DNA of 61,323 nt, filler included, from 7 parts of 7 records of this genome joined end to end with filler, not necessarily neighbours in it; one strand, 5' to 3'. Shown: positions 1 to 61,323, counted from the first letter of the whole stretch. A program made the numbers and translations. Notes: generated from the letters alone by a model not told the origin.

Positions 1-1017
1 CTCCATGTGCATGGAGTTATATTCGTAGAAGGCGCGCAGGTCCGCATCCATGGTTTCCACGTTCTGCCAGGCAGGCGGAATCATCATGCGCACGGCGCGG
101 AACAGATCCATGCCCCCGGCCAGCAGGATTTCCAGCATGTTATCCATGCTGGAGGAATCGGAGCCGGTACGGTTAACCAGCGGGCTCAGTTCTTCCAGGC
201 CCGGCAACAGCTCATTCTCGAACTTGTTTTCCCGGGCCAGCGCCCAATTCCGGTTACCCTGCACAGTGTTGATTTCACCGTTGTGGGCCAGGTAACGGAA
301 CGGCTGAGCCAGCGGCCACTGGGGCAGCGTGTTGGTAGAAAAGCGCTGGTGGAAAACGACAATGGCCGTTTCCATGGCGCTGTCACCCAGGTCCGGGAAG
401 AACACCGGCAGATCCACCGGCATCATCAAGCCTTTGTAAGACATCACAGAGGCGGACAGGGAACAGATATAGAAGTAGCCGTCGCTTTCGATGGCTTTTT
501 CCGCATGGCGACGGGCAAAGAACAGCCGACGGTTCAGCTCCTGCTCGGAGTTGCCATCTGCCGCCACCATCACCTGCCAGAAGCCCGGCAGGGACGCCCG
601 CGCCAGATCACCGAGGCAAGACGGATCGGTGGGCACTTCGCGCCAGCCGAGTACGGCAACGCCCTGGGCCTCCAGAGCCGCATTGATAGCGCTTTTCTGC
701 TGCTCGGACTGATCCGCGTCCGGGTGGGTAAATACCATCCCCACGCCGTAGTTATCCGGCAACGTAATGGATTGCTCTTCCGCGACCTTGCGGAAGAAAG
801 AATCGGGTTTCTTAAGCAACAGACCGCAGCCATCACCGGTTTTTCCGTCGGCATTAATGCCGCCCCGGTGTGTCATGCACGTAAGTGCTTCAATAGCAGT
901 TTGCAGAAGCTCGTGGCTGGCCTGGCCCTCCATATGGGCAATCAGACCAAAACCACAGTTGTCCCGGAATTCTCCGGGCTCAGTGAGCCCCCGCACCAGC
1001 GTTGAGTTCTGCTGCAT
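1..1017 (-). CDS. gltB: Glutamate synthase large subunit, N-terminal part (truncated at window start)
   Basis: Manual minus-strand translation from ATG 1017: [31 protein letters not shown]...[16 protein letters not shown]...EYNSMHME, the GltB Ntn-amidotransferase motifs. RBS AGAGGAAAGG upstream. Absent from the ORF track because it has no stop in the window. Confidence 0.95.
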
Positions 1018-1160
1018 GAAAACCTTTCCTCTTGAAATTCAGAGACTTACAGAAGGCAAATGGCGTCAAGAAAATGGTGACGGCAAAAAAGGGATATGCA
1101 TTCTACACATTGCGCGCTTGGGCGACAAATTGAACAGTCACCCAAGGCGCTTTTTCATGC

Positions 1161-2717
1161 TCAAAGTTCGCCGCGAACATCGCCCATTTTGCGAGGAAAA
1201 GGCCCCGCTGAGCGCAACTTTGCTGGCAACGTCAACTTTGCATCAAGCGCAGCCTGACGACTGGAATAGTCCCCGGCGAGCACCAGAAACACGGTTTTTC
1301 CATTCCGTTTGGCCGGATAATAAGCGCCTTTACGGTCCAGCTGGTCCAGCACCGCACGGGCATTAGCCTCTTGGCTAGTGGCGGTAATCTGCAAAAACCA
1401 GCGATTATCATCCAGCGCCGCGAGCCAGGCCGCCTGATTATACCCGGAGGTGTCGGTCGTCGGTTTTTCCTGCGCGGATGGCGAAGCAGCCTTGCCCTCC
1501 TCGGACTTTGGTTCTGACGGCGCAGAGTCGGCCGGCTTCTCGGGGGGCGGCGCTACCGCAACCTCTTGTTGCGCCTGGGCCGGTGACGACTGCATCACCG
1601 GATCGGTCACCGGCGTCAGCTCCACATTGCTGCTCGGCGCAACCTCAACGTTGCTTTCTTCGTCTTCCGGCTCCGCCCCTAGATCCTCGAGACGCGCCAC
1701 CGGCTCCATGGTCGGCTTCAGCGGTGTCACCCCGGGCTCCTGGGGCGCGGCCTCTTCCGGTTTCGACGACACCGACTCCGGCACAGGCAAAGCCAACTCG
1801 CGGGAGGCCTGCGCCGCATCCTCATCATCACCGCCAGAAAGCACCGACCACAAGAGGATCACCACCAACAACAAGCCCACAACAGCCGCCCCGTGACGCC
1901 AGGGCGCAGCGGCACGGGACGCTGACGCCGTATCAGCCGGCGGCACTGGCGCTTCGGCATCAGCATGATCATCGTCATCTTCATCACTGGAACGCGCGGA
2001 AAAACCCGGCATGTCACTCATTTCGTCATCGCCATCGGCCTCGCCCGCTTCAGCGGCGCTATCCGAGCTGTACGTGGCAGCCCCCACCGGCACCGCTGCA
2101 GCGGAGTCCCGGGTACCCTGCAGCAGCCCCAGCAGAGCACCCGGCAACCCCTCACTACGGTGCGCCAGCCGCTCTGACTCAGCCTCATCCAGCTCCTCAG
2201 CGGCAACAAACCAGGCAAAGTCCTGCACGTCATCAGCATTCAGTGTCGGCAGATCCAGCACATCATCCACGGTAAAGTCCACGGACTTGAGCGCTTCAAC
2301 GGTACCCGGCAGCCCGCCGAACAGGTAGCACAACCGCACCCCCAGCTTCTGCTTGAGGGCCGCCATGGTGGTCAGCGCATCCGCCCGCACGTCTTCACTG
2401 TTATCCACCACCACCACCAGGCGACCGTTACTCAAGGTGTCACGGAGCACCTGAGGCAGCTCGGCGCGGTCGATATCAAAATGACGCAACAACGCATCAA
2501 CCACCACATTGGCATCATGGGGCTCACTGCCATCGATGCGAACCACTTCCATGTCGGCCAGCAGCGCCATCACTGCCTGCCCGAGCAGAGTAGACACACC
2601 GCTGCCCGTATCGCCCTCTAAAGCCACTACCGACCCCAGCCCGGCATGGGCGGTCATGGCATCCAGAAAATCCCCTCGCGAGGCCCCGCTATAGAAACGT
2701 TCGTCATCATGCTCCAC
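1161..2717 (-). CDS. DamX-like protein: AAA-like N-terminal domain, TM helix, low-complexity linker, C-terminal SPOR domain
   Basis: P-loop-like GDTGSGVST and Walker-B-like [29 protein letters not shown]-like [14 protein letters not shown]...[13 protein letters not shown]; classic aroB-damX position. GTG start 2717 has GGAGG RBS. Confidence 0.8.
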
Positions 2718-3786
2718 AAAAAGCCTCCAGCGTTTTTTGCAATGCCGCTTCATCATAGTCGGCTGTTACCACAGCCTTACCCAGCGCGCGCAACAGCACA
2801 AGGCGTAACTGGCCGTTATGAACCTTCTTGTCCATAGCCATAAGATCGACAAATTGTTCCGGCGTCATGCCTTCAGGAACCGCCACCGGCAAGCCCCAGG
2901 TCGACAGCAGTGCCACGACATCCGCCTCCAGCGAGCCCTGCACCCAACCCAGCTCGGCCGACATGCGGATCGCCATAAGCATGCCCACCGCCACGGCTTC
3001 ACCATGCAACCACTGACTGTAACCGGTGGCCGTCTCGATCGCGTGACCGAAGGTATGCCCCAGATTCAACAGTGCACGATTACCTTGTTCGGTCTCATCG
3101 TCAGCCACCACCTGCGCCTTGTTTTCGCAGCTACGGAAGATGGCCTCGGATATAACCGACTCCTCTCTGGACAACAGCTTGCTGTTGTTGGTTTCCAGCC
3201 ACTGGTAGAAATCCGGATCACGGATCAGGCCGTATTTGACCACTTCCGCGTAACCGGCAGCCAGCTCCCGCTCGGGCAGCGTGCCCAGCACATCGGTATC
3301 AATCAGCACCAGGCGCGGCTGATGAAAGGCGCCAATCATGTTCTTGCCGCGGGGGTGATTTACCGCCGTCTTCCCCCCCACGGACGAGTCCACCTGCGCT
3401 AACAGCGTGGTCGGCACCTGAATAAAATCCACACCACGTTGATAACAGGCCGCCGCAAAACCCACCATGTCACCGACCACGCCGCCACCCAGCGCGATCA
3501 ACGTGGTCGTGCGCGAATGACGTTTGGCCATCAAGGCATCAAAAAGCGTTTCCAGAGTTTCCAGGGTTTTGTATTTCTCACCGTCAGGAAGGATCAACGT
3601 GTCGCACTGGATCGCGGAAAATTGCGCTTCCAACGCCGCCAGATACAACGGGGCGATCGTTTCATTGGTGATAATCATCACCTGATTACCGCGCACCTGC
3701 TCGGCCAGAGGAAAAGACGACAGCAAGCCGGCCCCGATATGAATAGGGTAACTCCGCTCGGCCAGGGCTACCTGAAGTGTGCGCAT
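2707..3786 (-). CDS. aroB: 3-dehydroquinate synthase
   Basis: Motifs [25 protein letters not shown] and [12 protein letters not shown]; start MRTLQV at 3786. Confidence 0.97.
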
Positions 3787-3846
3787 TACAGCTCCCACAA
3801 AATAATTCAGCAAAACAGGCCGACAGCAGCCCGACAATTGCCTGCA

Positions 3847-4383
3847 TTATCCTTGTGGGTGAGAGTCCAAACAAGCGAGCACGTCATCGGCGACCTTTTT
3901 CAGGTTACCGGATGCGGTCGAGACGACATGGTGAGCCACCTGCCGGTAGAGCGGATCACGCTCAGCGAGCAGGGTCTCAAGCCGCGCCCTGGGGTCTGCC
4001 GTTTGCAGCAGCGGGCGGCCTTTGTCATTGCGGGTGCGCGCCAACTGAATGTCTACCGGCGTCCACAGATAGACCACACAGCCACGCTCATGGAGAAAGG
4101 TGCGATTTTCCGGGGTCACCACAACCCCACCCCCGGTCGCCAGCACGATGCCGGACTCCCGGGTCAATTCGTCGATGACATCCTGCTCTCTCCGCCGGAA
4201 CCCCGCCTCACCTTCCATATCGAAGATCCAGGGAATGTCCGCCCCGGTCTTCTCCTCAATCACACGATCAGAGTCGAAAAACGGGCGATCCAGCAGCTGG
4301 GCAAGATGCCGGCCCAGGGTGCTTTTACCTGCACCCATGGGCCCGACAAGAATCAAAGGAACAATAGAATTAGTCTTGATCAC
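3847..4383 (-). CDS. aroK: Shikimate kinase
   Basis: GPMGAGKST P-loop, IFDMEGEAGFRRRE, ATGGG, RPLL; lies between pilQ and aroB. Confidence 0.97.
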   Translation of the reverse strand: MIKTNSIVPLILVGPMGAGKSTLGRHLAQLLDRPFFDSDRVIEEKTGADIPWIFDMEGEAGFRRREQDVIDELTRESGIVLATGGGVVVTPENRTFLHERGCVVYLWTPVDIQLARTRNDKGRPLLQTADPRARLETLLAERDPLYRQVAHHVVSTASGNLKKVADDVLACLDSHPQG

Positions 4384-6548
4384 CGATTAGCCAAAGCATC
4401 CTTCATCAACCGTGGCGTAATAAAGATCAGCAGCTCCTGCTTGTTATCACGATTCACGGTCTTCCTGAACAGGTTACCAATCCACGGCAAGTCACCCAGG
4501 AAAGGCGTCTTGGTCACGGAATTGATCTTCTCCTGCTGGAAGATACCACCAAGCACCACTGTCTCGCCATCATTGACCAGCACTGAAGTTTCTACCCGGT
4601 TAGTATTGATCGCCGCAGAACCGTCTGAACTGAAGGAATCATTGTTCACTTTCAGCGTCATGATGATATTGCCATCTGGCGTGATATGTGGGGTTACCTC
4701 AAGACGCAGCTCCGCTTCCACAAAATCGATGGACGTAGCGCCCGAGGACGTGGCCACCTCAAAAGGCACCTGCTGACCGGATGCGATCACCGCAGGCTGC
4801 TGATCCGCTGTTAACACCTTGGGAGTAGCCACCAGCTCACCATGACCTTCCGCTTCCAGAGCGGAAAGCTCAAGCTCGATCAGGCCAGAGGCGAGAGAGG
4901 TAAAGCCGACAGCAAACCGGGATGCATTGGCAGAATCCACACCCAAGTCGACGATCAGATCGTCATCGTTCTCGATATCTTCAAATTCATAATCATCAGG
5001 GCCGAAATCCACATCATCAGGATCAATAGCCGGGCTGGCCGCAAAGGCTGTTCCGTCAATATTAGTCTGGTGCAAATTACGCAGAGACTGCAAACGGCCC
5101 GACACACCATAGGTACGACCATCCTGAAGCATACTCTCGGTGTCAAAACCCAAACCACCCCAACGCACACCGAATTCATCCGTTACGTCATTGGTTGCCA
5201 CCACAACGCGGGCCTCGATAAGTACCTGCTGAACAGGAACATCCAGCTGGTCAATCAGCTCACGAATCTCCTCCAGCTTTGCCTGGGTATCCTGCACAAT
5301 CAGCGTATTGGTGCGCTGATCGACAACAACAGAGCCACGACTGGAAACCAGCGCCTCGCCTTTACCCCCAGCGTTGGCAATCAACCCTTTCAGCTCCGAG
5401 GCGTTGGCATAATTGATATTGATATATTGGGTACGCAAGGGCGCCAATGCTTCAATTTTCTTCTGGCTTTCCAGCTCCAACTGCTCACGGGCCGCAATCT
5501 CATCTGCGGGCGCGACGAGCAAGACGTTACCCACCTGACGCTTATCCAGCCCCTTGGTTTTCAGAATCAATTCCAGCGCCTGATCCCAAGGCACATTCTG
5601 CAAACGCAGAGTGATGCGCCCATCAACCGTATCAGAGGCCACCAGGTTCAAGCCGGTAAAGTCGGCGATCAGCTGAAGCACCGAACGCACTTCAATATCC
5701 TGGAAATTCAGGGACAACTTTTCGCCAGTGTATTCAAACGCGTCTTTTTTCTTTCGTGCCGCTTCCGCCTTGCTCACCGGCTTAACATTAATACTGAACT
5801 CGTTATCCGCTTGGTATGCCAGATACTCCCACACCCCGGTCGGCTCAATAACCACCATGGTGCTACCCTCGGCTGACTGGGTCTCCACCATCTTGACCGG
5901 CGTCGCAAAATCGGTCACATCCAGTTTCCGCACCAGCTCATTGGGCACACCAGCCCCGACAAACCGGGCCACAATCTTGCCGCCCTCTTCCTTCACATCG
6001 ACCGGAATTGAGGGCTCAGACAGCTTGATAATCACACGACCTTCGCCGCTATCACCACGCCGAAAATCCACACCGGTTACAGCCGCTTCGCCACTGTAAT
6101 CGTCACCTTGGGTGGCCTGATTCTGCTTATCCACCTGATCATTACCCAGGAGAACAACCAGATCATCCCCTTCGGCACGAGTAGAATACCCGGTCAGCGA
6201 TTCCAGATTAAAAATTAGTCGTGTTCGGTCTTTTGCTTCAACGATAGTCACGCTGCGGGCATTACCCGAACCGAGATTTTGCCGCTTGCCTGCGATATCC
6301 GTATCGGCGCCAACAAGATCCAGAGCAATTCGGGCAGGCTGCTCAATACTGTACCCCTTTACTTCCGGCACCCCCCCTTCAAACTTCAAGCGCACTTCCA
6401 TGCCATCACCGGACAGGGAGTTCGCTTCGATCGACTTCAGCGTATCTGCGCCCGCAACCATAGAGAGAACCGACAGCACCCCTACAGAAAACAGCCCCGC
6501 CAGACGCCGGGAAGCGCTCTTTTTTATTGTCAATTTTGCACATTTCAT
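4380..6548 (-). CDS. pilQ: Type IV pilus secretin
   Basis: AMIN-like N-terminal domains, YTGEKLSLNFQDIEVRSVLQLIADF, secretin C-terminus PFLGDLPWIGNLFR...ELLIFITPR. Confidence 0.97.
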   Translation of the reverse strand: MKCAKLTIKKSASRRLAGLFSVGVLSVLSMVAGADTLKSIEANSLSGDGMEVRLKFEGGVPEVKGYSIEQPARIALDLVGADTDIAGKRQNLGSGNARSVTIVEAKDRTRLIFNLESLTGYSTRAEGDDLVVLLGNDQVDKQNQATQGDDYSGEAAVTGVDFRRGDSGEGRVIIKLSEPSIPVDVKEEGGKIVARFVGAGVPNELVRKLDVTDFATPVKMVETQSAEGSTMVVIEPTGVWEYLAYQADNEFSINVKPVSKAEAARKKKDAFEYTGEKLSLNFQDIEVRSVLQLIADFTGLNLVASDTVDGRITLRLQNVPWDQALELILKTKGLDKRQVGNVLLVAPADEIAAREQLELESQKKIEALAPLRTQYININYANASELKGLIANAGGKGEALVSSRGSVVVDQRTNTLIVQDTQAKLEEIRELIDQLDVPVQQVLIEARVVVATNDVTDEFGVRWGGLGFDTESMLQDGRTYGVSGRLQSLRNLHQTNIDGTAFAASPAIDPDDVDFGPDDYEFEDIENDDDLIVDLGVDSANASRFAVGFTSLASGLIELELSALEAEGHGELVATPKVLTADQQPAVIASGQQVPFEVATSSGATSIDFVEAELRLEVTPHITPDGNIIMTLKVNNDSFSSDGSAAINTNRVETSVLVNDGETVVLGGIFQQEKINSVTKTPFLGDLPWIGNLFRKTVNRDNKQELLIFITPRLMKDALANR

Positions 6549-6568
6549 AACTGGGTCCCCAGCGACTA

Positions 6569-7096
6569 TTATTCGGAAATCGAGACGTTACTGGCGCGTT
6601 CCACCCAGCCATCTCGACCATCCGGTACGATTTCAATCAAACTTACCTTGGCTTCGTTAACCTGCTTGACCAAGCCAAAATTCTTCCCCATATGACTACC
6701 CGGCTTGACCCGAGTAACAGCCCCCGAAGGGTCAGCAACAAGCGCCTGGAGCGGCTCGCCAGGCTTACTAATGGTCCCAACCATTTTCAGCGTATCCAGC
6801 GAGAATCGCTCCAGGTATTCTTTCGGGCGCCCCATATCCGGCTCTACCTTTCGGCCATCTGGCACGACCAGCAGCTCCTGATCCTGCGGCGGACTGAATG
6901 GAGAGCGAAGCTTGTGGGCCGCATATGAATAAGAAGCGATAGGCTTGAATTCAGGTGGTGGCTCAATCCGCCCCCGAGGCCTTGCCTTGATTTCCTGGAG
7001 TCGCGCATCCAGTTCTGACAAATTTGCACTGGAACCGCACCCGGCAAGACCGAACAAGGCGACGCAAGCAACAGAAAGAAAGACTAATTTTTTCAT
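6569..7096 (-). CDS. pilP: Type IV pilus assembly lipoprotein
   Basis: Lipobox LAGC, LRSPF, KEYLERFSLDTLKMVGT, GWVER; operon position. Confidence 0.95.
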   Translation of the reverse strand: MKKLVFLSVACVALFGLAGCGSSANLSELDARLQEIKARPRGRIEPPPEFKPIASYSYAAHKLRSPFSPPQDQELLVVPDGRKVEPDMGRPKEYLERFSLDTLKMVGTISKPGEPLQALVADPSGAVTRVKPGSHMGKNFGLVKQVNEAKVSLIEIVPDGRDGWVERASNVSISE

Positions 7097-7110
7097 TATC
7101 CCACGCCCCC

Positions 7111-7784
7111 TTATTTATTCTTGCCAGAAGAATTCGCGCCGCCCGCAGCGCCATCCTTACTCGAATAGCGGTAGGTCTTGGCCGTAATGTCCATTCTCAG
7201 CAGCCCCAGAGCAGCCAACTCTTTATTACTATCCGATGGCCGCGTCACAGTAAAATCATGCAGCGTCACAATACGCGGCAGCGACGCCACACCGGACACA
7301 AACGAACCGAAACCATGGTAATCACCGATCACCTGAATATTGATTGGGAGTTCTGCGTAAAACTCCTTTTCAATTTCATTTCTCAGCTCAATGTTTTCAA
7401 ATTCCAACCCACTGCCCAACCCCGTATGGGTGATATCCTCAAGCAAGCCGGGCACCTCGGTATCCTTGGGCAGCTGCTTGAGCAGGGCCCCAAAGGTCTG
7501 CTCCATTTCCGCCAACTGCTTACGAAACTGATCAAGGTTATGGGCTTCAAACGCTTTCTTTTCATACCCTTGCAGCAAGGTCGCTTCTTCTCTTCTTTGC
7601 TGCTCAAGCGTCTGATTGGCATCACTGATCGACAGGAAATAACCAAGAACGACAACAATAACCAGTACAAGAATGGCCGCCCCAATCTTTATTGGCGTAG
7701 GCCAGCCTCCCACATTCTCAAAATCCAGGCTGTTGAGTTCATCCATCAACTCGCCCAGATCCAAATTTTTCAGCTCAGAGGCTT

Positions 7785-7788
<4 letters not shown>
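7111..7788 (-). CDS. pilO: Type IV pilus assembly protein
   Basis: LLKQLPKDTEVPGLLEDI, FYAELPI, LPRIVTLHDF, AKTYRY. Confidence 0.96.
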
Positions 7789-9436
<1,648 letters not shown>

Positions 9437-9617
9437 TTATTATTGAAGTGTTTTTTCTTGCTAAAGATACACTTACACGTTTTTTATGTCGAATCACTTT
9501 AGGAGTTAGTAATAGCAGAACAGATATTAGATCACAACAAGCATTCCGCCATATAATGACCCACTTCACGGGCCGGCTAGGCCTTTCTACCGATCCCAGC
9601 CAGTAGTTGCCGAAAAC

Positions 9618-12191
9618 ATGCGTTTACCCTCCTGGATCCGATACCTGCTGTTACTCCTTATTGCCGGCGCCGGTGGCAGCCTGACAGCCCTCGCCGCCAG
9701 CTACCTCTATCTGGCTCCCCAGCTGCCCCCGGCAAGCCAGATTCGCGAGGTGGAATACCAGATCCCCCTGCGCATCTATAGTCGCGATATGAAGCTGATC
9801 GCAGAATACGGGGAAAAACGCCGCCAGCCAGTGACTTACGACGAACTGCCGCAACCATTGATCCAGGCGGTACTGGCCGCGGAAGACGAGCGCTTCTTCC
9901 GCCACAACGGCGTGGACCTGAAAGGCCTACTGCGTGCCTTTGTGGAATTGGCCCGCTACCGGGAGATTCGCTCCGGGGGCTCCACCATCACCATGCAGGT
10001 GGCCCGCAACTTCTTTCTGGACCGGGAACAGCGCTTTCTGCGCAAATTCAACGAAATCGTGCTCGCCATCCAGATTGAACGGGTCCTCAGCAAGGAAGAA
10101 ATCCTTGAGCTTTATCTAAACAAGATCTATCTGGGGCACCGGGCCTACGGCGCCGAAGCCGCCTCCCAAGTGTATTATGGCAAGTCTGTGGGCGAACTTA
10201 CCCTGCCCCAATGGGCCATGATTGCCGGGCTACCGAAAGCCCCTTCAGCCTATAACCCGATCACCAACCCCCAGCGCGCCCAGGTGCGACGCAACTGGAT
10301 CCTGCATCGCATGGAAGAGACCGGCGCCCTCACCGCCGAGCAGCGCGAGCTGGCCCAGGCTGCCCCGGTCAGCGCCCGCTTCCATGCCGCCTCACCGGAA
10401 GTGGACGCCGCCTATCTGGGCGAGATGGCCCGCCTGCAGGCCATGGAATTAGTGGACGCCAACATCTACACCGACGGCATCCGCATCATCACCACGGTAG
10501 ACAGCAAACGCCAGCAGGCTGCGGTCAACGCCCTGCGCAACGGCCTGCACAGTTATGACGAGCGCCACGGCTACCGGGGCCCGCTGGCACAGCTGGACAT
10601 CAGCGACGCCCCGGCCCTGCCCTCACCCTCCGACGCGGACAGCGAAAAGCCCCCGGAAGACAGCACCGACAAGCCCGTCGTTGCCGAAGAGGCTGAACTG
10701 GAAAAGACCATCACCGGTCTTGACCCGGATGTCGCCGCCTGGGCAGAACGCATCAAGGACCAGCGCCGCATCGGCCCCCTGCAGCCGGCCATCGTTACCG
10801 CCGTAGGCGACAAGGATGCGGAAATCCTGTTCCGGGACGGCAAGCGCAGCCCGCTTGCCTGGAATGATATTCGCTGGGCGCGCCCCCAGCTCAACAACAA
10901 ATATGTCGGCAAAGAGCCCACCCGGGCCGGTGATGTCCTCAGTAAAGGGGACGTCATCTACGTCCGCCCCGCCGGCAGTGGCGACGAGCGTCACTGGCGC
11001 CTGGCCCAGCTCCCCAAGGCCCAGTCCGCCCTGATTTCACTGGACCCGTCCAATGGCGCCATTGTGGCGCTGCAAGGCGGCTACAGCTTCTCTACCTCCA
11101 ACTTCAACCGGGCCGTACAGAGCGAACGCCAGGCCGGCTCCGTGTTCAAGCCGTTCATCTACACCTCCGCCATGGAAAACGGTTTCACTCCGGCCTCCAT
11201 CATCAACGACGCCCCAGTGGTCTTTGATGACGACAAACTGGAAACCGCCTGGCGCCCCACCGGCGCCAGCGGCAAGTTTTATGGCCCCACCCGCATGCGC
11301 GAAGCCCTGTACCGCTCGCTGAACCTGGTCTCCATCCGCATCCTGCGTCAGATCGGCATCAGCCAGGCCATGGGCACCCTGAAACGCTTCGGCCTGCCGG
11401 CAGACACCTTCCAGCGCGATCTGTCCCTGGCCCTGGGTAGCGCCAGCGTGACCCCCATGGACATCGCCTCGGCCTACAGCATCTTTGCCAACGGCGGCTA
11501 TCGGGTAGCCCCCTGGAGCATTGTGCAGATTGAAAAGGATAACGGGGACGTGCTCTGGAAAGCTCCAGAGGTGATTTTCTGCGAAAGCCCCTGCCGGCCA
11601 CCGCAAACCGATAACGACACCCAAGACAACATGACCGAAGTCGACACTGTCGACACAGCCAATAGCGACAGCGATGACCGCACCACCCAGCCCCACCAAC
11701 CACCACCGGTCATGGCCCCGCGTGCAATCGACGCCCGCATTGCCTGGCTGATGAACTCCATACTGCAAGACGTGGTGCGCCGCGGCACCGGCCACCAGGC
11801 TAACCGCCTGGGCCGCCGGGACCTGGCCGGCAAAACCGGGACCACCAACGACCAGGTAGACGCCTGGTTCTCCGGCTACTCTCCGGACTTGGTCGCCACC
11901 GTCTGGGTCGGCTTCGACAATCCCGCTTCACTGGGCTGGGGTGAGTATGGCGGCAAGGCCGCCCTGCCCATCTGGATGGATTACATGGGGCCGGCACTGG
12001 AAGGCGTTCCCAACCGCCAGCTGGAACAACCCTCCGGCATCGCCACCGTGCGTATCGACCCGGACAGCGGCCTGCAGGCCCGGCCGGAGAACCCGGACTC
12101 CATTCGCGAGTACTTTATCCGCAGCCAGGTCCCCGATATGGAACCGGCGAGAGGGCCGGGCGGACACAGCGCACCGGAGCAAATATTTTAA
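9618..12191 (+). CDS. mrcA: Penicillin-binding protein 1A (class A PBP)
   Basis: Transglycosylase motifs EDERF, GGSTITMQ, LELYLN; transpeptidase SVFK, SLN, KTGTT; divergent from pilM as is typical. Confidence 0.96.
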   Translation: MRLPSWIRYLLLLLIAGAGGSLTALAASYLYLAPQLPPASQIREVEYQIPLRIYSRDMKLIAEYGEKRRQPVTYDELPQPLIQAVLAAEDERFFRHNGVDLKGLLRAFVELARYREIRSGGSTITMQVARNFFLDREQRFLRKFNEIVLAIQIERVLSKEEILELYLNKIYLGHRAYGAEAASQVYYGKSVGELTLPQWAMIAGLPKAPSAYNPITNPQRAQVRRNWILHRMEETGALTAEQRELAQAAPVSARFHAASPEVDAAYLGEMARLQAMELVDANIYTDGIRIITTVDSKRQQAAVNALRNGLHSYDERHGYRGPLAQLDISDAPALPSPSDADSEKPPEDSTDKPVVAEEAELEKTITGLDPDVAAWAERIKDQRRIGPLQPAIVTAVGDKDAEILFRDGKRSPLAWNDIRWARPQLNNKYVGKEPTRAGDVLSKGDVIYVRPAGSGDERHWRLAQLPKAQSALISLDPSNGAIVALQGGYSFSTSNFNRAVQSERQAGSVFKPFIYTSAMENGFTPASIINDAPVVFDDDKLETAWRPTGASGKFYGPTRMREALYRSLNLVSIRILRQIGISQAMGTLKRFGLPADTFQRDLSLALGSASVTPMDIASAYSIFANGGYRVAPWSIVQIEKDNGDVLWKAPEVIFCESPCRPPQTDNDTQDNMTEVDTVDTANSDSDDRTTQPHQPPPVMAPRAIDARIAWLMNSILQDVVRRGTGHQANRLGRRDLAGKTGTTNDQVDAWFSGYSPDLVATVWVGFDNPASLGWGEYGGKAALPIWMDYMGPALEGVPNRQLEQPSGIATVRIDPDSGLQARPENPDSIREYFIRSQVPDMEPARGPGGHSAPEQIF

Positions 12192-12251
12192 AGAGACGCA
12201 ACATGCATCACGCAACACGGAAAGGCGTGAAGCGTGCTGCATGATGCTTGC

Positions 12252-12291
12252 AGCCATAAAAAAACCGCCTTCCGGCGGTTTTTTTATGGCT
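12252..12291. terminator. Bidirectional intrinsic terminator between convergent mrcA and malic enzyme genes
   Basis: Perfect inverted repeat AGCCATAAAAAAACCGCC-ttcc-GGCGGTTTTTTTATGGCT. Confidence 0.9.
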
Positions 12292-12302
12292 CGCGTTTGT
12301 TG

Positions 12303-13324
12303 CTACAACTCCGGGAAGATCTCGTCCAGCGAGTTCAACGGGTAGTGTGACGGGTAGCCTTTACGGGCCACACCGCAGTCCACCGCCGCCCGCGCCACAG
12401 CCGCAGACACCTTGCCCAGCAAACGCGGATCGTTCGGCTTGGGAATAATGTAATCCGCACCAAAGGTCAGGGGCTCACCACCGTAGGCATCCAGCACCTC
12501 CTGCGGGGGCGCGGTGCGCACCAGCTCGGCGATGGCATGCACTGCGGCGATCTTCATTTCCTCAGTGATGGACGTGGAGCGCACATCCAGCGCCCCGCGG
12601 AACATGTACGGGAAACACAGCACATTGTTCACCTGATTGGGAAAATCCGAACGACCGGTCGCCACAATCGCATCCGAACGCGCCGCCTTGGCCACCTCCG
12701 GACGAATCTCCGGGTCCGGGTTAGCCAGTGCGAAAATGATCGGTTTGGGCGCCATTTTCTTGACCATGTCCGGAGTCAGCATATCCGGCCCGGAAACACC
12801 GATGAACACATCGGCGTCTTCAACCGCATCATCCAGGGTGCGCTTGTCAGTATCGTTAGCCAGCGCCGCCTTGTACTGGTTCAGGTCATCGCGACGGCTA
12901 TGAATCACACCCTTGCGATCCAACACCAGGATATTTTCCTTGCGCGCGCCCATCTCGATCAGCAGGCGCACAGACGCCACACCAGCCGCCCCGGCACCCA
13001 CACACACGACCTTGATGTCTTCGATACGCTTGCTCTGAATTTCCAGCGCGTTGATCAGACCGGCACACACCACAATGGCGGTACCGTGCTGGTCATCATG
13101 AAACACCGGCACATCACACTGCTCTTTAAGAATGCGCTCGATCTCAAAACATTCCGGCGCGCGGATATCTTCCAGATTGATACCCCCAAAGGTGCGATGG
13201 ATACGCATCACCGTATCGATAAAGGCCTGGGAATCTTCCGCATCTACTTCGATATCAAACACATCGATACCGGCAAACAGCTTGAACAGAATCCCCTTGC
13301 CTTCCATCACCGGCTTGGACGCCA
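12303..13324 (-). CDS. maeB: Malic enzyme (NAD(P)-dependent, no PTA domain), 5' truncated
   Basis: ASKPVMEGK, INLEDI, PVFHDDQHGTAIV, GAGAAG, ATGRSDFPNQVNNVL. Confidence 0.92.
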
Positions 13325-13424
13325 NNNNNNNNNNNNNNNNNNNNNNNNNNNNNNNNNNNNNNNNNNNNTTAATTAATTAANNNNNNNNNNNNNNNNNNNN
13401 NNNNNNNNNNNNNNNNNNNNNNNN
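13325..13424. other. Artificial contig spacer (same 100-nt spacer at 24854-24953, 33588-33687, 39501-39600, 46931-47030, 52566-52665)
   Basis: N-run + TTAATTAATTAA (stops in all six frames) + N-run; genes are truncated at junctions and composition changes. Confidence 0.98.
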
Positions 13425-13454
13425 GTCGCGGGTTCGAGTCCCGTCCGCTCCGCC
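13425..13454 (+). tRNA. 3' half of a tRNA, most likely tRNA-Asp (truncated by contig start)
   Basis: GTCGCGGGTTCGAGTCCCGTCCGCTCCGCC matches the T-arm and acceptor 3' strand of bacterial tRNA-Asp; anticodon not visible. Confidence 0.8.
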
Positions 13455-13458
13455 TTCA

Positions 13459-13494
13459 AAAAAGCCCTCGAGCTTCAACGCTCGAGGGCTTTTT
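13459..13494 (+). terminator. Intrinsic terminator after the tRNA
   Basis: AAAAAGCCCTCGAGC-ttcaac-GCTCGAGGGCTTTTT. Confidence 0.88.
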
Positions 13495-13656
13495 GTCTTC
13501 TTGGCGCGTTCCACACGTCCTCCCGTGCGATCCGAACCTCCTCGGTCCCCTCTATAATTGACGGCATCCTCTGTTGTGTTGTAGCTTCGGGGTGCAACGA
13601 TGAAGATCTCGAAGATGATTGGATTGGTCCAACTCCTTAAACTGGACAGGAGCCTC

Positions 13657-15012
13657 ATGGTGACCTCACGCTTCAACCGGTTTGGTACCTCCGCTGCCAT
13701 GCTGGCTGCTACCGTACTCAGTCTGTCCTTCGCCACGAGCTGTGATGGGCTCGTGTCCGAGGATGTTTTCTACGTGTATGTCGTCAACGGCTACGCGGGT
13801 GGTGGCGACCTGACGGTGTACTCCTCGACCGGTCCGATCGCGCAGGACCTCGCCTTTGGCGAAGTCAGCGAAAAGATCGCGCTCGACCGCACGCGCTTTA
13901 ACGGTGAGCTCCAGCTCTCGATGGATGGGATGAGCGATCTGGCGAGCCTCTCGCTCGACACCTTCGCGTTCTACCCCGACGAGACGGTCACGCTGTTTCT
14001 GAAGCGCCGGAGCGGCGAGAACACCTTCCAGCTTCAGGTCATGCGCCATAACCTGGTGACTCAAGGGTCGCCCGGGCAGGGGCAAAACCCTCCCCCGTAT
14101 GCGTGCACGGTCCAGATGTACAACGGGCTCTCGTTGTCCAACACCTACACGGACGAGCGCTACACGCTCCAGACGCAGTGGAATTTTGCCAACAACGCGT
14201 TCCAGACCGCGGGCATCTACGACTCCAACGTCGAGGGCGTCGTCCCCACCGAGTGTGGTCCGCTCGTGCTCGCCGAGCTCGGCGCGCTGGGCAACCAGAT
14301 CACAGGTCGCCGCAACACGCAGTTGACCGCGATCGGCGCCGATCCCTGGCTCTGGCTCGTCGATGATCCCGAGGGCTCGTACCTGACCTGGCGCTGGGGC
14401 CGTTGGGATTCGGCGACCGGCACCACGATCACCGGCATCCGCAGCTCCGCCGAGTACATCGAGTGTCTGGCTCAGTCCGTGACCATCGAGCAACCTACTG
14501 GCGCCATGGGAATCCCCACCGGCGAGACCTCTTGCGAGGTCCAGGCAGACGGTAGCGTGACGATTCCTCGTAATGACCAGGGCTTCCCCGCGGTCATCAT
14601 CGACCAGGAAGCTGTCAACGAGTGCCTCGAGCCGCAAGGTTACTCGGGCCGCGCGCTCCAGCCAAACAGCGAGGAGTCGCTCACGGTTTACTACAACCAG
14701 ATCGCTGGCGCTCCCGATTGCTCGTTCACCTTCCGCTATCGCACGCGCGCGGTGGACAGCATCTTCGACGCGCCGCCAGATCAGATGTCGCGTCAGGGGC
14801 CTTACGTGGCCGTGAACGTGCGCTACCCGCTCTACACGTGGCAACACATCATGCTCTACGGGCGCCCCGTGCAGCCGCTCACGTACCAGATCACCTCCGC
14901 AGCGCAGGCCGAGGATTACGTCGATATCATTGACTATCCCGGCACAAATAAGGATGGTGTCCAGGGTACGAGGACGCAAAACGAAGGCGGCCAGTCCACC
15001 GCTGCTCAATAA
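13657..15012 (+). CDS. Hypothetical secreted protein, probable lipoprotein
   Basis: AGGAG RBS before ATG 13657; hydrophobic signal ending SFATS-C; beta-rich, several Cys; no family recognised. Confidence 0.75.
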   Translation: MVTSRFNRFGTSAAMLAATVLSLSFATSCDGLVSEDVFYVYVVNGYAGGGDLTVYSSTGPIAQDLAFGEVSEKIALDRTRFNGELQLSMDGMSDLASLSLDTFAFYPDETVTLFLKRRSGENTFQLQVMRHNLVTQGSPGQGQNPPPYACTVQMYNGLSLSNTYTDERYTLQTQWNFANNAFQTAGIYDSNVEGVVPTECGPLVLAELGALGNQITGRRNTQLTAIGADPWLWLVDDPEGSYLTWRWGRWDSATGTTITGIRSSAEYIECLAQSVTIEQPTGAMGIPTGETSCEVQADGSVTIPRNDQGFPAVIIDQEAVNECLEPQGYSGRALQPNSEESLTVYYNQIAGAPDCSFTFRYRTRAVDSIFDAPPDQMSRQGPYVAVNVRYPLYTWQHIMLYGRPVQPLTYQITSAAQAEDYVDIIDYPGTNKDGVQGTRTQNEGGQSTAAQ

Positions 15013-15027
15013 AACCGCACGGTACTC

Positions 15028-15546
15028 ATGAATAGTCATCGTTCATTTTCCAGGATCGCGCCCCTCGTCGGCGCGATCTTGTCGCTCTGTCTCCTCTCGC
15101 TCGTGTGTGGTTGCGCGACGCCAAAGCCGACCAGCGGGACCGAGGAGTCTTTCGGTATGCCTCACACCGACGAGGCATTCTCGGCGTCAAAACTCGCGCC
15201 CACGATCGAACACCGAGATCCTCCCTCCTGGGAGAAGATCACGCAGACCGAGCCTGGCCCGCGCGCCCGATCGATGCAGTCCAACATCATCGAGTTCGCG
15301 TTCAGCATCTACACCAACCACATCACCAAGATCGATGGCGCGCGCTGTGAGCATCGCCCCACGTGTTCGCGGTATGCGGTCGACGCCGTGCGAAAGCATG
15401 GCTTCGTGGTGGGGTCTTGGCTGACCATCGATCGCCTGATGCGCGGTTCGCAGTCGAGCTCGCTGCGCACGCTCCCCATCTACAAGTTCGAGAACGGGCG
15501 CCCCTACTTCAGGGACCCCGTCGAAGAGAACGACTTCTTCTTCTGA
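15028..15546 (+). CDS. YidD/haemolytic-domain protein with N-terminal lipoprotein signal
   Basis: C-terminal CEHRPTCSRYAVDAVRKHGFVVGSWLTIDRLMR matches the YidD motif; N-terminal LSLCLLSLVCG-C lipobox. Confidence 0.8.
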   Translation: MNSHRSFSRIAPLVGAILSLCLLSLVCGCATPKPTSGTEESFGMPHTDEAFSASKLAPTIEHRDPPSWEKITQTEPGPRARSMQSNIIEFAFSIYTNHITKIDGARCEHRPTCSRYAVDAVRKHGFVVGSWLTIDRLMRGSQSSSLRTLPIYKFENGRPYFRDPVEENDFFF

Positions 15547-15570
15547 GCTTCGACGCCAACCCCACTGCTT

Positions 15571-17037
15571 ATGCGCGACCTCCATCGAACAGAGATCAGA
15601 GCGCCCTGGGGGGTGATGTTGCTCGGTTGCCTCTCGCTCGCGTGGGGCTGCTCCAGTGAGCCAAAGCTCACCGAGAACACCTCCGTGTCGCGCACGCCGC
15701 TCCAGCCGTTGATCTACACTGAACTCCCCGACCTGACGGCCGCCGCCGCCGCGGTGCGCGAGCGTCGCCTCTTGCGCGAGTTGCTTCATGGCACCGAGAA
15801 GGGGAAGGAGTGGGGCAGGCTCCAGTCTCGCGAGAACTTGCCCGCCCCGACAAACGAGCAGGAGCTCGGCGAGCTGCTGGCGCAGGCGTTGATCGAGCGA
15901 GACGAGGCAAGGTGGGACCACGCCTTCGTCAGCCCCGCGAGTTATGCGGGGATGGTGCGTGTCGATCTCGAGGATGCGCGCAAGTTCGTCGACGAACTCC
16001 AGGGGAGCTCGATGCCCACCTGGCGCATGTTCGACATCGAACATGCCTCGGAGGCGCCTCAGGGCGGGTTGGCCAGCATCCTCGAGTTTCACTCGCTGGA
16101 GCTGGGTCAGGGGAGGACGGTCTCTGGCAAGCTCGCCAAGAAAGACGATCCCGTGGATCAACACTGGGGGAACATCCTCAAGCTCAAGCTCAAGGGGCAA
16201 GGCGAGGTCCTGTTCGAGCTCAGAATCCCCAAGATCCTTCGCGTGAGCGATCGTCGAAAGCTCGCGACCGGAGAGCCGCTGCTGGTGGTCGCCTCGACCG
16301 TCGATGCCTCGAAACGCCTCGAGACCTTCTTCGACGCGGGCCTCCACCTCAAGCCCGAGCTGTTGCGAAGCCAGGAGTATCCATACCCGCTTTCTGTGGG
16401 GAACTTCTGGCGCTACCGCCGCTTTATCAAAGGAAAGAGCGCCGAGGTCGAGCGCGACCCCATGGCGATCCCTTCCGAGGCCGAGGTCGACGCGCAGTCG
16501 ACCTTCGCCGCCACGGACGTGTTGCTCGAGATCCTGGGGATCGAGCGCTACGGGAGCCTTCGTTTGGTCAAGTACAGGACCTCGTACAATGACACCGAGC
16601 TCACGGTGCGCGAGCGAAACTGGATCGTGACCCCCCGACGCATCTATGACTGCGGGCGAAATTGCAGCCGCCACGTCGAGGACCTCGGTTGGCTGCTCGA
16701 CCACCTGAGCCGCGATACACCTCGCTACCACTTCCCGCTGGTCTGGGGAGAGGGGTGGGGGGAAGAGGGCGAATCTCACACGTTCGAGAAGGCTCCCATT
16801 CGGGTGCTCCCCGATCACGCCGAGATCGAAGTCCCCGCGGGCACGTTCGCCTCGGCGGTCGTGATCGAGTCACCTTCTGGGACGATCCTCAGCGATCCTT
16901 TCATCACGGTGAGTTCGGGGCGTCGCGTGTTCATGCCGGGCAAGGGGATCGTTCGCCTCGAGCTCACCGGTGTGAATCCTCGCGGAGAGCGTATGACCCT
17001 GATCGAAGAGCTCGTCGAGTCACGCATTATGCCGTGA
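15571..17037 (+). CDS. Hypothetical lipoprotein
   Basis: 488-aa ORF, lipobox LAWG-C, co-oriented 24 nt after the previous gene; C-terminal IEVPAGTF...RRVFMPGKGIVR beta-motif. Confidence 0.75.
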   Translation: MRDLHRTEIRAPWGVMLLGCLSLAWGCSSEPKLTENTSVSRTPLQPLIYTELPDLTAAAAAVRERRLLRELLHGTEKGKEWGRLQSRENLPAPTNEQELGELLAQALIERDEARWDHAFVSPASYAGMVRVDLEDARKFVDELQGSSMPTWRMFDIEHASEAPQGGLASILEFHSLELGQGRTVSGKLAKKDDPVDQHWGNILKLKLKGQGEVLFELRIPKILRVSDRRKLATGEPLLVVASTVDASKRLETFFDAGLHLKPELLRSQEYPYPLSVGNFWRYRRFIKGKSAEVERDPMAIPSEAEVDAQSTFAATDVLLEILGIERYGSLRLVKYRTSYNDTELTVRERNWIVTPRRIYDCGRNCSRHVEDLGWLLDHLSRDTPRYHFPLVWGEGWGEEGESHTFEKAPIRVLPDHAEIEVPAGTFASAVVIESPSGTILSDPFITVSSGRRVFMPGKGIVRLELTGVNPRGERMTLIEELVESRIMP

Positions 17038-17271
17038 GCCGAGCTCGTCTGCGCTGATTTCTTCACAACCAAACGCCAAAAGTCTACCCAGGTGTCACAC
17101 GGGGGAGTGTCCGCCGAGGTATGTTCGCGCCTGGACGAGCCAGTGTTGGTGTGAAAATGTTTTGGGTTTTATAGATATGTGTTCATATGTGTTTGATTTA
17201 AAAGGGAAAGGGTGCGTACTGATAGAGTACATAAATTCCGCCCAAATTGGATTTTTTTGGTGTGGTTGGAA

Positions 17272-17299
17272 TTGACATTCGTTCTGAGCGCGTTAAGTT
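17272..17299 (+). promoter_or_regulatory. Candidate sigma-70 promoter for the EAL gene
   Basis: TTGACA-16 nt-TAAGTT in an AT-rich intergenic stretch about 55 nt upstream of ATG 17354. Confidence 0.45.
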
Positions 17300-17353
17300 G
17301 GGCGTAGAACACACGATCTCGAACAAAAGAAAAGACCAGCCTGGTAAAACATC

Positions 17354-18688
17354 ATGAGCAGCAAGTCCGCTATCGAAACGGGCGAACACGAGCAACTGCA
17401 AGAGCTCTCCGAGCTAGTCCGGCAAGAGGAGGAGCGCAAGCAGGCGCTCGCACCTCAACCGGTCTTGCCTGCGTTGCATGAAGTACTCGAAGATCTCGTC
17501 AAACACGTCGAGCGTCGCGAGTGCGCCGCGGTGTTTGTCTTCGACGCGAGCCGACTGGCTGCCTGGGAGCGCCAGTACGGCTCGTCTGCCTTCGACAAGA
17601 TCATCCAGCAGCTCTGCCAGGCCGTCCTCGAGACGAGCAGGGAGAACTTCGGGATGGAGACGATCGTTTGCGTGGACGCGCTCGGCGGAGACTCCGTCCT
17701 GGTGTTCCCCGTCAAACGCCAGCATCGCGGCGAGTCGACGTTCATCGACCTGGAAGACCAGCTCCACCAGATGAACCGCGCGCTGCTCGAGGAGTTTGCC
17801 TCCTTCCAACTCTGGTTCCACGAAGCGATCGAAGCGATCGCCTCGGGAAGCTCCGTGATCCTGCAAAACGGCCCGGTCGATCCTCGCCGCACGATCTACC
17901 GCGCGATCCGCAAGGCGCATCACGACGCCAGGATCGCACACGGCGAATCACAGCGCCGTCGCAACAGGATCGTGGGGCATGTGATCGCGCACCAAAAACT
18001 GCGCACGCTCTTCCAACCGATCGTGGATCTGAGCTCGAGTGAGAACAAGGTGTTTGGCTACGAGGCGCTCTCGAGGCCGCTCGCGCGTGAAGCGCGCAAG
18101 CTCGGCGTGCACCTCTTTGTGGCTGCCTCTCGCGCAGAGCTCGATGGCGAACTCGACGCGACCTGCCGCGCGCTGTCCGTCAACAGGCGACCTCAACTCG
18201 CGGTCGGCGAGCACCTCTTTATCAACTGCCTCCCGCCCACATTCTACGACGGGATGAACGAGCTCGAGCACTTGCTCGACGAGTGGGAAGCCGCGGGAAT
18301 GCGCCCTGATCAGTTGGTCTTCGAGGTCACCGAGAGCATCACGCGCAAGCAAGTCATGCGCATCATGCGCAACGTCGGCAAGCTTCGCGAGCGCGGCTAT
18401 CGCTTCGCGCTCGATGATGTGGGGACCGGCACGTCGAACCTGCAATTGTTGGCAGAGCTCGAGCCTCACTTCATCAAGATGGATATGTCACTCACCATCG
18501 GCATCGCGCGCAGCGAGCGAAAGCGCAAGCTGGCGAGCTACCTCCTCGAGCTCTCTCGCCGCTGCGACGCGGCGCTTATCGCCGAGGGGATCGAGACGCG
18601 CGAGGATCTCGAGATCCTGCGCGACCTGGGCGTCGATTTCGGCCAGGGCTACCTGCTCGGACGCCCCGAAGATGCCGCGATGAATTGA
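17354..18688 (+). CDS. EAL-domain c-di-GMP phosphodiesterase with degenerate GGDEF-like N-terminal domain
   Basis: FQPIV, YEALSR, FEVTE, ALDDVGTG, IKMD, AEGIET, GQGYLLGRP; N-terminal LGGDSVLV. Confidence 0.9.
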   Translation: MSSKSAIETGEHEQLQELSELVRQEEERKQALAPQPVLPALHEVLEDLVKHVERRECAAVFVFDASRLAAWERQYGSSAFDKIIQQLCQAVLETSRENFGMETIVCVDALGGDSVLVFPVKRQHRGESTFIDLEDQLHQMNRALLEEFASFQLWFHEAIEAIASGSSVILQNGPVDPRRTIYRAIRKAHHDARIAHGESQRRRNRIVGHVIAHQKLRTLFQPIVDLSSSENKVFGYEALSRPLAREARKLGVHLFVAASRAELDGELDATCRALSVNRRPQLAVGEHLFINCLPPTFYDGMNELEHLLDEWEAAGMRPDQLVFEVTESITRKQVMRIMRNVGKLRERGYRFALDDVGTGTSNLQLLAELEPHFIKMDMSLTIGIARSERKRKLASYLLELSRRCDAALIAEGIETREDLEILRDLGVDFGQGYLLGRPEDAAMN

Positions 18689-18803
18689 ACGCAGATCTTT
18701 GATGGCTTGAAGCGCGCTCTTTTCGTATGTCATGGTGCATGTCTTGTCTTCTATCCAAGGAAGACGAAGACAGCTACTTCCCAGACACCACGAGAAGAGC
18801 GCG

Positions 18804-19892
18804 ATGAGCAGCTGGTTCGAGACACTAAGCCAACAAGAACATCCCAGAGTCACCTGGTTGACGAGCGGCGAGAGCGACGAAATCGCCGAGCGCCTCGCCG
18901 CAAAATATAGCGGCACGCCTCCGTTCGTGCCGCTCAACCAACAGGCGCGCGAATTGAGCGGCGCGATGCTCACGAGGCTTCGCCCCGTGGGACACGTGAC
19001 GCTCGGACCAACGCGCCCCTCGATCATCGAACAGAAGGCGTTGCTGTTTGTCGAACGCAATGACCCGCAACACTTGCTCGTGGCACTTCACGAGGAAGTG
19101 CCACCCTTGCTCTGGTTCCCGGCAGGTCAGACGCTCGCTTCGCTGGAGGATGCGCTCGACACTTACACCGTCGAGGAAGCCGCGCCAGAGGTCTCCGATT
19201 TCAGGCGCCGCGCCCGAGGGTTTATCGGCACCGAAGGGATCCTCGAGATGGATCGCGAGGCGTTGGTGAGTCATCTCTCGATGAACCCGCTCGGCGAGTC
19301 GTTGTTTTGGGGGAGCGCGCACGATGAGGACCCGTGGCCCGAGACGATCGAGAGCGAAGATCTGAGCCAGTTCGCCGATGGCGCCGAGCTACACATGGCG
19401 CAACGCGAAGGCGCTGTCTGGTCGTTGAGCTTTCGCGCCATCGCCTCGCGTTCGGTGATCACGCTCGAGGACCATGACGGGATCTTCGTGGTGCAGGTGC
19501 GCTATGATCCTGCTCCGCACGATGCGCAACTGCGCGCCTTTGGCGCGCAGTTCCAGCTCTCCTGGCCACCCGATCTGCCGCTCGATGTCGCGACGTTGCT
19601 CATTGGCTTGTTTTACGAGGATCGCACCAAGCTCGAGCGCCTGCTCACCGAGCAATCCTTCGACCTCGACCCGAGCGGCTTCATCTTCAACATGTACGCC
19701 TATGCTTCGGTGCGTTGGGGGGACCTCGGCGTGCTCGACTTGCTCGAAGGGTTGAGCGAGCACCGCGAGCTCCAGGTTCGTACCGCCGTCGCGGATATCT
19801 CCATTCGCCATGGCTACGATTACTTGCTCGCGATGATGGCCGCCAGAGAGCGCAACCACGCGCTCCGCGATGAATTGCTCGAGAGATTGTGA
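18804..19892 (+). CDS. Hypothetical protein with C-terminal HEAT-like helices
   Basis: Long ORF with consistent codon style; HRELQVRTAVADI...ERNHALR helical repeat-like tail. Start MSSWFETL preferred over 18732. Confidence 0.7.
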   Translation: MSSWFETLSQQEHPRVTWLTSGESDEIAERLAAKYSGTPPFVPLNQQARELSGAMLTRLRPVGHVTLGPTRPSIIEQKALLFVERNDPQHLLVALHEEVPPLLWFPAGQTLASLEDALDTYTVEEAAPEVSDFRRRARGFIGTEGILEMDREALVSHLSMNPLGESLFWGSAHDEDPWPETIESEDLSQFADGAELHMAQREGAVWSLSFRAIASRSVITLEDHDGIFVVQVRYDPAPHDAQLRAFGAQFQLSWPPDLPLDVATLLIGLFYEDRTKLERLLTEQSFDLDPSGFIFNMYAYASVRWGDLGVLDLLEGLSEHRELQVRTAVADISIRHGYDYLLAMMAARERNHALRDELLERL

Positions 19893-19904
19893 GAGGGAGG
19901 AACG

Positions 19905-20456
19905 ATGTTAGCTGCACTTTGCGTCAAGACCTTGGAGACGGCACCGATCATTCAGGCGCTCGCGCAGCGGCGCGGTTGGATGCTGGTGCGCGATACGATG
20001 CCCGGTGCTCACGAGCACCGTGCCTGGACCTGGCTCTATAACGGGGACACCGATGTGCTCTACCGGGAGGATCGTCGCTTCGGCGCGCGCTGCTTTTACC
20101 TCGCTGGTCCAGAGGCGAACGCCGCCGAGCGCGAGCTTCGTGAGTTTCTCGATTTTCACGAGCCGGAATCGCTCTTCGCGCGGGTTCACAGCGAACGCGC
20201 CGAGAAGAGCGAGCGTATGCGCGCGCTCTTTCTGACCACATGCTTTGTCTCGCACGAAGCGCATGACCCCGCCTACGAGCGGATGCTGATCAACTTGCTC
20301 GAAGGGGAAGATGAGGATATGACGTGCGCCGCGTTGATGATCGCCGAACGCCTCGTCTGGCCTGGGTTGACCGATGCGGTCGCCGAACATATGGGCAACG
20401 CCGGGGCGCTCTCTCGCATCGCCTCGCGCGTCCACGATGCGTTCAACCTCTTGTGA
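19905..20456 (+). CDS. Hypothetical protein with C-terminal helical (HEAT-like) region
   Basis: Strong GAGGGAGG RBS, 12 nt after the previous stop. Confidence 0.75.
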   Translation: MLAALCVKTLETAPIIQALAQRRGWMLVRDTMPGAHEHRAWTWLYNGDTDVLYREDRRFGARCFYLAGPEANAAERELREFLDFHEPESLFARVHSERAEKSERMRALFLTTCFVSHEAHDPAYERMLINLLEGEDEDMTCAALMIAERLVWPGLTDAVAEHMGNAGALSRIASRVHDAFNLL

Positions 20457-20522
20457 TACGAGCAGCGCTGATCTCCGCTAAATATGCGCACAAGATTCAT
20501 TGTGCGCTGCAACATTCATCGC

Positions 20523-21317
20523 ATGAATAGTAGTAAGCCCCAACATACCGTGGACGTGATCTCGGACCACCTGAAGATCCGTCAGAGTCGCAAGGGCTAC
20601 CGCTTCGGGTTGGACGCGCTGCTGCTCTCGACGGGACTGCCCGAGCTTGCTGTGGAAAACCCTGTGGTTTACGAGCTCGGCGCGGGGCAGGGGGCGGTCA
20701 GCCTGAGCATCGCCTCGAGAGAACCTGAATGGCAGGTGGTCGCCATCGAGCGCCAGCCCTCGCTGTTTGGCCACTTGTGCGAGAACATCGCCACGAACAA
20801 CCTGAGCAACGTCGAAGCAGTGCAGCTCGATCTGCGGGAGCATCGCGACGTGCTCGATCCTCACGTCGCAGACCTCGTCCTCTTTAACCCGCCTTACTTT
20901 CCCGAAGGTGCGCGCCGACCGAGCGCCAACGCCGAGCGCGCAGGCGCTCACATCGAGCTTCATGGCGGCATCCCGGAGTTTATGGCGGCGGCGTGTTACG
21001 TGTTAAAGCACCGAGGGTGGTTAAAGCTTATCTTGCCACCTTTCCGATTGCCGGAGTTGATGGCCGCGATCCCAGGCTTTGACATCAAGCTCGTCAGCCT
21101 GCGCTTCTTTCACGCAGACCCCACACAGGATGCTTACCTGTTCGAGTGTGTGATGCGTCGTGGCGGAGCGCTCGATATGAAGATCGCCACGCCGCTCTTC
21201 ATCCGCGGCGAGGATGGTTGTTATACTGATGAAGTCGCCGAGAGGTTGGCAGGGGCGGCGGTCAAAGAACCTTCGGAATCACTCGTCTCGAGGATCAAGA
21301 CGCAGAGCAAGGCATGA
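20523..21317 (+). CDS. tRNA1(Val) A37 N6-methyltransferase family (TrmN6/YfiC/YabB)
   Basis: IRQSRKGYRFGLDALLL, ELGAGQG SAM motif, NPPYF amino-methyltransferase motif. Confidence 0.85.
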   Translation: MNSSKPQHTVDVISDHLKIRQSRKGYRFGLDALLLSTGLPELAVENPVVYELGAGQGAVSLSIASREPEWQVVAIERQPSLFGHLCENIATNNLSNVEAVQLDLREHRDVLDPHVADLVLFNPPYFPEGARRPSANAERAGAHIELHGGIPEFMAAACYVLKHRGWLKLILPPFRLPELMAAIPGFDIKLVSLRFFHADPTQDAYLFECVMRRGGALDMKIATPLFIRGEDGCYTDEVAERLAGAAVKEPSESLVSRIKTQSKA

Positions 21318-21886
21318 ACACCCAGATCAAAACACGGCAACCGTCGCACCGGCTGAGGGCTGCGTCGTGTGGTGTGCTCGTCATTCTGGCTGTGAGCATC
21401 GGCGTGGGTTGTGATCGGGGCAATCGTCAAAAGGACCTGACGCCGACCGAGCGCGCCTTCGCCACGGGCACCGCGCGCGTCTCGAAGAGCCGCGCTGCCG
21501 CACTCGAGGAGAGCGAGGAGCAGGAGCTCTACACGGTCATCGCGCGGCATAACCCCGGGCGTTGCGGCGCGCCAAACTTCGAGGTCTACGTGCGCGGCGC
21601 ATGGACGCGCGCGGCGATCACCACGCGCGATCAATCACTCGGTGTTCGACTCGTCGACTTCGAGGAGCGCGCCAGAGGGCGCGTGGACGCCACGTTGTTG
21701 ATCACTGGCGCCTTCGACTCGCGCCCCGTGCGCGCGACAAACGGCGTCGAATGGCCCGCCTTCGAGCTCGAAGAGATCCTCGAGGCCAATATCGGGAGCG
21801 CGGCGAGGACGCCCACAGAGGGCCGCTCGCTCGCCTGCACCTTTCAACCCGCGTCAGGGGTCGGTTCGGTGGGGTCGACGCCGTAG
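21314..21886 (+). CDS. Hypothetical lipoprotein
   Basis: ATGA overlap with the methylase stop; signal ending SIGVG-C. Confidence 0.7.
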   Translation: MNTQIKTRQPSHRLRAASCGVLVILAVSIGVGCDRGNRQKDLTPTERAFATGTARVSKSRAAALEESEEQELYTVIARHNPGRCGAPNFEVYVRGAWTRAAITTRDQSLGVRLVDFEERARGRVDATLLITGAFDSRPVRATNGVEWPAFELEEILEANIGSAARTPTEGRSLACTFQPASGVGSVGSTP

Positions 21887-22836
21887 CGTTTGGACCAGCC
21901 GCGTCCTTCCGCGAGCACGAGCCTCGCGCGGACCATTTCATCGAGCATCGATTGATAGATCAACAACGTCGAGGCGTAGCGGATCGGATAGTCGGGCAGG
22001 TAACCCATGTCTGATTCGACGAACTCGAGCAACGTCGGCGCGTCCTTCATGACGCTGGTGGCGTTGCTCAGGAAGTTGTTCAGGAACCGCGCGCCGCGCT
22101 GGAGCGTGAAGGCGCCCCACTCGCGAATCAGTCCTCGGTTCGGGAGCAGTAGCTTTGGTTCGAGCGCCACGCAGCGCTCCAGGCTCGCGAGCATGTCTCT
22201 GACCGAGGTCATGCGCTCGGGCATCCCATCGCGCGGGAGATCTCCGCAGAAGAGCCAGCTTCTCTCGGCAGAATAGAGGCAGAGGTGCCCTGGATCTGGT
22301 CCTGGCGCGGCGATCACCTCGAGCGCGTGCGTGTCGCCCATCTGGATCGTGTGGCCAGCGCGCAGAGGGATAAACTGCAGGTTGTTCGAGAGCCTGGGGA
22401 AGAAGGTCTCGAAGAAGGCGGCGTCCTGCTCCTCGGCGCCATCTGCGGCAAAGTGAGGATGCTCGCGCAGCGTCCCCAGCATATCCTCCCACTCCTCGCG
22501 CCATTGCTTCTGCCAGTCGTCATGCCGGGTCGGCTTGACCATATCGGGGCTGAGCAGGAACAGGTCAGCGCCAGGCAACCCCGCGATGCCGCCGACGACA
22601 TCGATGCTCCACGAGGTCGAGACCACGCGCTCGATGCGAGAGGGCTCGACGCCGATTTCGCGCAACGCGGCAGCGAGCGCGCGCTGTTGCGAGGGGTGAC
22701 CCGCGTTGAGCAGCGCGGGGGCGCTGCCGGTGAACAGGTAGACGTTGATCGGCCTCGCGGCGGGGAGCGCGGACACCGAAGGGTTGGGCAGGGTGATCTG
22801 CCAGAGGGTCTCGTCGATGCGATGGATGGCGTACAT
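21844..22836 (-). CDS. Metallo-beta-lactamase-fold protein with degenerate metal ligands
   Basis: INVYLF, LLNAG, APGPDPGHLCLY, LFCGD, LASLER and LLPNRG align with MBL hydrolase scaffold positions. Confidence 0.8.
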   Translation of the reverse strand: MYAIHRIDETLWQITLPNPSVSALPAARPINVYLFTGSAPALLNAGHPSQQRALAAALREIGVEPSRIERVVSTSWSIDVVGGIAGLPGADLFLLSPDMVKPTRHDDWQKQWREEWEDMLGTLREHPHFAADGAEEQDAAFFETFFPRLSNNLQFIPLRAGHTIQMGDTHALEVIAAPGPDPGHLCLYSAERSWLFCGDLPRDGMPERMTSVRDMLASLERCVALEPKLLLPNRGLIREWGAFTLQRGARFLNNFLSNATSVMKDAPTLLEFVESDMGYLPDYPIRYASTLLIYQSMLDEMVRARLVLAEGRGWSKRYGVDPTEPTPDAG

Positions 22837-22882
22837 GGTCGTTGGACTTCTTGGATTGCAGACGAATGAGCAAGAAAACAAG

Positions 22883-22911
22883 AGAGCGCGTTCGTGAAGC
22901 GAACGCGCTCT
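22883..22911 (-). terminator. Hairpin/terminator after the FHA gene
   Basis: AGAGCGCGTTCG-tgaag-CGAACGCGCTCT, followed on the minus strand by CTTGTTTTCTT. Confidence 0.7.
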
Positions 22912-22935
22912 GCCAGTGAATCATCGAGCCGTCGC

Positions 22936-23760
22936 TCAGTGGTAGCTAAACCGAAGCTCGTAATCGCACAGGTAGAAGACGTCGCCTTCGTCGATCTTCT
23001 TCGATTCGATGCGGTTGCCGCGGTATTCGATGCCGTTGGTCGAGCCCAGATCTTTGATGTAGTAGTTCCCGTTATGGAAGATCACGGCGCAGTGTTTGCG
23101 CGAGATGTTACCATCGCGGATCGTGAGGTCGGTTTGCTGGCTGCCACGACCGATGACGAACTTGTCTTTATCGATCGTATAGCGGTTGTTGTTAAAGATC
23201 AGCGAGAGCGGCGCGCGACCACCCGAGGCAAACCCTTGCCCGCCACCGAAGCCACCCTGAGGTTGCTGTGGTTGTTGTGGGGGAGCTTGCTGCCATCCGC
23301 CAGAGTTCGGGCGAGGAGGGGGCGGGGGAGGACCACCCGCGAGACCTCCGGGAGGGGCCGGCGGCGCTGGCGAGTTGCCAAAGCCACCGCCACCGCCACC
23401 ACCGCCGGGGGCAGGAGGTGCAGGGCGCCCTTGCTGCCCGACCGAAGGCATGCGCTCGAAGGTGCGGTGGTTCATGTCACCGCCCTGGAAACCGACGTTG
23501 AAGCGATCGACGGGTTGGCGACCGCCACCTGGGGCGCCGCCGCCGTTAAAACCACCGCCGCCTGGCGCGGGAGGTCCGCCTCCCATACCACCTGGCGCGC
23601 CGTCTGCGTTAAAATCACGGCTGCGCGCGTAGAGGCGCATCGATTCATTGATGAGGTAATCCATCGAACAGCCGAGCTCGTGGGTCATCTGCTCGAAGAG
23701 CTCCCAGAGGTAATCTCGGCAGTAAAAACTGCGCAGCGTCTTGCGGTTTTGATCGGTCAT
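22936..23760 (-). CDS. FHA-domain protein with N-terminal ribbon-helix-helix-like domain and Gly/Pro/Gln linker
   Basis: FHA motifs FVIGRG, ISRKHC, KDLGSTNG; N-terminal RSFYCRDYLWELFEQMTHELGCSMDYLINESMRLY has a beta-alpha-alpha pattern. Confidence 0.85.
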   Translation of the reverse strand: MTDQNRKTLRSFYCRDYLWELFEQMTHELGCSMDYLINESMRLYARSRDFNADGAPGGMGGGPPAPGGGGFNGGGAPGGGRQPVDRFNVGFQGGDMNHRTFERMPSVGQQGRPAPPAPGGGGGGGGFGNSPAPPAPPGGLAGGPPPPPPRPNSGGWQQAPPQQPQQPQGGFGGGQGFASGGRAPLSLIFNNNRYTIDKDKFVIGRGSQQTDLTIRDGNISRKHCAVIFHNGNYYIKDLGSTNGIEYRGNRIESKKIDEGDVFYLCDYELRFSYH

Positions 23761-24040
23761 CGTATTCCCCAGATCACTCGTGAAGATGAACGAGCGTATC
23801 GAAGCCAGACACCGGCTCTTGAAGGCCGATACCATTGACATTGCATTTCCAGGAGGTCACAAACACATGTCTCTCGTGAGCCAAAGCGCGGTCGCATCGA
23901 TTTCATGCGCGCCCTTGCCCTCTCACGAACTGTTGCCGCCCTCCAGGGTTCTCTTGCCACTATACACACGCGATGGATAAATAGCACAACAAAACCCGTG
24001 CTGTGAAGCGGTCGAAACACCTCCTCGCCACGAGATCTTT

Positions 24041-24799
24041 ATGAAGAAGAAGCGCCTCGATATCCTGCTCGTCGATCGTGACCTCGTCCCCTCCAGAAGC
24101 CGCGCTCAGGCTCGTATTATGGCGGGCGATGTCTACGTCCAGGGGCAGCGTTGCGACAAGGCGGGGACCCGCTTCGCTGATGATGTCGCCATCGAGCTGC
24201 GCGGCGACGAGCTCCCCTACGCCTCGCGCGGTGGTCTAAAGCTCGAAGCCGCGCTCGAAGCGTTCGCCTACGATGTCACCGATCGCGTCGTCATCGACGT
24301 GGGCGCCTCCACCGGAGGGTTCACCGACTGCGTCCTGCAACGCGGCGCCGCGCGCGTCTACGCCGTTGACGTCGGCTACGGGCAGCTCGCCTGGAAGCTT
24401 CGCACTGACAACCGCGTCATCAACATCGAACGCACCAACATCCGCCACATGGAGCCCGACGCCATAGAGGAGCGCTGCTCGCTCGCGGTCATCGATTGCT
24501 CCTTTATCGGCCTCGAGAAGGTCCTCCCCAATACCCTGACCTTTCTCGAACCCGACGCCGACGTCATCGCGCTCATCAAACCTCAGTTCGAGGTCGGCCC
24601 CGACGCCGTCGGCAAGGGTGGCGTCGTGCGCGATGAGGACGCCAGACAGGATGGCATCGACCAGGTGATCGCCTCCGCCGCGAACCTCGGGCTAAGACAC
24701 GTCCAGGGGATCGACTGCCCCGTCCATGGCCCCGCCGGAAACGTCGAGTATCTGGCCTGGTTCAAGCGCGTCGAGGGTTTCGTCCTCGAAGAAGAGTAG
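24041..24799 (+). CDS. tlyA: TlyA family rRNA 2'-O-methyltransferase
   Basis: S4 domain RLDILLV, YASRGGLKL, DVGASTGGFTD, VDVGYGQL, LIKPQFE, GNVEYL. Confidence 0.96.
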   Translation: MKKKRLDILLVDRDLVPSRSRAQARIMAGDVYVQGQRCDKAGTRFADDVAIELRGDELPYASRGGLKLEAALEAFAYDVTDRVVIDVGASTGGFTDCVLQRGAARVYAVDVGYGQLAWKLRTDNRVINIERTNIRHMEPDAIEERCSLAVIDCSFIGLEKVLPNTLTFLEPDADVIALIKPQFEVGPDAVGKGGVVRDEDARQDGIDQVIASAANLGLRHVQGIDCPVHGPAGNVEYLAWFKRVEGFVLEEE

Positions 24800-25067
24800 G
24801 GCGCGATCAGGTGGCTTTTTAAACGTTGGAGTTTTGCGTGTAGCGACGGTTTANNNNNNNNNNNNNNNNNNNNNNNNNNNNNNNNNNNNNNNNNNNNTTA
24901 ATTAATTAANNNNNNNNNNNNNNNNNNNNNNNNNNNNNNNNNNNNNNNNNNNNCTTCATCTTGCCAGATAAACTCCGGGGACGGCGCGCCAGCGCCGGGG
25001 GCAGAGCCCCAAAGGCAACGTCGCGTCCTGCTTGACGCAAAGGGCCTGCACACCCCACGCTTGCCCC

Positions 25068-26027
25068 ATGACACCCGGCAAAGCCTATCTGACCAGCGAC
25101 GAGATTCGCCCCCTTACCCAACGCTCGAACCTGATGGGCGCTTGGCTGGTGGCGCATTGCTGGGGCACGATTGCACTGGCGATCGGCCTGTTCGCGCTGT
25201 GGCCCAATCCGGTCACGTTCCTGCTGGCGGTGATTCTGATTGGCTCGCGGCAACTGGGTCTGGCGATCCTGATGCACGAGGCCGCGCACAACGCCCTGTT
25301 CAAATCCCGCAAGCTGAACGACTGGGTCGGCGAATGGCTGTGCGGGTGGCCGATCATGGCAGACCTGCACGCCTATCGGCACTATCACCTGACGCATCAT
25401 CGTTTCACCCAGACCGACAAGGACCCCGACCTGGTCCTCAGCGAGAAGTTCCCGACCAGCCATGCATCGATGCAGCGCAAGTTTCTGCGCGATCTGACCG
25501 GACAGACGGGGGTCAAGCAACTGCTCGGGCAGATCATGATGTTCATCCGGCTTGCGGGCGACGACGACGCCATTGATGCGGCCAAATCAAAATCGGCGCA
25601 GGCGTTCAAATCCAACATGCTGGGCCGCGCCTTTCCGGTGTTCATCGGCATTGCCGTTGCCATCGGCCTGATCGGAGACTGGTGGTGGGGGCTGACGTTC
25701 TGGCTGCTGCCCTATCTGACGTGGTTCCAGTTTGTCCTGCGCGTGCGCAACATTGCCGAACATGGCGCCGTCGAGCGGTCGGAAAATCCGCTGCAAAACG
25801 TGCGCACGACCCATGCGGGGCCCGTCGCCCGCGCGCTGGTGGCGCCCTATTACGTCAACTACCATCTGGAGCATCACATGGTGATGCATGTGCCCTGCTG
25901 GCAGCTGCCCAAGATGCACGCGCTGCTGATAGACAAGGGGCTGGGCGACAGGATGCGCACCGCCCCCAGCTACCGCGCCGCGATGATGGAAGCGGGCTGG
26001 CGCAGTGCGCCGCCGAAGTCAGTTTAA
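25068..26027 (+). CDS. Membrane fatty acid desaturase family protein
   Basis: His boxes HEAAH, HLTHH, YHLEHH plus TM segments. Confidence 0.9.
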   Translation: MTPGKAYLTSDEIRPLTQRSNLMGAWLVAHCWGTIALAIGLFALWPNPVTFLLAVILIGSRQLGLAILMHEAAHNALFKSRKLNDWVGEWLCGWPIMADLHAYRHYHLTHHRFTQTDKDPDLVLSEKFPTSHASMQRKFLRDLTGQTGVKQLLGQIMMFIRLAGDDDAIDAAKSKSAQAFKSNMLGRAFPVFIGIAVAIGLIGDWWWGLTFWLLPYLTWFQFVLRVRNIAEHGAVERSENPLQNVRTTHAGPVARALVAPYYVNYHLEHHMVMHVPCWQLPKMHALLIDKGLGDRMRTAPSYRAAMMEAGWRSAPPKSV

Positions 26028-26034
26028 GGCCGTT

Positions 26035-26928
26035 TCAGATCCACTTGGCCAGCGGTGGCAGGCTCATCAGCACCGCGTTGGCATCATGGCCGGTTTCCAG
26101 ACCGAATTTGGTCCCACGGTCATAGACGAGGTTGTATTCGGCATAGAGGCCACGGTGCACCAGCTGTGCGTCCTTGTCGGCCTCGTCCCACGGCATCACC
26201 CGCCGCGTGGCCACCAGCGGCACAAAGGCCGGCAGGAAGGCCCGCCCGATGTCCTGGGTCAGGGCGAAATCAGCCGTCCAGTTGCCAGTCGAATGATCGT
26301 CCATAAAGATACCGCCCACGCCGCGCGCCCGCTTGCGGTGGGGGATGTAGAAATATTCATCCGCCCATGCCTTCAGACGCGGGTACAGGTCGTTGCCATG
26401 CGGGTCCAGATGCGTCTGTTGCGTGGCGTGGAAATGGGCTGTGTCCTCGGCATATTCGATACAGGGGTTCAGGTCGGAGCCGCCACCGAACCACCATGCG
26501 TGCGGGGTCCAGAACATGCGGGTGTTCATATGCACAGCAGGTGCGTGGGGGTTCTGCATATGGGCGACCAGACTGATGCCCGATGCCCAAAAGCGCGGAT
26601 CGTCCTTCATCCCCGGGATACCCTTGCGCGCGGCCATGGCATTTTGTGCCCGCTCGCCCAGCGTGCCGTAAACGGTCGACACGTTCACGCCAACCTTTTC
26701 GAACACGCGGCCCCCGCGCATCACGCTCATCAGCCCGCCACCCGCGTCCGAACCGTCGTCCGAGGCGCGCTTTGTCTCGGTCACCTCGAAGGCACCAGGA
26801 GCCGCGTCGGACAGCGGGCCGGTGTCGTGGCTTTGTTCAAGCCCTTCGAACGCGGCGACAATCTCGTCTCGCAGGGCGCGGAACCATGCGCTGGCCTGCG
26901 CCTTTTGGGCGGTGAATTCGTCAGTCAT
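26035..26928 (-). CDS. hemF: Oxygen-dependent coproporphyrinogen III oxidase
   Basis: FEKVGVNVS, NPHAPAVHMNTR, WFGGGSDL, RGVGGIF, EYNLVYDRGTKFGL. Confidence 0.97.
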   Translation of the reverse strand: MTDEFTAQKAQASAWFRALRDEIVAAFEGLEQSHDTGPLSDAAPGAFEVTETKRASDDGSDAGGGLMSVMRGGRVFEKVGVNVSTVYGTLGERAQNAMAARKGIPGMKDDPRFWASGISLVAHMQNPHAPAVHMNTRMFWTPHAWWFGGGSDLNPCIEYAEDTAHFHATQQTHLDPHGNDLYPRLKAWADEYFYIPHRKRARGVGGIFMDDHSTGNWTADFALTQDIGRAFLPAFVPLVATRRVMPWDEADKDAQLVHRGLYAEYNLVYDRGTKFGLETGHDANAVLMSLPPLAKWI

Positions 26929-26937
26929 GGATACGCC

Positions 26938-27738
26938 TTAATGTGCCGGTGCGCGGACCGGGTCCAACAGGCTGCGCCCGCCGTCCACGGTGATCGTCTC
27001 GCCGGTGATGAACCCCGCGCCTTCGGATGCCAGAAACTGCACAGCGTCCACCAGTTCGCTGGGGCTGGCGATCCGTTCCAGCGGAGTGTGGTTTTCGATG
27101 TCTTCGCGCCATTCACGGTGGTCCATGATCGACGACTTGAGCGAGGCAGACATGACCGACCCGAACGCCACCGCGTTCACCCGGATGCGGTCGTGGGCCA
27201 GCGCCAGCGCCATCGAGCGGGTCATCTGTTCCAGCGCCGCCGAGGCGATGGAATAGCCCAGCAGCTCGGGGCGGGTGTGGCGGGCGGCGATGGACGACAG
27301 GTTTATGATCGAACCCACCTGCCCCTCGGTCTGCCCTTCGGCCTGTTTGATCATGCGCCGCGCAACCTGCTGCGTCAGACGCAAAGAGGTCATAAGGTTT
27401 TGTTCCAACAACGTTTCCACGCTGGTGTCATCCACGTCCAGCGCATCCGTTGGCATCACCTGGCGCGAAGCGTTGACCAGAATGTCAACGCCGTCAAAGG
27501 CGTCGATGGTGGCCGAAACAAGGTTGGCGATGGTCAGACGCTGGCGCAGGTCCCCGGCGAAATAGCGTGTTTTGCCTTCGTCCGTCTTGTCGCCCAGCTG
27601 CTGGATCAGCGCCTTTTCATCCATGTCGGCGCACATCACGTTGGCGCCCTTGTCGGCGAACTGTCGTGCGATGGCCAGGCCGATACCGTTGGCCGCCCCC
27701 GTCACGATCGCCGTCTTGCCTGAAATCGAAAATGACAT
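26938..27738 (-). CDS. Short-chain dehydrogenase/reductase
   Basis: TGAANGIG, IINLSS, RVNAVAFG, FITGETITVDGG; catalytic YxxxK appears as YSIAS. Confidence 0.92.
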   Translation of the reverse strand: MSFSISGKTAIVTGAANGIGLAIARQFADKGANVMCADMDEKALIQQLGDKTDEGKTRYFAGDLRQRLTIANLVSATIDAFDGVDILVNASRQVMPTDALDVDDTSVETLLEQNLMTSLRLTQQVARRMIKQAEGQTEGQVGSIINLSSIAARHTRPELLGYSIASAALEQMTRSMALALAHDRIRVNAVAFGSVMSASLKSSIMDHREWREDIENHTPLERIASPSELVDAVQFLASEGAGFITGETITVDGGRSLLDPVRAPAH

Positions 27739-27748
27739 CGCCTGATCC

Positions 27749-28717
27749 TTATGTCCTGCGTCTGGGCTTGGTCGCCCGCGTCAATTTGAACCGTCCGTCG
27801 CCGCCCATGTCCTCGACGCGGGCAAACTGTTGTTCCAGCGCCGTCTCGTAAGGCAGATGGCGGTTCGCAACCATCCACAAGCTGCCCTGCGGGGTCAACA
27901 CCCGTGCTGCCGCCGCCACGAATGCCTGCCCCAGCGACGGGTCGGCATTGCGTGTAGTATGGAAAGGCGGGTTCATCACAACCGTGTCGATGCGCCCGTT
28001 TGGTGTCCAGCGTGTCGCGTCCACCCAATGATACTGTGCGCGCGGGTCCGTCACATTGCGTTTTGCACATTCCAGCGCAATGTGGTGCGCCTCGACCAGA
28101 TGCACGGCCTCGACATCACTGCGGGTCAGGATGTGCGCTGAAAGAAAGCCCCAGCCCGCCCCCAGATCGGCAACCTGTTTGCCCAGCTTCTCGGGCAAGG
28201 CTGCCGCCAGCATTTCAGACGCCGGATCAATGCCATCGGCCGAAAACACACCCGGAGCGGTCCAGAAGCCGCCGTCGGTCAATGCCGGTCCCTGGGCCCA
28301 ATCCGCAAACGCATCCGAGGATTTCATCCAGAACAGCTTGCCATGTGCCTTGTTGATCGCCTCGGTCACCTCGGCGCGCTTGCGCATCTCCTTGCGGATG
28401 CTGTCGATGCCGTCGGTCTTCTGACCATCGATCACGACCGGGCCATCCGTCACGGCGCAGGCCTGCGCAATCAGAACATGCGCCTCGGATTTGGCGCGCG
28501 GCACACAGACCACGGCGGCGTCATAGCGTCCTTCGGGGGCCGTCCGGCAGGTCAGACCCATGCTTTCGAAATGGTCATGAACGGGGCGCAGGGGCGAAAT
28601 GACCTCGCAGCCTGCGAGCGCGCTCAGATCCGCGCCGACAGCAGGCGCGAAAACGGCGATGCGCCCGGACGCATCGAAACCCGCATCGACTGCCAAAGGC
28701 AACCGCGCGCCGATCAT
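27749..28717 (-). CDS. RsmC-like class I SAM methyltransferase (MTS family)
   Basis: APGVFSADGID, DLGAGWG, VMNPPFH, VANRHLPYE. Confidence 0.88.
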   Translation of the reverse strand: MIGARLPLAVDAGFDASGRIAVFAPAVGADLSALAGCEVISPLRPVHDHFESMGLTCRTAPEGRYDAAVVCVPRAKSEAHVLIAQACAVTDGPVVIDGQKTDGIDSIRKEMRKRAEVTEAINKAHGKLFWMKSSDAFADWAQGPALTDGGFWTAPGVFSADGIDPASEMLAAALPEKLGKQVADLGAGWGFLSAHILTRSDVEAVHLVEAHHIALECAKRNVTDPRAQYHWVDATRWTPNGRIDTVVMNPPFHTTRNADPSLGQAFVAAAARVLTPQGSLWMVANRHLPYETALEQQFARVEDMGGDGRFKLTRATKPRRRT

Positions 28718-28802
28718 TGCGCAACCTGTTGAAATGTCATCAAAACCTCATCACGCTTCCCCGTCAGGTAAACGCATTCATGACTGTGCGAACACATCGC
28801 GC

Positions 28803-29156
28803 TCAGTCTTCTTTTTCCATGGTGCATTGCAGCGGATGCTGGTGACGCCGGGCGAAATCCATGACCTGTGCCACTTTGGTCTCGGCAATCTCGTGGCTGA
28901 ACACGCCGACGACGGCCAGTCCCTTTTTGTGAACGGTCAGCATGATCTCGAACGCCTGCGCGTGGTTCAGGCCAAAGAACCGTTCCAGCACCAGAACCAC
29001 GAATTCCATCGGCGTGTAGTCGTCGTTCAGCAACATCACCTTGTACAACGGAGGCCGCTTTGTTTTCGGCTTGGTTTCGGTGATGACAGAGCTGTCGCCC
29101 TCGTCGTCCCCTTTGCCCGCCATCATATGCGCCTGTCCGAGTTTCAAAGCCGTCAC
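28803..29156 (-). CDS. clpS: ATP-dependent Clp protease adaptor
   Basis: [31 protein letters not shown]; alternative start at 29126. Confidence 0.97.
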
Positions 29157-29228
29157 CCAAATCCGTTGTCAGTCTCTGTCGCCTCTATATAACGTCCATG
29201 CGCCCCATGAAAAGAGGCAGTCCCGGCT

Positions 29229-29927
29229 ATGGCTCAAACCTTAACAACTATTGCCTTCGATGCTGACGATACGCTGTGGCACAACGAGCGTTTCTTCAAG
29301 CTGACACAGGAACGGTTTGCCGCCCTTTTGGCGCCGCATACCGATGCCGATGGGCTGATGCCGCGCCTGCTGGAGGCCGAGCGGCGCAACATCCGGCACT
29401 ATGGCTTTGGCATCAAGGGTTTCATGCTGTCGATGATTGAGACGGCGCTTGAAGTAACCGACAACGCCGTGCCGGGCGCCGTCATTGCCGAGCTTATCGC
29501 CGCAGGACAGGACATGTTGCAGCATCCCGTCGATCTGCTGCCCCATGCCGCCGAGGCGTTGCGCGCAGCGCAGGCCATTGGTCCGGTGCTGTTGATCACC
29601 AAGGGCGATTTGCTGGACCAGGAACGCAAGATCGCCCAATCGGGACTGGGCGACGTGTTCGACGCGGTGCAGATCGTGTCCGCCAAGACGCCCGAAACCT
29701 ATACCCGCATATTCGACGCCTATGATGGTGCGGCGCGCGGCATGATGATTGGCAATTCGATGGCTTCTGACGTCCGCCCGATGCTGGAAGCAGGCGGCTG
29801 GGCGGTGCATGTGCCGCACGATTTACTGTGGGATCTGGAACACGCCGAACGCCCGGAAGGTCATCCCCGATTCCACGAAATCCCGGATCTGGGTGCGCTG
29901 CCCGACCTGCTCTCGCGCACAGGCTGA
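29229..29927 (+). CDS. HAD-family hydrolase
   Basis: FDADDTLW motif I, ITKGD, MIGNSMASD. Confidence 0.9.
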   Translation: MAQTLTTIAFDADDTLWHNERFFKLTQERFAALLAPHTDADGLMPRLLEAERRNIRHYGFGIKGFMLSMIETALEVTDNAVPGAVIAELIAAGQDMLQHPVDLLPHAAEALRAAQAIGPVLLITKGDLLDQERKIAQSGLGDVFDAVQIVSAKTPETYTRIFDAYDGAARGMMIGNSMASDVRPMLEAGGWAVHVPHDLLWDLEHAERPEGHPRFHEIPDLGALPDLLSRTG

Positions 29928-30143
29928 TTTCCGCCGCCAACCCGCCACATTCCGAACACATTACTTGGTGTGGACACGCTTGACGGATCAACCCCTACAT
30001 ATGGCTGAATGCCGTCGGCGGATTTCCAGTTTCCCCTTTATTATAAGGGTTTATTACACATTCAACCTATGCTAGCCTGAAAGTAATAAATCGGCCACTC
30101 GAACAAATCGAGGGCCACGAGGCAGATAAAAGGCAGGTTTCCA

Positions 30144-31634
30144 GTGAAGGTTCGGCGCGCTCAGCCGGCCCGTTTAGGGCTATTTCTATTCGTCGCATTC
30201 TGGATGCTGGTGGTTCTTCCGCTCAGCGCCATTGCTGCGCCCTATGCCGCTTATGTGATCGACGCCCGCACGGGCGAGGTCCTGCACGAGCAGAACGCCA
30301 ACGCGCGCCTGCATCCTGCCTCGCTGACCAAGATGATGACCCTCTATATCGCCTTCGAAGCTGTCCAGAAGGGCGAGATTTCGATGGACACGATGGTGAC
30401 CGTCTCGAAGAAAGCCGCCTCGGAAGAGCCGTCCAAACTGGGTCTGCGCCCAGGGCAAAAGATCAAGCTGCGCTACCTGGTGCGCGCCGCTGCGGTAAAG
30501 TCCGCAAACGATGCCGCCACAGCGATCGGCGAGGGCATCAGCGGATCAGAGGCCGCTTTTGCGCGCCGTATGAACCGCACAGCCAAAAAGATGGGGATGA
30601 CCCGCACCACCTTCAAGAACGCCAACGGTCTGACCGAAGAGGGCCACCTGAGCACGGCCCACGACATGACCATTCTGGGCCGTCACCTGCTGTATGACTT
30701 TCCCGAATACTACAACCTGTTCTCGCGCACCTCGGCGGATGCGGGCGGCAAGACCGTCTATCACACCAACCGCCGCTTTCTGGCGTCCTACAAAGGCGCC
30801 GACGGGATCAAGACCGGCTATACCCGTGCCGCGGGGTTCAACCTGACGGCCTCGGCGCAACGTGGAAACGAACGCATCATCGCAACCGTGTTTGGCGGCA
30901 AATCCACAGCCTCGCGCAACGCCAAGGTTGCCGAACTGATGGACCTGGGCTTCCGCCGCGCGCCCAGCAACGCGCCGGTGCGCAAACCTGACACACCTGC
31001 ATATTCCGCTGAATCCGTCGTGGTCGCCAGCAATGGCGAGGCTCCACAAGGCGCGGGCAAAACCATTCGCGTCACAGGTGCCGTCACCCGCAGCCTGCGC
31101 CCCTCTCTGCGTCCCGGCGAGACGCCGCAGCCGGTTCTGGTGGCCCAGGCACCCCCGCCACCCGTTGTGTCGCCCACCGACATCGCGGCCGCTTTGGTCG
31201 AGGCACAGGCCGCAGCGATCGCCGACGCCAAACCTGTCACCGTGGCCAAGGTCGCGCCCAAGACAACTTCGGTGCGGCCCGAAGCGCGCCCCGAAGACGT
31301 GGTTCTGGCCAGCGTCGATACATCAGCCGCCGCCACAACGGCCATCGCGACCGAGACAGAGCCCGAAGTCGTCACCCGCCTGTCCACCTCGGGCGGGCAC
31401 CATTGGGGTGTGAACGTGGGCCGCTATCCCAGCCACTATGCGGCCGAAAAGGTATTGCTGAAAACCGCCCTGTCGGAAATGGCCACGCTGGATGGCGCAC
31501 TGCGCAAGGTCGTGCGTCGCCCCCAAGGTTACGAGGCGCATTTCGTTGGCATGACCCGAGACACCGCCGATCTGGCCTGCCGCAGGCTGCAAGCTCGCAA
31601 CGTCACCTGCTTTATGGTCGGCCCTGCGTCCTGA
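30144..31634 (+). CDS. D-alanyl-D-alanine carboxypeptidase (S11) with C-terminal SPOR-like domain
   Basis: PASLTK (SxxK), SAN (SxN), KTG; C-terminal WGVNVGRY...ACRRL. Confidence 0.92.
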   Translation: MKVRRAQPARLGLFLFVAFWMLVVLPLSAIAAPYAAYVIDARTGEVLHEQNANARLHPASLTKMMTLYIAFEAVQKGEISMDTMVTVSKKAASEEPSKLGLRPGQKIKLRYLVRAAAVKSANDAATAIGEGISGSEAAFARRMNRTAKKMGMTRTTFKNANGLTEEGHLSTAHDMTILGRHLLYDFPEYYNLFSRTSADAGGKTVYHTNRRFLASYKGADGIKTGYTRAAGFNLTASAQRGNERIIATVFGGKSTASRNAKVAELMDLGFRRAPSNAPVRKPDTPAYSAESVVVASNGEAPQGAGKTIRVTGAVTRSLRPSLRPGETPQPVLVAQAPPPPVVSPTDIAAALVEAQAAAIADAKPVTVAKVAPKTTSVRPEARPEDVVLASVDTSAAATTAIATETEPEVVTRLSTSGGHHWGVNVGRYPSHYAAEKVLLKTALSEMATLDGALRKVVRRPQGYEAHFVGMTRDTADLACRRLQARNVTCFMVGPAS

Positions 31635-31637
31635 TCT

Positions 31638-32513
31638 CTACGCTGGCACCTGACGGGCCAGCCAGCGCACAAAGGTGCGCAACCCCGGCCGCATGACGCC
31701 GGGCCGCGTCACCAGATGATAGCCCGCTCCTGCCCGCGGCTCTTCAAACAACTGCACCAGACGCCCTTCTGCGATATCCGCCTCGACAAAGGCACGCACG
31801 GTCACGGCGATCCCTTGCCCGCCCCGCGCCGCATCCAGCACCAGATTGCCCGGCATCTGCATGTAGGCCCCCACCGCGCCCTGTTCGACACCATGATTGT
31901 GCAGCCACGTGGTGCTTTCTGTCGTGCCCAGTTCTTCCAGCCACGGCAAACAGGCCAGATCGGCGGGGCTGTTCACGGGTCGCCCTGCGATCAGCGTGGG
32001 GGCCGCGACCACGACGATGGGCGATTCCACCAGCATCTGACAGGTATAGTTCCCCCACGGCCCGACCCCGTAGCGGATTGCCAGATCAATTCCGCCGGGG
32101 CTGAGATCGGCAAGCTTGGGCGTCGGGTCGATCAACAGCTTGATCCCCGGATAATCCGCCTGAAACGCGGGCAATCGCGGCATCAGCCAGGAGGCCGCAA
32201 AGGTCGGCGTGGTCGACACATGCACCGCGCGCGCATCGCTGACGCCGGTGATGTCTTCGACTGTGCGGGCGATATTGCCGAACCCCTCACTGCACGCCTG
32301 CGCCAGCGCGGCACCTGCCTCTGTCAGCTCCAGCTTGCGGCCTGTCCGGTCCACAAGCGGCACGCCCAGATGGCCCTCAAGGCTGCGGATTTGCTGGCTG
32401 ACGGCGGCATGGCTGACGCCCAGCGTGTCGCCTGCCCCCACCAATGTGCCCTTTTCGGCAAAGGCCGCAAAAGCCCGCAGCGCGGCAAGCGGCGGCATGT
32501 GTCGCCAATCCAT
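31638..32513 (-). CDS. LysR-family regulator (GcvA-like)
   Basis: MPPLAALRAF...GVSHAAVSQQIRSLE HTH, WLMPRLPAF, DLAIRYG; start MDWRH at 32513. Confidence 0.93.
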   Translation of the reverse strand: MDWRHMPPLAALRAFAAFAEKGTLVGAGDTLGVSHAAVSQQIRSLEGHLGVPLVDRTGRKLELTEAGAALAQACSEGFGNIARTVEDITGVSDARAVHVSTTPTFAASWLMPRLPAFQADYPGIKLLIDPTPKLADLSPGGIDLAIRYGVGPWGNYTCQMLVESPIVVVAAPTLIAGRPVNSPADLACLPWLEELGTTESTTWLHNHGVEQGAVGAYMQMPGNLVLDAARGGQGIAVTVRAFVEADIAEGRLVQLFEEPRAGAGYHLVTRPGVMRPGLRTFVRWLARQVPA

Positions 32514-32614
32514 ATTAAACCTCAGCTTACATAACGAAAATCCAATTGAGTCGCATGATCCGCGTGTTGAGCCCATGTTTCAAGCACACAAGCTCAACAC
32601 CGAAGGAAAACATC

Positions 32615-32770
32615 ATGCTTACAATTCTTGCAGATACTTTCAGAACCGCAACCCGGACCGAAAAGATGCGGGTTTATGACACCCCGGACAAAACCCCGCG
32701 CAAGCGCTGGCTTCCCAAGGGACACTGGTTCGTGCAACCGCCACGTGACACAGATCCAACCGAGCTGTGA
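32615..32770 (+). CDS. Small hypothetical protein (51 aa), divergent from the LysR gene
   Basis: GAAGGA RBS; MLTILADTFRTATR... Confidence 0.6.
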   Translation: MLTILADTFRTATRTEKMRVYDTPDKTPRKRWLPKGHWFVQPPRDTDPTEL

Positions 32771-32943
32771 GTGGATGGATGGCGGACCTGAACGCGCGGA
32801 TCCCTGCGGCGTCTCACATTGCGCCGCGAACCGGCACGCCTTGCGCAGATTCTGGCCTATTGTGAAAAACATTGCCTGACCCGCGACGGAATAGCTGCTC
32901 TGTTGCGTTATACTCTCAACCAACGCAAAAAGGAGTGCACGGC

Positions 32944-33093
32944 ATGAAAACTTTCATCATGGCTATCGGCCTGACAGTTGCGCTGACTTTGGGCGTGGTG
33001 GCGGTCAATCTGCCGAAAGAACAACCCGAAACGTGGCTGGCGGCCCTGCAGGTGCCTGCGGTCCAGACCTCTATCTTGACGTCAGTACAATAA
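32944..33093 (+). CDS. Small membrane/secreted protein (49 aa)
   Basis: AGGAG RBS; hydrophobic N-terminus MKTFIMAIGLTVALTLGVVAV. Confidence 0.6.
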   Translation: MKTFIMAIGLTVALTLGVVAVNLPKEQPETWLAALQVPAVQTSILTSVQ

Positions 33094-33104
33094 ACCCCGA
33101 CGCC

Positions 33105-33587
33105 CTAATGCGTCGCTTGCAGCAGCGTCTGGGTGTATTCCGTTTGCGGATTGTCGAACATCTCGGCCGCGGTGCCGTGTTCCACCACATCGCCCTGTTT
33201 CATCACCATCACCTGATGTGACATCGCCCGCACGACCTTCAGGTCGTGGCTGATGAACAGATAGGCCAGCCCGTATTTTTTCTGCAGATTGCGCAGCAGC
33301 TCGACGATCTGCACCTGCACTGTCATATCCAGCGCGCTTGTGGGTTCGTCCAGCACAACCAGCTTGGGGCGCAGCACCATGGCACGGGCGATGGCGATAC
33401 GCTGGCGTTGACCGCCCGAGAACTCGTGTGGATAGCGGTCCATCGTGGCAGGGTTCAGCCCCACCTCGACCATGACCTCGCTGACCAGCTCGCGGCGGTC
33501 GCGGTGGGCGTCAACCTTGTGGACTGTCAGACCCTCGGCGATGATCTGGGCACAGGTCATGCGCGGGCTGAGCGATCCGAACGGGTC
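33105..33587 (-). CDS. Oligopeptide-type ABC transporter ATPase (YejF-like), C-terminal fragment
   Basis: RYPHEFSGGQRQRIAIARA, VLDEPTSALD, FISHDL, PQTEYTQTLL. Confidence 0.9.
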   Translation of the reverse strand, partial: DPFGSLSPRMTCAQIIAEGLTVHKVDAHRDRRELVSEVMVEVGLNPATMDRYPHEFSGGQRQRIAIARAMVLRPKLVVLDEPTSALDMTVQVQIVELLRNLQKKYGLAYLFISHDLKVVRAMSHQVMVMKQGDVVEHGTAAEMFDNPQTEYTQTLLQATH

Positions 33588-33687
33588 NNNNNNNNNNNNN
33601 NNNNNNNNNNNNNNNNNNNNNNNNNNNNNNNTTAATTAATTAANNNNNNNNNNNNNNNNNNNNNNNNNNNNNNNNNNNNNNNNNNNN

Positions 33688-34205
33688 AAGCAGGCAAAGG
33701 CTTTGCCGTTGTCGCAGCCGAGGTCAAAAATCTTGCCGGTCAAACCGAACAGGCAACCAAACAGATCACAGAGCATGTCAATGCGATGGGTGCTGTGACA
33801 GATCGCTGTGTCGCATCAATGGAAGAAGTCGGTGTGACCGTGCGGTCGATGATGACGATATCTGATGAAGTTGCCGGTGATGTCGAACATCAACGCCGCG
33901 AGACCGAAGAAATCACCGGGGCCATTTCCCTTGCCGGTGATGCGGTGCGCAATGTCGGTACGGCAATTGGTGAAGTTTCCGACGATATTGAAGTCACCCG
34001 CAAACTAAGCCTTGATCTGAACCGCCGCGCAGATGAAGTCGAACGCAATGTGACGGAACTGACCGCCTCGCTTGATCGTGCAGTGGCCTCGACCGGTGAC
34101 GATGATCCGGTATCCGGGGATGATCATGATGCGTCCGAAATCGATGATTGGCGGGATCAGAATCTTGTCGCGTTTCCCCATGGCAATATGCGCGGTGCTG
34201 CCTGA
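33688..34205 (+). CDS. Methyl-accepting chemotaxis protein, C-terminal fragment
   Basis: In-frame [19 protein letters not shown] signalling-tip motif from 33690. Confidence 0.9.
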
Positions 34206-34550
34206 TATCGGGTTTAAGGATCACCTGTATCTGACATAAATCTTGTCACAGTTTAAACGGAACGGGCCTGCATGCCGTACAGAGTATGCAGGCCCGTTGC
34301 ATTTGAAATATTGTATCGGCAAGAAACCTAGAGTTTAGCGAGAGTTGCGATACAATCTGCGACGTTTCTGATACACTTTTTGTGTGGTTCTGGCGGGCAG
34401 GTTGCAATATCTTTCCCGGCATAGGTATTTCGGAAAAGAATAAACACCCCTTTGGGGTAATAAATTGAAATACAGAAGTTTTCCCGGACGGGAATGGGGC
34501 TCTCACGGGGACGATCATTTGATCTGGCCCGACTTGGAAGTATCAATGTG

Positions 34551-35696
34551 ATGGCGCGTAAATCAACGCTTCTGATCGCAGGTGTCGTGCTGGTTGCAGT
34601 GGCGGCATCTGCCTATATCTTTGCCAGGGACGACATCATTGCTCTTGTGTCGCCGGCTGGACAATCACAGCAGGGCGAACAACGCGGCGGTGCCAATGGT
34701 GGCGACCGTAGCCTGCCGGTGATTGCCGAATATGCCAGTCTGATGGATGAAACAACCGTGGTCGAATCTGTCGGGACCGGCAAATCAGCACTCGGGGTAT
34801 CAATCTATCCGGCGGTATCTGGTGAAGTATCGGATGTTTTGGTTCGCGCCGGGGACAAGGTGACCAAGGGGCAGGTTCTTGTTATCCTGAATTCCGAACG
34901 CGAACGCCTTGCCCGTGACCTGGCCGCGGTTCAGGCCAAAGATGCCGAGCAACTTTTGGGACGCTATGAACAGGCCCGCCCATTGGGGGCCGTTGCAGAA
35001 AGTGAAGTCGATAGCGCCCGTACAGCATTGGCTGAAGCAAAAATTCAGCTTGATCAGGCCGAAGTAAATTTGGCCGACCGCACCATTTTGGCCCCGTTTG
35101 ACGGTATCATCGGTATTCCCCAGATCGAAGCAGGCGACCGGGTTGATAGTTCAACCATCTTGGTGACACTTGATAACATCGATAGCATTTTGGTTGATTT
35201 CGAAGTCGCCGAAACCCGGTTTGGTAATGTAAAATCGGGTCAATCGGTTCGGGTCGAAACATGGAGCCTACCGGGCGAGCTGTTTACCGGTGTTGTCGAA
35301 TCAATTAGCAGCCGTATCGACCCTGAAAGCCGGACATTTAACGTGCGTGCGCGCGTGCCAAATCCCAACGCGCGATTGCTGGCCGGGATGTCCTTTGCGG
35401 TTTATGTCGATATTGAGGGTAAGCAATACCCATCCGTTCCCGAAATTTCGGTCCTATGGGGCGATGACGGTACTTATGTTTGGCGGATTAAGGATGAAAC
35501 AGTTTCTCGTGTTCCTGTCCGTGTTGTGAAACGTACCAACGGTCGCATCCTGCTTGATGGAGGGGTTTCCAAGGGTGACTTGATTGTTGTTGAGGGTGTT
35601 TTACGTCTTCGGCCCGGGCGGACCGTTGCGGCAACCATTCGCGGTAATGATGACACCGGTGTTGCTGCCCGCGAGGGTGATGGTGAAGGATCCTGA
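34551..35696 (+). CDS. RND efflux periplasmic adaptor (membrane fusion protein)
   Basis: N-terminal TM, VSGEVSDVLVRAGDKVTKGQVL lipoyl motif, ILAPFDGIIG, IDPESRTF. Confidence 0.93.
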   Translation: MARKSTLLIAGVVLVAVAASAYIFARDDIIALVSPAGQSQQGEQRGGANGGDRSLPVIAEYASLMDETTVVESVGTGKSALGVSIYPAVSGEVSDVLVRAGDKVTKGQVLVILNSERERLARDLAAVQAKDAEQLLGRYEQARPLGAVAESEVDSARTALAEAKIQLDQAEVNLADRTILAPFDGIIGIPQIEAGDRVDSSTILVTLDNIDSILVDFEVAETRFGNVKSGQSVRVETWSLPGELFTGVVESISSRIDPESRTFNVRARVPNPNARLLAGMSFAVYVDIEGKQYPSVPEISVLWGDDGTYVWRIKDETVSRVPVRVVKRTNGRILLDGGVSKGDLIVVEGVLRLRPGRTVAATIRGNDDTGVAAREGDGEGS

Positions 35697-35698
35697 TC

Positions 35699-38600
35699 AT
35701 GACGGATATGCCCGGTAATCAGGACCACAATGACCTAGCGTCGCTCAGCATTCGGCGGCCGGTTCTTGTTTGTGTGGTTTCTCTTCTGATCATTCTTGCC
35801 GGTCTTGCGGCGATGTTGGGGGTTGAAATTCGCGAACTGCCCAATGTGGATCGTCCGACCATTACGGTCACGGCCACCTACAGCGGCGCATCGCCTGAAA
35901 CTGTTGATGCCGAAGTCACTTCTGTTCTGGAAAGTGCGGCATCACGGGTCAGTGGTATCAAGGACATCAACTCCCAAAGTGAAGAGGGCAGTTCCCGTGT
36001 CCGGCTTGAGTTTTATCCTGATATTGAAATCAATGATGCCGCAAGCGACATCCGTGAAGCGGTTAGTCGTGCGTCACGAAGTCTTCCCGACGAAGTTGAA
36101 GATGTCCGTGTGATCAAGGCCGATGCCGATGCCAGCCCGATCATGCGTATGGCCGTGGTCAGTAATCGTCTGACTGAAGAAGAATTGACCAATATCGTTG
36201 ATGATCAGATCAGCCCGGCACTTCTGTCCGTTCCCGGTGTTGCTGAAATCACGATCAATGGGGATCGCGAAAAAGTTCTACATGTGCGGATTGATCCTTT
36301 GCGCATCGCCAGTTACGGCCTGTCGGTGCAGGATGTTGCCGATGTTCTGAGCACAGCTCAGTTTGACATTCCTGCAGGCAGCTTCGAATCCTCGGATCAA
36401 AAACTGTTTGTCCGTGCCGATGCCTCTGTCTGGGAAGTTGATAAACTGAATCAGATGCTGGTGCGTGATGCCATATTGCTGGGAGATATTGCCGATATCT
36501 ACTACGGCCCGGATGATGCCACTTCTTATGTTCGCCTTGATGGAAGCACGGTGATCGGGCTTGGTGTTGTTCGTCAGGCGCAATCGAATACGATTGCTAT
36601 CTCCAATGGTGTGCGCGATGTTGTTGAACGCTTGAACAGCCAATACGACGATATTGACGTATTTGTGAATTCCGATGATGCGGTATTCATCGAAGGTGCA
36701 CTTTGGGAAGTGATCTATAGTTTGGCATTGGCCATCATCATCGTTATCGGTGTGCTTTATCTGTTCCTACGTTCTTTTAGTGCAACATTAATTCCGACCG
36801 TAACCATTCCGATAGCCCTAATCGGGACGGTGGCTGCTATCTGGGCAATGGGCTTTTCGATCAATATTCTGACACTTCTGGCCCTTGTTCTGGCAACCGG
36901 GATGATTGTTGATGATGCGATCGTGGTTTTGGAAAACATCCAGCGTCGCCGCCATCAGGGTTTGGGATCAATGGCGGCGGCTGTGCTTGGCACCCGGCAG
37001 GTGTTCTTTGCCGTTATTGCAACAACCCTGACATTGATTTCGGTGTTTGTGCCGATTTCATTCCTACCAAGTACAGCGGGACGTCTGTTCCGCGAATTTG
37101 GCTTTGTTCTGGCCTTTGCGGTTGCGGTGTCGTCCTTTGTTGCCCTGTCGCTTTGTCCCATGCTGGCGTCGCGGCTTAAACATATTGATCCGCATGACGG
37201 GGATACGGATAGCGCTCCCAATTTTCTTGAACGGATCGGGCTCTTCTTTGCTGGGATTTATCGTCATATTCTTGAATGGGTTTTGCGCAATCCGGTTGTG
37301 ACACTGATGATCTGTATCGTTGCAGGGGGGCTGGCATTCGGGGTGTATGGTTCCGTGACCAAGGAACTTCTACCGGACGAGGACCGTGGACGTCTTCTGG
37401 TGTCGTTGCGTGGGCCTGACGGGGTTGGCATTGATTACATGGACCGACAGGTCGAGGTGGTTGAAGATATCCTGCGCCCAATTGTCGAAGACGGTGAAGC
37501 CTATAACATCTATACGATTGTTGGATTCCGCGACAATAACCGTGCGCTGGTAATTGTTCCTTTGGTACCATGGGAAGAACGGACGCGTAGTCAGCAAGAA
37601 ATTACCGCAGGTGTGCGCGGGAAACTTAATGCACTTCCCGGTGTTCAGGCCGTTGTCTGGCAGCCCAACAGTTTGGGTCTACGCGGTGGAGGCGAAGGAT
37701 TGCAGTTCGCCCTGACCGGAACCAATTACCGGATATTGGCATCACATGCGCGTGCAGTGCAGCAAGAGCTGGAAGCCAATTACCCGAACCTGACGGGCTT
37801 GCGGGTATCCTATCAAACCACCCAGCCACAGCTTTTGGTTAATATTGATCGAAAACGTGCCTTTGATCTGGGCATTCCGATTGACGAGCTTGATACCACG
37901 CTGCGCACGATGATCGAAGGATATGAAGTTACCAACATTAATGTGGATGATCAGAATATCCCGATCAAACTGCGCAGTGCCGTGGGTAGCATCAATGATC
38001 CTTCCGACCTTGAAAATCTGTTTGTGACCGGGGCGAATGGGCGCGCCTTGCCGCTATCTTCGGTGATTACGCTAAGCGAAGAGGCGGTGGCATCCGAGCT
38101 CGGACGCGAAGGTCAGCAACGTGCTGTAACTGTCTCGGCTAATCTTGCGCCGGGCTACACGATTGATCAGGCGGTTGCGGATGTAACGACAGTTGCCAAC
38201 GATGTTCTGCCGACCGGGACCAGCATTTTGTTCCTTGGGGATGCTGCGGCTCTTGGTGAAGCATCTAATGATGTGCAGATTACGTTCCTGATTGCTGTTC
38301 TTGTCGTGTTGCTGGTGCTGGCAGCCCAGTTCGAAAGCTTCATGTCCGCCCTTGTGGTGGTTCTGACGGTACCGTTTGGTCTGGCGGCTGCGATCTATGC
38401 ACTTAGTCTCAGTGGTACATCGATCAATATCTATAGCCAGATCGGGCTTGTGATGTTGGTGGGGCTAATGGCCAAGAACGGTATTCTGGTTGTCGAATTT
38501 GCCGATCAACTGCGTGATGCTGGAAAATCCGTCCGCGAAGCGGTTCACGATGCGGCAATGGTGCGTTTACGGCCAATCATGATGACGATGATTTCAACCG

Positions 38601-38887
38601 TCTTGGGTGGCTTGCCATTGGTGTTGGGATCGGGTGCCGGGGCAGAAGCCCGTGCGGCGATCGGTTGGGTCGTGTTTGGCGGGCTTGGCTTTGCCACGGT
38701 CTTTACCTTGTTCCTGACCCCGGTGCTTTATTTGTTGTTGGCACCATTGGTGTCGGCCCGTGCGGATGGCGGTTTGAAATTGCAAACCCAGCTGCGTGCC
38801 GCAGAAGACATTCCAGATACCGGTGAAATTCCAGAAGACGTGACGCATGGTGCAGCACCCAGCGGAATTGAAGGAAGTGCGAAATAA
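35699..38887 (+). CDS. RND efflux permease (AcrB/MexW-like)
   Basis: SIRRPV, GMIVDDAIVVLENI, LAAQFES, MAKNGIL, RLRPIMMT. Confidence 0.96.
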   Translation: MTDMPGNQDHNDLASLSIRRPVLVCVVSLLIILAGLAAMLGVEIRELPNVDRPTITVTATYSGASPETVDAEVTSVLESAASRVSGIKDINSQSEEGSSRVRLEFYPDIEINDAASDIREAVSRASRSLPDEVEDVRVIKADADASPIMRMAVVSNRLTEEELTNIVDDQISPALLSVPGVAEITINGDREKVLHVRIDPLRIASYGLSVQDVADVLSTAQFDIPAGSFESSDQKLFVRADASVWEVDKLNQMLVRDAILLGDIADIYYGPDDATSYVRLDGSTVIGLGVVRQAQSNTIAISNGVRDVVERLNSQYDDIDVFVNSDDAVFIEGALWEVIYSLALAIIIVIGVLYLFLRSFSATLIPTVTIPIALIGTVAAIWAMGFSINILTLLALVLATGMIVDDAIVVLENIQRRRHQGLGSMAAAVLGTRQVFFAVIATTLTLISVFVPISFLPSTAGRLFREFGFVLAFAVAVSSFVALSLCPMLASRLKHIDPHDGDTDSAPNFLERIGLFFAGIYRHILEWVLRNPVVTLMICIVAGGLAFGVYGSVTKELLPDEDRGRLLVSLRGPDGVGIDYMDRQVEVVEDILRPIVEDGEAYNIYTIVGFRDNNRALVIVPLVPWEERTRSQQEITAGVRGKLNALPGVQAVVWQPNSLGLRGGGEGLQFALTGTNYRILASHARAVQQELEANYPNLTGLRVSYQTTQPQLLVNIDRKRAFDLGIPIDELDTTLRTMIEGYEVTNINVDDQNIPIKLRSAVGSINDPSDLENLFVTGANGRALPLSSVITLSEEAVASELGREGQQRAVTVSANLAPGYTIDQAVADVTTVANDVLPTGTSILFLGDAAALGEASNDVQITFLIAVLVVLLVLAAQFESFMSALVVVLTVPFGLAAAIYALSLSGTSINIYSQIGLVMLVGLMAKNGILVVEFADQLRDAGKSVREAVHDAAMVRLRPIMMTMISTVLGGLPLVLGSGAGAEARAAIGWVVFGGLGFATVFTLFLTPVLYLLLAPLVSARADGGLKLQTQLRAAEDIPDTGEIPEDVTHGAAPSGIEGSAK

Positions 38888-38888
38888 C

Positions 38889-39500
38889 ATGAAGAACAAT
38901 CGTCTTTTCGCAGTTTCGGGCATTGCAATGCTGGTCGGGTTGGCGGGGTGTCAATCGGTTGGTCCGGATTATACCGCACCGAATTTTGATCTGGTCGGGG
39001 CCTATTCCCCGGAAATTCCGGTGATTGCCGCACGTCAGGCAGAACAGGGGCGTTGGTGGGAAAGCACGACAGATCCTGTTTTGCAAAGTCTGATCGACGA
39101 AGGTGTTGCCAACAATATCGACCTTAAGATCGCCATCAGCCGTATTCGCGCCGCCGCCGCAACCGCGCGCGGCGTGGCCGGGGCCAATGGTCCGACAATT
39201 GATGCCAGCGTTGACGGATCTGCTGATCGCACGACATCAAGCCGTGCCAGTGGCAACCGTGTTGATGACATTGGATTTGGCGCGGGAATTGATCTGTCAT
39301 GGACGGCGGATATCTGGGGCGGTCAGGCACGCGAAGAAGAAGTCGCCGAAGCAGATTATTTGCAACAGGTTTATCTGCGCGAAGATGTCTATCGCACCAT
39401 GATTGCCGATATCATCACCAACTATATTGAACTGCGTGGCGCGCAAAAACGTCTTGGGCTTTTGCAAGACTCGCTTGATCTGCAACGTCAGACCAGCAAC
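38889..39500 (+). CDS. Efflux outer-membrane lipoprotein (NodT/OprM family), 3' truncated
   Basis: Lipobox LAGC, VGPDY, WWESTTDPVLQSLI, NIDLKIA, SWTADIWG. Confidence 0.92.
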
Positions 39501-39600
39501 NNNNNNNNNNNNNNNNNNNNNNNNNNNNNNNNNNNNNNNNNNNNTTAATTAATTAANNNNNNNNNNNNNNNNNNNNNNNNNNNNNNNNNNNNNNNNNNNN

Positions 39601-39991
39601 CCCCAAGGGCATCGACATCTATTTCGAGAATGTCGGCGGCAAGGTGCTGGAGGCGGTCATGCCGATGATGAACCCGCACGGGCGCATCCCGATCTGTGGC
39701 ATGATCGCCTGGTACAACGCGGGCGGTTTGGGGGACGGGGCGAACGCGCCGCTGACCGCGCCAAAGCTGTGGCGGACGATCCTGGTGAATTTCCTGTCTG
39801 TTCAGGGCTTTATCATTTCGAACCACTGGAACCAGTTCCCCGCCTTCCTGTCCGAGATCGGCCCCAAGGTCGCCAGCGGCGAGATCAAGGTGGTCGAGGA
39901 TGTGGCCGAAGGGTTGGAGAATGCACCGCAGGCGTTCATCGGCCTGTTGCAAGGCAAGAACATGGGCAAGCAGATCGTCAAGGTGATCTGA
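39601..39991 (+). CDS. NADP-dependent oxidoreductase (CurA/PTGR-like MDR), C-terminal fragment
   Basis: PKGIDIYFENVGG, RIPICGMIAWYN, GLENAPQAFIGLLQGKNMGK. Confidence 0.92.
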
Positions 39992-39998
39992 CGCCTGT

Positions 39999-40024
39999 GC
40001 AGGGGCGGTGCACGCCGCCCCTGC
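39999..40024. terminator. Hairpin between convergent genes (REP-like or terminator)
   Basis: GCAGGGGCGG-tgcacg-CCGCCCCTGC; no U-tract. Confidence 0.55.
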
Positions 40025-40025
40025 C

Positions 40026-40931
40026 CTAAGCCTGCTGCAATTTACGCGCCTCGATACGTGCCAGCGAAATCAGCCGCTCCATATAGGGTTTGCCGCGCTC
40101 GTCACTGCGCACGGCGGCATACAGCCTGCGCGTCAGCCCCTTGGCGGTCAGCGGGCGGGTCACATAATCGGATGAGTATTTGACCTCGCGCACCACCCAG
40201 TCGGGCAGCACCGACACGCCGCGGTTAGAGGCCACCAGCAGCAGAATCACCGCCGTCAGCTCCGCCTGACGCACCGCGGCAGGTTCAACCTTGGCCGGGT
40301 TCAACAACTGGCTGAACACATCCAGACGGCTGCGTTCCACCGGATAGGTGATGAGCGTCTGGTCGCGGAAATCCTCGGCTTCGATATAGGGTTTTGCGGC
40401 CAGCGGATTGTCCTTTGAGGCCACGAAAACCGGGGCGTAATCGAAAAGCTCGATGAATTCGACGCCTGCAAGTTCTTCTGGGTCCGAGGAGACAACCAGA
40501 TCGACCTCTTCTTTCAACAAAGCAGGCAGCGCCTCGAAGGCCAGACCGGGGCGGATGTCCACGTCGACATCGGGCCAGTCCTTGCGGAATCGTTCCAGCA
40601 CCGGAAACAGCCACTCAAAGCAGGCGTGACATTCGATGGCGATGTGCATACGCCCCGAACGCCCGTCGCGCAGGCCGCTGAATTCATCCTGCATCGCCTG
40701 CACCTGCGGCAAAATCTGTTCGGCCAGTCGCAAAAGCCGCAATCCCGCCGCCGACAGCTTCATCGGTTTCGAGCGGCGCACGAACAGTTCAACGCCTGCC
40801 TGATCTTCCAACCCCTTGATCTGATGGGACAAGGCCGATTGCGTGATGTGCAGCTGTTCGGCGGCCTTGGCCAGCCCTCCGGCCTCGTGGATGGCCTTGA
40901 TCGTGCGCAGGTGGCGGAATTCAATATGCAT
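40026..40931 (-). CDS. metR: LysR-family methionine regulator
   Basis: MHIEFRHLRT, TQSALSHQIK, IAIECHACFEWL; divergent from metF. Confidence 0.95.
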   Translation of the reverse strand: MHIEFRHLRTIKAIHEAGGLAKAAEQLHITQSALSHQIKGLEDQAGVELFVRRSKPMKLSAAGLRLLRLAEQILPQVQAMQDEFSGLRDGRSGRMHIAIECHACFEWLFPVLERFRKDWPDVDVDIRPGLAFEALPALLKEEVDLVVSSDPEELAGVEFIELFDYAPVFVASKDNPLAAKPYIEAEDFRDQTLITYPVERSRLDVFSQLLNPAKVEPAAVRQAELTAVILLLVASNRGVSVLPDWVVREVKYSSDYVTRPLTAKGLTRRLYAAVRSDERGKPYMERLISLARIEARKLQQA

Positions 40932-40959
40932 ACGGAACTCATGTTCATGATGAGAGTTA

Positions 40960-40972
40960 TGAATTTGTCTCA
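40960..40972. promoter_or_regulatory. Candidate MetR-binding box
   Basis: TGAATTTGTCTCA resembles TGAA-N5-TTCA (T-N11-A) in the metR-metF intergenic region. Confidence 0.55.
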
Positions 40973-41027
40973 CATCACAAAGCATGCGACAAGGCCTCAA
41001 CACCGCACGCCTGTAAGGAATTTCAAT

Positions 41028-41885
41028 ATGACCGCCCTTTCATTCGAAGTCTTCCCGCCCAAGTCCATCGACGCAGGGTTTCGCCTGTGGGACACGGTGC
41101 AGGCGCTGACGCCGCTTGAGCCGCGTTTCTTCTCGGTCACTTACGGTGCCGGTGGCAGCACGCAAGACCTGACCCACGAGGCAGCGCAGACCCTGCGCCG
41201 GTCCTCGGGCCTGCCGGTGGCGGCACATCTGACCTGCGTGGGTGCGACCCGCGAAAAGGTTCTGAAAACCGCCGCCAAATTTGCCGATGCCGGGATCACC
41301 GACATCGTGGCCCTGCGCGGTGATCCGGTGGATGGCACCGATTTCCAGCAGGTGGAGGGTGGCTTTGCCAACAGCATCGAACTGGTCGAGGCGCTGGCCG
41401 ACACAGGCCGGTTCACCATCCGCGTGGGCGCCTATCCCGAAAGCCACGCCGACGCCGCAGACAGCGCACAGAACATCGCTTGGCTGAAAGCCAAGATCGA
41501 TGCAGGTGCGTCCGAGGCGATCACGCAGTTTTTCTTTGAAGCGGAAACCTTCCTGCGCTTCCGCGACGCCTGCGTCAAAGCGGGCATCACCGCCCCCATC
41601 GTGCCGGGCATCCTGCCGGTGGGCAACTGGACCAGCATCCAGAAATTCGCCAGCCAATGCGGGGCCGATGTGCCGGTGACCCTGGCCCAAGGGTTCGAAA
41701 ATGCCGCCCGCGACGGCAACAGCGACCTCTTCGCCCTGGCCCACTGCACCGAGATGTGTGACGAGCTGCGCGGCGAAGGCGTGGATGCGCTGCATTTCTA
41801 CACGCTGAACCGCCCCGACCTGACCCGCGAAGCCTGCCGTGCGCTGGGTCTGATCCCTGCCGCTGCGATGCGCAACGTCGCGTAA
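41028..41885 (+). CDS. metF: 5,10-methylenetetrahydrofolate reductase
   Basis: SFEVFPPK, SVTYGAGG, AHLTCV, ALRGD, AYPE, ITQFFF, HFYTLN; AAGGA RBS before ATG 41028. Confidence 0.97.
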   Translation: MTALSFEVFPPKSIDAGFRLWDTVQALTPLEPRFFSVTYGAGGSTQDLTHEAAQTLRRSSGLPVAAHLTCVGATREKVLKTAAKFADAGITDIVALRGDPVDGTDFQQVEGGFANSIELVEALADTGRFTIRVGAYPESHADAADSAQNIAWLKAKIDAGASEAITQFFFEAETFLRFRDACVKAGITAPIVPGILPVGNWTSIQKFASQCGADVPVTLAQGFENAARDGNSDLFALAHCTEMCDELRGEGVDALHFYTLNRPDLTREACRALGLIPAAAMRNVA

Positions 41886-41942
41886 GGCTTGGCAAAGCGG
41901 GCGGGCGTTTCTAGCTTCGGGCAGCCAACCGGAGAAACGCCC

Positions 41943-42425
41943 ATGCCCCGCATCGCCAAACGTCCCGAAGACCTTTTGAGCCTCGATGAGTTGAAAAAAC
42001 TCTCGGGGCTTGAATTCATTCAGGGGATGATGGACGGCACCCTGCCCGGCCCGCCCATCGGCGAGACCCTGAACTATAGCCTGCACGCAGTCGAAAAAGG
42101 CCGGGTCGTGTTTCGCGGATCGCCCCAGTTCGCGGCCACCAACCCCTTGGGCACGGTGCACGGCGGCTGGTATGGCACATTGCTGGACAGCGCGATGGCC
42201 TGCGCGGTACAGACCTGCATTCCGCGTGGCTCGATCTATACGACGTTGGAATACAAGATCAACATCACCCGCGCGATCCCGCTGGGCATGGTGATCGACT
42301 GCATCGGCGCGGTGGATCACGTTGGGCGTTCCACCGGCGTGTCCAAGGCCGAGATTCGCGGTGTCGAGGATGGCAAGCTCTATGCCACCGGATCAACGAC
42401 CTGCATCATCATGAGTGCGGGTTAA
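41943..42425 (+). CDS. PaaI-family hotdog thioesterase
   Basis: NPLGTVHGGWYGTLLDSAMACA, TLEYKIN, GKLYATGSTTC. Confidence 0.92.
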   Translation: MPRIAKRPEDLLSLDELKKLSGLEFIQGMMDGTLPGPPIGETLNYSLHAVEKGRVVFRGSPQFAATNPLGTVHGGWYGTLLDSAMACAVQTCIPRGSIYTTLEYKINITRAIPLGMVIDCIGAVDHVGRSTGVSKAEIRGVEDGKLYATGSTTCIIMSAG

Positions 42426-42535
42426 GCCAGAGCTCACCACGGTGGTCCTCGCGCCCCGGGCCTGATGGCTGGCGCGGACGCCACGCATCTTTTTCCCTGC
42501 TTGCCCGCCCTTCGGGTATTTGCGAGAGAGTCGGC

Positions 42536-43219
42536 ATGGATCACACCCGCACCCTTGCAGACCAGACGCCCAGCCGCGCCGAACTGGAGAACATCTTTTC
42601 GCAAGGCCACCGCGCGTCCCTTGAAAACTGCGATCTGAGCGGGCTGAACCTGTCCGATCTTGACCTATCGGGATCGCAGTTCACGGGCTGCAAACTGGCG
42701 CGCACCGCTTTCAATGGCACACGGCTTGACGAGGTGCGATTTGCCAATTGCCGCGCGGCTGGGGCCAGTTTTGTCGGGGCCAATCTGCAAGAGGCCACAA
42801 TTGAGGGCGGGGATTTCAGCAACACCAGCTTTCGCGCGGCGACGCTGAATGCAACCAGAATCCTGAACTGCAAGATGACGGGCTCGGACTTCACCGATGC
42901 GAAAACGCTGGGCTTTTCCATCGAGGGCGTTTTGCTGGTGCTTGCGGTCCTGCCGCGCATGTCCTTTCGCAAGATGACCCTGAAAGAGGTGGATTTCACC
43001 GACGCCGACCTGCGGTCCTGTGATTTCCGAGAGGCGGTTTTCGAGGAGTGTTCGCTGCGCGACGCGCATCTGCCGGAGTGCCGGTTCGAAGGGGCAGACC
43101 TGCGCGGGGCGGATTTGGGCGGGGTCCGGCTGACCGATGCGCGGCTGTTCAAGGGGGCGGTTATTTCCAAGCATCAGGCGGCTGACCTGCTGGGGCAGCT
43201 TGGGTTGACGGTTCTTTAG
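42536..43219 (+). CDS. Pentapeptide-repeat protein
   Basis: Continuous A(D/N)LXX-type repeats: CDLSG LNLSD LDLSG SQFTG ... ADLRG ADLGG. Confidence 0.92.
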   Translation: MDHTRTLADQTPSRAELENIFSQGHRASLENCDLSGLNLSDLDLSGSQFTGCKLARTAFNGTRLDEVRFANCRAAGASFVGANLQEATIEGGDFSNTSFRAATLNATRILNCKMTGSDFTDAKTLGFSIEGVLLVLAVLPRMSFRKMTLKEVDFTDADLRSCDFREAVFEECSLRDAHLPECRFEGADLRGADLGGVRLTDARLFKGAVISKHQAADLLGQLGLTVL

Positions 43220-43261
43220 GGTAAGGACCCCTTCCCTTCCCGATCAACGGCTGTCAAACTT

Positions 43262-44017
43262 TTGGCCGCAACAACAGCCAAGGCGAACACGTTGAAACTG
43301 AACCTGACCCATGTGCGCGGTGCGCGCGGTTCCACTCATGATCTGATCCTAAGCTACAACGCGGTTCAGGCTGCGTTTAACGCAGAGCACAAGACCCTGT
43401 TTCACCGGATCGAAAATGCGATTCAGCAGACCGGCGAAAAAGGCAAGATGCCGTTGTGGGAAGGCTATGAGCAGATCCCGGAATACGTGCAAAGCACCGG
43501 CCCGGGCGCACGGCGCAGCATGACCCAGGTCAGGACGGGGCAAGGGATTTGCCAGTTTTACACCTGGTTGGCCGTTCAACGGCAGCCCGAAACGATATTG
43601 GAATTCGGCGCAGCCTTTGGGGCCAGTGGCATGTATTGGCTGGCGGGGTTGGGAATTGCGGAGAGTGGCCAGTTGGTCAGCTTCGAGCCGAACGCGCAAT
43701 GGTGTGACATTGCCCGCGCGAACTTTGACTTGGTGAACGACCGCCATGTTCTGACCGCGGGCACGTTTGAGGAGAATACGGCGCTGGTGTCGCCGGCAGC
43801 GGGGATCACGTTGATTGATGCGATCCACACCAAATCCGTGGTTCTGGCGCAATTCGAGCTGGTCAAACAGGTCAGCGCGCCCGGCGCCTTGGTCATTTTC
43901 GACGATTTGAATTTCTCGGACGATATGTGGGCGTGCTGGCAAGAGGTTTGCGCCGCAAGCGACGTTGCCGCCGCATGGCAAATCGGCAAGCGGGTAGGAA
44001 TTGTGGAACTGCGCTGA
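43262..44017 (+). CDS. Class I SAM-dependent methyltransferase (Methyltransf_24-like)
   Basis: ILEFGAAFGASG, LIDAIH, PGALVIFDD; TTG start uncertain (43262 or 43292). Confidence 0.8.
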   Translation: MAATTAKANTLKLNLTHVRGARGSTHDLILSYNAVQAAFNAEHKTLFHRIENAIQQTGEKGKMPLWEGYEQIPEYVQSTGPGARRSMTQVRTGQGICQFYTWLAVQRQPETILEFGAAFGASGMYWLAGLGIAESGQLVSFEPNAQWCDIARANFDLVNDRHVLTAGTFEENTALVSPAAGITLIDAIHTKSVVLAQFELVKQVSAPGALVIFDDLNFSDDMWACWQEVCAASDVAAAWQIGKRVGIVELR

Positions 44018-44026
44018 GGCCGCAGG

Positions 44027-44575
44027 TTAAGGCAATGGCAGATTTGACGGCAAAAACTCCACCGCTTTGTCGTCCACGGGCGCGGTCACGCCGGTCAGGG
44101 TGATCGTCGCGCCGGTCGACAGGGTGATGACCACGCCGTGATCGGTCATGTGCTGGGTGGCTATGGACAATCGTTCGGGTTGGTCTGCCGCGACGACGAT
44201 GCAGTCGGTGGCCGGGTCGAAGTGATCGACGGTCGTGTTGCCGGTGCTGTCCTGCGCTGCAGCCGGTGTGTCGGTTAGAGGTTCGGCCATGATGCCCGCC
44301 GCCTCGTTCGGTTCCGCTTCGACGAAGGTCACCGCATCTTCGGGGATCATCGCGCCCTGCCCTTCGAGCAGCACGGCCTCGCCGGTGGAGAAGGTGACCC
44401 ACAGCCCGGCAGGCGTGACCCGCTGGCCGGTGATGGCCGCGTCGACGCCCGGTGGCACCTCGATCAGCAGCACGTCCTCGGCGGCGTCAAAGCCTGCGAT
44501 GGTGCTGTGCGGTGCGACCACGGGGGCGCCAATGGGCGGGATCAGCGCGTCGGTGTCAGTGCTGTGATCTCTCAT
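44027..44575 (-). CDS. Hypothetical protein with an internally duplicated beta-rich domain
   Basis: TIAGFDAAEDVLLI...GLWVTFSTGEAVLLEG repeated as TVDHFDPATDCIVV...GVVITLSTGATITLTG; start 44575 or 44620. Confidence 0.65.
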   Translation of the reverse strand: MRDHSTDTDALIPPIGAPVVAPHSTIAGFDAAEDVLLIEVPPGVDAAITGQRVTPAGLWVTFSTGEAVLLEGQGAMIPEDAVTFVEAEPNEAAGIMAEPLTDTPAAAQDSTGNTTVDHFDPATDCIVVAADQPERLSIATQHMTDHGVVITLSTGATITLTGVTAPVDDKAVEFLPSNLPLP

Positions 44576-44689
44576 GTCGCCGGTGCCTCTGGACGGGTCC
44601 GCGCCTGTGCGGTCGGACACAGCTTAGCGCGAAACGCGGGCCATTTCACCAGCGCAGCCACAGAAACAGCATGTTTCCGCAAACAGACC

Positions 44690-45370
44690 TCAGGTGGAGA
44701 GCCTGCCTGCATCCATCCGCACCACGCGGTCCATACGCGCCGCCAGCTCCATGTTGTGCGTGGCGATCAGCGCAGACAGGCCGGTGCCGCGCACCAGCTC
44801 CATCAGCGCGCCAAAGACCTGATCGGATGTTTCGGGGTCCAGGTTGCCGGTGGGCTCATCCGCCAGCAACAGGCGCGGTGCGTTGGCCAGCGCACGGCAG
44901 AACGCCACCCGCTGCTGTTCACCACCCGACAGGGCCGCGGGGCGGTGATCGGCGCGCGGGGCGATGCCGACGCGGTCCAGCAGGTCGCGCGCGCGCGCCT
45001 CGGCCGCCTTGCGGGCGGTGCCTGCGGCCAGTTGCGGCAGCACGATGTTTTCCAGCGCCGAAAACTCGGGCAGCAGGTGGTGGAACTGGTAGATGAACCC
45101 GATGTCGGACCGCCGCGCGGCGGTGCGTTTGCGGTCGGAAAGGCCGGTCATGTCCTGCCCCGCAAGGCTGACCGTGCCGGTGTCGGGCACGTCCAGCAGG
45201 CCCGCGATGTGCAGCATGGTGGATTTGCCTGCCCCCGAGGGGGCAACCAACGCCACGACTTCGCCCGCGTTCACGGTCAGGTCGACGCCGCGCAGCACCT
45301 GCACCTCGCCGGGCAGGCCGGTGTTATAGGTCTTGTGCAGGCCTTGCAGGTGCAAAACAGGATCACTCAT
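44690..45370 (-). CDS. lolD: Lipoprotein-releasing ABC transporter ATPase
   Basis: [45 protein letters not shown]. Confidence 0.95.
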
Positions 45371-46649
45371 AACGCAGCGCCTCGACAGGGTTCATTCGCG
45401 CCGCACGGCGGGCGGGGAATATGGTGACGATGAACGACAGGCCCAGCGACAGGCCCACGGCCTTGAGCACGTCCGACAGGTTCAACTGTGCGGGCAGCGC
45501 GTAAATGCCGCGAATGGACGGGTCCCAGACGCCGCCGCCCATCACCACGTTCACGAAGGAAAAGATCGGGTCGATGTAGATGGCAAAGAGACAGCCAAGG
45601 ATCACGCCCAGCGCCGTGCCAATCAGGCCGGTGAAGGCGCCGCAGATGAAGAACACCCGCAGGATGGACCCTTCGCTGAGGCCGATGGTGCGCAGGATGC
45701 CGATGTCGCGGCCCTTGTTTTTCACCAGCATGATCAGCCCCGACACGATGTTCATCGCGGCGATCAGCACGAGGATCGACAGGATGATGAACATCACGTT
45801 GTCTTCCACTTCGAGCGCGCGCAGGAAGCCGCCCGAGGCGTCGCGCCAGGTCCATGTCTGGGCGCGGTCCCCGGCGGCCTGTTGCAGGGCCTGCACCATT
45901 GTGTCGACCTGTTCGGGGTCTTTCACCATCACCTCAATCTCGGTGGCAACGCCCTCGCGGTTGAAAAAGCTTTGCGCCTCGGCCAGTGGCAGGTAGACGC
46001 GGGTGCGGTCGATGTCATAGCGGCCGGCGGAAAAGACATAGACGACTTCGTAGGCGTTGACGCGCGGGCTGGTGCCGAAGGCGGTTTTCACGCCGTTGGG
46101 CGAGATCAGCTTGATCCTGTCGCCCACGGTCGCACCCAATTCGCGAGCCACGCCCGAGCCGATGGCGATGCCCTTGTCAAAGTTGTTGATGTCGCCAAGG
46201 CTGGTGGTGGGATCGGCGATGCGCGGCAGGCCCTTGAGGTCCTTGAGTTCGATCCCGAAGACCTCGACGCCCGCATTGGCCTGACGCATGTTGGCCATGA
46301 CCTGCCCGCGCACCAGCGGGGCGGCGCGGATCACGTCGGGCACGCGGGCCAGACGCTGCGCCATTTCGGTATAGTCGTGGATGGTGCTGTCAAGCTGGCC
46401 GGTGGCGGTGGTTTCGCCCAGATTGTAGACGGTCACATGGGCGTTGGCGCCCAGGATCGTGTCGACGAATTCGGCGCGAAAGCCCGACCGGACGGCGAGT
46501 GTGGCGATCAGGGCGAACACAGCAAGGGTGATGCCGATCAGGCTGATCCATGTCATGACGCTGACGCCGCCCTCGGCGCGGCGGGCGCGCAGATAGCGCC
46601 ATGCGATCATCCATTCGAAGGGGGCAAAGGGGGCGGTGGAATTGGCCAT
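45363..46649 (-). CDS. lolC: Lipoprotein-releasing ABC transporter permease (LolC/E family)
   Basis: [45 protein letters not shown]; overlaps lolD. Confidence 0.92.
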
Positions 46650-47030
46650 TTCGGCTCCTGCTCGGGGTCGCGCGCACGTTGGTTTGTTTGTCGGGTGGGG
46701 TCAAGCCGCGCGGCGGCTGTTGGCCGCAACGGTCACATAGTTCCGCCTGCGGAGACGGGCAATGTTGTTTGTGAATGGTGCGCGGAATTGCGGTCTTGGG
46801 TTTGGTGTTTTGGGGAAGCGGTGTGTGTGTGGAGTTCCCGGATGCGGTCGTTTGGGTGGGGCGAAGCGAATGGTCGATCTGAGGTCAGAGTGACATCACT
46901 ACAGAGGGCAGCGCCTGACCGCGGGTGGGCNNNNNNNNNNNNNNNNNNNNNNNNNNNNNNNNNNNNNNNNNNNNTTAATTAATTAANNNNNNNNNNNNNN
47001 NNNNNNNNNNNNNNNNNNNNNNNNNNNNNN

Positions 47031-47478
47031 GTCGCATATGGGGTCGCATGGCTTCAAAGAAGGTCGGGAGATCGTCCTCCTCCATCAGTTGCTCCCATTC
47101 ATCCGTGGGAACACCTTCCTCCTCGTCGGCATCGGGATCCTGATCGCGGGACGTGTCGACCGGGCTGCGGTAAGTATCCTCTGCCTCATCGTCCGCGCCA
47201 CCAGCCGGGGCTAATCCCTTGAACTTCGCTTCAAATTCCTCGCGCAGTTTATCGGCCTCCACCTTGGCGGCAGAGGCGGCGGCATCCTCCAACGTCCAAT
47301 CACGTTGGGTCGGTCGTCGGGCCAACCCACTAAAGGCGAGTGGATTGTCCACGGGCGTCTTAAAATCGATAATCTCCCACTCCTCTTTGCCGAGGTCGTT
47401 AAGAAATTTTTCCATCATCACCGGAGTCGCGAATCCGCCCTTACCGCTGGAGATGACCTTGTATTCCCAAATTGCCAT
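47031..47478 (-). CDS. DUF4177-like N-terminal domain protein, 3' truncated
   Basis: MAIWEYKVI...LNDLGKEEWEII matches the WEY...LN.LG..GWE pattern; acidic tail. Confidence 0.7.
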
Positions 47479-47565
47479 AAAATGTATAAATATGCGAAAG
47501 GCTCAGGCATCCCAGATGCCCGCCTTCATGCCGAGATAAATCGAAAATAGTTCCTCCCCAAGCCA

Positions 47566-48708
47566 TCATTTCGTGACAGCGGTGAGAAACCGCCCCACCG
47601 CATAGGTGGTGAGCTGTCCAGAGGGGCCGGAGAGATTATATTCAAACGCGTGAGCGGCCCATGGCAATTCCACGAAAACATGGGGGTGACCGACTTCACT
47701 CAGACTCGCCGCAAATCGCTCACTGTGTCGGCACCACACCAAGGTATCGAGATGACCGTGCATGAGTAGCGTGGGGACTGGTCGGGTGGGCTCAATATTG
47801 CGATGAGCACTCGCGTCATGATAACGCCCAGCACGCTCGGGTGTATCCGGAGGGCCACCCAAATATTGCCGCATCAACTTCTTCGAGTTCAGCGCATCAT
47901 CGCTCCTCGCAATCGACCAAACAAAAGGCATGTCCTGCGGTGCATAGAGAGAGATAACTCCCCGAATCGAGATGTTCTCTGCCGTGTAGGCCGTCGCACT
48001 GGCGATCTGTCCCCCCGCGGAACGGCCCATCAAAACAAAGCGGGTCGGATCAACCCCCAACTCATCCGCATGCGTTTGCAGCCATTTGAGCGCACTCAAG
48101 ACATCTTCGCGCTGCGCCGGCCAACGATGCTCCGGAGACAATCGATAATCCACCGAGGCCACCGCATACCCTTCCTGAACCAACCAATCATTAAAAAACT
48201 CCAACTCCTTGCGATCACCGCCATCCCATCCCCCGCCATGAATCATGATCACGCAGGCAACCGGCTTTTCGGCGGTTTCCGGCCGACGAAAATCGAGATT
48301 CAGCCCCGGGGTATACTCATGGGTCTGAATACTCACAACCGGTGGTTTCGAAGCCCATAACTGCGACCAGGAAAAAGCCCTTCGATCCCGATCGATCTCT
48401 CCAAACGCCTGAGACAGCCGTTCAGGCAAACGGTCCGCAACCATCCGGGCCTCCAAGAGAGGTTTACAGAACAGCCCCATCGCCAGGGCACAGAGCAGGA
48501 TTCCCATTAACGGGATCCCCAGAGAGGAAGCGCGCGTCACCCAAATCAGAGCAGCTACGAGCAGGGTTAATCCTACCAGCCAGTAACCGAATTCGCCCGC
48601 GACGATCGTCAGCTTCCAATTCACTGACACCGGCACCTTCACCACGGTGAGCAAGGACAGCGCAAACAAGCCTCCGGCAAACAGTAGCAACAGGAGTTTC
48701 AATGGCAT
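47566..48708 (-). CDS. Alpha/beta hydrolase (HSL/esterase-like) with N-terminal TM helices
   Basis: HGGGW, VDYRLSP, GRSAGG nucleophile, HGHLDTLV, AHAF. Confidence 0.9.
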   Translation of the reverse strand: MPLKLLLLLFAGGLFALSLLTVVKVPVSVNWKLTIVAGEFGYWLVGLTLLVAALIWVTRASSLGIPLMGILLCALAMGLFCKPLLEARMVADRLPERLSQAFGEIDRDRRAFSWSQLWASKPPVVSIQTHEYTPGLNLDFRRPETAEKPVACVIMIHGGGWDGGDRKELEFFNDWLVQEGYAVASVDYRLSPEHRWPAQREDVLSALKWLQTHADELGVDPTRFVLMGRSAGGQIASATAYTAENISIRGVISLYAPQDMPFVWSIARSDDALNSKKLMRQYLGGPPDTPERAGRYHDASAHRNIEPTRPVPTLLMHGHLDTLVWCRHSERFAASLSEVGHPHVFVELPWAAHAFEYNLSGPSGQLTTYAVGRFLTAVTK

Positions 48709-48788
48709 GATCCCATTACGCACTCCCTCCTTCGGAGTGAGAATCATTTTCTTTGCGTTCTTCATACAGCAGTTTGCTTTTAACACCG

Positions 48789-49490
48789 ATGCGCCGTCTC
48801 GATCAGATCCTTGCCAACCTCGGGTATTGCTCCCGACGAGAAGCGCGCGCGTTTTTGAAAGCGCATGACGTCACCGCGCAGCACAAACCGCTCAATAATA
48901 CGTCCACCAAAGTCGATCCCACCACGGTGCTGATCGACGGACAGCCGCTCGATCATCCCCATGGACTGCTGCTGTTGCTGAACAAACCACTCGGCCTCGT
49001 CTGTTCCCACGAGGAGCGCGACGGTCCCAACATCTATTCGCTCCTCCCCGAACGCTGGCGCGCCCGCAATCCCGTGATTACGTCGATTGGGCGCTTAGAC
49101 AAGGACACCAGCGGTCTGCTTATTCTCACCGATCAGAGCCAGCTCGTGCACCGCCTGACCTCGCCCAAGCACAAGGTTCCGAAAACCTACCACGCGACCT
49201 TGGATCGCGAACCACCAGACGGCCTCGCCGAGCTCTTCGCCAGTGGCACGCTCATTCTTGAAGGCGAAAAACAAGCCTGCGCTCCGGCGATATTGATCAT
49301 GAGAAGCCCCCTTGAGGCCGAGCTCATCCTGACCGAAGGCAAATACCACCAAGTGCGCCGGATGTTCGCCAGTCAGGGCTGCGAAGTGCTCGCGCTGCAC
49401 CGCCCGCAATTCGGCGAACTCACCCTCGGCGATCTCGCGCCGGGCGCATGGCGCGAACTGCCTTTGGATACGTTCGCAGAGCAAAGTTAA
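48789..49490 (+). CDS. rsuA: RsuA-family pseudouridine synthase
   Basis: RLDQIL S4-like start, LNKP, GRLDKDTSGLL, EGKYHQVRRMF. Confidence 0.88.
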   Translation: MRRLDQILANLGYCSRREARAFLKAHDVTAQHKPLNNTSTKVDPTTVLIDGQPLDHPHGLLLLLNKPLGLVCSHEERDGPNIYSLLPERWRARNPVITSIGRLDKDTSGLLILTDQSQLVHRLTSPKHKVPKTYHATLDREPPDGLAELFASGTLILEGEKQACAPAILIMRSPLEAELILTEGKYHQVRRMFASQGCEVLALHRPQFGELTLGDLAPGAWRELPLDTFAEQS

Positions 49491-49532
49491 ATCCTTGGCG
49501 CGGGGCTTTCTTTATCCGAGCGTGAGGCCACC

Positions 49533-49841
49533 ATGGAAAACTCTCTACTCACCGGAGCTCAAAAGAAGCAGTTGCGCGGGCTTGGGCAACGTCTCGATCC
49601 GGCACTCAAGCTCGGTAAAAGCGGACTCACCCCGACGTTTCTTTCGGAGCTTCATCTCCAACTGCGCGCTCACGAATTGGTGAAGATCCGCTTCCTCGGT
49701 CCTGATCGCAAAGAGCGCGAGGCCCTCTGCGATCAAGTCGCCCTGGAAGGTCATTGTCATTTCATCACCTCGGTCGGCCATACCGCCCTGTTCTATCGCG
49801 AACATGCCGATCCCGAGAAGCGCGCGTTGGGTAGCGACTGA
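49533..49841 (+). CDS. yhbY: YhbY/CRM-domain RNA-binding protein
   Basis: LTGAQKKQLRGLG, LGKSGLT, HELVKI, GHTALFYR. Confidence 0.92.
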   Translation: MENSLLTGAQKKQLRGLGQRLDPALKLGKSGLTPTFLSELHLQLRAHELVKIRFLGPDRKEREALCDQVALEGHCHFITSVGHTALFYREHADPEKRALGSD

Positions 49842-49863
49842 TTCAATCGAATCTCTTTAGCAC

Positions 49864-49895
49864 AAAAAAAACGCACCCGTTTCCGGATGCGTTTT
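49864..49895 (-). terminator. Intrinsic terminator for the lpoB operon (probably bidirectional)
   Basis: Minus strand AAAACGCATCCG-gaaa-CGGGTGCGTTTTTTTT. Confidence 0.8.
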
Positions 49896-49920
49896 GCTAA
49901 AATGGAATCGGTCTCTCGCC

Positions 49921-50523
49921 TTACCAGCCAACCTTGGTCGCGCCCTTGGTCTGCTTGGCGATGGACTTCTCTTCTTCCCAAACCGTCAGACCGGTGCTGG
50001 TTTGCACGAGCGACATCTGGAAGGAGTAGGTGTTTTGGGTCACCCGCTTGTTGCGATCCGTCTGCTGGATGAGTTTCGCGTAAAGGGTGTAGTCCGGCAC
50101 GAGGATCTTCTGCTTCTTGCCCGACATCATTTCCTCAAGTTCGGCGGCTTCCCCGGCGACAACGGCACGTTCACCGAGACCCATCGTATTGGTGATCGCG
50201 ATCTTGCCGGTCTGCGTGAGCGCCACGCGGATCTTTTTGATCAACAGATCGGTATCGACCATCAACGAGGTGTTGTTAATCACCCGGTCAATCGCGAGCA
50301 CTGCAGGCGTGCGAGGCGCATTTTCCAACGCACTACTGGAGAGCAGAGAATTAACCAATTGATCGGCCGCATTGGCCCAATCCTGCGAATTGATCGAGGA
50401 GGTGTTCAGCGCTTCCGGACCTTTCGAATCCACCGTGCGGGTTTCGCTGGTGGTTTCACAACCGGTAAGAAAGAGGGCAGTGCCAACCGAAAGGACGGCA
50501 ACGAATTTGGAGGATACATTCAT
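49921..50523 (-). CDS. lpoB: LpoB-family outer-membrane lipoprotein
   Basis: Lipobox LTGC, SQDWANAADQLVNSLL, INNTS, YSFQMSLVQTSTGLTVWEEEK; follows a ycfL-like gene. Confidence 0.78.
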   Translation of the reverse strand: MNVSSKFVAVLSVGTALFLTGCETTSETRTVDSKGPEALNTSSINSQDWANAADQLVNSLLSSSALENAPRTPAVLAIDRVINNTSLMVDTDLLIKKIRVALTQTGKIAITNTMGLGERAVVAGEAAELEEMMSGKKQKILVPDYTLYAKLIQQTDRNKRVTQNTYSFQMSLVQTSTGLTVWEEEKSIAKQTKGATKVGW

Positions 50524-50544
50524 AGTGCTATGGGATTAAGGATC

Positions 50545-50982
50545 TTACTCGCGAAGTTTGAGACGGAAATCAACGGCCCGTGGGGATACCGCCACGGTGG
50601 AAACCGTCTTGGTCTCACGTCCTTGAAACATGATGGCTTTCCAAGTCTCGTTGGGCGAATCGACGGCCATGCCATCCTGGTCGACCCACTCGAACTTGTA
50701 GTTCAGCGTGCGAAGATTGTTTTTCAAATTCACAATGGTCGCCTGCACTTTGAGCAGGTTTCCCGAAACGGTCGCCTGATTAATTGAGACCACTTGGAAC
50801 TTACGTGAGAGCGAATCGTCCGTAATCACCCGTTGGTCGGGCACGTAGCTCGGTGTGGCCTGCGGGTTGGCGCGCTCATACGAATTTACGTTAGTCGCAC
50901 AACCGGCCAGCAATAAGGCGGCTCCGAGCAAAAGGCCCGAAACAGTGCGGCGAAGAAGGTTCAGTGAGGTCTTGTTTTTCAT
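50545..50982 (-). CDS. ycfL: YcfL/DUF1425-family lipoprotein
   Basis: Lipobox LAGC, LNYKFEWVDQDGM, W...VAVSPRAVDFRL. Confidence 0.82.
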   Translation of the reverse strand: MKNKTSLNLLRRTVSGLLLGAALLLAGCATNVNSYERANPQATPSYVPDQRVITDDSLSRKFQVVSINQATVSGNLLKVQATIVNLKNNLRTLNYKFEWVDQDGMAVDSPNETWKAIMFQGRETKTVSTVAVSPRAVDFRLKLRE

Positions 50983-52565
50983 TTGAGAACAAATTGGGAG
51001 ACATAGAGAGGCGCCGTTGATGACGCCGACTTAACATATACAACGTTAACGGAGCCAGGTTCCAATGAAACGGTTTTTTGCACACCACCGGCCGACAGAA
51101 TCAGCTCGCGGCTTTCCGGGGTGGAGAGACGTGCATATTGGAATTCCTTGGGGAGAGAGCTCCAGGTGCGGGTATCCGCAATGTTGGTGGAGGCATTCAT
51201 GACCGTCCCGGCGACTTCACCGAGCAAACGGCCAGCCCAGCCACCCCGGCTTTGCAGTTCCTTTTGAACCGCCGCTTGGATGATCGCCTTGGTTGCGGTG
51301 GAGATAAGGGTCTTGGTCACCACGGCGGTCCACCCGTTCTTGAAGTCGTTGGCCACCACACTATCCATACTCGCAATCACGGAAGTCGAAGTCCGATCCT
51401 CCGCTCCCAGAATCACATCCAAGTGGGAAAGATAATCGTCGTTATACACGAGTTTCGGAAAAGCGGCTCCCACGTAGGCCAGTTTGCTCGTGACGAGGAA
51501 GGTCGGAATATCAATCCGGGTCTGGCTACGGGAAGGAGCCGTGCCAGTTTCAAAAATCACGTAAGTCACGCCTTCGACCGAGTGACCTTCAGCCGCGGCA
51601 GTAGCCGCCTGAAGATCGGTAATCAAATAAGGATTATCCGGCACGATGCCCGCAACCCGTTCGAAGGATTTACGACCGCGTTCGTGATCCGATCCGTCCA
51701 AGCCAAGCACGCTGTAATACAGTCCATCGAGGAACACTGCGAAAGGATTCACGTAGTCTCCATAGGGCTGCATCCGGGCAATGGATTCTTCCAGAGCCGC
51801 TTGCAAAGCAGGACCGCTGCGGGCATCCGCTTCGGCGCGACTCACATCATATGAAGCGGTTTTCCCATCTTCATCCTTGAGCTCACCCTTGCGGGCTTTC
51901 TCCGCTTCATCCTGAGCTTCGACGATCCGTTTGGAGTTTTCCTCCACGGCATCACGCTGCCGCTGCAAAGATCGGTTCAATTCGACCCGAGCCCTATCAG
52001 CATCACCAATCGCAAGATAACTGAGGGCCTTATAGGTGTTCATCATCACCTTGTCGTAGGAATAACCACGGTATGGAAGATTGGCCTGATTCGTAAGGGT
52101 CGCCCCGAACTCCGAACCGAGCTTCACCTTGGATTTGGCTTCCCACTCGTTGACCTTTTCCTCGGCCTGATCGAGGGCACCGATCGCCTCGGCATAATAA
52201 TAATGGTGCACCTCTGTATCAGTCGGAGCTATCAAGGCTACCGGAGCCTCGCCTTCGACTGCGGCTGGAGCGGGTTCACGGGGTATCGCCGGAACCTCCG
52301 AAGGATCGGCCATCGCAGCCGAGCGCAAGGTCGCACCTTGTTCCAAACGAAGCAGAATCTCATCCTTTTTACCCTCGGCGGCATCGGCGCGCCGGTTAAT
52401 GTCAACGACGGCCGTAGCAATGCTCCCGCTGCGGGTGGCCTGTGAGAACGTGCCCGATTGCTGTTCGTAAGTCTGGCAACCTGACAGCAAGAGTAATGCG
52501 GCCAGAGCAACACCCGTGAGCTTCCAGGCCCGCGGCTGTGAGGTGGGGGATTCGGTAGTATGCAT
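50979..52565 (-). CDS. COG3014-like TPR lipoprotein
   Basis: Lipobox LLSGC, YRGYSYDKVMMNTYKALSYL...ARVELNR, ADTRTWSSLP; start lies at the contig edge. Confidence 0.78.
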   Translation of the reverse strand: MHTTESPTSQPRAWKLTGVALAALLLLSGCQTYEQQSGTFSQATRSGSIATAVVDINRRADAAEGKKDEILLRLEQGATLRSAAMADPSEVPAIPREPAPAAVEGEAPVALIAPTDTEVHHYYYAEAIGALDQAEEKVNEWEAKSKVKLGSEFGATLTNQANLPYRGYSYDKVMMNTYKALSYLAIGDADRARVELNRSLQRQRDAVEENSKRIVEAQDEAEKARKGELKDEDGKTASYDVSRAEADARSGPALQAALEESIARMQPYGDYVNPFAVFLDGLYYSVLGLDGSDHERGRKSFERVAGIVPDNPYLITDLQAATAAAEGHSVEGVTYVIFETGTAPSRSQTRIDIPTFLVTSKLAYVGAAFPKLVYNDDYLSHLDVILGAEDRTSTSVIASMDSVVANDFKNGWTAVVTKTLISTATKAIIQAAVQKELQSRGGWAGRLLGEVAGTVMNASTNIADTRTWSSLPKEFQYARLSTPESRELILSAGGVQKTVSLEPGSVNVVYVKSASSTAPLYVSQFVLK

Positions 52566-52666
52566 NNNNNNNNNNNNNNNNNNNNNNNNNNNNNNNNNNN
52601 NNNNNNNNNTTAATTAATTAANNNNNNNNNNNNNNNNNNNNNNNNNNNNNNNNNNNNNNNNNNNNC

Positions 52667-52750
52667 ATTATCGAGGCGTCCTATAACGCGCTTCGGGATT
52701 CGATCACCTATAAACTGTTCAAATCCGGCGTACGCAGCCAGCATGCGTGA
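52667..52750 (+). CDS. cimA: C-terminal fragment, probably citramalate synthase
   Basis: IIEASYNALRDSITYKLFKSGVRSQHA* resembles the CimA regulatory-domain end; only 27 codons visible. Confidence 0.6.
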   Translation: MIEASYNALRDSITYKLFKSGVRSQHA

Positions 52751-52774
52751 CGGTTGGTTCAGGCGATAAAATGG

Positions 52775-52804
52775 CAAAGGGCGCGTTTTGATCCGCGCCC
52801 TTTG
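52775..52804. terminator. Bidirectional hairpin terminator closing the guanidine operon
   Basis: CAAAGGGCGCG-ttttgatc-CGCGCCCTTTG between convergent genes, 4 nt from the His-rich gene stop. Confidence 0.8.
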
Positions 52805-52808
52805 ACGT

Positions 52809-53315
52809 TTAGATTTGATGGTGATGCGGGTGGTCATGACTTTGATCGTGATGATCGTGTCCATGTTTGTGCCCATGCCCAAAGCGTGCGGCCATGAAGC
52901 TTAGCAGGTCGATATCGGCCCGTTCGGTCATCGACACATAGGTGAATGTCATGGTTTCGCGTTCCTCGATCATGCTGCCGGGGAACGGCAGATAAGCCAG
53001 TTCGCGGGTAGCAAAGGCCGGGCAGGCGGTGCCGATTTGCCAGTTGGTTGTGATTTTGGCATCGACCAGATGCATGGTCAGGCCATCCTTGCCGATCTTT
53101 TGAAACGGGATATCGGCAAGGCGAAGGTAGCTTGCCTTGTCATCGGCTTTGCGGAAGCCTTCGACGAAGCTTGAGGACAGGACCTGTAATTCCTCGGCAT
53201 GGTCGGCGTCGCTTTGGCCGTGGACATGGGAATGCAGGTGATCGTGGTCCGGGGCGTGATTATGCCCCGGTCCGTGAGAATGGTTGTGGCCGTTATCGTG
53301 ATGATCATGGGGCAT
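52809..53315 (-). CDS. His-rich protein of unrecognised family (168 aa); candidate nickel-binding accessory protein
   Basis: ATG 53315 with GGAG RBS overlapping the hydrolase end; 14 His in the first 39 aa and 11 His in the last 23 aa around a roughly 105-aa globular core. Confidence 0.85.
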   Translation of the reverse strand: MPHDHHDNGHNHSHGPGHNHAPDHDHLHSHVHGQSDADHAEELQVLSSSFVEGFRKADDKASYLRLADIPFQKIGKDGLTMHLVDAKITTNWQIGTACPAFATRELAYLPFPGSMIEERETMTFTYVSMTERADIDLLSFMAARFGHGHKHGHDHHDQSHDHPHHHQI

Positions 53316-53319
53316 CTGG

Positions 53320-54558
53320 TTACTCCACATCCGGGCCGGCGGGGATGGTGACCGGTTTGTCGATGATGCCGCGATGCGATCCCATTTTGCCATGTGACAC
53401 CAGTGTACCCAGCACATCGACAATCACGCGCGTTGCCAGCAGGGCGGTAATGTCCGAGCAATCATAGGGCGGCGAAACTTCAACGACTTCAAGGCCGCAA
53501 ATTCCCTCTGCCGCGACAAGCGATACAAGCTCCAATGCCTCGCGCGGCAGGAAACCGCCAGGTTCGGGCCAACCGGTACCCGGAACGAACCCGCAATCGA
53601 CACTGTCGATATCAAACGAGATATAGACCGCATCTGCATCCTTCCATGCCAGTTCAAGCGCGCGCGCGGCGGTTTCGGCAAGGCCAAGTTCCTCGACATC
53701 GCGCATGGTGAAGATGTTGGTATTGCGATTGCGTGCAACTTCGACCCCTTCGCGCGGCACCTGCCAGCCGCCAATGCCGACCTGCACAAGGTTCACCGCC
53801 GGAACATTGACCAGATCGGTGGCATGGAACCACGGCGTGGTGTGCATGCGTTCATCAAGGTCTTTTTCCTGAATGTCGATATGGCGGTCGAAATGCACGA
53901 TGCCGATACGTTTGGATGTGCATTGCGCAATGCCACGCACGCACGGGAAACCGATGGAATGATCGCCGCCGATCATGATCGGCAGTGCGCCACTGGATGC
54001 AACGTGGCTGACCGCGCGCGTAATCTGATCAAAGGTTTTTTCGATATTGGCCGGGATGGTGAAAACATCACCTACATCGCAAAGCGTCATCTGTTCGCGA
54101 AGATCGACCCCCATTTCATAGTTATAGGGCGTGTAAAGGGCGGATATCTTGCGAACCCCCTGCGGGCCGAAACGCGTGCCGGGGCGGTATGTCGTGCCGC
54201 CATCAAACGGGATGCCTATAACCGCCGCGTCATAGGCACCGACCTTGGTGACGTCTTCGATATAGGGTGCCTTCAGAAACGTGTTGATCCCGGCATAATG
54301 GGGCAGTTCGCCCCGGGCAAAGGTCGGGATCGATTTATCGGTCAGGCAATCCGAGCCGGTCAAACCCATGCGAAGCGCCCACTGCTTTTCCTTTTCCCAA
54401 GCGGCAGATGGCAGCAAGGCTTCTTTTTCCGCCGATTTCCAACCACGCAATTGCAGCTTGTCGAAATTCGGGTGGTGGTGACGGGTTGCGGCGGGGGAGG
54501 GCAATGTTCCGGCCACGCGATGTCGGCGGACATTTTGGGGGGCAAAGAAATCGCGCAT
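53320..54558 (-). CDS. gdmH: Ureohydrolase-family guanidine hydrolase (GdmH type)
   Basis: Ureohydrolase ligands GGDHS, HFDRHID, SFDIDSVD plus GdmH-clade segments IPTFARGELPHYAGINTF, TTYRPGTRFGPQG, DLDERMHT, GIGGWQVPR, PGTGWPEPGG; guanidine riboswitch upstream. Confidence 0.88.
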   Translation of the reverse strand: MRDFFAPQNVRRHRVAGTLPSPAATRHHHPNFDKLQLRGWKSAEKEALLPSAAWEKEKQWALRMGLTGSDCLTDKSIPTFARGELPHYAGINTFLKAPYIEDVTKVGAYDAAVIGIPFDGGTTYRPGTRFGPQGVRKISALYTPYNYEMGVDLREQMTLCDVGDVFTIPANIEKTFDQITRAVSHVASSGALPIMIGGDHSIGFPCVRGIAQCTSKRIGIVHFDRHIDIQEKDLDERMHTTPWFHATDLVNVPAVNLVQVGIGGWQVPREGVEVARNRNTNIFTMRDVEELGLAETAARALELAWKDADAVYISFDIDSVDCGFVPGTGWPEPGGFLPREALELVSLVAAEGICGLEVVEVSPPYDCSDITALLATRVIVDVLGTLVSHGKMGSHRGIIDKPVTIPAGPDVE

Positions 54559-54613
54559 AGTTGTTTCCTTCGGGTTGCGTCAGTCTTTGTTGGGGTGGCT
54601 TTCGGGTTTGAAA

Positions 54614-55435
54614 TCAGGGAACCGGCGCGGTCGCCATCAGGGCGGCCGAGAAATTCATGCCGTCGGTTTCATCGGTTTCGCCATTGGCACCGGGAAGCGG
54701 TGCGGCAGACAGGTCAATCGGCAGGTCGTATGTGATGGTCGCGCCATAGGCTTCTGGCGCGTGCGGATCATCGCGCAACTTGTCAAATACCAGCATCCGG
54801 GTGCCGAGTTTGAAGGCCTCGTGGATGTCGTGCGTGACCATGAAGATCGTCATGTCATGCGCCTTCCACAGGTCCAGCAGCAATTCATGCATGTCATTGC
54901 GAATACCCGGATCAAGCGCGCCAAATGGCTCGTCCAGCAGCAGCACGCTGGGTTTCATTGTCAGGGCCTGAGCAATGGCAAGGCGTTGCTGCATGCCGCC
55001 CGAAAGCTGACTTGGATATTTGTTGGCCGCTGGTGACAGGCCGATGGTTTCAAGTAGTTCGGCAACATCATCGCGGGCCTTCTTGCGCGCGCGACCAAAC
55101 AGGCGCCCGGTCAGTTTGCGGGCGGCAAATTCCGCGCCGATCATGAGGTTTTCAGCAACGGTCAGATGCGGAAAAACCGAATAGCGTTGAAAGACAATGC
55201 CGCGATCAGGGGTGGGTTGTTGCGGCAGTGGTGCGCCATCCATCAGGATATCGCCGCTGCTTGGCAGCTCCTGGGACAGCAGCATGCGTAAAAAGGTCGA
55301 TTTGCCACAGCCCGATGCCCCGACCAGCGTGCAAAAAGCCCCGGCTTCGATATCCAGATTGATGCGTTCAAGCACCGGATATTCGCCGTAAGACTTGGTC
55401 AGGTTGCGGATCATGAATTTCGGGTCGCGCATCAC
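54614..55435 (-). CDS. ABC transporter ATPase (NitT/TauB-like), putative guanidine import
   Basis: GASGCGKST, VFQRYSVFPHLTV, LSGGMQQR, LLDEPFGALD, VTHD; GTGA overlap with the permease. Confidence 0.93.
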   Translation of the reverse strand: MMRDPKFMIRNLTKSYGEYPVLERINLDIEAGAFCTLVGASGCGKSTFLRMLLSQELPSSGDILMDGAPLPQQPTPDRGIVFQRYSVFPHLTVAENLMIGAEFAARKLTGRLFGRARKKARDDVAELLETIGLSPAANKYPSQLSGGMQQRLAIAQALTMKPSVLLLDEPFGALDPGIRNDMHELLLDLWKAHDMTIFMVTHDIHEAFKLGTRMLVFDKLRDDPHAPEAYGATITYDLPIDLSAAPLPGANGETDETDGMNFSAALMATAPVP

Positions 55436-56253
55436 AGGCTATCCCCCGAAAGGTGGTTCCAAGGGAAAGCCTTGCGCGATGCCATCAACAGCAACCGGTC
55501 AAGAATAAAGGCCAGAAGCGTGATCCAAGCGACATAAGGCAGGATCACATCCATCGCGAGGTAACGACGCACCAGAAAGATGCGATAGCCAAGGCCGCTG
55601 GTTGATGCGATGGCCTCGGCGGAAATCAGGAAAATCCATGCCGGGACAAGGCCAAGCCGGATGGCAGTGATCAGTTTTGGCATGACTTGCGGCAAAACCA
55701 CACGCGTGATCATTTGCCAGGTCGAGGCGCCCAGCGTTTCAGCCTTGATGATCAGTTCGCGCGGGATATCCATCACCGCCTGCGCGATTGTCCTGATCAT
55801 GACCGGGGCGGTGCCAATCGCGATCAGCATTACCTTGGAAGTCTCGCCCAATCCGAAAATGATGAACAGGATCGGCAGGATGGTGATTGGAGGGATCAGG
55901 GACAGGGTGGCGACAAAGGGTGCCAGACCGCGCCTGATATGCGGAATGAAGCCGATGGAAATGCCAAGCCCGATGGCAAGCAGGGTGGAAATGAAAATGC
56001 CGACCGCAAGGCGCGACAGGCTATCGATCGTATCAAGCCACAGAAGGTAATCGCCCGACCGTTTGTCGGCCTCGAACCCCATGCGCCAGATCGCATCCCC
56101 CATACTGCCAAGCGACGGCAAAAGCTTGTCGGCCGGATTATCGATCCGGCGCAGATGGCTTGCGATGGCATAGGCCCCGATCAAAAGCGCAAACGGGATC
56201 GAGCCCAGCAATATGGCTGCACGCCGGGAAAGGGTGCGATTGATGATACGCAT
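55432..56253 (-). CDS. ABC transporter permease, putative guanidine import
   Basis: Multiple TM helices, EAA-like KAETLGAS, FLISAEAIAS, GLGYRIFLVRRYLAMD; AAGGTG RBS before ATG 56253. Confidence 0.92.
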   Translation of the reverse strand: MRIINRTLSRRAAILLGSIPFALLIGAYAIASHLRRIDNPADKLLPSLGSMGDAIWRMGFEADKRSGDYLLWLDTIDSLSRLAVGIFISTLLAIGLGISIGFIPHIRRGLAPFVATLSLIPPITILPILFIIFGLGETSKVMLIAIGTAPVMIRTIAQAVMDIPRELIIKAETLGASTWQMITRVVLPQVMPKLITAIRLGLVPAWIFLISAEAIASTSGLGYRIFLVRRYLAMDVILPYVAWITLLAFILDRLLLMASRKAFPWNHLSGDSL

Positions 56254-56313
56254 GGCCGTCACCTTGCAATTGCAAAAACGGGGCAGTGGTCAAGACGGGC
56301 AAAAATCTGAAAG

Positions 56314-56373
56314 GTCGGCCATCCGAACCTGATGCAACTGGTGCAACGAATGTTACAAGGCCGGATGGCCGAC
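56314..56373. repeat. Intergenic inverted repeat after the SBP gene
   Basis: GTCGGCCATCCG (56314-56325) and CGGATGGCCGAC (56362-56373). Confidence 0.75.
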
Positions 56374-56418
56374 AGAGTTAATCAGCGAAGCGCTTGGTGG
56401 CGTGGCTAATACACGGTT

Positions 56419-57489
56419 TTAAAGCTCGCCCTTGGTGGCCATCTCCATATAGGTCGTGTCAAATTTCAGCTTCACATTGGTGCTATCGCCATAGATGCTG
56501 CCATCCGGGAAGCTGACGCCGACGAATTCCGGGCTTGGTGCGCCTTCACCAAGGATGCCCTTGTCGAACAGGAATTCGGCGACGAATTTCATGGTTTCGG
56601 AAAGCTCGGCCGATTTGGTGAATTCAACCGCCTTGTCCGGGGTAAAGAACATCGCCGTGCTGGCAAGCTGGGCATCGTATCCGGCAAGATCGGTGCCTGA
56701 TGCTTCGGCCATCGCGGTGCGTGCGGCAATGCCTTCGTCGGTGTCGGATGCCATGATGCCCATCAATTCATACCATGCGCCAACCAGTGCCTTGCCGAAT
56801 GCTGGATTGTCGGCAAGGGTTTCGGTGTTGACCATCATGATATCGATGATTTCGCCGGGGATACCCGCACTATCAAAGACGAGTGTCGCGTTATCGTTGG
56901 CGGCAATTTCCGACAGAAGCGGATTCCATGTCACGACCGATGTCACATCGTCAGTGGCATAGGTCGCGATCATGTCGGCGTCGGATGTATTCACGACCGT
57001 GACGTCCTGTTCGGACAGGCCGACCTTTTCAAGTGCACGCGCCAGCAGGTAATGGGAGACGGAAAGTTCAACCAGATTGACGTTTTGCCCCTTGATGGCG
57101 GCAAGGTCAGTTGCGTTTTTCAGGATGATGCCGTCATTGCCGTTGGAATAATCGCCAACAATCAGGGCGGTGGTATCAATCCCGCCACCGGCCGGGATCG
57201 AAAGCGCGTCCATATTGGTCATTGAGCAGCCGTCATATTCGCCAGCGGTGTATTGATTGATCGATTCAACGTAATCGTTGATCTGCACGATATCGACCGA
57301 GATGTCGTATTTGTCGGCCCATTTTTTCATGATGCCGCTATCCTGCAGATACCCCCACGGCATCCAGCCGACATAGATCGACCAGCAGACTTTGAAATCG
57401 GACTTTTGTTCGGCGTGGGCGGGTAGGGAAGCCAAAGAGGCAGAAAGGACGGCGGCAAACGAAAGTGTTTTGAAAAACGTCTTTAACAT
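56419..57489 (-). CDS. ABC substrate-binding protein, urea-carboxylase-region family (putative guanidine-binding)
   Basis: Signal peptide ending AHA; WSIYVGWMPW, INDYVESINQY, TNMDAL, GDYSNGNDG, ELSVSHYLL, IPGEIID; AGGAG RBS before ATG 57489. Confidence 0.9.
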   Translation of the reverse strand: MLKTFFKTLSFAAVLSASLASLPAHAEQKSDFKVCWSIYVGWMPWGYLQDSGIMKKWADKYDISVDIVQINDYVESINQYTAGEYDGCSMTNMDALSIPAGGGIDTTALIVGDYSNGNDGIILKNATDLAAIKGQNVNLVELSVSHYLLARALEKVGLSEQDVTVVNTSDADMIATYATDDVTSVVTWNPLLSEIAANDNATLVFDSAGIPGEIIDIMMVNTETLADNPAFGKALVGAWYELMGIMASDTDEGIAARTAMAEASGTDLAGYDAQLASTAMFFTPDKAVEFTKSAELSETMKFVAEFLFDKGILGEGAPSPEFVGVSFPDGSIYGDSTNVKLKFDTTYMEMATKGEL

Positions 57490-57596
57490 GTGTGCGCTCC
57501 TGCTTGTTTTGCGGATCACTTCGGATCAGTCAATTCAAGAAAGGCTCTTGCACACAAACCGGGAGAAGGCTTGTGCGCGACAAACCTGTGCAGTTG

Positions 57597-57699
57597 TCTC
57601 CCGGGATTTTGGCCCGCCGTGTCACCAGCCTGTGAAACTCTGGCTGGCTTGCGCCTCTTGGACCAGCATTCCTTTCGGAACCGGAACCCTAGGCGCGCT
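57597..57699 (-). ncRNA. Guanidine-I (ykkC-yxkD) riboswitch aptamer
   Basis: Minus strand GCGCCUAGGGUUCCGGUUCCGAAAGGAAUGCUGGUCCAAGAGGCGC-AAG-CCAGCC...GGCUGG-UGACACGGCGGGCCAAAAUCCCGGGAGA carries the CUAGGGUUCCG, GGUCC.AGAG and ACACGGCGGG..AAAA.CCCGGGAG hallmarks with intact P1/P2/P3. Confidence 0.92.
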
Positions 57700-57714
57700 G
57701 CACACTCAAACAGA

Positions 57715-57730
57715 AGCAATGCATATGCCA
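57715..57730 (-). promoter_or_regulatory. Sigma-54 (-24/-12) promoter for the guanidine operon
   Basis: Minus strand TGGCATATGCATTGCT = GG-N10-GC; predicted +1 near 57704, just 5' of the aptamer. Confidence 0.8.
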
Positions 57731-57841
57731 GTCACCTGAAATACGTCTTTGGATGTTGGTAATGCTATGGAAATAAAGGATAATACTGATGTTAGTGACG
57801 CTGCCTGTTGCGCGAAATGCATATATGCAGCCTGCAATTTT

Positions 57842-57887
57842 TGATTAAAAAATAACCATAAAAATAAATATGATCAAAAATAATGCA
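57842..57887. promoter_or_regulatory. Candidate tandem NtrC-like enhancer sites
   Basis: Minus strand TGCATTATTTTTGATCA (57871-57887) and TGGTTATTTTTTAATCA (57842-57858), 29 bp apart and 140-180 bp upstream of the predicted +1; resemble TGCACYNNNNNRGTGCA. Confidence 0.45.
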
Positions 57888-58001
57888 TCTTCCGTGCGTG
57901 TAATGTGTGCTGGCATCGTGCATTGGCTTTTGGTAAAGAAACGCCAATATTGACGGGCATGCCCGCACTTTACCCCATGCAAAGACCGGAGAATTCAAGC
58001 G

Positions 58002-58793
58002 ATGAGCGACGTCGCAGACGCGGCTATGCCGGATGGCGCAAGACCCGAAACCGGCGGTATCGCCAATCCGCCTGTCATCATCCTGATCGAACCGCAGCTT
58101 GGCGATAATATCGGCAAGGCGGCGCGCGCCATGCTCAATTGCGGTTTGGTTGACTTGCGCCTTGTGCGGCCGCGTGATGGCTGGCCCAATGACAGGGCAA
58201 CCGCGAATGCGTCGGGGGCTGATATTGTCATCGACAATACCAAGGTGTTCGAGCGCGAAGAAGATGCGCTTGCGGATCTGAACCGGGTTTATGTGACGAC
58301 CGCGCGGACGCGCGACGCGATCAAGCCGGTTTTTACCCCAAAGGGACTGGCACCTGAAATGCGCGCCAATGTCGCGCAGGGGGAAAAGGTCGGCGTGATG
58401 TTCGGGCCGGAACGCACCGGTGTGCGCAACGAACATATTTCGATGGCCGATGCGGTCGTGACAGTGCCGCTGAACCCGGGCTTCACATCGCTTAACCTTG
58501 CGCAGGCTGTGCTGCTGATCGGGTATGAATGGTGGCAGGCCGGTGTCGATGTGCCCGATTACCAGATGATGATGAACGATACCTTCCCGGCAACCCGGGA
58601 CGAGTTGGATCGTTTGTTCGAACATCTCGAGGCGGAACTGGATAATTCCGGTTTCTTCCGGGTCGAGGCAAAACGCCCGAATATGGCACGCAATATCCGC
58701 AATATTTTCAACCGCGCCAACCTGACCCACCAGGAAGTTCAGACACTTCGCGGCATGATCGTCGCGATGCGGGGCGGTAAGCACAAGCCATAG
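58002..58793 (+). CDS. trmJ: TrmJ/LasT-family SPOUT tRNA methyltransferase
   Basis: PQLGDNIGKAARAMLNCGL, FGPERTG, SLNLAQAV, EVQTLRG. Confidence 0.9.
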   Translation: MSDVADAAMPDGARPETGGIANPPVIILIEPQLGDNIGKAARAMLNCGLVDLRLVRPRDGWPNDRATANASGADIVIDNTKVFEREEDALADLNRVYVTTARTRDAIKPVFTPKGLAPEMRANVAQGEKVGVMFGPERTGVRNEHISMADAVVTVPLNPGFTSLNLAQAVLLIGYEWWQAGVDVPDYQMMMNDTFPATRDELDRLFEHLEAELDNSGFFRVEAKRPNMARNIRNIFNRANLTHQEVQTLRGMIVAMRGGKHKP

Positions 58794-58823
58794 CTGCATG
58801 TCTGCTTCTGCGCAGATTGGTAC

Positions 58824-58858
58824 ACAACACCCGCCGATTTTGGCGGGTGTTGTTGTTT
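58824..58858 (+). terminator. Intrinsic terminator after trmJ
   Basis: ACAACACCCGCC-gatttt-GGCGGGTGTTGT-TGTTT. Confidence 0.8.
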
Positions 58859-59107
58859 GGGGTGCTTTCAGTATTCAGCCGACAGCTTGGTGCTGCCCCG
58901 TGAGCCACGACCGGCTTTGTGTGAATTTTTTTAGACAAATGTAATAATGTAAGGCGATTTGTAATTGTAGTTACAAAATTATCCGTGACATCGCCTGTTT
59001 TCCCGACCTATCCTTGAGTCTGGGATTCATAACACAATCTTATAAGAGATGGGTCACCCGGACGGGGGTTCAGAGGTTTCTCAAATGTTTGAGCATTGGG
59101 GTGGGGT

Positions 59108-61207
59108 ATGAAGGGATTTCTAAATCTTTCGGTCAAGGTTCAGCTGCTGATTTCGATGGCGGCACTTGCGTTTTCTGCGGTTGCGGTGGTTTTGCTGGTT
59201 ACGCAATCTTCGTCATTTGATGCCATTCACAAGGTATCGGTCGAACAGGCGCGCGAACAGGCTTATCGATATGCCAATTCGGTTTCGGAGGAATTGAATA
59301 TTCCGGCGGAAGCCGTTCGTTCGACAGCCTCGGCGCTAAAAGGCATGGTTGCGGCAGGTAAGCCTGACCGCGAAGTTGCCGGTGAAATCATTTCCGAATT
59401 ACTGCGCCAGCATCCCGGAATTGTCGGCAGTGGAACGGTGTGGGAACCGAACGCCTTTGACGGTGCCGATAGCAGCAACGCCAATGTGGCAGGCAGCGAT
59501 GATGCCGGTCGGTTTGTGCCCTATTTCTATCGTGATGCATCGGGCAAGATCGCGTTTGAGCCGCTGATCGGGTTTGAAACGCCGGGGGATGGCGATTGGT
59601 GGTTGGTTCCCCGTGACGAACGACGTGAAACCATTGTCGAACCTTATGTCTATCCCGTGAACAATGTCGACGTGTTAATGACAACCATCAGTGCGCCGGT
59701 ATTTGAGGGGGAACCGGGCAGTAAGGTGATTGGCGGCGTAACCGTCGATCTGGCGCTTGAAACGCTGCAGGGCATTATCGACCAGATTGCCTTGCCCGAG
59801 AGTGGTATGGCTACCCTGATTTCAGAAGGGGGCTATGTTGTCGCACACAGTGCCAAGGATCGGGTTGGCCAGAATATCAGCGATATTGATCCGGCACTGG
59901 CACCGGTCCTGGAAAGTATTGGCAAAGGTGAGGCTTTTGGCCGTGAAATGAAGCTCGGTGCCGATAGTGCGTCTTACTATGTCACCTTTACACCGATATC
60001 GATTGGCAAAACGGGTACGAACTGGGCATTGGGTACGGCGATCCCGATGAAAGCTATTCTGGCAGAGGCAAATAACCAGCTTTATATCGCCCTCGTCGTG
60101 GCGGCTGTTGCGGTTCTTGCGGTTGCGATTATCGCTTTTTGGCTTGGCGGTGCGTTGGGGCGTCCGGTGTTGCGGATGACCGAACGGATGAATGCGCTGG
60201 CGCAGAATGATGTCGATGTCGAGATTCCCTATACCGACCGTTCGAACGAGTTTGGCCGCATGGCACAGGCCGTTGCGGTGTTTCGGGAAAATGCCGTGCG
60301 TGTTCGCAATGCCGAGGCCGAAAAACTTAAAGCCGATCATGTGGCCGAGGAAAGGCGCCGTACCCAGTTGAACCAGCTTGCAGACTCGTTTGAAAGTTCT
60401 GTTGGAGGAGTGGTCGGCTCGGTGAGCAATGCTGCGGATCGTCTGTCGTCGTCTTCCGGGGTCATGAACCAGATCGCTGTTGACACGCGATCACAGGCCG
60501 CAGCGGTGAATGCAGCAGCCGAAGAAGCATCCAATAATGTACAGACTGTGGCTTCCGCGACCGAGGAGCTGTCTGCGTCGATCCGTGAAATTTCGTCGCA
60601 GGTTGCGCAATCAAACGAGATTGCGGGCAATGCCGTAGAAGAAGCCAATAGAACAAACCAGTTGATCGGTGGTCTTGCCGATGCGGCGGAAAAGATCGGC
60701 GATGTTGTAACCTTGATTCAGGATATTGCGTCGCAGACAAATCTTCTGGCGCTGAATGCGACAATCGAGGCTGCGCGTGCCGGGGATGCCGGCAAGGGCT
60801 TTGCAGTTGTCGCAAATGAGGTCAAGAATCTTGCCAGTCAGACCGCGCGTGCAACAGACGATATTTCCGGTCAGATCGGCGGTATTCAGGGGGCAACCAG
60901 GGATGCGGTCGAGGCAATTGGCGGGATCACTGAAACCATCGGTCGCATCAGCGAAATCGCATCGACGATTGCGGCCGCTGTTGAACAGCAGGGGGCGGCG
61001 ACCGAAGAAATCGCGCGCAACGTCGGGCAGGCGGCACAGGGCACGACCGAGGTTACGTCAACGATCGGACAAGTGACGGCATCGACCGGCAAAGTTGGCG
61101 AATCTGCAAGTGATGTTGCAAGTGCTGCTGAGGAACTGACCGGGCAGGCTGCAAGCTTGCGTCAGCAGGTCGAGCAATTCCTGCGAGATATTCGGGCAGG
61201 CGTCTGA
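59108..61207 (+). CDS. Methyl-accepting chemotaxis protein with periplasmic dCache sensor and HAMP
   Basis: Two TM helices flanking a Cache region (WW...PR, EPYVY, GVTVDL), [44 protein letters not shown]. Confidence 0.95.
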
Positions 61208-61240
61208 TTTTGCATTGAAAATCGGCTAAACGGTTATCAG

Positions 61241-61274
61241 GGGCACTCGGGTTGGGAAACCTGGGTGCCTTTTC
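61241..61274 (+). terminator. Intrinsic terminator after the MCP gene
   Basis: GGCACTCGGGTT-ggga-AACCTGGGTGCC-TTTT. Confidence 0.75.
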
Positions 61275-61323
61275 GTTTGACTCTGCGGTCTTGATCTCTA
61301 TATTGCGCCTCACTTCCGAGAAA

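Follow-up and report, generated by a model that had tools for sequence, protein, structure and literature searches.

A five-gene guanidine-scavenging operon of Thalassospira and a histidine-rich candidate nickel partner of its guanidine hydrolase

Results

Layout and boundaries of the operon

The analysed stretch of DNA (the window; 61,323 nucleotides, filler included) is composed of 7 contigs joined by artificial spacers. At the end of one of these contigs (52666..61323) lies a minus-strand operon encoding a predicted guanidine importer, a guanidine hydrolase and a histidine-rich (His-rich) protein; genes left of position 52565 are not its genomic neighbours. The features of the locus are as follows.

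52566..52665, no strand: artificial contig-join spacer, N44-TTAATTAATTAA-N44
52667..52750, plus strand: last 27 codons of a convergent LeuA-like gene (from translation), cut by the contig end; a boundary outside the unit
52775..52804, minus strand: intrinsic terminator ending the operon and common to the convergent gene; 11-pair stem with 8 G-C pairs, then CCATTTTATC
52809..53315, minus strand: His-rich partner gene, 168 aa, directly after gdmH
53320..54558, minus strand: gdmH, guanidine hydrolase (guanidinase) of the arginase fold
54614..55435, minus strand: gimC-like ABC ATPase (ABC_tran, 115.6 bits), order conserved in related loci
55432..56262, minus strand: gimB-like ABC permease (BPD_transp_1, 77.4 bits), order conserved in related loci
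56419..57519, minus strand: gimA-like periplasmic guanidine-binding protein (TIGR03427, 543 bits against a cut-off of 333.9; Pfam NMT1, NMT1_2)
57551..57605, minus strand: candidate expression platform; the aptamer 3' arm CCCGGGAG can pair with UUCUCCCGG, then UUUGUGUG, as a terminator-like hairpin
57596..57703, minus strand: guanidine-I riboswitch aptamer (RF00442; 76.4 bits against a gathering score of 63, E 7.7e-12)
57715..57730, minus strand: sigma-54-type promoter (-24/-12), TGGCAT-N5-TTGCT, sequence TGGCATATGCATTGCT
57818..57829, minus strand: 12-bp palindrome TGCATATATGCA, possible activator (enhancer) site, centred ~118 nt upstream of the predicted transcription start
58002..58793, opposite to the minus-strand operon: divergent trmJ

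All of the elements listed in the first-pass annotation (promoter, riboswitch, importer, hydrolase, His-rich gene and terminator) were found on the minus strand. Its guess of Thalassospira as the source agrees with the closest matches of GdmH, those from Thalassospira sp. MCCC 1A03138 and T. australica (99% identity), and these two genomes were used for the genome-wide searches described below. It had also described the unit as fully visible and bounded. The unit is indeed complete and flanked by divergent trmJ, but the convergent fragment amounts to 27 codons cut by the contig end, and, as the operon sits at the end of one of several joined contigs, it took the two Thalassospira genomes to establish that the unit is complete and that HypA/HypB are absent. 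In both of them a convergent LeuA-like gene (in T. australica complete, 563 aa, with HMGL-like and LeuA_dimer domains) comes directly after the His-rich gene, at which the unit therefore ends, and the operon terminator is kept in both loci.

Guanidine importer and hydrolase

The TIGR03427-type binding protein (whose likely true start, as read from the sequence, is an ATG at 57489 behind AGGAG), the permease and the ATPase share one unit with a guanidine enzyme, an arrangement of the GimABC kind from which guanidine import is predicted. A Synechocystis binding protein of the same family is reported to bind guanidine at about 97 nM (PMC12704784).

Two solved guanidinases matched the hydrolase strongly, Synechocystis GdmH (PDB 7esr/7oi1) at 537 bits and that of Nitrospira inopinata (9fek) at 526 bits; the proteins behind these entries are named in PMC11410670. 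The next ureohydrolase family followed at 176.5 bits, and guanidinobutyrase, guanidinopropionase, agmatinase and metformin hydrolase all stayed at or below 176 bits. Sequence similarity places the enzyme with the characterised guanidinases rather than with other families of ureohydrolase, and it is predicted to be guanidine-specific and Ni(II)-dependent. It fell below both cut-offs for the agmatinase SpeB (TIGR01230, 169.1 against 174.3 bits; NF002564, 207 against 302). The forecast that such genes would be mislabelled proved correct, the hydrolase being an 'agmatinase family protein' in the sources and the binding protein an NCBIfam 'putative urea ABC transporter'. Both Thalassospira genomes contain ureC (urease) and neither has a urea/guanidine carboxylase scoring over the cut-off, in agreement with the earlier statement that the latter is missing.

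Relatives of GdmH are present in at least 560 species genomes. The set of loci compared here comprises the closest 80 among the matches listed, nearly all from Alphaproteobacteria. Most of them keep the gene order, from binding protein through permease, ATPase and gdmH to the His-rich gene, and beyond these five operon genes no gene family is common to more than 12 of the 80 loci.

Riboswitch and promoter

The covariance-model check proposed with the first-pass annotation recovered the aptamer over its full length (RF00442 model positions 1-107), which makes it a member of the guanidine-I family; no other Rfam match anywhere in the window exceeded its gathering score. Searched with a covariance model derived from 34 such aptamers, 72 of the 80 related loci have one ahead of the transporter; each of the two Thalassospira genomes has a single guanidine-I riboswitch, namely that of the operon. 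Folding without the 5' part of the aptamer gives the alternative pairing with UUCUCCCGG, and the full leader folds into the aptamer and an 11-bp hairpin instead of the terminator-like pairing. On these fold models, the riboswitch may act through a ligand-dependent termination platform.

The sigma-54-type promoter is the single match to TGGCAYN5TTGCW in the 61 kb of the window. With 0.18 matches expected by chance and one or more found in 17 of 100 shuffles, such a match in one window is weak evidence, and the strength of the call comes from conservation of the motif in related loci: it lies at the 5' end of the aptamer in 35 of the 72 aptamer-containing loci (background, 0.007 per 57-nt window), at a fixed spacing of 31-40 nt, mostly 38, from the aptamer core. 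The site has the GG-N10-GC signature and follows the TGGCAC-N5-TTGCW consensus, rpoN is present in both Thalassospira genomes, and the predicted transcription start (57704) falls on the first bases of the aptamer. The abutment of promoter and aptamer in these 35 loci suggests that control of the operon is probably dual, by sigma-54 promoter and riboswitch. The earlier picture of guanidine import and GdmH-type hydrolysis placed under these two elements is thus upheld.

Both Thalassospira loci retain the core of the upstream palindrome, GCATATATGCATTT. A regular-expression search for enteric-type NtrC sites matched 4 of 36 promoter regions and none at the operon's own promoter. Contigs from RNA libraries of a related strain, uninformative on start, strand and level and with no meaning attached to uncovered parts, extend beyond the predicted start by ~150 nt on its upstream side. 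With 57704 as the sole start such contigs would not be expected, unless they derive from DNA in the libraries or from another promoter.

A conserved His-rich family paired with gdmH

Described as an orphan in the first-pass annotation, the His-rich gene turned out to belong to a conserved family. Of the 80 closest loci, 79 have it directly downstream of gdmH and in the same orientation, the sole miss being a 2-kb contig cut inside gdmH. Among 401 evenly sampled Alphaproteobacteria it occurs in 9, exactly the 9 genomes having a GdmH above 770 bits, and is adjacent to gdmH in each; more distant GdmH-like proteins (about 55% identity) are found in other contexts in some Alphaproteobacteria. Three apparent fusions of the two proteins were rejected, two long GdmH matches (513 and 509 aa) having N-terminal extensions only and a 343-aa match being a garbled product of reading from gdmH on into the His-rich gene.

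The gene starts 4 nt past the gdmH stop codon. Its product has 26 histidines, of which 14 are in residues 1-39, 11 in the last 24 residues and just 1 in a 105-aa core. Across the 79 members, the 45 residues preceding the core hold a median of 12 His and the core itself a median of 2; at least 4 His occur in a flank in 76 members, and 3 have few. In some members the His tract is C-terminal instead of N-terminal, and even among three Thalassospira strains the tracts differ in length, in frame. The core is well conserved and includes nearly invariant motifs; in an alignment of 58 sequences the mean column identity is 59%.

Searches of Pfam, NCBIfam and PDB sequences gave no match to this protein, and a search of the ESM Atlas gave no usable one. 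A full-length structure model reached a pLDDT of 69.9 and a core-only model based on the 58 sequences 91.3. With both models, searches of PDB folds returned nothing above a VIA Z of 3.9 or below a Foldseek E of 0.12, and no clear resemblance of the fold to a known metallochaperone was seen. The best Foldseek rows were of COMMD type (E 0.12-0.27, probability 0.14-0.20), and we do not claim a COMMD relationship for the core. No domain match and no clear fold match links the protein to known His-rich nickel chaperones such as UreE, SlyD and CooJ, although a structural match that is weak or missing is compatible with relatedness. Prediction of a complex between GdmH and the His-rich protein gave a score of 0.00, which, having been obtained without controls or alignments and with an uncertain partner fold, is evidence neither way.

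HypA, HypB and G3E GTPases

Using PF01155 for HypA and TIGR00073 for HypB, we found HypA in neither Thalassospira genome and no HypB over the cut-off. The absence of HypA/HypB claimed earlier, which could not be read from the window, therefore holds for these close relatives. Among 50 genomes with the gene pair, HypA is absent from 28 and present somewhere in 22, in one case ~11 kb from gdmH. HypB was found within 10 kb in none of the 80 loci, where the only G3E GTPases were 2 UreG and 1 MeaB. The His-rich protein itself has no HypA or HypB domain of the kind that defines GhaA/GhaB. Both Thalassospira genomes encode UreG, adjoining ureC, and three COG0523-like GTPases, which could serve GdmH in trans; in T. 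australica no G3E gene lies within 300 kb of gdmH.

Discussion

Comparison with known systems

Guanidine is a genuine nitrogen source and its hydrolase requires nickel. To our knowledge, the only route of nickel loading described for this enzyme is that of the HypA/HypB-like GhaA/GhaB. The corresponding system of Synechocystis sp. PCC 6803 (gdmH-ghaA-ghaB and gimABC, sll1077-sll1082) resembles the Thalassospira operon in its guanidine-I riboswitch, GdmH and NitT/TauT-type ABC importer, and has NtcA as its second, nitrogen-status layer where Thalassospira has a sigma-54 promoter (PMC12704784). Relative to Synechocystis the gene order is reversed, the Thalassospira transporter coming first within one unit, and GhaA/GhaB are missing, an unrelated His-rich protein being encoded directly after gdmH.

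The locus of comammox N. inopinata likewise combines a guanidine-I riboswitch with a GdmH-type enzyme, its description mentions no HypA/HypB-type chaperone nearby, and it has an APC permease rather than an ABC importer (PMC11410670). The authors call nickel loading unclear there, as they found no chaperone in the genome (PMC11410670). Metformin/dimethylguanidine hydrolase operons (hypA-hypB-mefH-alpha/beta-hupE) also unite a nickel-dependent arginase-fold hydrolase with nickel supply genes; these enzymes are, on the other hand, reported to need adjacent HypA/HypB, to be heteromeric and to act on substituted guanidines (PMC11399263), and their best score to the GdmH of the operon is only 136 bits. 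The HupE of these operons has a counterpart in Sinorhizobium fredii NGR234, where gdmH and the His-rich gene are followed by a HupE/UreJ nickel permease (PF04955, 153 bits).

The operon layout in Alphaproteobacteria is already known, being tabulated in Supplementary file 4 of a 2021 paper (PMC8390497) with the gene after gdmH given only as 'hypo'. In it 4 rhizobia are entered as 'Arginase, hypo, HupE/UreJ' and cyanobacteria as 'Arginase, hypA, hypB', and its rows 'ABC_peri_uca, TM_PBP2, ABC, Arginase (hypo, HupE/UreJ)' show the identical layout in Hoeflea, Mesorhizobium, Sinorhizobium, Sagittula, Loktanella and others. The table reports domain matches only, the position after Arginase being blank or 'hypo'; this gene is not discussed there, and the searched passages of that paper name only hypA and hypB. 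A literature search whose coverage excluded Funck et al. 2022 (Nature) and its supplements returned no paper joining 'guanidine hydrolase' with 'histidine-rich', and the sole paper found to combine ureohydrolase, nickel, metallochaperone and guanidine deals with metformin hydrolase.

His-rich nickel chaperones and stores are exemplified by UreE with its tails, HypB with its His stretch, SlyD, CooJ and Hpn. The protein described here resembles them in its long His-rich tails beside a folded domain and in being encoded next to the nickel enzyme that it may serve, and differs from them in having no Pfam or NCBIfam match and no clear structural match.

A model for nickel supply and its alternatives

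On balance, we favour the view that these five genes form a self-contained guanidine nitrogen-scavenging module of Thalassospira with dual control, in which the His-rich protein delivers or stores nickel for GdmH. Transcription from the sigma-54 promoter would depend on an activator, presumably a nitrogen-status regulator such as NtrC, and RNA polymerase would read through the leader only with guanidine bound to the riboswitch, so that expression would need both signals. Guanidine would enter via the GimABC-like proteins and be split by GdmH into urea and ammonium, the remaining nitrogen being freed by the urease of the genome. The His-rich protein, probably translationally coupled to gdmH, would collect Ni(II) with its tails and dock on GdmH via the core, and in this way nickel would be delivered to, or stored for, the dinickel site. 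The best reading of the gene is as a putative nickel chaperone or store standing in for the cyanobacterial GhaA/GhaB. The proposal in the first-pass annotation that GdmH has a metallation route of its own is likewise an inference, one much strengthened by comparative genomics. Known nickel ureohydrolases are described as requiring adjacent HypA/HypB (PMC12704784; PMC11399263). As the N. inopinata guanidinase is reported to be active without a known chaperone, at low nickel occupancy (PMC11410670), a helper for GdmH may nevertheless be dispensable.

A bolder version, in which a small protein of novel fold loads the dinickel site of an arginase-fold guanidinase without any HypB/UreG-type GTPase, and thus represents a new class of nickel insertase, is put forward only tentatively. 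Known nickel insertion systems couple a metal-binding adaptor with a GTPase, and the His-rich protein might be a HypA-like adaptor still relying on a GTPase encoded elsewhere (UreG or COG0523), in which case nickel insertion would not be independent of G3E GTPases. The candidate GTPases of both Thalassospira genomes and the occurrence of ureG within 10 kb of the operon in 2 of the 80 loci speak for such an arrangement, which we consider rather unlikely, given that the conserved module is limited to its five genes, with no GTPase gene travelling along, and that the G3E genes of T. australica are all distant from gdmH. We would give similarly low credence to a mere nickel store or buffer of the Hpn type that raises the local supply or protects the cell without docking specifically on GdmH: tracts varying in length, as they do among the Thalassospira strains, and in position, as they do across the family, are typical of low-specificity metal sponges, but a sponge would need neither so well conserved a core nor strict adjacency to gdmH.

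The lack of similarity to any metal-handling family, together with a core so poor in histidine, would also suit a protein without a metal role, for example one that regulates or stabilises GdmH as a subunit or protects against the denaturing action of guanidine, its His tracts being incidental. This is improbable in view of the retention of His-rich flanks, whatever their position, in nearly all members, of the nickel permease following the gene in rhizobia, and of the operon slot it holds, which is taken by hypA/hypB in cyanobacteria. Least probable of all is a reading in which the preferred substrate of the hydrolase is a guanidino compound other than guanidine, and free guanidine is not what the operon mainly serves to use. 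The substrate is predicted by sequence, and the distant GdmH-like proteins do sit elsewhere; the wide gap in score between the solved guanidine-specific enzymes and other ureohydrolases, the guanidine-I riboswitch in control of the operon and the guanidine-binding family of its binding protein all argue against it.

Implications

In the closest 80 GdmH loci a different, uncharacterised gene occupies the place of the maturase. If this gene is a maturase, it would add a new family to nickel trafficking, provide an easily co-expressed helper for those who engineer hydrolases of guanidine or of the metformin type, and fix the widespread annotations 'agmatinase', 'urea ABC transporter' and 'hypothetical'. 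The sigma-54 promoter fused to a riboswitch would constitute a compact two-input switch. Should the more tentative insertase reading be true, it would explain the maturation of GdmH in hundreds of marine and soil Alphaproteobacteria and offer a minimal one-gene helper for the expression of nickel ureohydrolases.

Organization of the guanidine operon

The elements of the operon extend from 57730 to 52775, all on the minus strand, in the following order (spacers of the window are listed last).

sigma-54-type promoter (predicted), minus strand
guanidine-I aptamer, minus strand
genes of the binding protein, permease and ATPase, minus strand
gene of the arginase-family hydrolase (gdmH), minus strand
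53315-52809, minus strand, gene of the 168-aa His-rich protein
hairpin terminator, minus strand, end of the unit
13325-13424, 24854-24953, 33588-33687, 39501-39600, 46931-47030, 52566-52665, spacers

A gap of 4 nt between the gdmH stop and the start of the His-rich gene, together with a GGAG preceding this start, suggests that the two genes are translationally coupled. The window itself is composed of seven contigs (G+C 0.53 to 0.63) joined by six N44-TTAATTAATTAA-N44 spacers, and neighbours across the spacers are artificial; the contigs may derive from more than one organism. As the operon contig occupies 52666-61323, genes to the left of 52565 are not operon neighbours. The convergent gene fragment that the first-pass annotation took for one boundary of the unit is a contig end. 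In the genomes of both Thalassospira sp. MCCC 1A03138 and T. australica (GdmH 99% identical to that of the window), the sequence beyond the operon runs into a convergent LeuA-like gene (563 aa), and thus the operon does end at the His-rich gene. Beyond trmJ, the window carries a gene of a dCache/HAMP methyl-accepting chemotaxis protein (59096-61207); T. australica appears different there.

The hydrolase scored 537 bits with 7OI1/7ESR and 526 bits with 9FEK (Synechocystis GdmH and the guanidinase of N. inopinata, respectively, according to PMC11410670) vs 176.5 bits for the next-best family, proclavaminate amidinohydrolase. Guanidinobutyrase, guanidinopropionase, metformin hydrolase and agmatinases were all below this value, and the NCBIfam cut-offs for agmatinase were not reached. 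The binding protein matched TIGR03427 (543 bits), a family named "putative urea ABC transporter substrate-binding protein"; its Synechocystis counterpart GimA, according to PMC12704784, is required when guanidine is low and binds it at about 97 nM. These scores support the original assignment of a GdmH-type hydrolase with its importer. In both Thalassospira genomes, urease alpha is encoded beside a UreG-like gene, no urea/guanidine carboxylase exceeds the cut-off, and the only guanidine-I riboswitch is that of the operon.

Riboswitch and promoter

The Rfam RF00442 scan proposed in the first-pass annotation recovered the guanidine-I riboswitch (76.4 bits vs a gathering score of 63) as the sole above-threshold Rfam match in the whole window. 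For comparison, one genome per species was scanned; GdmH relatives turned up in at least 560 genomes, the best 80 of which were taken as related loci. With a covariance model derived from 34 aptamers, a riboswitch was located 5' of the transporter in 72 of these best 80; among the remaining eight, five are contigs ending before that point, and three (L025, L047 and L073) are not. Upon RNA folding, the 3' arm of the aptamer alternatively joins a terminator-like hairpin, from which we infer that the riboswitch would act as an ON switch by anti-termination.

The sequence TGGCATATGCATTGCT is the sole match to TGGCAYN5TTGCW in the window, and at least one match arose by chance in 17 of 100 shuffled windows. 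A sigma-54-type motif is present at the 5' end of the aptamer in 35 of the 72 loci (background of 0.007 per 57-nt window), at a distance of 31-40 nt (mostly 38) from the aptamer core, within sequence that is not conserved; the 37 aptamer loci without it are mostly of the Rhodobacterales type, judging from their record titles. Both Thalassospira genomes contain rpoN. This comparative sequence evidence for the predicted sigma-54 promoter is decisive, and the earlier proposal of such a promoter stands. No sigma-70-like site was found on the operon strand, and no NtrC-type site was recognised at the operon promoter; a 12-bp palindrome located ~118 nt upstream is shared by the Thalassospira loci. 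The combination of a predicted sigma-54 promoter and a riboswitch mirrors the control by NtcA and a riboswitch described for Synechocystis in PMC12704784.

Metatranscriptome libraries from two studies contain contigs that span portions of the leader and of each of the five genes, which is no proof of transcription or of its start. Two of the records, both from a related strain, reach back to 57853, some 150 nt beyond the predicted sigma-54 start on its 5' side (window 57705-57853), and are counted against a single start of this type; they may reflect either DNA carry-over or a second promoter.

A His-rich protein family linked to gdmH

The His-rich protein has 532 relatives (E <= 0.001) among 90% clusters, all unnamed or "hypothetical" and, where an organism is named, alphaproteobacterial throughout. 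When 1.84 billion proteins were searched with a profile of its core, 218 clusters (50% identity) were detected, and the top 150 are without exception short (54-343 aa). The gene was originally described as an orphan; it proved instead to be a conserved partner of gdmH, located directly 3' of it on the same strand in 79 of the best 80 loci (the exception being a 2-kb contig). Likewise, among 401 evenly sampled Alphaproteobacteria it occurs in exactly the nine genomes having GdmH above 770 bits, in each case adjacent to gdmH. In seven other genomes of this sample, the GdmH-like proteins are all distant (about 55% identity where aligned), and neither the His-rich gene nor HypA/HypB was among the scanned neighbours of five loci from four such genomes. 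The five-gene order is the rule in the 80 loci, and other gene families are common to at most 12 loci each; the module moves as a unit.

Individual loci depart from this picture in detail. An extra ~1.5-2 kb separates the binding-protein and permease genes in L006, L009, L016, L017 and L027 (about 6500 to 8200). The profile hits the His-rich gene of L027, a MAG, in two pieces that lie in different frames (about 11214-11663), owing to a frameshift or an assembly error. The source of L028, which has both gdmH and the His-rich gene, is given as an Anaerolineae MAG rather than an alphaproteobacterium; either the genes were transferred horizontally or the MAG was misbinned.

Of the 26 His of the window protein, 14 lie within residues 1-39 and 11 within the C-terminal 24 residues; the 105-aa core has a single one. 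At least four His in a flank were observed in 76 of 79 members; the main clade is marked by an invariant GHNH...HLHSHxHG, and divergent members have different His tracts, C-terminal in some. Owing to in-frame indels, three Thalassospira strains differ in the length of the N-terminal tract (window 53200-53315; L001 and L002, about 11240-11340), and L001 has a shorter C-terminal tract. Sequence searches of Pfam, NCBIfam and PDB gave no match. A confident AlphaFold model of the core alone (pLDDT 91.3, pTM 0.76) predicts two helices, a six-stranded sheet and then a C-terminal helix, with no clear structural relative (Foldseek best E 0.27; VIA best Z 3.9 against 48,161 chains).

HypA/HypB and the proposed nickel supply to the hydrolase

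The first-pass claim of an operon without HypA/HypB-type maturases holds in the two Thalassospira genomes, neither of which contains HypA or a HypB reaching cut-off. Among genomes with both gdmH and the His-rich gene (first 50 of 80), HypA is absent from 28 and present in 22, near gdmH in only one of them (about 11 kb off, other strand). HypB was found within 10 kb of gdmH in none of the 80 loci, in a search that returned two UreG and one MeaB. The two ureG genes (urease accessory; L064, 5722-6339; L029, 16321-17304) hint that the guanidine and urea steps are sometimes encoded close together.

According to PMC12704784 and PMC11399263, GdmH, MefH and DmgH, the nickel ureohydrolases known so far, all require adjacent HypA/HypB; for N. 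inopinata, which lacks a chaperone, PMC11410670 describes nickel loading as unclear. In S. fredii NGR234, a HupE/UreJ permease immediately 3' of the His-rich homologue forms a sixth operon gene (L100, pNGR234b, 4114-6476); the homologue is also found on four further Sinorhizobium megaplasmids. Two loci of one alphaproteobacterial genome (L089, 1002-2857; L090, 7909-9778) encode GdmH-like proteins of a distant clade (about 55% identity), with a HupE/UreJ-like gene directly downstream, LysR or EamA neighbours and no riboswitch-type transporter, His-rich gene or HypA/HypB; these proteins are possibly another nickel ureohydrolase.

The operon type is already known and tabulated: Supplementary file 4 of PMC8390497 gives "Arginase, hypo, HupE/UreJ" in four rhizobia and "Arginase, hypA, hypB" in most cyanobacteria. 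No description of the His-rich gene was found in the literature searched (Funck et al. 2022 was outside the search). The point of interest is the fifth gene, a strictly gdmH-linked, uncharacterised His-rich family which, judging from its synteny, composition and HupE link, most likely replaces GhaA/GhaB as the supplier of nickel to GdmH.
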